Assembly (NCBI RefSeq): GCF_006345805.1
Contig: NC_043013.1
Coordinates: forward strand, 5,270,001-5,334,000
Direction of reading: 5' to 3'
Source: Octopus sinensis
Lineage: Eukaryota
DNA length: 64,000 nucleotides
How positions within the stretch are numbered: position 1 is the first letter of the stretch; each line of letters begins with the position of its first letter. The notes below the pieces were generated by a model. The model saw only the letters and a program-made list of their open reading frames with translations, was not told the origin of the DNA and ran no database searches. This document shows, piece by piece, positions 1 through 64,000 of the stretch. A program made the translations under genes and the position numbers.

Positions 1-11
1 TATGACCTAAT

Positions 12-432
12 GGCGTAGGAGTGGCTGTGTGGTAAGTAGCTTGCTTACAAACCACATGGTTCTGGGTTCAGTCCCACTGCGTGGCACCTTGGGCAAGTGT
101 CTTCTACTATAGCCTAGGGCTGACCAGAGCCTTGTAAGTGGATTTGGTAGACAGAAACTGAAAGAAGCCCATTGCATATATGTATATATATATATGTGTG
201 TGTGTGTGTGTATGTGTGTGTGTATACGTTTGTGTGTCTGTGTTGTCCCCCCAACATTGCTTGACAACTGATGGTGATGTGTTTACATCCCCGTAACTTA
301 GCAGTTCGGCAAAAGAGACTAATAGAATAAGTACTAGGTTTACAAAGAATAAATCCTGGGATTGATTTGTTTGACTAAAGGCAGTGCTCCAGCATGGCCA
401 CAGTCAAATGACTGAAACAAGTAAAAGAGTAA
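12..432 (+). mobile_element. tRNA-derived SINE (about 420 bp family with internal (TA)n(TG)n)
   Basis: A-box-like TGGCTGTGTGG, B-box-like GGTTCAGTCC, tail GTGCTCCAGCATGGCC...GACTGAAACAAGTAAAAG; more than 10 copies in the window. Confidence 0.85.
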
Positions 433-733
433 TATCATTATTTTCAAAATTAATTAAATTAAAATTTGCTTATTTTCAACAGAAACATAGGGTTAATAGG
501 GCTAAACTTTCAATCTTAGCAACCTTAGATTTGTTTCATTCTATTTTGAAAAGTTTGAACATTTTGTACTGAAAGCACTGGCTGATAGCTATGCCCCTTC
601 TTTGCATTGTTGACTTCCAACTCAACACTTCTAACTCAGTTTCTTATCCTTTCGCTCAATGTTTCTTCTTTTGCATGAAAAGAAAAGCAGAACCAGTAAA
701 TAAATTTTTTAAAATCCTGATATATGACCTAAT

Positions 734-1162
734 GGCGTAGGAGTGGCTGTGTGGTAAGTAGCTTGCTTACAAACCACATGGTTCTGGGTTCAGTCCCACT
801 GCGTGGCACCTTGGGCAAGTGTCTTCTACTATAGCCTAGGGCTGACCAGAGCCTTGTAAGTGGATTTGGTAGACAGAAACTGAAAGAAGCCCATTGCATA
901 TATGTATATATATATATGTGTGTGTGTGTGTGTATGTGTGTGTGTATACGTTTGTGTGTCTGTGTTTGTCCCCCCAACATCGCTTGACAACCGATGCTGG
1001 TGTGTTTACAACTCCGTAACTTAGCAGTTCGGCAAAAGAGACTGATAGAATAAGTACTAGGCTTACAAATAATAAGTCCTGGAGTCGATTTGCTTGACTA
1101 AAGGCGATGCTCCAGCATGGCGACAGTCAGATGACTGAAACAAGTAAAAGAGAGTAAAGAGT
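734..1162 (+). mobile_element. tRNA-derived SINE, same family
   Basis: Same head and tail; 723-966 is identical to 1-244. Confidence 0.85.
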
Positions 1163-1483
1163 AATATTTTTTAATTCTATATACTAAAATAAAGAAAATT
1201 GCTTATCAGTTCGTTAAAAGTGTATAACTTTTATTAAAAGAGAGCAATTAGTAAAGTTTACACTGCCTAGAAAATACTTAAAACTTCTGACTTTAATATA
1301 TTTTTATCAAAATGTGGTTTTCAAATTTCTTTTATTATTAAATGTTTCATCTGCACTATTCCATTAAAAATATAAAATTAATTTTTATTCACTGATTGCA
1401 TTTTATAACACTGTGAGATAGTATTTATGATAATTCTTCAAATATTATTCTCATTGTTTGTTTCATTAATTATCTTTTTTCAG

Positions 1484-1645
1484 ATTTACCTACCCGAGAA
1501 TTTATACTGCCCTTTGATTTAAACATAGATGTCGAACGTGCTTATGATGTACGTTGCTCTAGCAAATATGCTTGGCTCCCTTACTATGCAATTTTAAGGT
1601 CAAATCTGTCTTTATTACCACCATTCAACACAAGAAATTTCACAG
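1484..1645 (+). CDS. Internal exon of a partial gene (upstream exons outside the window); putative signalling adaptor
   Basis: TTTTTTCAG acceptor at 1483, GTAAAT donor at 1646; 162 nt, open only in phase 1: LPTREFILPFDLNIDVERAYDVRCSSKYAWLPYYAILRSNLSLLPPFNTRNFT. Confidence 0.7.
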
Positions 1646-1942
1646 GTAAATTGCTTTCAGATTATGATAAAAAAAATACAATTTCTTTGATTACAAGGAT
1701 TGGTTATTTAATAGTAATCATTTAGCCTCAAGGCTATTCAATATTTAACATAGGCATGGCTAAGTGCAAGCATGGCTTTATGGTTAAGAAGTTCACTTCC
1801 CAACCATATGATTTCAAGTTCAGTTCCACTACATGCCTTTTACTATAGCATTGGGTTGACCTAAACCTTCTGAGTGGATTTGGTAAACTGAAAAGAAAAT
1901 CCCATTATATATATATATGTATATATATATATATTATATATA

Positions 1943-1984
<42 letters not shown>

Positions 1985-2397
1985 CAAATGCCAAATATGC
2001 TGAAAAATTGGAAATATTGTCCATTAACCATATAATTTTTGAATTATTTATAAATTTAACCGTTAAAGGTATTTTTTAATATGCTGGCCATTGATAAAAT
2101 TTTTTTCGAGAAAATACTTTTTTTCGAAAAGAATTTTATCCTCACATTTGATATATATATCATAAATATATACATGTATTGATCTTGCCATGATCAACTT
2201 TCATCATTTTGGAGTCAATAAAAAGATGACAATCCAAGCTGATGGCTTTGCAGAACTAGAAACATTTCTGGCAAGGTTGTTTAGCGAATGTAAAAATACG
2301 ACGTCGTCGTCGTCGTCGTGGCGGCGGTTGCTGCTGCTGCTGTTGTTGTTGTTGTTCAAATATTTCCACTTACTTTATTTTATTTTATTACTTTTAG

Positions 2398-2717
2398 ATA
2401 TTTGTATTTACCAGAAAAACAGAGATTTCTTGAGAAATTTACCTGAGTTTTTGTTTAAGCCTTGTCTAATGAAGTTTGAAAATATTCGCCAACGTCAAGG
2501 AGGTGATACATATGAGAATCCTTCAGTTTTGAGACGACCACCAATGCCTTTACCAAGAAGGAAATCGGAATCATCAGAAGATGCTTCATCACCACCAAAC
2601 TCATCAACAACACTTCCTCCTCCACTTCCTCTCCGATCAAAAAGAGTTCTAAATACTTACGTATCAACCCCAACTCAATTACCATTATTCAGACGTAATT
2701 CAGAGACACATTGCTGA
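2398..2717 (+). CDS. Terminal coding exon of the same gene, Pro-rich tail with YENP
   Basis: Long T-rich tract plus TAG acceptor at 2397; phase-1 join keeps the frame of ORF 2190-2717: DICIYQKNRDF...TYENPSVLRRPPMPLPRR...PPPLPLRSK...THC*. Confidence 0.72.
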
Positions 2718-2949
2718 GGTACATTTTTCTATGGTTGGTTATCCTTCCTGTTTCCAACTCTCACCTGCATCCAAGTGAAATAATTTATCCCTGAGTCTTT
2801 GAACAATGAACAGTTCACTGGCCAAGATATCTTCACCTGGCTGATTCTAAACAAACAGCGCCATTGCTGATAATGTTGGTCTTCTTTTCACTCATCATTA
2901 ACTCAGAGTTAAAACAGACAGAAATTGACTCATGGATACACACACAAAC

Positions 2950-2960
2950 ATTTATATCTC

Positions 2961-3030
<70 letters not shown>

Positions 3031-3164
3031 CATCCATCCATCCATCCATCCATCCATCCATCTATCTATCTGTCTGTCTGTCTGTCTGTCTGTCTATCCA
3101 TCCATCCATCCATCCATCCATCCATCCATCCATCCATCCATCCATCTATCTATCTATCTGTCTA

Positions 3165-3196
<32 letters not shown>

Positions 3197-3350
3197 ATTA
3201 TCCGTCCGTCCATCCATCCATCCATCTATCTATCTATCTGTCTATCTGTCTATCTGTCTGTCCATCCATCCATCCATCCATCTAACTATGTATCTATCTT
3301 TTTGTCTACCTATCTATCTGTTTGTCTGTCTGTCATTCTATCTGTCTGTC
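2950..3350. repeat. Compound tetranucleotide microsatellite (TCTG/TCTA/TCCA)
   Basis: Read directly; explains ORFs 2864-3403, 2925-3197 and 2932-3285. Confidence 0.95.
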
Positions 3351-3556
3351 TATCAGTGTTTGTGTGTGTGAAACCATCTCATTACATATCAGAAAACTGC
3401 TGATATCTGATAAGTTAGGTTTCTCCCATGCACCTACAAAGCTTTAAGTCAGTTGGAGCAGAGCCAAATTATTATTCAAAGATATATACAACTCATTTGA
3501 AATGTATTAAGTACCACTTTCTCTTATTTGTCCACTGACACTTATGTGTATGTATG

Positions 3557-3617
<61 letters not shown>

Positions 3618-3687
3618 TCTATTTTTCAGTTAATGTAAGATCAACAAAAAAAACTATTCCATCTGGTGAAAGATAAATATTGATTAA

Positions 3688-3900
3688 CCCTTTTGATACT
3701 AACCCGGTTGAAACCGGCTCTGGCTCTGAGTACAAATGTCTTGTTTCCATAAGTTTTGAATTAAAATCTTCTACCAAGCACTAGTAGTAGTGTTCTTAAC
3801 ACTAGCTGAATGATAACTAAGTTATTTTACTAAATTCTTTATATTTAAAGTAATTGAAAGAAACACAGAGCATCTCAAAATATATACAGTAACAAAAGGG
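3688..3900. mobile_element. piggyBac-like MITE (CCCTTT...AAAGGG, TTAA TSD)
   Basis: TTAA at 3684-3687 and 3901-3904; homologous to 7435-7654 and 50028-50438. Confidence 0.8.
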
Positions 3901-4288
3901 TTAAGGGCTTAGAACCTAAAAATTGCTTGGAAACACCAGATGTGTTATTAAACCTGCCTAGAAAACATCTCCAATGTATGAAACTAATAGTAGCTCAGCA
4001 CTATATTTTGTATATAAACAATACACACACACACATCATAGATCTTGTTTCTGTCTATAAGTTCCACACACAGTACATTTATCATCCTGCAGTTATAATA
4101 CAGAACCCTTGTTGACAGTGTCTGTGCAGTGGGACTGAACTTAAAACCATGTGATTCCAAAGCAAACATCTTAACCATATGACCATGCTTCTACCTCCAG
4201 ACTTGCAATTTGTCAAAAATAAACTAATTCTTCTCCTGACGAATACCATTCACACAAAAACTTCTATTTGTTCAGAACAGTTTAGCCG

Positions 4289-4688
4289 TGTTTTACTCTT
4301 TTACTTGTTTCAGTCATTTGACTGTGGCCATGCTGGAGCACTGCCTTTAAGTCAAGCAAATCGACCCCAGGACTTATTCTTTGTAAGCCTAGTACTTATT
4401 CTATTGGCCCCTTTTCCCGAACCGCTAAGTTATGGGGTTGTAAACACACCAGCATCGGTTGTCAAGCGATGTTAGGGTGACAAACACAGACACACAAACA
4501 CATAGTCACACATACGTATGCATATATATACATATATACAACGGGCTTCTTTCAGTTTCTGTCTCCCAAATCCACTCACGAGGCTTTGGTCGGCCCAAGG
4601 CAATAGTAGAAGACACTTACCCAAGGTGCCACGCAGTGGGACTGAACCCAGAACCATGTGGTTGGTAAGCAAGCTACTTACCACACAG
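4289..4688 (-). mobile_element. tRNA-derived SINE, same family
   Basis: Reverse complement of the 12-432 family. Confidence 0.8.
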
Positions 4689-5129
4689 ATAAATCGCACC
4701 GCTAATTTAGTGTTAAATTTTTTGCGTTCATTGTTTTAGTTTTGCCCCATTTATAAATCACACTAGTTTTTTGGTTCAGAATCAAATAGCAAATAGTGAT
4801 TCCAAATTTTGGTATAAAGCCAGCTGTTTTAGTACTTACTTTGTACCTGCAGTGACATTCACTCAAGGTAGGTGTGATGGGAAGGAGAGCCTGGCTCATA
4901 ACACCACAGTAGGTTGAGCCAGCTCTGACCAACTAGTTCACCACATCCTTCACAAATGCTGATCACATCAAGTTAGCTGCAGTCAAGGCTGTAGCACACA
5001 CGCCATAGCTATAGTTATCACTCACTGTTGGGGTGTAATCAATTACATCGACAACCCCCCCCCCCACCCCACTGCTCAACTGGTGCTCATTAATTTATTG
5101 ACTCCAGGCATGTAAAAACTACCATCCGA

Positions 5130-5619
5130 ATATGGTTGATGCCAGGTCCGCCTGACTGGCTCCCATGCCAGTGGCACATAAAAAACACCAATCAAATATG
5201 GATGATACTAGTACCCCTTGAGTGGCCCCCGTGCTGGTGGCACGTAAAAAGCACTATCCGAACATGGCTGATACCAGTAGCCCCTGACTGGCCTCTGTGC
5301 TGGTGGCACATAAAAAGCACCACCCGAACATCGTCAATGCCAGGTCTGTGTGACTGGCTCCCGTGCCGGTGGCACATAAAAAGCACCAACTAAACATGGC
5401 CGATACCAGTACCCCCTGACTGCCTCCTGTGCTGGTGGCACGTAAAAAGCACCCACTACACTCTCGGATTGGTTGGCATTAGGAAGGGCCACCAGCTGTA
5501 GAAACATTGCCAGATCAGATTGGTGCCTGGTGCAGTTGCTGGCTCTCCAGATCTCAGTCAAACCGTCCAACCCATGCCAGTTTGGAAAACGGACGTTAAA
5601 CGACGACGACGATGATGAT
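5130..5619 (+). mobile_element. (GAT)n-tailed retroposon 3' end with five 66-bp subrepeats
   Basis: GTGGCAC at 5171, 5237, 5303, 5369, 5435; ends CCAACCCATGC...GGACGTTAAACGACGACGATGATG. Confidence 0.8.
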
Positions 5620-6923
5620 TCCAGAGAGATGAGAGGCAAATTCAGCTTCAGTGGCACTTGAACTCTGAACAGAAAGATGTGGATAAAATGTTGTTAGACA
5701 TATTATCCACACAGTAACAATTCTGCTGGCTTGCCACCTTCAATCAAGTATGAAATGGTGCTACTTATACAGGAATGAAAATGGTATATATAAAATGTCT
5801 ATAATAGTGTTTATTAACAAAAATGATAATACCATGAAGGAAATTTCTAATAAAGTAACTAGTCCTAACACTTGTGACCATTCATAAGGACAAGTTTGAG
5901 ACAAAACCAGAATCTGCTATCACTTTGCTATATTATTAGTGCCTTGTCTAGAAGTTACAATACATCTTTTAAATTTTAATTATTTTATAATATTTTTAAA
6001 TAATGTTTCAAACAACAGAATGTCAGAAATGTTTCTGAGTTACAGAGTTATGTCCCTTACTAGTTTCTCACCATGGCGGAAAACTAAATATTCTACAAGA
6101 AAACTAGTGTTTCCTACACCAGGAGATGATTGTATCAGTTGTTCTAGATCTATGGTTCTTATATTGGATTGGTACATAATTATTGCAGTTTTTTTTCAAC
6201 AAATTTTATTCAACAAAAACAATAACAATATTTAACAAGATTCGAGCAAGGTCGTTGCCAGTTCCGCCTGACTGACCCCATGCCAGTGGCACGTAAAAGC
6301 ACCCACTACACTCTCAGAGTGGTTGGCGTTAGGAAGGACATCCAGCTGTAGAAACTCTACCAGATCAGATTGGAGCCTGGTGCAGCCATCTGGTTCGCCA
6401 GCCCTCAGTCAAATCGTCCAACCCATGCCAGCATGGAAAGCGGATGTTAAACAATGATGTTGTTTAGTAGTCACACATATGTATGTATATATATATATAC
6501 ATATATACGATGGGCTTCTTTCAGTTTCTGTCTCCCAAATCCACTCACAAGCCTTTGGTCGGCCCGAGGCTATAGTAAAAGACACTTACCCAAGGTGCCA
6601 CACAGGGACTGAACCCAGAACCATGTAGTTCGTAAGCAAGCTACTTACCACACAGCCACTCCTATGCCTATTTATCAAGAATCCTCACCTAAAATAGAAT
6701 ACCAAAACCCATCACTTCTACTCATAGTCTGTGTTTCCCCAAATCGAAATCACAACTTATTTCTGTTAACTGTTACAAGAATTCTGAAGACATTCCTATT
6801 TCTATGTCCCGATTCTTCTGGTCTTCTTTTTCTCATGTTTAACGATTTCTAATTATCTTCTTTGGAATGCTTGTATATAAGTTATTACTAAATCAACCAC
6901 CATGAAGTTTCGTTCTCTTGTAC

Positions 6924-7226
6924 TAAAGATTATTTGCCAACATAACATGGCAGTCCTGGTTTAGGACTAATGTTGCTGTAATTTAGCCCCAGGTGACATC
7001 GTCTGCAGTTGGCTATATGACACAATCTGTGTCCTTATATTATTTTGTGCTGATGAAGAGAAATAACCCAGATATTATTTTGAGCTGAGTTGGGGTGCTA
7101 GATTCCCCTGTTCGAAAAATATAAGGACACAGATCGTGACGTATAGCCAGCTGGAGATGATGTCTCCTGGGGCTAAATTACAGCAACATCAGTCCTAAAC
7201 CATGTTATGTTGGCGAACAATCTTTA
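6924..7226. mobile_element. Foldback MITE with long TIRs (AAAGATTATTTGCCAACATAACATGG...)
   Basis: Termini are reverse complements; further copies at 8950-9740 and 36117-36424. Confidence 0.8.
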
Positions 7227-7434
7227 TTACAAAGTACTATTGGTGAATATCTCTCATTGTGAGGTTTAAAAATAATAATTTTCTGTATTCTTCTTCTTTA
7301 TAATATTCCTATTCCCATCGCATAGAACACTATTGTCATATCTAAGTTGATGGCTTCTGCTAGGGCCCTTTCTCTCATTTAGTTCAAAAGTGAGTTTTAG
7401 CAGTTTTTGTCCTGTTTTGGGATCAGCTGCTTAA

Positions 7435-7654
7435 CCCTTTCGTTACTGTATTTATTTTGAGATGCTCTGTGTTTCTTTCAATTACTTTAAATACAACAAA
7501 GAATTTAGTAAGATAACTTAGTTATCTTTAAGCTAGTGTTAGGGACATAAATTGTGACTAAGGTTTGGTGGAAGATTTTAATTCAAAACTTATGAAAACA
7601 AGACTTTCGTACTCAGAGCCAGAGCCGGTTTCAGCCGGGTTGGTCATGAAAGGG
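7435..7654. mobile_element. piggyBac-like MITE
   Basis: TTAA at 7431-7434 and 7655-7658, CCC...GGG ends. Confidence 0.85.
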
Positions 7655-8090
7655 TTAATAATAATCAGCTTCTTGTACACAGTGTTCAAGTGCTCCATAA
7701 GTCATGAGAAAAGAGTTGAAGAAGGGGACAGAAAGCAACAATAGGTCAAAGGATAAAAACAGCAATGTGATGATAGCCAAAAGTACATGCCCAGGATACA
7801 GAATGAAACAGAAAATGGGATGAGCAATAGAGCCATAACGAGCAAAGGATGCATAGGTACGCCAGAAGTGATGTTGGTGAATTTCAGGAAGCCTGGAATT
7901 TTTTGAAAGATTCAATGTCATAAACAGCTAACAACTGAGACGGGTAATTTATTCCATGATTTGATAATTCTGAGTGAGAAAAGCTGCTTCCAAAAGTCTT
8001 TTTTTTAAAATTATTATTCTTATATCTGTTCAATAAATACTCCAATGGTTTTTATTCAGCCAATCTTCCTTCTTGTATTCGCTCTTTTAA

Positions 8091-8293
8091 CCCTTTGGCA
8101 TACAAATTATTCTGTCAAATTCACATTGGTTTGAATTAAACATGCATTATCTCATACCTTTGACATTTCAATGATGTGATTGTTTATTTTTAGGATGACA
8201 TGACAGGGTAGGTGTGAGAGGCCAGATCTGGCTTGTCAATATAAAAGAAGCAGAATATGTTGGCTGAATACGACCTGTTTAAATGCAAAAGGG
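8091..8293. mobile_element. piggyBac-like MITE, second family
   Basis: TTAA at 8087-8090 and 8294-8297, CCCTTT...AAAGGG ends. Confidence 0.75.
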
Positions 8294-8864
8294 TTAAAGT
8301 TATAAATCAAGTGACTTGTCTCTCTGCTAATTCTTATCCTTTCAGCAATGTTGTTCCCTCTTGTAAGAAGTGTTTTTCCTTAAACATTGGTCTGATGGAA
8401 CTTTCTCCCTTCTAAGATGGCAAGCTGGCAGAAACGTTAGCACACCGGGTGAAATGCTTAACGGTATTTTGTCTGCCGTTACGTTCTGAGTTCAAATTCC
8501 GCCGAGGTCGACTTTGCCTTTCATCCTTTTGGGGGTCGATTAAATAAGTACCAGTTACGCACTGGAGTCGATATAATCAACTTAATCAGTTTGTCTGTCC
8601 TTGTTTGTCTCCTCTGTGTTTAGCCCCTTGTGGGTAGTAAAGAAATAGGTATTTCGTCTGTCTTTACATTCTGAGTTCAAATTCCGCCGAGGTCAACTTC
8701 CCCTTTCATTCTTTCGGGGTCGATAAATTAAGTACCAGCTGCATACTGCAGTCGATTTAATTGGCTGGCCCCCTCCCTAAAAATTTTGGGCCTTGTGCTT
8801 AGAGTAGAAAAAGGAACTTTCTCCCTTCTTGTTTTCTTCATAAATATAACCTTAACTATTTTAA

Positions 8865-9942
8865 CCTTTTTGTTACTGTAAATACACTGTATTTTAGAAA
8901 ATTACTATTTTTAAATCTCACAATGTGAGATATTCAGTAACAGTACTTTGTAGTAAAGAATGTTTGCCAACATAACATGGCAGTTCTGGTTTAGGACTAG
9001 TGTTGCTGTAATTTAGTCCCAGGAGATATCAGATACCCTCCATCAGACACCTACCATACTCTGAGTGCCTTGTTTCCCTGGGCATGGATTCACTGAAGCT
9101 CCGGCGTCTGGCGACGGACTTGGTAAACACCCACAAAGTTATCAACCACCTCACCAACAACAACACTGAAAACCTTTTTGATCTCCATGTGTCTAACACA
9201 CGTGGACATGCCTACAAAGTCAGAAAACAACACAGCTCCCATGACTTTCGGAAACATTTTTTCACGCTCAGAGTTGCTGAAGCATGGAACAAACTGCCTG
9301 TGTCAGTTGTTGACTGCCATGACACTGCATCCTTTAAGGCCCTCATGCTTTCCGAAATCTGCCGAAACTACACCTGATTATACATACACTTTAGATGAGT
9401 GGTAGTGCACCTGAGCACTGTACACAATGTTTTTTTTATTATTATTATTATTATCATCTCCAGCTGGCTATATGACATGATCCGTGTCCTTATAGTTTTG
9501 AACAAGGGAATTTAGCTCCCCAACAATTATTCTGTGCTGAGGAAGAGAAATAACTCAGAAATTGCGATACACAGATATTGTTTTGAGTTGAGTGGGGGTG
9601 CTAGATTCCCTTGTTCAAAAATATAAGGAGAGAGGTCGTGTCGTATAGCCAGCTGGAAACGATGTCTCCTGGGGCTAAATTACAGCAACATTCATCCTAA
9701 GCCAGGACTGCCATGTTATGTTGGCAAACAATCTTTACTACACTGTATTTGTTTTAATTAATTTAGAAGAAAGTAATGGAAAATCTTGTGAATTAACTTT
9801 ATCTTCAATAATCTAAAGTTTGAAACATAAGTCAACATAAAATCTTGATGGGAGGTTTTAATTGAAATCCCTGTTTTAAATCTACCTGTTTAAGACAGGC
9901 AGATTTAAACCAGTGGTCTTCGGTGTATTGATACCAAAAGGG
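8865..9942. mobile_element. TTAA-flanked MITE containing a nested foldback MITE (about 8950-9740) and a CR1 fragment
   Basis: TTAA at 8861-8864 and 9943-9946; the inner MITE halves rejoin across the CR1. Confidence 0.65.
9031..9455 (+). mobile_element. 5'-truncated CR1-clade LINE 3' end
   Basis: ORF 9084-9377 has the CR1 RT C-terminal motifs LKLRR..DL, TRGH, FFTLRV...WNKLP, FK; (ATT)n tail; the tail recurs inverted near 34010-34050. Confidence 0.85.
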
Positions 9943-11359
9943 TTAAATCTTGTTGACTGTGCTTTTGATACTCCAAACAAAGTTGTTGCTTGAGGCCTAT
10001 TTTATTTCTGGTGACTTTTCCATCTTGCTGGGGGTGACCGCCAATAAAAACATGTAAAAGTAACTAAAACAAAGAGAAAAGAAACCCAGTAAACAATTCA
10101 GATATTTTTAACAATATAAAGTGAGACCCTGGACTAATGAAGAAAGTAATCTTTAATTCATCGTCTGTTTTATTGTTCAAAATTTGCAAGGAACACGACT
10201 GTTCCAAGGAAAGAAGACCAAGTAACCTGAAGTATACTATTCATAACACAAGAATATGTGTCCAGAGAAAAGCAAGGACTATGTCTGTGAAGGTGGTAAG
10301 CCTGCTAGTGTTATTTTTGATGTTCTTGTTACAACACAGTATTTTGATAATTACAATGGTGCAAAATCTGTCAAATGCAAGAAATTTCCCAGCTCCCACA
10401 TTTTGTGGTTCACATTGCTAAGTTCCTAACATACAGTCTGCCAGTCAAATTCTCTGTCTTTTTCTTCAAATCCGGTCTCTTTTGCTGTACTTCACAATAA
10501 ATCTGACTACAGATCCTGTACTGACATCATCACTTGAAAATCCAGGATGTATTTTCTTGTAATTTGATTGACCAGAATTTTATCAACGTCATTATTCAAT
10601 TTAAAAGAACTCGTTTCTTTGCAAACACCTATTGACAAAAAAGAAAAAAAGAACGTGCCTTGCTGTACATTAAAAATACATATATTGTTGCAATGAAATG
10701 AAATTTTGTCATAGTTTTTCTCTTTAACAACCACAATTTCATGCATGGTTTGTATTTCTCATGCTCTAACTACCATTAATACCAAGAAATCACAGTGTGC
10801 GGCTCTATAACAATGTTTAGTTTAAATGTGTGTCACTCTATAACAATATTTAGTTTAAAGCTAGTTAAACTGGTTCATTTATTGCTGTCACTTTGGGTTT
10901 CATTCTCTACATAGATCACCACAAGGAAAGTCCAAACAGGATTTGGGATTATTTGACCTGCTAGAAACAGTAGCCAAATCCCTCTCAAATCATACACAAC
11001 CATCTACAAAACAGGAAAGAATATCTTGAACCAGTGGTTCCCAGTCTGTAGTCTGCAGACCTCCACCCTCACCATATTTATCTCAGGGGTCCATGGAAGT
11101 GGTACTGGATGTTAGGTGAACCAAAATTGAAAATTTCAGAGTAAAATGTATAATTTTAGATGTAGGTATGGCCATGTGGTCAAAAGTAGCTTACTTCCCA
11201 ACCACATGGTTCTGGGTTCAGTCCCACGGCGTGGCACTTTGGGCGAGTCTCTTCTACTATAGCCCCAAACCAACCAAAGCTCTGTGAGTGGATTTAGTTG
11301 ACGGAAACTATGAAGAAGACCATTATGTGTGTGTGTGTGTGTGGTGTGTGTGTGTGTGC

Positions 11360-11396
<37 letters not shown>

Positions 11397-11457
11397 TAGC
11401 CATTTTAATTATTTAATAATTTTTACGTTTACCATTTTGCAGAATGAACCACTGATT

Positions 11458-14400
11458 CATCATCATCATCATCATCATCATCATTTAACGTCCGCTTTCC
11501 ATGCTAGCATGGGTTGGACGGTTCAACTGGGGTCTGGGGAGCCCGAAGGCTGCACCAGGCCAGTCAGATCTGGCAGTGCTTCTACAGCTGGATGCCCTTC
11601 CCAACGCCAACCACTCCGAGAGTGTAGTGGGTGCTTTTATGTGCCACCGACACAGGTGCCAGACGAGGCTGGCAAACGGCCACGCTCGGATGGTGTTTTT
11701 TATGTGCCACCGACACAGGTGCCAGATGAGGCTGGCAGACGGCCACGCTCGGATGGTGTTGTAGTGGGTGATTTTATGTGCCACCGACACAGGTGCCAGA
11801 CGAGGCTGACAAACGGCCACGCTCGGATGGTGTTTTTTATGTGCCACCGACACAGGTGCCAGACGAGGCTGGCAAACGGCCACGATCGGATGGTGTTTGT
11901 TACGTGCCCACAGCACGGAGGCCAGTCGATGCGGTACTGGCTACGGCCACGTTCGTATGGTTTTCTTGTGTGCCACGTGCCACCGGCACTGGTACCACAA
12001 AGATACAAATTCCATTGATGTTCATCTATTTTGATTTGTTTTGATTTTCACTTGCCTCAACAGGTCTTCACAAGTGTCACAAGAAGGAAGGTATGCACAG
12101 GTGGACTGACTACGTCCCAGGTAGGGGCCACAGGTTATGGCCTGACTAGTCTTGCCGGGTCTTCGGATGCCAGATGAGGCTGGCGAACGGCCACGATCGG
12201 ATGGTGTTTGTTACGTGCCCACAGCACGGAGGCCAGTCGGTGCGGTACTGGCTACGGCGACGTTCGGATGGTTTTCTTGTGTGCCACCGGCACTGGTACC
12301 ACAAAGATACAATTCCATTAATGTTCATCTATTTTGATTTGTTTTGATTTGATTTGATTTGATTTGTTTTGATTTCATTTTGATTTTCACTTGCCTCAAC
12401 AGGCCTTCACAAGTATCACAAGGAGGAAGGTATGCACAGGTGGACTGACTACGTCCCAGGTAGGGGCCATGGGATATGGCCTGACTAGTCTTGCCGGGTC
12501 TTCGGATGGTGTTTTTATGTGCCACCGACACAGGTGCTAGATGAGGCTGGCGAATGGCCACGATCGGGGGTCTTCGGATGGTGTTTTTATGTGCCACCGA
12601 CACAGGTGCTAGATGAGGCTGGCGAATGGCCACGATCGGATGGTGTTTGTTATGTGCCCACAGCACGATGGCCAGTCGATGCAGTACTGACTACGGCCAC
12701 GTTCGGATGGATTTCTTGTGTGCCACAGGCACTGGTACCACAAAGATACAAATTCCATTGATGTTCATCTATTTTGATTTGATTTGATTTTCACTTGCCT
12801 CAACAGGTCTTCACAAGTGTCACAAGAAGGAAGGTATGCACAGGTGGAATGACTAGTCTTGCCGGGTCTTCGGAAGGTGTTTTTATGTGCCACCGACACA
12901 GGTGCCAGATGAGGCTGGCGAACGGCCATGATCGGATGGTGTTTGTTACGTGCCCACAGCACGGAGGCCGGTCGATGCGGAACTGGCTACTGCCACGTTC
13001 GGATGGTTTTCTTGTGTGCCACCGGCACTGGTACCACAAAGTGTGTGCCACCGGCACTGGTACCACAAAGTGTGTGCCACCGGCACTGGTACCACAAAGA
13101 TACAGATTCCATTGATGTTCATCTATTTTGATTTGTTTTGATTTTCACTTGCCTCAACAGGTCTTCACAAGTGTCACAAGAAGGAAGGTATGCACAGGTG
13201 GACTGACTACGTCCCAGGTAGGTGCCATGGGTTATGGCCTGACTAGTCTTGCCGGGTCTTCGGATGGTGTTTTATGTGCCACCGACACAGGTGCTAGATG
13301 AGGCTGGCGAACGGCCACGATCGGATGGTGTTTGTCATGTGCCCACAGCACGGAGGCCAGTCGATGCGGTACTGGCTACGGCCACTTTCGGATGGTTTTC
13401 TCTTGTGTGCCACCGGCACTGGTACCACAAAGATACAAATTCCATTGATGTTCATCTATTTTGATTTGTTTTGATTTGATTTTGATTTTCACTTGCCTCA
13501 ACAGGCCTTCACAAGTATCACAAGGAGGAAGGTATGCACAGGTGGACTGACTACGTCCCAGGTAGGGGCCATGGGTTATGGCCTGACTAGTCTTGCCGGG
13601 TCTTCGGATGGTGTTTTTATGTGCCACCGACACAGGTGCTAGATGAGGCTGGCGAACGGCCACGATCGGATGGTGTTGTTATGTGCCCACAGCACGATGG
13701 CCAGTGATGCGGTACTGACTACGGCCACGTTCGGATGGATTCTTGTGTGCCACCGGCACTGGTACCACAAAGATACAAATTCCATTGATGTTCATCTATT
13801 TTGATTTGTTTTGATTTTCACTTGCCTCAACAGGTCTTCACAAGTGTCACAAGAAGGAAGGTATGTACAGGTGGACTGACTACGTCCCAGGTAGGGGCCA
13901 CAGGTTATGACCTGACTAGTCTTGCCGGGTCTTCGGATGGTGTTTTTATGTGCCACCATGTTCCCACAGCACGGAGGCCAGTCGATGCGGTACTGGCTAC
14001 GGCCACGTTCGGATGGTTTTCTTGTGTGCCACAGGCACTGGTACCACAAAGATACAAATTCCATTGATGTTCATCTATTTTGATTTGTTTTGATTGATTT
14101 CACTTGCCTCAGCAGGTCTTCACAAGTGTCACAAGAAGGAAGGTATGCACAGGTGGATCGACTACATCCCAGGTAGGGGCCACGGGATATGGCCTGACTA
14201 GTCCTGCCGGGTCCTCTCATGCACAGCACACTTCCATAGGACTCGGTCTTCAGTCATTTCCTTGGTGAGACCTAAAGTTCGAAGGTCGTGCTTCACCACC
14301 TCGTCCCAGGTTTTCCTGGGTCTACCTCTTCCACAGGTTCCCTCAACTGCTAGGGTGTAGCACTTTTGCACGCAACTATCTTCAGCCATTCTCGTTACAT

Positions 14401-17250
14401 GACCATACCAGCGCAGCCGTCTCTCTTGCACACCACAACTGACACTTCTTAGGTTCAACTTTTCTCTCAAAGTACTTACACTCTGACGATTATGAACACT
14501 GACATTACACATCCATCGGAGCATACTGGCTTCATTTCTTGCGAGCTTACGCATATCCTCAGCAGTCACGGCCCATGTTTCACTACCATGTAGCATGGCT
14601 GTACGTACACATGCATCATATAGTCTGCCTTTTACTCTGAGCGAGAGGCCTTTTGTCACCAGCAGGGGTAAGAGCTCTCCTAAACTTTGCCCAGGCTATT
14701 CTTACTCTAGCAGTTACACTTTCAGCACACCACCCCCGCTACTGACTTGGTCTCCTAGGTAGCGGAAGCTATCAACTACTTCTAGTTTGTCTCCCTGGAA
14801 CGTGGTAGAAGTTGGTCTCTGCACATTTCCAGTGTTTATTGCTCCTGAGCATCTGCCACAGACAAAAACTATTTTCTTAGTTAGCCTTCCTTTGACATTG
14901 CTGCACCTCTTATGTGTCCATAGCTTACACTTGGTGCACCTTATAGAGTTTCTACCTACACCTTTTTTACAGATCGAGCAGGGCCATCTACCTGAAGTCG
15001 TTTGTGATTGGTCCACCTTCTTACTTATTAGGACTTTGGTTTTGGCTAGGTTGATTCTAAGGCCCTTCGATTCTAATCCTTGTTTCCACACCTGAAACTT
15101 CTCCTCCAGTTCTGATAGTGACTCAGCAATTAGAGCAAGGTCATCAGCATAGAGGAGCTCCCAGGGGCATCCTGTCTTGAATTCCTCCGTTATTGCCTGG
15201 AGGACTATGATAAATAGGAGGGGACTGAGGACTGAACCTTGGTGGACCCCAACCTCTACCCGGAATTCTTCACTGTACTCGTTGCCAACCCTCACCTTAC
15301 TAGCAGCGTCTCTGTACATGGCTCGCACAGCTCTCACTAACCATTCATCTATCCCTAGTTTCCTCATTGACTACCAGATAAGGGATCGGGGGACCCTGTC
15401 AAAGGCTTTCTCCAAGTCAACAAAAGCCAGATACAAGGGCTTATCTTTGGCTAGGTATTTCTCCTGCAGCTGTCTTACCAGGAATATAGCATCAGTAGTA
15501 CTTTTCCCTGGCACGAACCCAAACTGCATATCATCTAAGCTAACTCTCTCTCTAATTAATTGGGCTATAACCCTCTCCGTAACCTTCATTACCTGATCCA
15601 GCAGCTTGATGCCCCTGTAGTTATTTGTATCTAGGGCGTCGCCTTTACCTTTGTAGCAGTTGACTATTATGCTGCTACACCAGTCATTGGGTATGACTCC
15701 TTCGTGTATCACCTGGTTTACTATACGGGTGACTAAGCTATAGCCGACACTACCAGATATTTTGAGCATCTCTGCAGTAATTCCTGATGGGCCTGGGGCT
15801 TTCCTTGTTTTCATGCTTCTAATTGCCTTATCTACTAAGGAACTGTTAACTCGGATTGCTGGTCCCTCTGTTGGGTCGACATTCGGGAGACTCTCTTTAT
15901 CCCATTCATTTTCCTCATTCAGCAACCTTTCATAGTGGCGTCTCCAAGCCTCTCTCTTTGCATCCTCATTTAGCGCAAGTGAACCGTCATCCTTGCGAAC
16001 ACATTTCTCTCCTACCACGTCACGATTCTCTCTCACACACTGTCTTGCAACACGAAATACCTCAAGTCTTTCATCCTCACGGCGCAGGACATTGGCAAAT
16101 TTTTCTTTATCTGCCTCCCTCTGGCTAGATAGACCTGTCTCCTAGCTTCCCTTCTGGCAGTCTGATACACTTCCCTGCTACCACCGTTCTTCCAGGCCTT
16201 CCAAGCCTGTTCTTTTGTCTAATAGCCCTGTCAACAATATTGTTCCACCACCACGTTATTTTGGGTCTTAAGGGGACTTTGCACCAGCCACAGATCTGGT
16301 CAGCGGCTTTCAGCAGGTTGTCCCTCAGAAACGTCCAGTTGTCTTCTACCCCATGCATAGCTATACCCCCTTCCACTTCGTCAAAGGCTTCAAGTAACAT
16401 ATCTCTAAATCTCTGTCCATTCGCAGGGTCTTTTAGCTTCCAGACCCTTCTTCTCCATGTTGGTCGTCTTCTAGTCGCCCTCTTAGTCCTGATCCTAAAG
16501 TCACTAACTACCAGTCTATGTTGTGGGGTGCATTCTTCGCCTGGGAAGGTTTTGGCATTTATAAGCAGCCATCTTTCCCTTTTTCTGGCAAGGATGTAGT
16601 CAATCTGGCTGGTGTGTCTGCCAGAACGGTAGGTGACTAGGTGAGAGGTGGGTTTCCTGAAGTTGGTATTGCAGACCATAAGGTCATTTGCATCGCAGAA
16701 CTCCAGCAGCCTGGTTCCCTTCTCGTTGCGGGAACCATAACCGTAGCCTCCATGTACGCCATGGAAGCCCCCAGCATGTCGTCCAACATGCCCATTGAAA
16801 TCACCAGCACAAAGAGAAGGTCCCTGTCGTTCGTCAATGAGGTGGTCTGCAGTAGGGTGTCATAGAAACTGTCTTTCTGTCCATCGGGTAGCCCTGGCTG
16901 AGGGGCATAGGCCGATATAATGGTTGCTAATCTATTATGAAGCACTATTCTAATCTTAAGTATTCTGTCACTTACTCTGATTACCTCAATTACTCTATCT
17001 ACCCATTCTCAGCGATAAGTATACCCACGCCACCGACCCCGTCAGTGTTCCCTGCCCAGAAAATCTTGTACCTGTGTTCCTTGCCTGTGAGGAACCTAGC
17101 AGATCCTCCTCTCCACCTTATTTCTTGCATGCAACATACATCAACCCATCTCCATTCAAGCATCTCAACTATCTCGCCAGATCTACCTTTCAGTGTCCCA
17201 ACGTTGAGGGTGCCCACCCTGAAAGAGTGGAAGGTATGGACCCGAGAGGA
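11458..17250 (-). mobile_element. Near-full-length, inactivated RTE-clade LINE (APE endonuclease plus RT) with long repetitive 3' region
   Basis: Six ORF pieces 17217-14198: GTLNVGTL..QE.RW, SAYAPQ, QIDYIL..., GKGDALDTNNYRGIKLL, QFGFVPGKST, FVDLEKAFDRV, GVHQGSVLSPLLF, LLYADDL, RLRWYGHV, RGRPRKTW; frameshifts and an in-frame TAG near 15371; (GAT)n tail at 11458-11484; no clear TSD. Confidence 0.92.
11640..14200 (-). repeat. Tandem array of about 335-bp units, each containing the RTE ORF end, stop and (AAATC)n
   Basis: Marker GATACA(A/G)AT at 12002, 12306, 12745, 13099, 13432, 13772, 14051 (spacings 304, 439, 354, 333, 340, 279). Confidence 0.9.
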
Positions 17251-17307
17251 TAAAATCTGTTTCTACTGACGGGGTAGAATTTAACTTCACCATCTGCTTT
17301 GAATTAA

Positions 17308-17360
17308 GCATTACTGATGAGCATTAAATTTTATGTGAAGCTGGCATGCCAGTCTAATGC
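17308..17360 (+). ncRNA. Type I hammerhead ribozyme motif, family F4 (degenerate)
   Basis: GCATTA-CTGATGA-GCAT(TAAATTTT)ATGT-GAAG-CTGGCATGCCAG-TC/TAATGC; stems I-III all pair; GAAA altered to GAAG. Confidence 0.75.
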
Positions 17361-17884
17361 CTTTCAGTTGTGTGGGGAGGTTGTCTCCCCTATCAGTAAA
17401 TAAAAAGTGTGCTTTTTGGCTCTTAAATCTTTAAATATAATTCTTTCTATTATAGACAAAAGGCCTGAAATTTGAAGGGATGGGGATGGGTCAGTCACGT
17501 CAACCCCAGTACTTGACTGGTAATTAATTTATTGACCTCAAAAGGATGAAAGGCAAAGTCAACCTCGGCAGAATTTGAACTCGGAACATAGTGACTGGCA
17601 AAATACCACTAAGCATTTCATCTAGTATGCTAACAATTCTGCCAGCTCACTGCCTTAAATCTTTAAATATATATTTTTTAAATTTTAACTATTCTCAGTG
17701 CATTTTCAACTTCTATTTTTTCTATATTTCTACCTGTGTGGAATAAAATAACTTAGTTTTATATATATATATATATATATTTATAAAAATGGTAAGATAA
17801 CAAAAGAAAGAAAGAGACCTCGATATTATGTAAATAGAGGAAATTATCTGTAAATGTAATATGTGACAATTATTCGGTAGCCAA

Positions 17885-17945
17885 AATAAAACTCCGAGTT
17901 TCGGATGCCGAGGTGGAAATTCACACCGCCATCTCTTCAGTTATC
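17885..17945 (-). ncRNA. Type I hammerhead ribozyme motif, family F2, left arm
   Basis: Reverse complement reads GATAA-CTGAAGA-GATG...CATC-C-GAAA-CTCGGA-GTT/TTATT. Confidence 0.7.
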
Positions 17946-17983
17946 CGTCCAAGTGATTTTTCATAGCGTTTTTCCGATGGCTG

Positions 17984-18044
17984 GATAACTGAAGAGATGG
18001 CTGCATGAATTTCCACCTCGGCATCCGAAACTTGGAGTTTTATC
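17984..18044 (+). ncRNA. Type I hammerhead ribozyme motif, family F2, right arm
   Basis: GATAA-CTGAAGA-GATG...CATC-C-GAAA-CTTGGA-GTT/TTATC; stem I GATAA/TTATC. Confidence 0.7.
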
Positions 18045-18093
18045 TTGGCTATCGAATAATTGTCACATATTATACATTTACAGATATATATAT

Positions 18094-19010
18094 TGATATG
18101 GAGGTCAGTTGAAAAAAAAAGTGCTATGACCTAGTTTTGTGGTTTGGTGCCAGCTGGACTAGGGCGACAGGATATTTTGGCTTTGTTCTGTCATTTTTGT
18201 AGGGAAATTAATGAGTTGGAAGAGACATCTGACCTTATCCGGTCAAGCAAAGTTTAAGGAAAAAAATGAAAATGCGGGAGCTGGGGGTTTGTTAGTCAGT
18301 TGGCATGAGGGTTGATGCAGAGATGACAGTTGGCAAGAGGCGAGAGGGACAGGCAGATAGTATTGAGGACATGTAAAGCGAAAGGGAGATTACGGCGAGA
18401 AGGTTGGATTGCTGTAGTAGGAGATTGTAACTAGAAAATGTTTGTTTGTTTTTGTTGTTGACTTTTGATGTGAAATGTAAAAGAAACGAGATGATGACGT
18501 AAACTGTAATCTGTTGTAAAAAGAAGAAAAAGAATTGTGTCAAAAAAAGAGAAGGAAAAGAGGAAGAAAAGAAGGGAAAAGAACATTGTGAATTGTGTTA
18601 AAGAAAGAAAGAGAAAGACTTTAATGTTGAACTGTTTCGAACTCTGTATTGCGTTGAACATTGATGTTTTGATTGTCTTCGGACTGTGTTGTATCGTGCA
18701 TGCCTTTGATTGTTGTTTTTCTTTTTAATTCTGTTGCATGTTATTTTCTTTAATGTATCTGCTATGTATCACATTTTATTTGATGTTGTAATAATTGTTA
18801 TAAACTGTTGTTAAATGTAAGCAAATTGCCTTCCGCCGTGTCTCTCTTCCTCCTCCTGTTGTTGTTGTTATCTCCGGTTGCCGGTTTGAGTTCGCTGCCA
18901 CTCCCACCACCGTTTTCTGTGGCGGATTCCGTTTGACTGAGCCTGGTCATCGTCGTCGCTCAACTTAGTAGGGTCCCAGGTTCGAGTTGAGCGACGGCAG
19001 GTTCGTAACA
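18094..19010. mobile_element. Solo LTR-like element (917 bp, TG...CA) inserted in (TA)n
   Basis: TG at 18094, CA at 19009-19010, ATAT on both flanks; non-coding; 12-bp hairpin 18954-18996. Confidence 0.55.
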
Positions 19011-19675
19011 ATATATATATATATAACAGAGTGGTTACCAGAATGTAACAGCTGTTATCTATGTTGTAAGTGAAGATGATGAGGTTGACTTCAGGAAAGA
19101 CATTAGCTGAAGTTGTAGATAACATATTTATTTCTCCATTACATATAATCATTTCCTAACCACAACGGGTAGGTGTGTATAAAATAAATCAGTCGAAAAA
19201 CATACCAGGTAAAAGAGAACTGTATTTTCCTGTATGAGAGTGTATGATCTTAAGTTGACATATTCTTGTCATTCTAGCAGCAGGAAAGAGATAGACAGAG
19301 TGATGTTAGTTAGAATGGCACTAGTGAACAAGTGAGAGACAGGAGAGGGAAGTTGTATGGTGAAGCACCATAGCTGCTGGTTGCCATGCAGGATTGCTTC
19401 TTCTCTTCCTCTGTCTGCCTCTGTCTGGTCTGATTAGTGACTAGTCACTTGTGGGGTGATTTATTTAATTTATTTAAGCTCTTTGTAGCCCCTAAGTGTT
19501 ATTGGTCAAGAGGAAAACATGTCAATCAAAGGTATGAAGCAATGTTGTTCCTCAACAGAACAATAAGGCTGTATATCTAGGGGGAAATGTACCAATTCAG
19601 TTTCAAACCTCAGGTAGGGCCAAGTGAGGTATCTACATATATATACTTTATTAATAAAGCTACAAAGACATCACA

Positions 19676-19721
19676 AAAACTGTTACATAGAGTTTCACGT
19701 TCCCATTCATCAAACAATTTT
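19676..19721 (-). ncRNA. Type I hammerhead ribozyme motif, family F3, left arm (degenerate)
   Basis: Reverse complement: AAAATTGT-TTGATGA-ATG(GGAA)CGT-GAAA-CTCTAT-GTA/ACAGTTTT. Confidence 0.6.
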
Positions 19722-19731
19722 GATTTAAACC

Positions 19732-19777
19732 AAAACTATCTGACTAACAGGAACATGAAACTCTAAGCAACAATTTT
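19732..19777 (+). ncRNA. Type I hammerhead ribozyme motif, family F3, right arm (degenerate)
   Basis: AAAACTAT-CTGACTA-ACA(GGAA)CAT-GAAA-CTCTAA-GCA/ACAATTTT; lesions complement those of the left arm. Confidence 0.55.
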
Positions 19778-21541
19778 TGTGATATTGTTGCAGCTTTATT
19801 AATAAAGCATATTACTCTACCTCTGGTATTTGAGCACTATTTTTTCCACCTTGTTTCACATTTATGTGCTTACTTTGGTATACACACACACACACACATA
19901 TAGATATTATATCAAAAGGATATGCTGTAACACTATTACACATATACAAAAACAGGCATACTCCAACATACCTCCATCATCAGCTGCCCCACGGATATCA
20001 TTATGGTTTTGACACCTGGGCAGTACCGCTCAATCCAGCAGTGTCAACAGCACTAAAATGTTTTGTTGGGAAACAAACATACGAGAGAAACCACAACATT
20101 CAAACACATTTACCCTATGTACAACAGTATCGGTAAATAAATCAGTAACCAACTCCTAATATATACCTATATATAGGTATATGTGTGTGTTTTACTGTCT
20201 CTCCGCCTTCACAGAACATGACAGTTGTGACTGTTTGTCACCATCGTTAAAATAGTGTCCCCTGTTTCCAATCTTCCATGAAAACATGTCTTGTGACAGA
20301 GTGACAGGAAGGCCATCCAGCTGTAGAAAATCTACCTCAACAGAACCCAGAACCACATGGTTGGCAAGCAAACTTCTTACCACACAGCCGGCACCTATCA
20401 GAGTTTAATTTTCTTTTAGACATATTTTAAAACCTGACCAACCCCAGTTTTAAAACTGGAGCGTATCATTGACAAAAGTTGCATCAACTGTCTTGGTAGT
20501 GGTTTTTGTAAATAACTATTTATTTACCTTTTAACTTTATAAATTGGTTTCAAATTTTAGCACATGGCCAGTAAGCTTGGGGTTGGGGCAGAGTTCAGTG
20601 GATAAGTCATTGGCATCAATATCAGTCCTCAAGTGGTACTTATTTCATCGACCCCAGGAGGATGAAAGGCAAAGTGGACTTTAGTGAAATCTTGAACTCA
20701 GAACATAAGACAGATAAAATGTCATTATACGTTTTGCTCACTGTACTAACAATTTGGCCAACTCATCATCTTAATTTCTATCATTATATATTAAGGTATA
20801 TCTATAGCTATTTTTTTTTTATATCTTTATAAACACTTGTTTCTTTCATTTGACTGTGGCCATGCTGGGGCACCATCCTGAGGGATTCAATGAAGCAAAC
20901 TGACCCTAATTCTAATTTGTTTTTGTTTTGTTTTTCTAAGTCTGGTCCTTTTTCTATGGCTGTTGTCAATGAAGTGCCAAGTTACAAGGACAGAAACAAC
21001 CGACACCTGTTGTGAAGCAGATGGGGGTGGATGACACAGAAACAAACACATATATGACAGGCTTCCTTCAGTTTCCACCTACAAAAATTTCTTAAAGGTT
21101 TTGGTTGACCCCCGGGCTACAGCAGAAAAACTTTCCCAAGGTGTCATACAGTAGGATTGAACCTGAAGCCATGTGGTTAGGAAGTGAATTTTTTTAACCA
21201 CACACCCTGCCTATGGCACATTTTATTTTTCTAATGAAGGACTTTCCCTCCCTCCCCTCTCAACCCACACCTATTTTTGTTCAGGTTTTGGTTTTAACAC
21301 GTTTTTAACGAGCTTTCAATAGCTTTCGTGTCAAGGGAGGTAAGTGTGAGAGGCCAGTTGACAAGCGATTTTCGATCAAATACGACATCATCACAGCTAG
21401 GTTTGTTATCAAATGGATGTGCTCTGCTTAACGTATTAGGCTCATAGCAAGACTCTTAGGATCCCGGAGAGGAGCCAGGAGATTCTGTGAAAAGTTCTTC
21501 ACTACAAGACGCTATTGGTCTAATTTTAATATTAGGTCCCT

Positions 21542-21707
21542 AAAGGGTAACAAGTTGGCAAAATCGTTAGCACATTGGTCAAAATGCTTGGCGACGTTTA
21601 ATCTGTCTTTATGTTCTGAGTTCAAATTACGCCGATCTTTTCCGGGTCGAAATAATCAACTTAATCCTTCATCCCAAGTTGCTGGCTTTGTGCCTAAATT
21701 TGAAACC
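21542..21707 (+). mobile_element. Short SINE copy (GCTGGCAGAATCGTTAGC family) with 14-bp flanking direct repeat
   Basis: AATATTAGGTCCCT at 21528-21541 and 21708-21721. Confidence 0.7.
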
Positions 21708-23671
21708 AATATTAGGTCCCTGCTCGTGGATCTTGTTGAGATGGTAGAACACAAGACGTCTGCTGGTGTGTGTCAATGTCGGTCGCCAACAACCTGACTA
21801 TATACAGGTGGTACTGACTTACAGAATTATCAGACCTCAAACCTAATATGTCAGATGAGAATTCTGATAACCAGAGGCCTACTATTGGTAACTACACCAA
21901 CCAGTACGACAAGAAAATTCCATCATTTTGAAATTTAATCGTGATTTTTGTTGAAAATGAATACAGGTGATTACCCGAAGAGAGGAGATATCATCGTCAA
22001 CCCCCTGCGACTGTTCTTTCAGAGTCACTTTCAGTGGCCTCAGTGCCACGGGATTTGCCTATCTCGCATCGGTTATGTCAGCCACAGCTGGGATGGAAGC
22101 ACTCCGTCGGTTACGACGACGAGGTTTCCGGTTGATCCGAATCAACGGAACAGCCTGCTCATGAAATTAACGTGTAAGTGGCCGAGCACTCCACAGACAC
22201 GTGTACCCTTAACGTCGTTCTCGGGGGATATTCAGCGTGACATAGAGAGTGACAAGGCCGGCCCTTTGAAATACAGGTACATGAGAAACAGGAAGTAAGA
22301 GTTAGAGAAAGTTGTGGTGAAAGAGCGCAGCAGGGATCACCACCATCCCCTGCCGGAGCCTCGTGGAGCTTTAGGTGTTTTCGCTCAATAAACACTTCCA
22401 ACGCCCGGTCTGGGAATCGAAATCGCGTTCCTATGACCGCGAGTCCGCTGCCCTAACCACTGGGCCTCCACCAGCCACCGCTATTACCATGAGAAGCAAT
22501 GTGCTGGAGGCGGAGAGGATGAATGTCTTGGATCAATGCTGTCATCACTTTTAATGGGCTGTCATAAGCTAAGTACGCAGTGAATATTATACTAACCACG
22601 TAGACTACTGGGATAATTCCTAACGTTTTAACTTACCCTTGATTGCTCATAAAGCACTTAGTATGTTTCAAGACAGACATACTCAAACATGTCACTCAAG
22701 CATCACACACGGAGCTCCATGTCTTCCGATTAACAGCCAAGAGCAACAATCGATCGGGAGGGACACCGCATAAAATGAGAGACCACTTGAGATAACTCAG
22801 ATATCTTACAAAGAAAAAAAAGTGAAAATTCTTCGTCTGGTACTATGGTAAGAAGGTTGCTTTCCAATCACACGGTTCCGTTTTTAATCACACACCATGG
22901 CACTTTGGGCAACTGTCTTTTACTATAGCCCCAGGCCAGCTGGAGCTTTGTGAATGGAAGCTTATATATATATATATATATATATATATTCTTTAATTTT
23001 TTCTTGTTTCAATCATTAGACTACAGCCATGCTGACGCACCACTTTGAAGTATTTCTGTCCAATGAACCGACACCAGTACTTTCTTTAAAGCCCGGTATT
23101 TATTCTATCGGTATCTTTTGCCGAACTGCTACGTTACGAGGACGTAAACACACCAACATCGCTTGTCAAGCGGACAAACACAGAGTTAAGAGTTACGCCG
23201 AAAACGGGTGGTGTGCGTATTCGTTACCTCCGCCTACACATATATACGACGTGCTTCTTCCAGTTTCCGTTTACCAAATCCATTCACATTGCAGAAGACA
23301 GTTACCCAAGGTGTCACCCCAGGGGACTGCACCCGGTACTTTGTTGTTGGGAAGCAAATTTCTTGCCGCACATTCACGCCTGCTTCTGTGTATATATATA
23401 TATGTGTGTGTGTGTGTGTTCACTATCACTTAACCGGTGCTAGTTTGTTTATGTCCCCCCTAACTTAGCAGTTCAGTAGAATAAGTACAAGAAGTAGGGA
23501 GAAAGATAAGTACTGGCGTCGATTCATTCAACTAGAAGCATACCAAGTGGTGCCCCAGAATGGCCGCAGTTCAATGACTGAACCAAATAAAAAGACAGTT
23601 GGGATGGAAACGGTTTATTTATACTACACCGGATATGACGATTTTAAACTTCCGACTTCGAATATAGTTTT

Positions 23672-23700
23672 ACGCATGCGTCAGAAGTTCTGCCTTTCCT
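23672..23700 (+). promoter_or_regulatory. RPS15: RPS15 core promoter: TCT/5'-TOP initiator and upstream palindrome
   Basis: CCTTTCC at 23693-23699 matches YC(+1)TYTYY, 23 nt before the ATG; palindrome ACGCATGCGT at 23672-23681 (NRF1-like, inference). Confidence 0.7.
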
Positions 23701-23716
23701 GTCAGAATCAGCCATC

Positions 23717-33015
<9,299 letters not shown>

Positions 33016-33447
33016 TGAAAATTATTTACTGTTTGTGTTTTCTTTGTTTTTCCTTTATAGTAGCCCAAAGTAACGACTGATGGTTGGTGTTTGGTAATTT
33101 TGGCTTTTATTTTTTATTTATCGTACATAATAGACTGTCCAGTCTCTTTCACTCCATCCAGATAATTAGTGTTGACACTCGATTGCTAGGTCCTGGTTTA
33201 CCTGATCTAACAGGTGATTAAGCAGATAGAATAAAGACTGATTGAATTTGCATGTAATATAGACAAATTTATGTATTTTTGTTTAAATCTTTTATTTATG
33301 TTCCTAAGTATATACACATGTGATACTAAATAATTCAACAGTCCTATGCCTAGTTAAGTGATCTCTGCTGCTGAAGTTCAAGTTGCTGGTCAGTTGTGTT
33401 CACTTGTTACTGTGTCTAGCTAATTGCCTGTCCATCAGTTTCTCTCT

Positions 33448-33474
33448 TCATGGATTACAGAGGTAGATTTGAAC
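33448..33474 (-). CDS. Pif-like gene exon 8 (terminal)
   Basis: Strong pyrimidine tract plus CAG acceptor; VQIYLCNP*; AATAAA on the minus strand at 33296-33291. Confidence 0.85.
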   Translation of the reverse strand, partial: VQIYLCNP

Positions 33475-36400
33475 CTGTTAATAAAAGAAAAAGAATTTTA
33501 ATCACACGATGTGGTTTTATTCTGATGGGACTAACAACATACTACCTTTATTGGTAAATTAACCTGCCTGACAGGGGATTCGGTGAGACCAAAGTTGACC
33601 TTTAATCCATTGAAGAATCAATATTGATTTTGGCCTTGACTACATATTTATGGTACTGGTGCTCACAGAATAATGGACAACATTGACCGTTAGATTTGAA
33701 CTTAGAATTAGGAGACACAAAACTACTGCACTACTTTTCCGTCTGCTCTCAGTACTTAAATTTGCCTGATTTGACCATGTTATTCATCGATTAGAACTGG
33801 TCGGTAAGGGGCTTTTGCTGGACTGCTGACCTTTTATATTTATGTCAAGGTAGCCATATAAAATGTACCGCTAAGTTGTTTGGCTCTCTTTAATGACTTC
33901 AGTGACAGAAGGAAGCCATAGTCTTACTTAAGTCTTGTGTTCTTCCATAGGAGACCAACCCTTGTAAAGCAGTACCTTATAGGGGCAGAGGTATTTGCTT
34001 ATATAATAATAATAATGAAATTATTGTATAGTGCTCAGGTGCACCACAACTTGTCAGAAAGTTGGTGCTTGGTACCAAAACTGCCCTGATTCTATGACAA
34101 TAAAATCTTCCTATCAAAATTTATGTTCAAAACACCAGTTTAAAAATGAGTTCATTAAATACAACAAAGTTAAATGCTAAGTTCATTATTTTCAAAATTG
34201 AAACTGTACACAGCAGAAACAGCATAACAAAAATGGTTAAAGAATCAGAAGTTACTAGTAAGCTGAAAGGTAATTCTTTTTAAATTGTCCCCTGCTTGTA
34301 CAAGCAATTATTGGGGTCCTTTGGCAGTAATATATCTTTGATAACATTTATGCCAGTAGGGTGTATAAGATTATTGAAGAAACTCAGAATTAGTAGTAAG
34401 TTGTTATGTGGTGATAATCATTATGACAAATAGGTTAATTGTACAGAAAGAAAAGGCTTACCTCTTTTATTAGACCTGTGAAGCTTGGGAAATGACCACA
34501 TTTACCAACAACAAAACCACTTGGTCTAGGTTCAATTTCACCTGATAGCACATAAAAAGAGAACTTTAGTTTTAGTAAGCACAAACACTTTGTATGTTTA
34601 TATGTAAACAAAAGTTGTTTAGGCAGTAACTTTGAGAAACTTTTTCAAAGTTAGTTATGGTTGTGATAATGAAGCTAGCTTTCGAACCACATGGCTTCAG
34701 GTTCAGTCCCCCTGCTTGGTGCCTTGGTCAAGTGTTTTCTATAGCTCTGAACCAACTGTGTTCTTAGATCTCTGGTAGCTGCAATTCTACAGGTGAGACG
34801 TGGTAATATTTTGGTGAGGCATATGTAGGGTTATGTTGAATTTATACCTTTTGTACACAATGTTTAGTATACTAATAAAGAAAGGGGGCAATTTGAGAAT
34901 GAGTTGTTAAAAAAAAAAATCCTTCACATCCCTTCTGTGGACAATTTTATTAAATTTGACACTTTAGAGACAACAGATCATTTCCATCATATTGAAGATC
35001 TGATGTCACTAAAGTAGGGAAAGATTATTTCCTTCAATTTAGTAGTATGTAAGGTAATTAAGATGTGTGTGCATGTAGTATAGAACTGGTCAATACTGAA
35101 AGCCATGCTATTTTAATTCCCTATGGAGAAATAAACTGGAGACAGTGTGTGGGTGTATTTAACTCTTATCTCTGGGGACAAAAATCTAGGTACACAGGAA
35201 AACTGTTGGGATAATAAATGGCATTGGGGGTGGATAGATTGAGATATTTATGGCACTGGTAACATGCATGTAAATTAACAGGTCAGTTTGTGAATTCAGC
35301 AAAAAGGTAAAGAAAAACTTCCATCATTGATCCAAAGGCTTTTGCAGCTGAGAAAGTTCACAGAATATTTTATATTTCTTTTGAGCATATTTTCTGAAAG
35401 TTTATACTGGAATCACTTTGTGTTTGATTCAAAAATGCATAAAACGAGTAGTGCAAAGTAAAAGAAAGTTTGTTAATATTCTGAGGAATATTTAAAATTT
35501 ACATTTATACCCGCTATTCATGACATGCTCATCAAATTAAGGGCGAAAAACTCGAATTTTCCAAAGTCCTCTCCACTCCCTTAGGAAGGATTTCCCACAA
35601 AATTTTTTATAATTGTAATCTATGCTATTTGAAAGGTATATTATTTAAAAAAAAAAATTAAGGGCGAAAAACTCAGATCATGAATTTTCTGAAGTCCTTT
35701 TCCCCTTCCCCATTGCTTTCTGCACGTTTTTCTTTTCATATTCATTTACTACACATTTTTTGTTTCCAAGTAATATTGTAAACATTAATCAAATTTTGAA
35801 TAACAGAAATTAAATATCACAAGGAGGCATCAGGATTCTAGAAATGATTCAGTAGTGGGGAATGACCAAAAATTGGTTGGGTACCACTGACTGGTAGTAA
35901 ACAAAAGACTTGTTTTGGTGTCCATTCCTGTCCTCCATGCAAGTGTGATTACAAGGTTATTGACCTCATTTGGAAACTGGTGGTAGCAACAGTATCCAGC
36001 TGTAGAAAACTCTGCCCCAACCTATTTCTGTAAATTTTATATATGTATCCTGACACAAGACACTAGGAAGAGCATCTAGCTTAAGAAACCATACCTAAGT
36101 AAATCTCACAATGGGGGAGTAAAGATTATTTGCCAACATAACATGGCAGTCCTGATTTAGGAAAATGTTGCTGTAATTTAGCCCCAGGAAACATCAACTC
36201 CAGCTGGCTATACAACACGATCTGTGTCCTTATATAACCTGGAAATTGCGATACACAGATATTGTTTTGAGCTGAGTGGGGGTGCTAGATTTCCTTGTTC
36301 GAAAATATAAGGACACAGATCGTGTCGTATAGCCAGCTGGAGACCATGTCTCCTGGGGCTAAATTACAGCAACGTTCGTCCTAAACCAGGACTGCCATGT

Positions 36401-39400
36401 TATGCTGGCAAATAATCTTTACTCCATACCTAAGCATGATGCAGTCCACCCACTCAGATTCTACAGAACTATGGTAGTACACACATGCACGTGGAATAAA
36501 AAGAAAAAGAACCAACTAACCTTGCAATGTGACTCTCTCTGATACAGTTTGTCCCAGTTGTGCTTGGAATATTTGACCATCATAATTCAGAGTAAGGTTT
36601 TCCCACTGGTTGGGCTGTTAAAGGAATTAAGAGTGTGACACAATAATAATAAAAAATAAATGTGCACTTTTAAAGCCTGGCCAGGTTCATGGGGCCCAGT
36701 TTCCAGTTTCAATGGCGTATGTGTTCCCCCACAGCTGGACGAGAAGCCAGTCCATTGCAGCATTACTCATTTTTGCCAGCTGAGTGGACTGGAGCAACAT
36801 GAAATGAAGTGTTTTGCTCAAGAACACAATGCGTCACCCGGTCCAGGAATCGAAACCACAATCTTATGATCATGATGCTGACACCCTAACCACTAAGTCA
36901 CACGCCTCCACTGACACAATAATGCTGTCACATAAATAAGACTGGTAACAGTGATGTAATTGTTTGTACTAGGGTCTAGTCGATTATACTGACCCCCAGT
37001 GCTCCACTGGTACTTGAAAAGATGAAGGGCAAAGTCAACCCTGAAATGCTGCTAGGAATTTTGTCTGCTGGAGTTGTGATTCAGCCAGCTCACCATCTTC
37101 TACTATGATGCTTAACGTAACAGCTCTATAGCAGCATAATAGGAGTGGCTGTGTGGTAAGTAACTTGCTAAGCAACCATATGGCATCTTGGGCAAGTGTC
37201 TTCTGCTATAGCCCTGGGTCGACCAATACCTTGTGAGTGGATTTGGAAGACGGAAACTGAAAGAAGCCTGTCGTATATATGTATGTGTTTGTCTCCCTAG
37301 CATTGCTTGACAACCAATGCTGGTGTGTTTACGTCACCTAACGGTTCGGCAAAAGAGACCGATAGAATAAGTACTGGGCTTACAAAGAATAAGTCCCGGG
37401 GTTGATTTGCTCGACTAAAGGCGGTGCTCCAGCATGGCCGCAGTCAAATGACTGAAACAAGTAAAAGAGTAAAGAGTATAGTAACACACTAGCAACATCA
37501 TCATCATCATCTCTCCATGCTGGCATGGGTTGAATGGTTCGGCAGGGAATTATCCAAATTCCAACTGTCTTGTGGTGGCATGGTTTCTATAGCTGGATGC
37601 CATCCATTTAACAGTGTGCTAGGTGCTTCTGACATGACACTGGAACAGGTAGCATTATGATTCTGATATTTGGCACAATGCCAGCAATTTTAGGGTAGGT
37701 ATAGTTGACTAGTTTTTATTTTATCAACACTACAGGTGCAGGAGTGGCTGTGTGGTAAGTTGCTTCTTACCAACCACGTGGTTCCAGGTTCATTCCCCAT
37801 TGCGTGGCACCTTGGGCAAGTGTCTTCTAATATAGCCTCAGGCCGACCAAAGCCTTGTGAGTGGATTTGGTAGACGGAAACTGAAAGAAGCCCATCGTAT
37901 ATATGTATATATCTATGTTTGTCCCCTGAACATCGCTTGACAACCGGTGCTGGTGTGTTTGCGTCCCCGTAACTTAGCGGTTCGGCAAAAGAGACTGATA
38001 GAATAAGTCCTAGGGTTGATTTGCTCGACTAGAGGCAGTGCTCCAGCATGGCCATAGTCAAATGATTGAAACGTAAAAGGATGAAAGGCAAAGACAAAGT
38101 TGAACTCGGAGTGTAAAGTGCCAGACGAAATACTGCTGATCGTGTCCAGTATGCTAACGAAGCTGACAGCTCATTGTTTTAATAGTAATCCTTTAGGCAC
38201 AAGGCCTGAAATTTTGCAGGAAGGGGCCAGTCAATTACATTGACTTCCCCAGTGCTCATCTGGCCCTTATTTCCTCAATCCCGAAACCATGGAAAGCAAA
38301 ACCAAACTCAGAATGTGAAGATGGGTGAAATGCCACTAAGCATTTTGTCTGGCTCACCACTTCCCAATAATATCATAAAATAACATTATCCCTTTATTAT
38401 GGAGATGTACTTGCATAGCAAGTAACCTGATCTGAGATCGTGTGCTGAAACAGAAAACAATTGCAGCATGAAATACGCCATTTAAAAACACACAAAAACT
38501 GTTAGATTCACTTCAATGTTTAAATTTATTTCTCAGTGAACAGGTCGCGGTCTCAAAGCGACGAAACTATTTTGACAAATTAAATTTAAATGTCGAAATG
38601 AATCAAACGTTTCTTGCGTGTTTTTAAATTAACCATTTAGCATTCAGATTAATCTGTCAAATGTAATCCTTATTTATCCACATTGCTTTGAACGAATCCT
38701 GCATCAGCTTATAGCATTGAGATTTTGATGAGGTAACTATTAGTTTTTAGAATAATACTAGCAGCATTGCCCGGGTATGTAAGAGCCCCTAGTAGGCAAC
38801 GACTAATCCCAATCTAGTCCTTTCCCTCTAGGGGACGAAGGCACATGTGTAGGTTGCAATGTCTTCTCTTCACTCGAATACTTCTGTGTATACGATGTTC
38901 CTAGCTGTCCCTTTGGGCGAAAACATGAAAACATCATTGCACCTCCTAACGCTTGAACAGCCCACGTACAGCCCAGAAAATGTGTTTCATATAAAAATCT
39001 TAGATTCTCGACCCCATGTTGAATTTATCGATTTTTTCAGAACTGGGGGAACTTTTCAAAATTTTCGCTGCATTAGTTTTGAATTATGACATTGGGCTTG
39101 GGCTATGTGTGTGTCAAGTTTCATCAGAATCGGTTGAAAGCCGTGGTCAGGGTGAGGGTACAACCTGACAGACACACAGACAGACAAACTGCCGTTTATA
39201 TATAGAGAGATTGTGCGCGATAGGTGTGAGAGGCCACATCTGGCTAGTTTGAATATAAAGCAGGTAGAATATTTACTAAAGGGCTAAAATATTAAATGGT
39301 TATACTGAACTAACACAGTGGTCACTCAGAAATGAGGGTGACTTGTAGTATAGCTTTTGTCATTTGTTTTAGTTGCCTATGTAACCATGGAAACAGACAC

Positions 39401-41731
39401 CTTGCAACTGTTAATCTAACACAACATCCAGTGTGTTTGGTGCAGGAATCGAACCTATAACCTCATGATTGTGAGCTCAGTGCCTGAACCACTAAGCCAT
39501 GTGTCAACAATATTAAAATATCAATACTGTAATAGAATTAAAGATACTTTGTTCCGTATATTATTGAGGCAATTGAATGGGAATGAACTTATATTCACTG
39601 CATCATGTCAAAAGCATTGGTACTGGTGATGTGTATAAAGCACCCAGTACACTCTGTATAGTGGTTGGCATTAGGAAGGGCATCCAGCTGTAGAAGCCAT
39701 GCCAAAACAGACTATTGGAGTCAGGTACCACTCTCTGGCTTGCAAGCTCCTGTCAATCCGTCCAACCCATACCAACATGGAAAACAAACACTGAAAGATG
39801 ATGGTCTCTGCTTCCAGAAATGGTAGGACAATTACCGCATAACAACACTACTATAATTTAAAGCCTTTACCGTATACTTTAGACGAAGGACTTTTGGTTC
39901 AGATTTATTTGTGTCAATCAGCATCAAAACATCCCTTGTTTTCCAGTTGAGAGCCAAAGCCACAGAGCTGGTCTTCTGACGGTTGTATTGGTAACAGTTA
40001 GATATTAAATAGTCAATTTGGTTCCTATGGCTTCCAGTGTCTTTAAACTTGATGTGAATTGTGAGCTTGTTACCAATGCGAGCACCAGAGAAGCGCCAAA
40101 TTTTAATGTGGCTGTCATTATTAAAAACACCTGCTCCTTGTTGCGGATAGACGCCAAACACAGTGAGAGGAAGACCATTCCTTGATTTATCAGCAATTTG
40201 GTCACTGAAGTCCAAGAAGAATTCTGGTTCACATTCTAAAGTAAAACAAATATTATTATCATTAATACATAATTGCAGGAATGGTAATGTGGTTAAGAAG
40301 TTTGCTTCCCAACCACATGGCTTCAGGTTCAGTTTTACTACATGGCACCTTGGGGTGGGGGGCAACCTAAGCCTTGTGAGTGGAAACTCTAGAAGCCTGT
40401 TGAATATATATATGTTTAAGTCACAATATACGCTTTCAAGTAATCTGGTGGTACTCATAAAAGAAGCTCAACGTATCATTGTACAAACCATATAGAATAT
40501 ATACACAGACATGCAGGAAGTAAATAGACACCTTTAAATCTTCAAAATTTCTGACCTAAATGTCTTAATAGGTTTTCAGAAGTGTAGAATTTACAATGTA
40601 ATTATTCTTCTTTATTCCAGGTGCCATTAAATTAAACATTTGCAAAGAGTAACCATACCATGCTCAAAAAATTCAGCAGAACTGTCAGATTTTCAAAGAG
40701 GTTGTATTGTTGGGCAATCTGAGGCTGGTCTTAGCCAGCGAAAAATTGCAGAAAACCTTCAAATTCCTCTTGCTACTGTTAATAGAATTAGAGTGCAATT
40801 CAAAAGCGAAGGAAAAGTATCTATAGATTCTCATCCCAGCCGACCTGGGCCCGCGGAAAGGAAGCTTTGCTGTTTGAAGAGAATTGTGGAAAACAAACCC
40901 CGTTCGAAGGCTTCTGACATTGCAAAACAGCTAGAAGTAAGTCCAAGAACGTGTGTTACATATCTACATAAGCTTGGGTATTATGGATGAGCAACTAGAA
41001 GAAAACCTCTCCTTCAACCAATCAATATCAAATAAAAGATTTTGTAAATTAAAGGTGTCTATTTACTTCCTGCATGTCTGTGTAGATGGACAGATATAGA
41101 TATAGACATATATAGGTAGATATATACTCAGATTTATGTATGTAAGGAAGTTATATACATACACATTCACAAACACACATTCACACACGTACCTATATGC
41201 ATGCACATAGCATATTTTATCCTTGTTTACAAACAGAATTAAGTATGTTCCTACTTACCTGTAACTTCAACAGATCCAATGACGCACTGACATCTAGTGT
41301 GATTATAGATAGTGCCTGCAGAACAAGGTCGAGGTCTCATTCCATGACCAGGGACAAATTCCAGGTAATATCGTCTGTCCTTGTGGAATGGTTTCAGGTG
41401 GCACTCTGTATAATATTACAAGACAACGATTAATTCTTATTGCATTTAGTGGTCACAGCAGGATTACAGTAGTTTAGTAATGAGGGTTGTGTTAGAATGG
41501 ACATGGGAAGACGGGAAAGAAATGAAGCAAGCATGCTCTGTTGAATGTGCTTTTCCATGCTTGCATGGATCGAGCTGAATTTGTTGAGGCACATTCTCTA
41601 TGGCTGGATGCTCTTCCTGTCACCAATGCTCACTCGTTTCCAAGCAAGGTGAGATTTCCCTTTGGTTTTTTTTCCTAGAAGACTGGAAACAAAGACACTC
41701 ATTTACAATCACAGCATGATATTAAAACAAG

Positions 41732-41766
<35 letters not shown>

Positions 41767-42186
41767 TGGCTTCCGTGCCAGAGGCATTTAAAGGGCACCA
41801 TTTGAGCGTGATCGTTACCAGCATCGCCTTACTGGCACCTGTGCCATTGGCATGTGTAAAAAAATTCGAGCAAGGTCATTGCCAGTACCGCCTGACTGGG
41901 CCCCATGCTGGTGGCACGTAAAAGCACCCACTACATTCTCGGGGTGGTTGGTGTTAGGAAGAGCATCAAGCGGTAGAAACTCTGCCAGATCAAGACTGGA
42001 GCCTGGTGCAGCCATCTGGTTTACTAGCCCACAGTCAAACCGTCCAACCCATGCTAGCATGGAAAGCGGACATTAAACGACAATGATGATGATGACACAC
42101 TGTATATATACATACATATACTGTGTGTATCATCATCATCATCATCATTTAACGTCCGCTTTCCATGCTAGCATGGGTTGGACCTG

Positions 42187-42241
<55 letters not shown>

Positions 42242-45200
42242 TGATCGTTACCAGCGTCACTTTACTGGCACTTGTGCCAGTGTGCAAGTGGCACGTAAAA
42301 AAAACACCATTTGGGCGTGGCCATTGCCAGTACTGCCTGACTGGCCCTCGTGCTGGTGGCACGTAAAAAGCACCCACTACACTCTCGGGGTGGTTGGCGT
42401 TAGGAAGAGCATCCAGCTGTAGAAACTCTGCCAGATCAAGATTGGAGCCCGGTGCAGCCATTTGGTTTGCCAGTCCTCAGTCAAATCGTCCAACCCATGC
42501 TAGCATGGAAACGGACGTTAAACGATGATGATGATATATGACGGGCTTCTTTCAGTTTCTGTCAACCAAATCCACTCACAATACTTTGATTAGCCTAAGG
42601 TTATAGTAGAAGGCACTTGCCCAAGAAGCTATGCAGTGAGACTGAACCCAAAACCATACGGTTGAAAGCACATTTCTTACCACACAGCCACACGTGTGTG
42701 TGTGTAAAATGAATATAGAGTTCTCTTACCTGGTGGTACATATGATGATGGCGTGAGTTCCTGCTGTTCTCCAAGAGCCTCATCATTGAAATTACCACTT
42801 ATTTGAAAATCTCTTGAATTCCCATTCGGAACAGCAGAAGGTCTTTCATTTCTTGCATCCATGATTTCATCTTCACCCTGGCCCTTTGAAAGGAATGGTA
42901 AACGTCCCTGAATATTGTGAACTTTTTGGAAACCATCCTCAAAAAGGTTCTTCTTTGCTGTTGTCACTCCCATGCTTTCAACTGGAAAGAAATCCTGTCG
43001 AGTCAAATGTGGAGATTCCTGGACCATTCCATTTTCTTTTGTTCCTGTATTGACACCAGATGGAAGGTTTTGGTTACTATTACCAAATGAAGTTGGTCCA
43101 TTGACCTGAAACTTATATTCTTGTCCAAATCGTTCACGATTAGACCTAACAACAGAATCATTAATCAGATTATCTTGAAAATCTTCATTATTTCTGCCAA
43201 CAGACCCTTTTGCTTTCCCACCCTCAAATACACCTGATGCAGCCACATTATGTTCATTTAAGCTGATTTTGGCATTTTCTGGAAATCTTCCTGATGGATT
43301 GAGTTTTGGTGAGTTTACTGACAATGAAGCCTCTGCTTTAGAACTGCTCTGTTCAGAGTTGACATGGAATCTATTTTCCAAGTTTTGCTCTTTAATGGAT
43401 GAATCTACAGCTTTGACTTTTGCTTTAGCATCTGCAAGATTTTGTCCCTTTTCAAAATCGGTTGTCACCTGAACAGTAGAATCAGTTCGGAGTTCTTTGT
43501 TTTTACCTTCTTGAATGTTTGGTTCCACCAAATTTTCTGATTCTGATAAATAAATGGAATAAACACAATAATTATAAGCCTTTTTTTTTTACTATAGTCA
43601 CAAGACTTGACATTTTGGGAATGGGATGAGACATCGACTCACCCCCACCACCATCCTGCATAACTGGTACTTAATTTATCGACTCTGAAAGAAGGCAAAG
43701 TCGACTCTGGCTGCATTTGAACTTAAAATGTGAAGACAGACAAAATACCACTAAGCATTTCATCCAGTGTGCTAACAATCCTGCTAGCTCGCCGCCTTAA
43801 ACACAATAATAATAATAATAATAATAATAAACACAAAAACACAGTAATAAACTTTTAACAATAGTCATCAATTAAATGATGACGTGTGTGTGCATGCGTG
43901 TAGGTGTGTGTGTGTATGGCTTAGTGGTCAGGGCATTCAGCTCACAATCATAAAGTCACGAAAGTGGTTTCCAGTGGCATGTTGCTTCCTTGAGCAAGAC
44001 ACTTTACTTCACCTTGCTCCAGTCCACTCAGCTGGCAAAAACTAGTTATGTCTGTAATCCAAAGGGCCAGCCTTGTCACACTGATTATGTGCCACACTGA
44101 ATCTCCCTGAGAACTGCATTAACAGTATGTCTGTGGAGTACTCAGCCACTTGCAGGTTAATTTCAAGAGCAATCTGTTCCGCTGATTGGATCAGCTGGAA
44201 CAATTATCATCATAAACAATAGTTTAGTTTAATCAGCTCTTAATCCCTCAGTAGACGTTAATCTATTGATCCATTATACTTACCAGTGTTTAATTCATAG
44301 TAATTCCTCGTTTTACTTGTAACCAAATTGTAATTGCTTCTGTTGAACTTGGATAAATAGCAAATTTCATAAAGTAAATCAAACTCAAAGGAAATGCATG
44401 GCCTGGTTTTGAGACAGAGTTCCGCACACCTGTCTACTGTGTATTGAGAAAAGGCCCCAAGTTGGCCGCTGCCAGGAAGTGTGTAGGAAACAAGGGGTGC
44501 AAAACGGTCAATTCCTGGAAATATATAAAAATATATTGAAGTTAAACTTTAAGAAAAAAATCAAACATGTTAGTATGCCAATGTATGTCTATATATGTGT
44601 GTATGTAGAGGCGCAATGGCCCAGTGGACGGTCATAGAAAAATATTTAGGAAAGACTTCTGCCCATCCACCCCAATTTTCTCTCTTTTTTTTCTTTTTTT
44701 TTTCCAAAAACCCCCATTTTCAGATATGGAGATTCCGGAAAATTGCCAAAAAATCGGCATTTTGAAATTTGGCCCCCCCCCCCGCTTCTATTTCTTCATT
44801 TTTCACTAACCATAACCCTAAATGCAACCCTAACTCTAACTACAAATATTTTTGGAAATTTTTTCAGTATCATTAATCTCCATATTTTTCTCCATATTTT
44901 TTTTTAAAAAGTGGGGGGGGGGGATTTAAAAATGCTGATTTTTGCCAATTTTTTTGCAGATTCATATTCTCTGTAGCCGAAAGTGGGGATTTGTGTAGAA
45001 AAAAAGATTAAATAAAAAAAGTGGGGTTTTTGGTGGGTACAAAATGAAGTCTTGCCAATATTTATTATCTTAAATTAGAATGAAATAAAACATTTTCCAT
45101 TTGTCTAATTCCTATAACCACTCTGTTATTATACTCCCTTTCCTCCTGTCACCAAGCCTAGTATGTGCACTCATCTTGTACCTTTCTGTATCTCACTTTT

Positions 45201-45388
45201 ACTCTTTCTCCTCTATATATAATATAAAGAGTGACTGAAGAGATCAACCTACCTACATTCATATTGGCTTTTATTATATATATTATCATATATGCATGAG
45301 CGCGCACACAAACACAGATACACTCACCTGATAAAGCACTGGTTACACCATAGAACATCAGCAGAATTATTGTCTGAAATGGTTTCAT
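33448..45388 (-). CDS. Secreted 605-aa protein: signal peptide, PAN/apple, low-complexity, chitin-binding-like and LamG/ConA-like modules (Pif-like)
   Basis: Exons 45388-45328, 44514-44284, 43542-42730, 41405-41259, 40235-39871, 36614-36521, 34541-34462, 33474-33448; all GT-AG, phases match, total 1818 nt with no internal stop; domain calls are by motif recognition. Confidence 0.9.
34462..34541 (-). CDS. Pif-like gene exon 7
   Basis: EIEPRPSGFVVGKCGHFPSFTGLIKE; GTAAGC donor. Confidence 0.88.
36117..36424. mobile_element. Foldback MITE, same family as 6924-7226
   Basis: GAGTAAAGATTATTTGCC...GGCAAATAATCTTTACTC. Confidence 0.8.
36521..36614 (-). CDS. Pif-like gene exon 6
   Basis: PNQWENLTLNYDGQIFQAQLGQTVSERVTLQ-G; LamG-type W..(L).YDG motif. 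Confidence 0.88.
37735..38078 (+). mobile_element. tRNA-derived SINE, same family as 12-432
   Basis: Full head to tail; another copy at about 37135-37480. Confidence 0.8.
38529..38579 (+). ncRNA. Hammerhead ribozyme-like motif with G3:C8 core, family F5, copy A
   Basis: TTTCTCA-GTGAACA-G-GTCGC(GGTCTCAAA)GCGAC-GAAA-CTA-TTT/TGACAAA. Confidence 0.6.
38757..39211 (+). mobile_element. Non-autonomous Helitron/Helentron-like element nested in a MITE
   Basis: Starts TACTAGCAGC...CCCGG, ends (ACAG)n-AAACTGCCGTTTATATATAGAGAGAT; resembles Lep1/DINE-type ends (from memory, not searched). Confidence 0.5.
39871..40235 (-). CDS. Pif-like gene exon 5, LamG/ConA-like domain N-part
   Basis: CEPEFFLDFSDQ...GAGVFNNDSHIKIWRFSGARIGNKLTIHIKFK...VLRLKYT; GTAAAG donor at 39870. 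Confidence 0.88.
40504..41082 (+). mobile_element. Internally deleted Tc1-like transposon
   Basis: Perfect 34-bp TIRs (40504-40537, 41049-41082), TA on both sides; HTH region ELSDFQRGCIVG..EAGLSQRKIAENLQIP; no DDE domain. Confidence 0.92.
41259..41405 (-). CDS. Pif-like gene exon 4, reduced chitin-binding type 2-like module
   Basis: CHLKPFHKDRRYYLEFVPGHGMRPRPCSAGTIYNHTRCQCVIGSVEVT; 147 nt, phase 1-1, GTAAGT donor. Confidence 0.85.
42730..43542 (-). CDS. Pif-like gene exon 3, N/S/E/G-rich low-complexity region
   Basis: 813 nt phase 1-1 exon matching ORF 42677-43531; GTAAGA donor. Confidence 0.88.
44284..44514 (-). CDS. Pif-like gene exon 2, PAN/apple domain
   Basis: IDRFAPLVSYTLPG...TVDRCAELCLKTRPCISFEFDLLYEICYLSK...NYYELNT; 231 nt, phase 1-1. 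Confidence 0.88.
44652..45053. mobile_element. Degenerate foldback element with about 140-bp imperfect arms
   Basis: AAGACTTC...AAAATCGGCATTTT...C-run on the left mirrored by G-run...AAAATGCTGATTTT...GAAGTCTT on the right. Confidence 0.5.
45328..45388 (-). CDS. Pif-like gene coding exon 1, signal peptide
   Basis: MKPFQTIILLMFYGVTSALS-G, GTGAGT donor, in-frame stop upstream of the ATG; acceptor at 45435 implies an upstream non-coding exon. Confidence 0.85.
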
Positions 45389-45504
45389 GTTGTTATATGG
45401 CTTGAGTAGATTTCTGTGACCCTATAATGAGGAACTGAAGAAAACATTAAATTTTAGTCATAGAAACAGATACAACAATAACAACATCAACAATAAGATA
45501 CATA

Positions 45505-45872
45505 ACTCTTTTACTTGTTTCAGTCATTTGACTGTGGCCATGCTGGAGCACCGCCTTTAATCTAGCAACTCGACCCCAGGACTTATTCTATCGGTCTCTT
45601 TTGCCGAACCGCTAAGTAACGGGGACATAAACACACCAGCATCGGTTGTCAAGCAATGCTAGGGGGACAAACACAGATACACAAACACACACACACACAT
45701 ACATATATACGACGGGCTTCTTTCAGTTTCCGTCTACCAAATCCACTCACAAGGCTTTGGTCGGCCCGAGGCTATAGTAGAAGACACTTGCCCAAGGTGC
45801 CACGCAGTGGGACTGAACCCGGAACCATGTGGTTGGTTAGCAAGGTACTTACCACACAGCCACTCCTGCGCC
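45505..45872 (-). mobile_element. tRNA-derived SINE, near-consensus copy
   Basis: Reverse complement of the 12-432 family. Confidence 0.85.
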
Positions 45873-47589
45873 TTTTTATTATCTTTTAAGGCAGCAAGAG
45901 CTGGCAGAACTGTTAGCATGATGGGCAAAGTGCTTTGTGACATTTCATCTGCCTTTATGCTCTGAGTTCAAATGCCAACAGGGTTGATTATGCCTTTCAT
46001 TCTTTTGGGGTCAATAAACTAAGTACCAGTTGAGTACTGGGGTTGATGTAATCGACTTACCCATCTGCCATGAAATTGCTGGCCTTGTGCCAAAATTTGA
46101 AATCGTTATTATTAAGGTGGTACAACAGCTGTACTGTTATATGTCAGTGTATGACTTTGGTAATTCATAGTCTCAGAAATTAAACTACAATCTTCACAAA
46201 TTCTGATGTTTCAAACCAATGAAGCAGCTCAGGTGTAGAAGACTTCCTCAACTAAATCTCTTCCCCTGTCTTTACCATGAGCACCACATATTTTGATTAA
46301 ATTATGAGGGACAGGCATGGCTGTGTAGTTAAGAATTTTGTTTTGGGTTCCGTTTTAATGCATGGCACCTAGTGCAAGTGTCTTCTATTGTAGCCTCAAG
46401 TGTAGACCAAACTGGTAAGGATATATTCAGTTATGATAATCTTAACTAAAGGCTAACATTGTAAAGTACAATGATTATCATCTTCCAATAGAAGTGAAAC
46501 CGGTCTGTAATAATATTGTTTGGAGTAATTTAATTCATTACAATAAAAAAGGAATTGTGCATCTTTTTTTATTATTATTGCTGTATGTGTATATACATAC
46601 ATACATGTTTGTTCCTTCTCGAGCCATGCCTGGCTAATAAGGGCCAGTTTCCCAGTTTCCTTGATGTATAGATTCTCCACCTGGATGGGATGCCAGTCCG
46701 TCGCAGGTGAGCTGCAAGATGCAGGAGGAAAGAGTGAGAGAAAGTTGTGTCGAAAGAGTCAGCAGAATTTCGCCATTGCCTTCTGCCAGAGCCGCGTGGA
46801 GCTTAGGTGTTTCGCTCATAAACACACACACATCGCCGCGATCCCTCGACCGCGAGTCCACTTCTCTAACCACTAGGCCATGTGTCTTCACATACATACA
46901 TACATACATATATCCAAATATAGAGGTAGGGTCAAAAATTGAGGGTTGGGTGGGTGGGTGGGGGCTAAATGCCAATTTAGAAAAGATAAAAATTTTATCA
47001 AAAAGAAAAATGAAAAACAAAACGTTATTACCAACTGTGATGTAGCCAGGGTTGACATACTGAAAGAGGTGGGGAATTTTCTGTTCTGCAGACCTAATTT
47101 CAACAATGGCAACACAAAAGATTCGATGGATTGTCAGAGAAAAAGTATTTCATATGTAATGGATGTACATAAGTAGTTTGTAGCAACCGTATCCAAGGAA
47201 TAATACTTCTTACCTTGTTAGAAATATCGTGCACACTTTTTTTTAAAGCTAAGTCCACATTGTAAAGTGGTTGGTGTTTGGAAGGGCATCCAGCTGTAAA
47301 AACCATGCCAAAAGAGGCCCTGCCAGTGCTGGTGTCACATAAAAAGCACTCAGTCCACTCTGTGGTGTGGTTGGTGTTAGAAAAGGCATCCAGTCATTAA
47401 AAAAACCCCTGCTAAAACAGACTGTGAAGCCTGGTGCAGTCTTCTTCCAAACCAGCCTCTTTCAAAGAGTCCAACCCATGCCAGCATGGAAAACAGACAT
47501 TAAATGATGATGATGACCGAATCAGTTGTAGAGGTGGGTGTTATAAAAACACACAGTAATCAGAATATGGTGAAGGTGCAAAACTGTTT

Positions 47590-48000
47590 CAGGGAACCAT
47601 TACCCGTACCAACAGCAAAGGATTCTCTCTGAGAGTGAAGGGTGGGCTGTTTGCTGCCTGTGTATGGCATGCAATAGAGTATGGCTGGCTAGTAATGAGA
47701 CACATGGGCTGATGACAGAGGATATATGAAAAGTGTACAGATATTACGTGAGTATCTTCTGCTGGATGTGAAATGTAGGCTTGGCTGAGCGACAGAGTTG
47801 TCTTTGCTGCTGGGTACAAGAAAGAAGACTGCAACAATTTGCATATATGACGTGTAGGAATAATGATAGTTGAGTGAAAGAGTGTCAAATGATGCTGGTA
47901 GGAGGAGTCTGTGTAGATGATGGAGATGGAGAATGTAGGAAGAAGTGATGTAGTTTGATCTTAGAATGTGAAGCATCGCAATGGAGATGATGTAAAATCT
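47590..48000 (+). mobile_element. Highly degenerate RTE RT C-terminal fragment
   Basis: SKGFSLRVKGGLFAACV...EYG aligns to TKGLSLRVKGRLYDACV...LHG of the 14198-14659 ORF. Confidence 0.6.
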
Positions 48001-48236
48001 TGATGATTGAAAAAACAGACAAATATATATATATATATATATATTAATCAATTTAGGGTAGTAAAAAATTCGATAGAAATTTATCACTACCAGCGGCCCA
48101 GTGGAAAAGAAAAATAGTCATGAGACTAAAATGTAAATATATAACAATTTAGGAATGGCCTTAACAGGCCATTCGGGCTGCTCTGTCTAGTGGACGAATG
48201 GCCTGTTAAGGCCATTCCTAAATTGTTATATATATA

Positions 48237-48269
<33 letters not shown>

Positions 48270-48274
<5 letters not shown>

Positions 48275-48650
48275 TCTTACTCTCTTTTACTCTTTTACTT
48301 GTTTCAGTCATTTGATTGCAGCCATACTGGAGCACTGCCTTTAATTGAGCAACTCGACCCCGGGACTTATTCTTTTGTAAGCCTAGTACTTATTCTATCG
48401 GTCTCTTTTGCTGAACCGCTAAGTAACGGGGACATAAACACACCAGCATCGGTTGTCAAGCAATGCTAGGGGGACAAACACAGACACACAAACACGCATA
48501 TATATATATACGACGGGCTTCTTTCAGTTTCCGTCTTCCAAATCTGAGGCTATAGTAGAAAACACTTGCCCAAGGTGCCACGCAGTGGGAGTGAACCCTG
48601 AACCATGTGGTTGGTAAACAAGCTACTTACCACACAGCCACTCCTGCGCC
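48270..48650 (-). mobile_element. tRNA-derived SINE
   Basis: Same family, small internal deletion. Confidence 0.8.
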
Positions 48651-48651
48651 C

Positions 48652-48700
<49 letters not shown>

Positions 48701-50027
48701 CAGACATATATATATACACACACACACACACGCACACATATACAAAATGTTTGTGTGTATGCAGTTTCAGGGCTATAGAAGTATGAAAAATTGTGTCCAA
48801 AAACAAAACTGTACACATAATGAAAATTAAATTAAAGATTATAATCACCTTTTTATAATTTTCTGGTAACTTCTGATTAGAATTATCCCTTTGGGATCCA
48901 CTGCTGAGACAATCTTGTATGTATGTTTATATACACATATATATTTATTTATATATGTGTGTATATATCATGTACTTAAAACTGTCGATACAATACACTA
49001 ACATATAAAAAACATTTGTGTATATGTTATTATACGCATATAAAGTTATACAGGTGTGTATATTGTATATACCAATGTATGCAACTGCACTGGTGTCATA
49101 CAGATTGTAAACTTTCACGGTATAACAGTCTGTTTTTATACTGTTAAAGGTGTTACCTGTCTGTCTGTCTGTCTCTTTGTGCATTTCCATTGCATCATGT
49201 CTTTCTACCTGTTTCCTTAATCTTTGATTTAAAATTTCAAACACCCACACAATCTCTCTCTCATTCTCTCTGCCTCTCTATCTCTCTCTCATTCTCTCTG
49301 CCTCTCTATCTCTTCTCTCTAATACTTCTTCCACTTTTCCTTCCATTTTCCCAGTTTGTCAGTTCCATCCTTTATCAGGTCTTCATCTCTCATAAATCAT
49401 ACGGACCCCTATTCCTCACCCTTTACCCCCCCCCACCTACATATAGAGTACATCTTCTGCCTCTCTCTCTCCCTCCTTCCTTTTTATTTCCTCATCAATC
49501 ATACATTCTCCCCCCCATCTCCTCCTCTGATCTCACAATTCTCTCTCTAAGTTTCTACCTCCCACCTTTCCTCCTTCACACTTCTACCAGAGTCTCTCCC
49601 TCTTTCACCTCTCTCTTTATCTCTCAAGTCCCCTCCTCCTCTATTTTTGTCTCCCCCACAACTTCAGTTGTTTTGTAGAGGCCTAATGACTCACACACAC
49701 ACACAACCACAAAAACACATGCCCATATCATTGTCATCATCATCATCATCATCATTTAACATCCATTTTCCCATGCTGGCATGGGTCGGATGACTTGACA
49801 AAAACCAACAAGCTGGAGGAGAGTACCAAGTTCCGAGTTCTGCTTTGGCATGGTTTTTACAGCTGCATGCCCTTTCTAATGCCATCAACTTTACACAGAC
49901 TACTAGAAGCCTTTTATATGGCACCAGCACCAGTGAGGTCATCAAATAACTCAGAAGATGAGACTGACCAACAGGGGTGGCTGCAGTATTGAATGGGGTG
50001 GCTTTAGGCTAGGTGATCAATGGTTAA

Positions 50028-50438
50028 CCCTTTCGTTACTGTATTTATTTTGGGATTTATTTTATTTTATTTTTATTTTATCTAGTTTCAGCTCACGACC
50101 TGTGGCCATGCTGGGGCACCGTCATTTATAAAGGGAATGCTAACAGCACCTAGGTTTCCCATGCGGTCACCCATCTAAGTACTAAGTAGGCTCGATGTTG
50201 CTTAACTTCGGTGATCAGACAAAAACCGGTGCTTTCGACGTGATATGGCTCTGTATTTCTTTCAATTACTTTAAATATAACAAAGAATTTAGTAAAATAA
50301 CTTAGTTATCATTAAGCTAGTGTTAGGAACATAAATAGTGACTAAGGTTTGATGGAAGATTTTAATTCAAAACTTATGAAAACAAGACATTTGTACTTAG
50401 AGCCAGAGCCAATTTCAGCCAGGTTGGTAACAAAAGGG
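50028..50438. mobile_element. piggyBac-like MITE interrupted by a 5S-derived insert
   Basis: TTAA at 50024-50027 and 50439-50442; aligns to 7435-7654 once 50057-50247 is removed. Confidence 0.85.
50057..50250 (-). mobile_element. 5S rRNA-derived SINE-like retroposon (5S head 50250-50136 plus SINE-type tail)
   Basis: Reverse complement GCCATATCACGTCGAAAGCACCGG...GATCACCGAAGTTAAGCAAC...TTAGTACTTAGATGGGTGACCGCATGGGAAACC..GGTGCTGT is 5S lacking about 6 nt at the 5' end; followed by GGTGCCCCAGCATGGCCACAG...CTGAAAC and (TAAAA)n. Confidence 0.85.
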
Positions 50439-50629
50439 TTAAAGTATGACAGAAGGACAGGAACAGATGTCTTGGAGTAGAGAAGATATATGTCTATCCC
50501 AGTCAAAAAAGAAAAGAAGTTTATGAAGAGGTGCCAGGGTGTAAGATATACATACAGATGGAGCCCCATCATTTTTGAGGATTCAGCTGTTTGATCAAAT
50601 AGTAAGTGGCTGAGTATTCTACAGACATA

Positions 50630-50988
50630 GGCGTAGGAGTGGCTGTGTGGTAAGTAGCTTGCTTACCAACCACATAGCACCTTGAGCAAGTGTCTTCTAC
50701 TATAGCCTCGGGCCGACCAAAGCCTTGTGAGTGGATTTGGAAACTGAAAGAAGACCGTCGTATATATGTATGTGTGTGTGTATATGTTTGTGTGTCTATG
50801 TTTGTCCCCCTAGCATTGCTTGACAACTGATGCTGGTGTGTTTACGTCCCCGTAACTTAGCGGTTCGGCAAAAGAGACCAATGGACTAAGTACTAGGCTT
50901 ACAAAGAATAAGTCCTGTGGTCGATTTGCTTGACTAAAGGCGGTGCTCCAGCATGGCCACAGTCAAATGACTGAAACAAGTAAAAGAG
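50630..50988 (+). mobile_element. tRNA-derived SINE
   Basis: Same family, head to tail. Confidence 0.8.
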
Positions 50989-51865
50989 ACGTGTGTACCG
51001 TTAATATGATTCTCAGACAAACTCAGAGAGATGCAAGAGAGACAAGCAGGACCTTTTGAATTACAGGTACAATCCCTCCAACAAGTGCCTCATTTCATCA
51101 ACCCAAGGCCATGGTAAAAAACACTTACCCAAGATGCCATGCAATGGAAGAGAACCTGGGACCTTGCAATTGTATAACAAATTTCTTAACCATTCAGCTA
51201 TGCATATCATCTCTGTCCTGCAGCCTCCCACACTTTCTCTCTCCTTCTCCTGCACTTCCCTTAGGATGGGCAACCATATATTTTCTTTGCGCTTAGCGCA
51301 CCTGTTTCTATCTTGATCCCTGATCTTTCTCTCGCCAGCTGGGTAACCTTGTACTCCCTCTTCAGCAAGACACCTATATCTATCTCACTATAACCTTTTC
51401 ATCATCACCTCCTCCCCTCTTAAAAGTTTTCGTCTTGCAAGTACTTGGTGACCCTGTCAGTGCAGATGTTACTTAAAAGCACCCAGTCCATACTGTAAAG
51501 TGGTTGGTGTTCAGAAGGGTATCCAGCTGTAAAAACCTTGCCAAAACTGACCTCGTTTGTGCTTGTGTCATATAAAAAGCACTAGGTCCACTCTGCTGAG
51601 TGGTTGGTGTTAGGAAGGGCATCCAGCTGTAAAAATGCTGCAAAAACAGTCACAGAAGTACCCATGCTAGCATGGAACACGGATGTTAAATGACGATGAT
51701 GATGATGATGATATATATATATATATATATAAAATGAGTAGTATAAGATATAGATTCAGAGAATCATGTGGCTATCACAGTAAGCTCCTCCTATGGACTC
51801 CGCTACCAGTCCACATCATAATCAATTACAAAGTAGTGTATTGTAAAGTATCCATGTAACTAACA

Positions 51866-52096
51866 CAGTGGTTCTCAACTGGGGTCCATACGGCCCTTTA
51901 GGGGTCAATATAAGATTTTGCTGTTAAAATTTATCTGCAATAAATTAGTTATACATCAACATTACACAAAATGTTTTAAGAATTATTTTATACAATACAG
52001 TTCTATATTTAAGAGATGGGGAATCATATACATTGTTTACATTCGATGGATATTTGTCCTCATCTTGTTTGTTACTAACACAACGTTTCGGCTGAT
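51866..52096. mobile_element. hAT-like MITE end joined to an antisense F1 hammerhead-element 3' half
   Basis: CAGTGGTTCTCAAC start; 52077-52094 reverse complement is CAGCCGAAACGTTGTGTT; homologous arrangement at 63055-63310. Confidence 0.55.
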
Positions 52097-55000
52097 GAAA
52101 TCAAATAGGGATAGAAAAGTGGACTAGGGATCAACAGGGGTTGATAAAAATTCAATTATTGAAAAAGTTTAACCTTAAATCTGGTATATGCAATCAAGGA
52201 AACTGGATGTTTGAATGAGATTTCTTCAGCTCTAATATAAGAATCAGTGAAATAAACTTTCACTGAGGTTGCAAATAGGTTCTCAGCTGAATAAAACTCT
52301 GGTATATACAGTTGGAGCAATGTTAAATTAAAATGACCATCTATGGATCACACTAGGGATAGGCTTTGAATATACGTCAATGAAAAGGTCTAAAAAGGCG
52401 AAAATGCATCTGGTATTCTTGCTGGTTGCTGCTGGGGTGAGTTTTCGTCTCACTTCAATATTTATTGTTTTTAACACAGCACATCCATAAAAGATGTTAT
52501 CTCTAGATGAAAATCAACTGTAACTGGCCTATCAGCAGTGTACATACATTGAGCATGATACGCAGCTGGCTTTTTTTTTAAATTTGAATATTTCAATCAT
52601 ATCTAATCTGTGTCTTGGTGACGGAGGAAAGCTGTCAAAGCCAGAGGGGATTTTACATGAATTTACTGAGCTATTGCAAGGGAGATAACTGTTAATAAAC
52701 TTTTTTCATGAAGGAGCCCCCTTGAAGTCGTTCAACCTGCTAAACATTTAGATATTTCCCTCATTTTAAACTCTGCACTATTTTTTTTTTTACAAAAAGG
52801 AAGGCGTGGGATAAGTAGTACTAGATACAATAAAACATAAATGTTGACCTCGTCTGCCTTAGTGAGTGAGATTGAAGGATAAACGAGATATCGTGGGATA
52901 GATAGGGACGTATATTCCCCCACAAAACCCTATTTACATAATGTAGGTCATCGTAAATAGATAAAGGGATCAATATACATAATAACTTTATTAATGATAG
53001 ACAGAAAAGGAAGACTATGAGGTCGCAGAAAAGCTTGTGTAACGAGATGTGTAAGAATAATGTCTCCTCACCAAGGATTAGCAGAATCATAACAGCTTCA
53101 GACGAAATAGGTTTGAGGCTATTTCTCTCAGCTCTTTATGCTATGAGTTCAAATCACGCTGAGACTAAGTTCGCTTTTCATCCCTCCAAGGTTGAAAATT
53201 AAAGACCAGTCAATGGTATTGACGAATTTCTCCGCCCTCAAAATTATTTTTATCTTTTGTCGTTTACTCGTTTCAGTGGCCAGGCTGGGGCATCACCTCA
53301 AAGAGTTTTTCAGTCGAAAGAATCTACTCAATATTTATTTCTTTAAACCTGGTACTTATTCCATTGGTCTTTTTCGCCAAACTGCTAAGTTACAGGTATG
53401 TAAGCACCAAGACTGGTTGTCATGCAGTGTTGGGGCACCTTGGACAAATGTCTTCTATTATAGCCTTGGGCTGACCAAAGCCATGTGAGTGCATTTGGTA
53501 GACGGAAACTGAGAGAAGCCTACTGTGTATATAAACACACACATATATACATGATGGGCTTCCTTCAGTTTCCAGTTACCAAATCCACTCAGAAGGCTTT
53601 GGTCAGCCCAAGGTTATAACAGAAGACAGTTGCTCGAGGTGCCACATGGCAGGACTGAACTTGGAGCCATGTGGTTGAAAAGTCAGCTTCTTACCACGCA
53701 GTCACACCTGTTTTGTGTTAAAATTAAAAACAATTAAGTGTAGGAGGTAATTTTCTAATGAGCTGCATCTGTAGCCCACTTCCTTCCCTTATTACGAAAG
53801 GGAAGAATTCAGGTGTTCTCACTTTGATTTTATCACCATCATTCTGACACACCTGTTGGATAGGTAAATTTACCTGCAAGTTTTAATATCCAGTTTGAAA
53901 TAGCTGAAAGGCATTTATATCTTGGTTAAAGCTTTTGCCAGCCAAACAGGTGTGCTCAAGAACAGCGTGGTGTATTTTTAAAAATTTAGTCTTGGTGGTG
54001 GTGACGTGGAGTTACTGTCTTCATCTATGACTAATTTGTGTGTGTACGTAAGCACACACGCATACTTTTGCAACATCTACATGTATATCTATGTTTAGTG
54101 ATATACAAATACGTATCACGAATACAAATACATTCTCATAGCTATTGATAGACACATATGCAGATTTTACAAAACGTGTCAATGCAGATTGATTGATTGA
54201 TAGATAGATAGATTGACTTGATATTATAATATATCATCATCATCTGATGATGATGATGTATATACATATATATAAATACTAAGATGGATTGATATAGAGA
54301 GATAACTTGATTTTATATATACAGACAGACAGATGGCTTGATATTATATATATTACACACACACAGATAGATATAGATGGATTGGACAGATAGATAGTTG
54401 GAAAGATAGGTAGATAGATATATAAATAGATAGGAAGATATATATATAATTCTATTTATTATAAACCTAAAACTTAATTTCACTAACTATTATTCTGAGT
54501 CTCATATATGTTTCCCCACCATCAGATAACAGATCACAAATCTGAAACTCAAAGCAGCAATTGTTGAAATTTTTTCCTTAGAAATAAACTTAGATAAGAT
54601 CCTACAATATATATTATGAGGACACTTCATTATCTTTCTTTTTCACTCATTTTTTTTTTTTGTGCCTAGCAAAATCTACATACATACCTATGTCCAAAGT
54701 TTCTGGAGTAGAGAACGGGTCAAAGATGAACTGACAATAATTGAACACAGAGCATGTATGGAAATATGTGTGGACCTGGTTGTGTGGTTAACAAACTTGT
54801 TTTGTAACCATGGTATTTTAGGTTCAGTCCCACTGCATGGTTACTTGGGCAATTGTTTTCTACTAAACCTATGGGGCTAACCAATGCCTTGTGGGTTTGG
54901 TAAACAAACACCGTATAGAAGCCTGTTGTGTGAGTGTGTGTGTGTGTGTGTGTAAAGGCTTCACTTCCACACACGCCAGCTTAATTTAATTCTTCCCTAG

Positions 55001-55269
55001 TCGAAAAACACCTGTTGTTAATGTCTTGTTCGTATTTGTAATTGTATACAATTTCTCCATTTTTTGCATCCTTGTTTTCATATACATTTGCTTGCTTTCT
55101 TCCAAAGAATGGGTGATCAAGAATTTGATGTGAAAAGATTGCAACCAGAAATGAAACACAGCAGCTATTCTGTGAAGGTCTGGGAAGCAATTTGGAGCAT
55201 GGTTGATCAGAGCTGGTGGAGTGTGAGGGTAAAATAAACTCAAATAAAAATGTGTGCATATAGCAGAAA

Positions 55270-56133
55270 GGACTCCTTCCAAACTTCTCCAGTGGTGAAA
55301 TGATTAAAGAAGACTCTCTATTTATGGAAGATGGGATTCCTTGTCACACGGTTAAAATGACCCAAGATTTGTTGGAAAAGAATGGCATTAGAAAGCTTCC
55401 ATAGCTAATCTAGTCACCAGATATGAACTGTATAGAACACCTCTGGGGCATAATGGAAAGGACATTTCGTAAACAGAACAAGAAAGCCTCTTCAAAGCCA
55501 GATCTTTTGAGATTATTGCATGAAAGTCAACAAGAAATTCCGCAAGAGAATATTCACCATCTGATCAGTAACATGCCTAATAGGGCCCTTGCATTGAAAA
55601 ATGCAAAGGGCATGTCTACTCTTTTACTTGTTTCAGTCATTTGACTGTGGCCATGTTGGAGCACCACCTTTAGTCAAGCAAATCGGCCCCAGGACTTATT
55701 CTTTGTAAGGCTAGTACTTATTCTATCGGTCTCTTTTGCCGAACCGCTAAGTTACGGGGACATAAACACACCAGCATCGGTTGTCAAGCGATGTTGGGAG
55801 GACAAACACAGACACACAAACATACACACACACACATATATATATACACATATATACGACGGACTTCTTTCAGTTTCCATCTACCAAATCCACTCACAAG
55901 GCTTTGGTCGGCCCGAGGCTATAGTAGAAGACACTTGCCCAAGGTGCTACGCAGTGGGACTGAACCCTGAACCATGTGGTCGGTAAGCAAGCTACTTACC
56001 ACACAGCCACTCCTACGCCTAAATATCAAATGTTCACATTATAATAACTAACAAATAATTTGAATGGATAAATTCAGATTTAAATAAATTTTAATGATTA
56101 TAAGGGTGTCAATTTACTTCTTTCATGTCTGTG
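55270..56133 (+). mobile_element. Tc1-like 3' half (DDE C-part) with a nested SINE at 55617-56019
   Basis: EDGIPCHT...SPDMNCIEHLW motif; right TIR 56100-56133 matches 41049-41082, followed by TA. Confidence 0.8.
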
Positions 56134-56807
56134 TATATATAATGGCACTCTGTTGGTTATGATGATGAGGGTTCCAGTTGATCTGATCAACGGAACAGCC
56201 TGCTCGGGAAATTAATGTGCAAGTGGCTGAGCACTCCACAGACACGTGTACCCATTCAGACTGACCCTTTGAAATACAGGTACAACAGAAAGAGTGAGAG
56301 AAAGTTGTGGTAGAAGAGTACAGCAGGGTTTGCCACCAGCTCCTGCTGGAGCCATGCGGAGCTTTAGGTACTTTCGCTCAATAAACACAATGCCCAGTCT
56401 GGGAATTGAAACCGCGAGTCCACTGCCCTAACCACTGGGCCATTGCACATATCCCATCAATCTAAAAACTCTCCCAACCTCATTGACTATTTCCTTATCT
56501 TCCATGGCATTTTAATCTCTCACATGTCTTTTCCCTAACCCTAACCCAATGACCGAAGTATTCAGGGTGTTGCCACTTTGATCTTATCACCTTTTTTCTG
56601 ACACACCTGTCTGAAAGGTAAATTTACCTGCTAGTCTTACTATCCAGTTTGTAGTAGCTGGCAGGCATTTATAAATCTTTGCCAACCAAACCAGTTTAAG
56701 GACAGAAGAGTATATTTTCAAGAACTGAGGAGGGATAGGGGTAGGATTATTATACTAACCCAATTAATGTGTGTGTATATGTATGCATGTGCCTATATAT
56801 ATATATA

Positions 56808-56858
<51 letters not shown>

Positions 56859-57458
56859 ATATATATATACGTCAAAAAGAAAATGGACGGGATACTAAAA
56901 TGACATACATCAGCCAGTAGACATTCTATTATGTCTGTTTAATCCCAAACAAAAGGGAGTATTATAAGAATAGATACACATGCAAAGACTGTGTGCTACA
57001 CAAATGTACACTAGTAATAGTAATAATAGTTTAAGGTTGGTTGGCTTCCCAACCTCTAACTCTCACAGAAATATATATGTATGTATGTATATATATATAT
57101 ATATTAGGAAGGGCATCCTGGAGTTAGGAAGGGTATCCAGCTGTAGAGACACTGCCAGATCAGACTGGAGCCTGGCGCAGCCTTCTGGCTTCCCAGACCC
57201 CAGTCGAACCGTCCAACCCATGCTAGCATAGAAAACGGATGTTAAACGATGATGATGATGATATATGCAAGAAGAAAATGAGGGTTCCTCCATATTCTTC
57301 TTGCATATATAATTTAAACTACGGTTTACCCGCTCAATTACCTACCACCGTTTACCTTTTACCAAGGACTGTACTTACGCAGGTAATTACCAGGAGTGCC
57401 TTTGGATCTAACCATCCCTTAGAGTTTTTAAACACCTCTAAATTATACCTATATATAT

Positions 57459-57512
<54 letters not shown>

Positions 57513-57595
57513 TATTATATTATAAAATTGGATTCAATCCTAAATCTGATTTTTCCCTGTAAGTTTGGATTTATTCCCTAATATTTATTATTAAT

Positions 57596-57627
<32 letters not shown>

Positions 57628-58117
57628 TACACATTTACATTAGACTTTTAAAAGAACTGAAACTTGACAGCTATGTTGTCAAAATTTTACTTCATCGTGA
57701 AAGGTAAATAAACCGACTGTGTCTATGAGATTATTGAGAGAGGAATTGGAACCATGTAGACAAGTTGCATATGAACCGAAAGATGCATGTCTCATTTGTA
57801 ACACTTCATATGCAGATACAGGATTATCCACCATCCAGTCCACTCTGCTGAGTGGTTGGTGTTAGGAAGGGCATCCAGCTGTAAAAATCCTGCCAAAACA
57901 GTTACAGAAGTCTGGTGCAGGCTTTGGTCTGGCCAGCGCTTGTGGTATCGTCCCATCCATGCTACCATGGAACATGGACATTAAATGATGATGGATATGT
58001 GCCCCCATCTTATTTGTTGTTAGCACAACGTTTTGGCTGCTTTGTGCATGTGAATATGAAATTTTTTTGGTCCCATTTACTTTGGCTTACATTATATAAA
58101 TAGATGCAGCACAGAAT

Positions 58118-58168
58118 TTTGTCAGTGAACAGGTCGCGGACTCAAAGCGACAAAAATATTTCGACAAA
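58118..58168 (+). ncRNA. Hammerhead ribozyme-like motif with G3:C8 core, family F5, copy B
   Basis: TTTGTCA-GTGAACA-G-GTCGC(GGACTCAAA)GCGAC-AAAA-ATA-TTT/CGACAAA; G12 to A lesion; 3' tail to 58304 matches 38402-38530 inverted. Confidence 0.55.
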
Positions 58169-58583
58169 TTAAATTTAAATGTTGAAGTGAATCTAACGGT
58201 TTTTGTGTGTTTCTTAAATAGCTTATAAACACCTTCCACGCTGCAATTGTTTTCGTTCCAGCACACAATCTCAGATCAGGTCACTTACTATGCAAGTACA
58301 TCTCTGTAATATATAAATAGGGTTTTTAGGAATAATTGTCCTTATCTGCATTACAAGTTCACGTTTTTTCTTCAATCTAGTCCACTAAACCACACGTGCT
58401 TGACACCTATGTTTTTAGCGTATCTAGTTCTACTTACCCTGCCATCTTTGGTTTGGCTGTGTGTCACCCTGGGTAAGTGTCTTCTACTGTAGCACTCAGG
58501 TTGACCAGTGCTTTGCAGATAAATTTGGGAGATAGAAACTGCATATGTGTCTGTGTGTGAGTACATATGTGTGTGTCTGCGTA

Positions 58584-58969
58584 TTCTTTTACTTGTTTCA
58601 GTCATTTTGACGATGGCCATGCTGGAGCACTGCCTTTAGTCAAACAAATCGACCCCAGGACTTATTCTTTGTAAGCCTGGTACTTATTGTATCAGTGTCT
58701 TCTGCCGAACCACTAAGTTATGGGGGATGTAAACACACCAGCATCGGTTGTCAAGCGATGTTAAGAGGTAAACACAAACACACAAGTATATACATACACA
58801 TACATATATACGATGGGCTTCTTTCAGTTTCCATCTACCCAATCCACTCACAAGGCTTTGGTCGGCCTGAAGCTATAGTAGAAGACACTCACCCAAGGTG
58901 ACATGCAGTGGGACCGAACCTGGAATCATGAGGTTCGTAAGCAAGCTACTTACCACACAGCCACTCCTA
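58584..58969 (-). mobile_element. tRNA-derived SINE
   Basis: Same family. Confidence 0.8.
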
Positions 58970-60597
58970 TGAATACATTCTATAAAGTGGTTGGCATTAG
59001 GAAGGGCGTCCAGCTATAGAAACACTGCTGCCAAAAGAGACAATAAGAGCCCATTGCAGCTCTCTGGCTTGCCAGCTCCTGCCCAGACTTCAGGTGATAG
59101 TTGTAAACGAATGTCACTGTTATGAAAGCAGCATCCTTCCATTCCAATCTTTTGTGAATACAAGTCTGGTGATGCGAATATTACCTTACTTGGAGACAGG
59201 TGAGGTTCAATGACAGGAAAAGCATCCAGCTGTAGAAGATGGCCCTCAACAGATTTCATCTGAGCTATGCAAGCATGGAAATGTGGATATTAAAATGATG
59301 ACGATACTAGAATGTTTTCTATCACATGATGATTAACTTTGAAAATATACTTTTGTCCCCATGGGTAACATCAGGAAATATGGTATAAATACAATATTAC
59401 CAATTTAACTTTCATCAAATTTCTTGGTGCTTATACAGATGATGAAATAATACCAATTCTCAAAAGAAAAATATTTATTACCTCAAAATAAAATTAAAAC
59501 TAATTTCTCATCTGTAAAACTGTCATTTAGTCCCTTGACTTCTCTTCCATTTCTATAATGCTTTTTTTCTTACTGTGTGTGTAGCATTCTTTTACTCATT
59601 GCCTGTCACTAAGCCTAGTATGTGTACTCCTCCTAACTCTCCCTCTATGATTGGAGAAATCAACCAACTAACATTTATATCTGACACACAAACACACGTT
59701 TTGTGGAGTGTTTTCCTTTTAAAATACACTGCATTGGCGCATTCTTATTATTTCTTCACAACGGTCAACAATCTACCGGCAACCATCTGTTTTAAATTTA
59801 TACAGCGGATCAAAAAAGAAAAAAAAGCAGGTTGAAAGTGGTAACCCTCACACCTTTTTCAGTGGTATATAAGAATAATGTATCTTTTCCTCGTTTAAGA
59901 TGGTGATATGTGATTCGATGGATATTTAACCGCTATTTCTACAAGATCGAACAATCATGAGGAATCTCCCTCCGTGGATCCATCACCCAAGGGAGAGAAA
60001 TCCTTAAAACCGAGATTGATAAAAAAAAAAGAAGCTACAAAAAAAAACTACTGTACTAGGGAAGTAATTCAGATTTCTTAATGGTAACGAGATGAAATCT
60101 TTTTGATACAAAAATGTAGTTTAAAATAGATTTCATTAATTGTTCTTTAACTCTTCATACAGTAATTACTAGATAAGCGAACTACACCAACGAGGGAGAA
60201 TACGTGTTTCATCATGCTACTAGAAACAGCAGCCAAGTCAGCCTCATATCACACATTTGTCTTTGAAGAAAAGCAAAGGAAACGTTTAACAAAGTCACCT
60301 AGATATATACAAAAAGTTGTGATGGGCATGGCCGGAATCGCTTTCATCATCGATGAGTATTGAGCTATAACTAAATATGGATGTGAAAACAAGCACAGGC
60401 ATGGCTGTGAGGTTAATTAGCTTACTCTTCAACCACTTGGTACTGAGTTCAGTTCCTCTGCATGGCACCTTGGGCAAGTGTCTTTTACTATAGTTCTGGG
60501 CTGGTCAAAAGCTTGTGAGTCGATTTGATAGATGGAAACCGAGTGGAAGCCTATTGTGTGTATGTTTGTATATACATATATATAGTATCTCTGCTGG

Positions 60598-61072
60598 ATG
60601 TGTAATGTAAATGTACATGTTCGACAGAATGCTAGTGTTTTGAGAGAGAAGTTAGGCACAAGAGGAATTAGTTGCTGTGAGGAAAAGACAAGACTGCTCT
60701 GGTTCGGTCAAGTGATGTGTAGGGACAATGACAGCCCCATAAAGACATACCGATCTCTCAAAGCGGACGGAACACATGGGATGAGGTAGTGAAGAACAAC
60801 CATGGGACAGCAAACATTTTAGGTGAGGTGGCACGTAAAAAGCACCATCCGATTGTGGCCATTGCCAGCCTCGTCTGGCACCTGTGCAGGTGGCACGTAA
60901 AAAGCACCCACTACACTCACGGAGTGGTTGGCGTTAGGAAGGGCATCCAGCTGTAGAAACATTGCCAGATAAGACTGGAGCCTGGTGCAGCCTTCTGGCT
61001 TTCCAGACCCCAGTTGAACCGTCCAACCCATGCTAGCATGGAGAACGGACATTAAACGATGATGATGATGAT
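60598..61072 (+). mobile_element. 5'-truncated, internally deleted RTE: ORF C-terminus joined to the (GAT)n-tailed 3' end
   Basis: NVHVRQNASVLREKLGTRGISC.EEKTRLLWFGQV aligns to NVSVHNRQSVSTLREKLNLRSVSCGVQERRLRWYGHV; then GTGGCAC subrepeats and (GAT)n. Confidence 0.75.
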
Positions 61073-63441
61073 AAAGGGCTGAGATGCCTGGAACTTTGCT
61101 TACTCAACAGAAGTGTTAAGATCAGTCCCTCTGATGTTGAAAATCACCCATGTAGCACCACGTAAAAGTGCCTAGCACTCTGTAAAGTGCTTGTTATTAA
61201 GGACATCCAGCTGTAGAAACTATACCAAATCAGACTTGAGCTTGGTGCAGCTCCCCAGCTCAAGTCAAACCTTCCAATCCATGCCAGCATGGATAACAGA
61301 CGTTAAATGATGATGATGACATATATCTACATCTATCTATCTATCTCTGGCACGTAAAAAGCATCCACTACACTCAGGGAGTGGTTGGCGTTAGGAAGGG
61401 CATCCAGCTGTAGAAACACTGCCAGATTTTACTGGGCCTTGCGCAGCCTTCTGGCTTCCCAGACCCCAGTTGAACCGTTCAACCCATGCTAGCATGGAAA
61501 ATGGACGTTAAACAATGATGATGATGACATACACACATGTAAAGGTAGGTTGGTATTTCCTTGTCTTGACATTGTCAGACAAGCAGTGTCCTTCATTTCC
61601 AATCTTCCACGAAAGTATTTCTGGTCATGTGGGAAAATTAACAAACCTGGAAATAGGTGAGGGTTGAGATAGGAAAGGCATCCTGTCATAGACAAATCCA
61701 TCCCCAAAAATTCATTCCAGCCTATGCAAGTAAGGAAAAGTGGACATTAAAACAAAGGTGATGATTCATGTGTGTTGGAAACAAGTAAAATGCTTTCTAA
61801 TGCTTACATCAAGTATACTAAATAGTTTATTGTTTTATGCATGAAGATTTAACGTCTCAGAGATTTTGACAAGGACTCTTTCTTCATTCTTTTTGCAATG
61901 ATATACCTGTGTGAATATGTATTCAGCTTTCTTTTGTCAAGACAAAATCTAGGAAATCTGTCTAGTCAGAATTGCAGACAGAAATCAGCATGGAAGTTCT
62001 ACATTTTGATAAAGTCATGAATGAGGAAAACAAAGAAATCACTGCGACAATGGTTGGTATTGTGTTTACTGTTCGTAGAGACACACGAGAATTTAGTGAA
62101 TAAACTGCTTTGTTGAGAAGAAAGAGCAGGAAGCAGGATCGATTGACAGATAGATAGAGAGGGGAATAAATAGATAGAAAGATAGAAGCAGATATATATA
62201 TTAGATAGACAGATGAACAAACAGATAGAAAGAGGAGAGACAGACAGAAACAGAGGAAATAATAGCTGGACATTAGTGATGGATGGAAACAAATGACCAA
62301 ATGCTGGCCCCAGGACATGCATCCTACAGTGCATAGTCTGTATTTGTCCCCCCCCCAACATCGCTTGACAATCGATGCTGGTTTGTTTACATCCCCATAA
62401 CTTAGCGGTTCGGCAAAAGAGGCTGATAGAATAAGTACTAGGCTTACAAAGAATAAGTCCTGGGGTCGATTTGCTCGACCAAAGGTGGTGCTCCAGCATG
62501 GCCGCAGTAAAATGACTGAAACAAGTAAAAGAGTATGTATTTGGTTTAAATATTTTTATCTCTCAGTATGTGTGCATGTCATTGTCTTGATATCATGTGA
62601 TAGTTGTAAATGAGTGTCACTGTCATACAAGTGGTGTACATTTCCAATGTTTTATGAAAAAGTGTCCAACCATGGGGGGAAACATTACTCTCACTTGGAA
62701 ACAGGCAAGGGTTGGTGACAGGTAGGGCATCCAGCCATAAAAAAATCTGTTTCAATAAATCCCATCAAATTCATGAAAGTAAGGAAGAATGAATATTTGA
62801 TGGTAAAACAAGGAGCGATTCTAAAAATGCATGGCGGTAAAAGAATAGGGTAGTTGATAGGTGTACGGTTCTACAAGATGCGAGTAGTAATCAGAAACAC
62901 AACCAGAACAATTTGGGGGATTGGATCATGGAAGAAGCCTTCCTTATATTGTTCCCATTCATTTCCATGAACACGTGAAGGGTGAAGTTCATCCAGAGAG
63001 AATATTTGGAAATTTAATTTGTGGTATAAATGAAGTTTATATTTTAATTGAAATCAGTGCACCTCAACTGGGGTCCACTTGACCCTTAGAGGTCCTTATA
63101 AGATTTGTTAAAATTTATCTGCAATTGGTTATGCTTCTACAATAAACAAAATATTTAAACAATTTTTTTTTTTTAGATTACTTACATTTGACGGATATTT
63201 GTCATCTTGTTTGTTGGCTGATATACCCTCCACAGCCTTCTTCAGGTATCTTGGGGGAAATTTCAAACCTGGGTTCTCATTCCTAAGGTATTTTTCCTAT
63301 GTTGTTGTTGTTATTATATTTTTGCAATTAAATATTATTAGGGATAGTATAAAAAAAAAATTCAGTTCTATATTTAAGAGATGAGGAATAATGTACATTA
63401 TTTGCATTTGACGGATATTTGTCCTCGTCTTGTTTGTTGTT

Positions 63442-63487
63442 AACACAATGTTTCAGCTGATATACCCTCCATCCTTCATCAGGTGTC
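63442..63487 (-). ncRNA. Type I hammerhead ribozyme motif, family F1, left arm
   Basis: Reverse complement GACAC-CTGATGA-A-GGATG...CAGCT-GAAAC-ATT/GTGTT. Confidence 0.65.
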
Positions 63488-63738
63488 TTGGGGAAATTTC
63501 GAACCTGGGTTTTCATTCGTAAGGTATTTTTAGATATTATTATTCAGGTCACTGCCTGGAATTGAACTTGGAATCTTGGGGTTAGTAGCCCGCACTCTTG
63601 GCCACTATGCCATATGCCCGTGGGTTAAGAGCACAAGGCACTAACCCCAAGATTCCAAGTTTGATTCCAGGCAGTGACCTGAATAATAATATCTAAAAAT
63701 ACCTTACGAATGAGAACCCAGGTTCGAAATTTCCCCAA

Positions 63739-63784
63739 GACACCTGATGAAGGCTGGAGGGTATATCAGCTGAAACATTGTGTT
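63739..63784 (+). ncRNA. Type I hammerhead ribozyme motif, family F1, right arm
   Basis: GACAC-CTGATGA-A-GGCTG(GAGGGTATAT)CAGCT-GAAAC-ATT/GTGTT; two CpG-type transitions relative to CAGCCGAAACGTT seen at 52077-52094. Confidence 0.72.
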
Positions 63785-64000
63785 AACAACAAACAAGACG
63801 AGGACAAATATCCGTCAAATGCAAATAATGTACATTATTCCTCATCTCTTAAATATAGAACTGAATTTTTTTTTATACTATCCCTAATAATATTTAATTG
63901 CAAAAATATAATAGGATTTTTTAAACAGCAAATGGTTATGACAGTCCATTTGAGAGAAACAGGAATCAAAGAGGTCCATAAGCAAAAAAAAAAAAGTTGA

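Follow-up and report, generated by a model that had tools for sequence, protein, structure and literature searches.

The closest described counterparts of the protein examined here belong to the molluscan BMSP/LamG3/Pif grouping of matrix proteins (bioRxiv 10.1101/2021.07.10.451900; PMC9635652; PMC11291548). Pif (Pif97/Pif80) from Pinctada fucata and BMSP from Mytilus galloprovincialis possess a chitin-binding module and a partial or complete LamG-type region at the C-terminus, accompanied by one to four VWA domains and canonical CBM_14, and Pif80 additionally carries low-complexity, aragonite-binding regions rich in Asp, Lys and Arg (PMC11291548). The secreted LamG3/Pif-like proteins place three ChtBD2 domains ahead of a C-terminal Laminin_G_3-type domain, and two Argonauta eggcase and genome papers describe their genes as kept in shell-less octopuses for reasons that are not known (bioRxiv 10.1101/2021.07.10.451900; PMC9635652), the retention of LamG3 in these animals being attributed to 'presently unknown reasons' (bioRxiv 10.1101/2021.07.10.451900; PMC9635652; PMC11291548).

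The locus described here lies in a 64-kb window, by which we mean the whole stretch of Octopus sinensis DNA that was analyzed, and we think it reasonably probable, from its sequence features and those of its orthologues, that it is a single, intact gene that is conserved within the genus Octopus and encodes a secreted modular extracellular protein. The proposed order of parts is a signal peptide, a PAN/apple domain, a Cys-free linker of ~270 aa, a 4-Cys module derived from CBM_14, and a LamG3/ConA-like jelly roll. Like the LamG3/Pif-like proteins (bioRxiv 10.1101/2021.07.10.451900; PMC9635652), the predicted product is probably secreted, occurs in shell-less octopods, and sets a Cys-rich module of chitin-binding type before a C-terminal Laminin_G_3-type domain, with homology across all 235 aa of this unit. 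In contrast to their three ChtBD2 domains, it has none that Pfam recognizes, only the degenerate 4-Cys module, and it adds the PAN domain and a 271-aa linker. The VWA and canonical CBM_14 domains of Pif and BMSP are also absent. The first-pass annotation had placed the protein in the Pif family, and this holds for the broad BMSP/LamG3/Pif family, to which homology of the 4-Cys + LamG ('4L') unit assigns it. We rejected a strict Pif identity, as the protein has neither VWA nor an Asp/Lys/Arg-rich region of the Pif80 type.

Rebuilding the gene model from the sequence gave a 605-aa ORF assembled from eight GT-AG exons on the minus strand, running from position 45388 down to 33448. The product agrees at every residue with RefSeq XP_029647169.1 (O. 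sinensis LOC115221094 isoform X1, labeled "uncharacterized protein"), an identity that upholds both the eight-exon model and the octopus origin proposed in the first-pass annotation. The accompanying remark that six of the eight exons are invisible in the ORF track depends on the ORF length cut-off, as exons 1 and 7 fall within two short ORFs of the list (76 and 58 aa). Exon 1 (45328..45388) begins with the ATG at 45388, encodes the N-terminus MKPFQTIILLMFYGVTSALS/G, and ends in phase 1 with the donor GTGAGT. This N-terminus is signal-peptide-like as had been suggested, judged by eye from a charged n-region, a hydrophobic core and the small residues ALS-G, and exon 1 is the only candidate start or signal-peptide exon upstream of the PAN exon.

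Exons 2 (44284..44514, aa 21-97), 3 (42730..43542, aa 98-368) and 4 (41259..41405, aa 369-417) measure 231, 813 and 147 nt respectively, all divisible by 3 and bounded by phase-1 introns on both sides. Skipping of exons 2-4 would also preserve the reading frame. Introns 1-4, each ~0.7-1.3 kb long, are all in phase 1, followed by phases 0, 1 and 0 for introns 5, 6 and 7, with GT-AG boundaries in all seven. Four phase-1 introns in a row would be expected by chance with a frequency of ~0.3^4, or ~1%, where 0.3 is an estimated typical phase frequency rather than a computed one. The exon edges coincide with the module edges given by HMMs: PAN_1 covers aa 46-95 within exon 2, the 4-Cys HMM spans aa 367-418 against the aa 369-417 of exon 4, and the LamG HMM starts at aa 418, where exon 5 begins. 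The earlier observation that the first four introns share phase 1 and bracket single modules is thus confirmed by the rebuilt model.

When searched alone, exon 2 matches Pfam PAN_1 with 27.9 bits (E 2.2e-6; cut-off 21.4) and gives weak additional hits to PAN_3 and PAN_2. The full-length protein scores 21.9 bits, just over the cut-off, and the O. bimaculoides X1 isoform 20.7. Four cysteines (C50, C54, C60 and C72) reproduce the core PAN_1 spacing C-x3-C-x5-C-x11-C, which recurs identically in a weak alignment with the PAN module of a copper radical oxidase, 6RYV. The exon 2 module lacks the outer, third disulfide that true apple domains have. In the full-length AlphaFold model aa 21-97 have a pLDDT of 35-50, the alignment there being a shallow one of five near-identical sequences. 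Together with the UniProt name of the orthologues, 'Apple domain-containing protein', the PAN_1 match supports the N-terminal PAN module of the first-pass annotation. PAN/apple domains also occur in apical extracellular matrix proteins such as the PAN+ZP cuticle proteins of nematodes and insects, which are secreted, as the octopus protein is predicted to be, and likewise join PAN to other matrix-binding modules; the spacing of the four core cysteines of the octopus protein fits PAN_1. Unlike them, the octopus protein has no ZP domain, and any analogy would be a functional one with no homology beyond PAN.

The product of exon 3 is free of cysteine, hydrophilic (GRAVY -0.95), mildly acidic (pI 5.1) and rich in Asn, Ser, Glu and Gly. 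Its length of 271 aa is as first reported. The description of this exon as low-complexity is correct as to length and fails as to strong low complexity, because window entropy is 3.4-3.9 bits and there are no internal repeats. A Pfam search of the linker returned no credible family match, AlphaFold gives it a pLDDT of ~30, and it is probably a disordered or flexible segment of ~270 aa. With 4.8% D, 6.6% K and 4.4% R in an N/S/E/G-rich, repeat-free sequence, it offers no counterpart to the aragonite-binding regions of Pif80 (PMC11291548).

Exon 4 has the cysteine pattern C-x25-C-SAGTIY-x4-C-x-C. Pfam CBM_14 does not match the protein even at E<=10, and neither the protein nor any of the window's reading frames matches a local 6-Cys CBM HMM; a local 4-Cys HMM matches aa 367-417 with E 1.6e-18. 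Aligned by hhalign, a clean 4-Cys profile matches the 6-Cys CBM_14 profile with a probability of 90% (E 1.6e-6; reversed control 0.3%), and in one relative (P0014) the Pfam CBM_14 match (E 1e-12) falls on positions 23-48 of the 53 in the profile. The 4-Cys module also keeps a hairpin, C-x2-G-T-x-[FY]-x4-C, that is the counterpart of the conserved aromatic hairpin of CBM_14. This remote similarity suggests that the module either descends from the second half of CBM_14 (peritrophin-A) or is a relative of it. The chitin-binding-like character first ascribed to exon 4 therefore stands in the form of a CBM_14-related 4-Cys derivative, and not as a canonical 6-Cys CBM_14. The module is present in ~130 relatives, including tandem arrays, and directly adjoins the LamG domain in 112.

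The LamG-like domain opens in exon 5 (39871..40235, 365 nt, aa 418-539), which supplies the family motif C-x-P-E-x2-L-x-F and the first two thirds of the jelly roll. It continues through exon 6 (36521..36614, 94 nt, aa 540-570; PNQWENLTLNYDG...), which is 100% identical to the RefSeq C-terminus by tblastn and has the flanking AG and GT, and exon 7 (34462..34541, 80 nt, aa 571-597; GEIEPRPSGFVVGKCGHFPSFTGLIKE). Exon 8 (33448..33474, 27 nt) encodes the final eight residues, VQIYLCNP, which complete the C-terminal family motif Y-x-C-x-P, and ends in a TGA stop at 33448-33450. Pfam Laminin_G_3 scores 16 bits on the protein, under its cut-off of 27.6, and is found in 32 relatives at E<=1e-3, while a local LamG HMM run against the individual exon frames recovers exon 5 at E 3e-31, exon 6 at E 8e-4 and exon 7 at E 3e-7. 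AlphaFold models aa 369-605 as all beta (pLDDT 94, pTM 0.80), and Foldseek assigns the model a jelly-roll fold of ConA/LamG type. The C-terminal LamG-like domain of the first-pass annotation is thus well founded in homology and fold, though the Pfam match is weak. The family-invariant Cys, Gly and Phe residues are all kept, as are Asp433 and Asn497, which are near-invariant across the family.

An exhaustive HMMER search for the 4L unit found 169 relatives at E<=1e-3 and 73 at E<=1e-10, and in 96 of 100 full-coverage matches the unit forms the very C-terminus; its median distance from the end in relatives is 4 residues. The top match outside Octopus is the 'Sushi-like protein' AKS48157.1 of Mytilus coruscus (P0006; E 2e-41, 36% identity over the whole 4L unit), a protein that two shell-matrix contigs of Nautilus also match best by BLAST (PMC8700984, Table 1). 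Both proteins have the 4L unit C-terminally; that of the mussel has an N-terminal VWA and three CBM_14 domains before it and lacks PAN. Named relatives also include 'protein PIF-like' of Argonauta hians and of the chiton Liolophura sinensis. Sequence comparison makes the unit encoded by exons 4-8 a homologue of the one that ends molluscan VWA/CBM_14/LamG proteins of the BMSP/LamG3/Pif family. Among the 146 relatives scanned for domains, CBM_14 was found in 88 and VWA in 26, the canonical 6-Cys CBM_14 thus being carried by about half or more, and the invariant core of the family is the 4-Cys + LamG pair, with VWA and canonical CBM_14 optional.

In a neighbor-joining, distance-based tree without support values, the octopus protein neighbors P0008 of Sepia esculenta (E 4.5e-33, 33% identity), a 361-aa protein from RNA-seq with a signal peptide, two 4-Cys modules and LamG (4-4-L). 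Both are cephalopod proteins, predicted to be secreted, without VWA or 6-Cys CBM_14, and they differ in that P0008 has a second 4-Cys module in the position of the octopus PAN and linker. In-frame stops precede the ATG of P0008, so its N-terminus is complete and the absence of PAN is real. Neither of the nearest relatives (Sepia esculenta, 4-4-L; Solemya, 4-L) has VWA or 6-Cys CBM_14, and by sequence the octopus protein groups with these short family members. Pfam finds no VWA in the protein, and no hidden VWA, CBM_14 or extra 4-Cys exon was found anywhere in the window. Earlier wording that had PAN 'in place of VWA' is consequently imprecise: only ~26 of 149 relatives have VWA and the nearest have neither it nor 6-Cys CBM_14, so that PAN and the linker occupy the position held in this subgroup by a short N-terminus or an additional 4-Cys module. 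It had also been proposed to look for the PAN+CBM14+LamG architecture in other molluscs. PAN did not appear among the matches listed for the relatives: PAN_1 matched only the octopus protein in a first set of 58, was not found among the 25 families listed of 39 in a second set of 88, and phmmer with the PAN exon found nothing in all 149.

The protein would probably act as a bivalent matrix adaptor, with the 4L unit attaching it to a matrix partner or to a polysaccharide, for which chitin is the most plausible candidate. Asp433 and Asn497 could form a lectin-type or Ca2+ site, and the PAN domain, spaced off by the linker, would take up another ligand, either protein or carbohydrate. In an octopus, which lacks a shell, the setting would be a non-mineralized, secreted, chitin-containing or apical matrix, and a role in chitinous, non-shell structures, as first suggested, would be plausible. 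The best-surviving alternative accepts the gene model and holds the link to chitin or matrix to be wrong, with the LamG/ConA-like and PAN domains acting as generic lectin or adhesion modules in mucus, the egg coat or immune and pathogen recognition. PAN/apple domains have varied protein and carbohydrate ligands, which this alternative would accommodate, as it would the absence of canonical CBM_14 and the Foldseek neighbors, which are carbohydrate- or receptor-binding jelly rolls from many unrelated proteins at 11-18% identity. This is, moreover, a shell-less animal, and what LamG3 does in octopus has been called unknown (bioRxiv 10.1101/2021.07.10.451900). Set against this, the 4-Cys module is itself CBM_14-related, with the conserved aromatic hairpin kept, and is always fused to the LamG type of the family, bona fide CBM_14 domains precede it in more than half of the relatives, and relatives are known from matrices that contain chitin, among them the shell of Nautilus and the eggcase of Argonauta hians (PMC8700984; bioRxiv 10.1101/2021.07.10.451900). 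We regard such a generic role as possible, if on the unlikely side.

Comparison within the genus bears on whether the predicted product is the real one. Annotations of O. bimaculoides (XP_014778140, XP_052829925) and O. vulgaris (CAI9735534) contain the same exon chain. The O. vulgaris model is missing SENLVEPNIQ, the ten residues that open exon 3, as an alternative acceptor for that exon might explain. At the collinear O. bimaculoides locus all eight exons are conserved, as are nearly all splice sites, the sole exception being the exon-3 donor, displaced by an in-frame insertion. Between the two species dN/dS is 0.22 for PAN, 0.19 for the 4-Cys module, 0.18 for LamG and 0.62 for the linker, where the indels (21 and 30 nt) are all in-frame. 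It could be argued that the prediction is an artefact or represents a minor isoform, and that what is really made is signal peptide, 4-Cys and LamG, with the PAN and linker exons skipped or belonging to another transcript. Such skipping would keep the frame, given the symmetrical phases of exons 2, 3 and 4, and PAN is missing from the nearest relatives, which are short proteins of 4L or 44L layout. The protein collection held no RNA-seq-derived copy of the 605-aa protein, the supporting models all being computational genome annotations, and the literature on proteomics and expression did not contain its accession numbers. However, purifying selection acts on the PAN exon in precisely this reading frame, the linker shows in-frame indels only, introns 1-4 are short and no upstream exon other than exon 1 provides a start or signal peptide. 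The annotations of three species join the same exons, and the different exon 3 start in the O. vulgaris model suggests that it was built independently. We therefore consider an artefact or minor isoform improbable. That the gene is a decaying shell-matrix relic, a pseudogene in the making, is very improbable: VWA and 6-Cys CBM_14 are lost relative to many family members, the linker evolves fast and O. bimaculoides reads through the O. sinensis TGA for 26 aa more, but three Octopus species have an uninterrupted ORF and canonical splice sites, dN/dS is ~0.2 on all three folded modules and the family-invariant residues are retained.

Returning to the reading of the locus as an intact, conserved gene for a secreted modular protein, we propose exon shuffling within the octopods as the most likely origin of the PAN-linker-4L architecture; both the PAN and the linker exon are symmetrical (phase 1-1). 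A more specific and doubtful suggestion is that this architecture is octopod-specific, an ancestral shell-matrix 4-Cys + LamG3 module having been re-tooled after shell loss into an adaptor for a non-mineralized structure, for which the sucker cuticle, the beak or radula interface, the stylet, the gut cuticle and the egg coat would be candidates.

The protein is an unusual domain combination within a known family and not a new kind of gene, and its broader significance is modest, since many cases of domain shuffling are already on record for the matrix proteins of molluscs. For annotation, the 4-Cys module represents an unmodeled CBM_14 derivative, which is also present in tandem-array proteins. 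At least one octopus LamG3/Pif-like gene is under purifying selection, with a PAN/apple domain not seen in the other sampled members of the family, and the locus provides a concrete handle on the role of the 4-Cys + LamG unit outside shells, through the tissue that expresses it and the ligands of PAN and the 4L unit. If octopod re-tooling were true, it would be a concrete example of biomineralization genes surviving and changing function in a shell-less lineage.

Translating the minus strand from stop to stop across 33-46 kb displayed the coding pieces described in the first-pass annotation, and splice sites were placed by visual inspection and by tblastn using the C-terminal part of a database orthologue. 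The resulting gene, referred to here as the PAN gene, comprises exon 1 (45388-45328), three exons of phase 1-1, namely exon 2 (44514-44284; 231 nt), exon 3 (43542-42730; 813 nt) and exon 4 (41405-41259; 147 nt), and exons 5 to 8 (40235-39871, 36614-36521, 34541-34462 and 33474-33448). Every intron is GT-AG, and introns 1-4 are phase 1. The 605-aa translation is identical to XP_029647169.1, isoform X1 of O. sinensis LOC115221094, annotated as an ‘uncharacterized protein’, and the eight-exon, 605-aa reading frame first proposed is thus reproduced by the rebuilt model. The PAN gene is a real, conserved gene, already present in RefSeq as an uncharacterised model. The ends of exons 2-4 coincide with module boundaries found independently by HMMs, in agreement with the earlier reading that phase-1 introns bracket single modules; these symmetrical exons represent the classical exon-shuffling layout.

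The C-terminal part of the product, consisting of a four-cysteine (4-Cys) module and a LamG-like domain (aa 369-605, the 4L unit), places the protein within a broad family. Relatives were collected by exhaustive HMMER search with this unit, giving 169 at E<=1e-3, including 73 at E<=1e-10; of 100 hits covering most of the query, 96 place the end of the unit only a few residues from the C-terminus (median 4). Word-indexed searches returned Octopus orthologues only for a 539-aa query, three proteins for a 43-sequence profile, and nothing but itself for P0008, a relative from Sepia esculenta RNA-seq (SRR19578109; PMC10141105). Outside Octopus the top match, at E 2e-41 and 36% identity, is the ‘Sushi-like protein’ of Mytilus coruscus. 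It has the 4L unit in common with the octopus protein, whereas a VWA domain and three CBM_14 domains are the mussel's own; two Nautilus shell-matrix contigs find their best BLAST match in this mussel protein (PMC8700984). Other relatives include proteins named ‘protein PIF-like’ in Argonauta hians and the chiton Liolophura sinensis, bivalve chitin-binding type-2 proteins and one Haliotis protein.

Pfam analysis of 146 relatives found CBM_14 in 88, Laminin_G_3 in 32 and VWA in 26. Local HMMs, with 4 denoting the 4-Cys module and L the LamG-like domain, resolved the architectures CBM14-4-L (46), 4-L (31), VWA-CBM14-4-L (20) and L alone (19), along with rarer combinations. This tally identifies the 4-Cys and LamG pair as the invariant core of the family, with VWA and the six-cysteine CBM_14 as optional parts. 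A neighbour-joining tree of 113 units places the Octopus pair beside P0008 (4-4-L), followed by P0010 (4-4-L) and P0011 from Solemya (4-L). The cuttlefish protein P0008 carries a second 4-Cys module at the position of the octopus PAN and linker, and in-frame stops upstream of its ATG show that it truly lacks PAN. The BMSP/LamG3/Pif family has already been recognised (bioRxiv 10.1101/2021.07.10.451900; PMC11291548), and the persistence of LamG3 in the shell-less octopus has been noted as unexplained (bioRxiv 10.1101/2021.07.10.451900). Ocbimv22010162m, the published ‘LamG3’ of O. bimaculoides, may be the PAN gene or a paralogue; the PAN gene does not appear in the lists of the supplement of PMC9635652.

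The LamG-like assignment, made initially from sequence alone, is upheld by structure. Pfam Laminin_G_3 itself scores below threshold on the octopus protein (16 bits, E 0.012, cut-off 27.6), and is detected at E<=1e-3 in 32 relatives. An AlphaFold model of aa 369-605, built from 43 sequences, is all beta with a pLDDT of 94 and a pTM of 0.80. When this model was compared with the PDB using Foldseek, more than 500 matches were obtained at E<=1e-3, the top ones all being ConA/LamG-type jelly rolls (TM about 0.6, identity 11-18%), namely the lectin-like subdomain of clostridial neurotoxin binding domains, which heads the list, the NEL LamG/TSPN domain and domain 4 of a GH43 arabinanase. These model-based matches support assignment to the ConA/LamG fold and carry no information on toxicity. 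A relationship to the toxins was dismissed, the neurotoxin matches being read as generic ConA-like similarity at 11-16% identity and a TM of about 0.6.

Exon 4 had been described as chitin-binding-like. It gives no Pfam match to CBM_14 even at E<=10, and no canonical chitin-binding domain is present in the octopus protein, so that only a remote kinship to CBM_14 survives of that description. The exon encodes a well-defined 4-Cys module, C-x25-C-x2-G-T-x-[FY]-x4-C-x-C, which is shared by about 130 of the 149 relatives and is repeated in tandem, 4 to 11 times, in some proteins. Four relatives (P0007, P0014, P0018 and P0025) consist of nothing but tandem 4-Cys modules, separated by Ser/Glu/Asp-rich spacers. 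The array of P0014 matches Pfam CBM_14 (E 1e-12) over the latter half of that domain (profile positions 23-48 of 53). Using hhalign, a profile of 87 4-Cys modules from the clean first-round alignment was compared with a profile of bona fide six-cysteine CBM_14 domains drawn from the same proteins, yielding a probability of 90% (E 1.6e-6, 43 columns), against 0.3% for the reversed control; a comparison with an iterated 4-Cys HMM was discarded, as that HMM had drifted into true CBM_14 domains. Together, the partial alignment in P0014 and the hhalign match argue that exon 4 encodes a truncated derivative of CBM_14. Pfam holds no dedicated model for the 4-Cys module, CBM_14 covering its second half only, and a separate family definition for the module would be worthwhile.

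The PAN/apple call for exon 2 was borne out, with Pfam PAN_1 exceeding its cut-off of 21.4 both on the exon alone (27.9 bits, E 2.2e-6) and on the full protein (21.9 bits); PAN_2 and PAN_3 are weak co-hits. The four cysteines of the exon are spaced as in the PAN core (C-x3-C-x5-C-x11-C), and the orthologues are independently entered in UniProt as ‘Apple domain-containing protein’. The full-length AlphaFold model does not resolve the PAN fold (pLDDT 35-50), since the alignment has just five near-identical sequences over this part. PDB sequence searches, whether run with the full protein or the PAN exon, produced nothing significant, and phmmer found no match to the exon among 149 relatives. In a first set of 58 relatives PAN_1 was confined to the octopus protein, and in a second set of 88 it was absent from the 25 families listed of 39.

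Exon 3 is best described as encoding a disordered spacer. The linker is cysteine-free, hydrophilic (GRAVY -0.95), rich in N, S, E and G and mildly acidic (pI 5.1), with a pLDDT of about 30. It contains no internal repeats, matched no credible family and had no phmmer match among the 149 relatives. The earlier label of low complexity is too strong for this 271-aa stretch.

Annotations of O. bimaculoides (XP_014778140, XP_052829925) and O. vulgaris (CAI9735534) join this same series of exons. Exact-sequence look-ups returned no contig for P0001 or P0002, and for P0005 the O. bimaculoides locus (CM046617.1, here L002), which is collinear with 21-64 kb of the window and retains all eight PAN gene exons and nearly all splice sites, the exon-3 donor being displaced by an in-frame insertion. 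Between the two species, Nei-Gojobori dN/dS is 0.18 in LamG, 0.19 in the 4-Cys module and 0.22 in PAN, and rises to 0.62 in the linker, where indels are in-frame only. No additional VWA, CBM_14, 4-Cys or LamG exons are hidden in any frame of the 64-kb window, nor does it contain a tandem paralogue. Joining of the PAN exon to the LamG exons in mRNA is predicted, and likely; as exons 2-4 are all phase 1-1, isoforms skipping them would keep frame. In the protein collection the octopus protein is recorded from genome annotations only, while its Sepia esculenta relative occurs on dozens of RNA-seq contigs (cluster member P0159 on 68); the annotation-only record may reflect low or very restricted expression, or uneven sampling. 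A literature search found no paper citing the accession numbers of the octopus protein.

Several annotated variants were also noted. RefSeq isoform X2 (595 aa) lacks 30 nt of exon 3 (about 43446-43475, minus strand), replacing TDSTVQVTTDF with I. GT-AG ends are lacking in this segment and a short GATT direct repeat flanks it; the segment is present in O. vulgaris and absent from O. bimaculoides; X2 looks like an indel or annotation artefact rather than a real splice isoform. The O. sinensis and O. vulgaris proteins stop at the family-typical ...YLCNP (TGA, 33448-33450, minus strand), whereas in O. bimaculoides Arg replaces the stop (L002 about 75494) and 26 further residues follow. In the region L002 10001-63800, O. 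bimaculoides isoform X1 has 24 additional N-terminal residues (MKAKTKKKNSTLLGHRNLLKSYNN), and the start of the called gene lies about 54 kb ahead of exon 1. The X1 extension would bury the signal peptide, and hence probably reflects an erroneous prediction or an isoform that is not secreted.

Elsewhere in the window, a ribosomal protein S15 (uS19) gene on the plus strand (exons about 23927-24001, 27231-27365, 30453-30570 and 32898-33014) lies tail-to-tail with the PAN gene, their 3′ ends converging with stops 434 bp apart; O. bimaculoides has the same neighbour (Pfam Ribosomal_S19). One SINE-like interspersed repeat family of about 370-400 bp contributes more than 20 copies or fragments (65-93% identity), among them 12-430, 734-1152, 4295-4688, 34662-34741, 37141-37480, 37734-38079, 40275-40354, 42534-42691, 45505-45873, 48289-48650, 50629-50988, 55618-56020 and 58585-58968. 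A full copy ends 117 bp upstream of the PAN gene start codon, several lie in introns 3-6, and the family also occurs in the O. bimaculoides locus. A 116-aa ORF inside intron 4 (40640-40990, plus strand, opposite to the gene) bears transposase-type HTH domains (Pfam HTH_23 at E 8e-9; Sleeping Beauty HTH weakly) and probably represents a Tc1/mariner-like remnant. A fragmented non-LTR retrotransposon (14198-16679, minus strand) shows successive ORFs interrupted by stops or frameshifts, encoding a PHD-like zinc finger and both halves of RVT_1 (E 3e-11 and 6e-16). A 175-aa ORF (2190-2717, plus strand) with a Pro/Ser-rich tail (…RRPPMPLPRRKSESSEDASSPPNSSTTLPPPLPLRSK…) matches no Pfam family; it may be a chance frame or part of another gene, as an exon.

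Taken at the level of homology, the sequences identify the PAN gene product as a Pif-family relative with a PAN module. The first-pass annotation of a Pif-like protein stands in these two respects; the protein is not a Pif in the strict sense, since VWA and the Pif80-type region are both absent, and the suggestion that PAN stands in place of VWA fails, the octopus protein's subgroup having no VWA. Its most likely history is that two phase 1-1 exons were inserted within the octopod lineage. Family context and general knowledge of PAN and CBM_14 point to a secreted bivalent matrix adaptor as the most likely function. In this model, a polysaccharide or matrix partner would be the ligand of the 4L unit, and PAN would take a second ligand across the flexible spacer. 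Candidate tissues are the beak, radula, sucker lining, stylet, gut cuticle and egg coat. The PAN gene is not a surprising kind of object; what is new is the domain architecture, the family itself being already known. Its value lies in family annotation and in the question of what role the relatives of shell-matrix proteins play in shell-less cephalopods.
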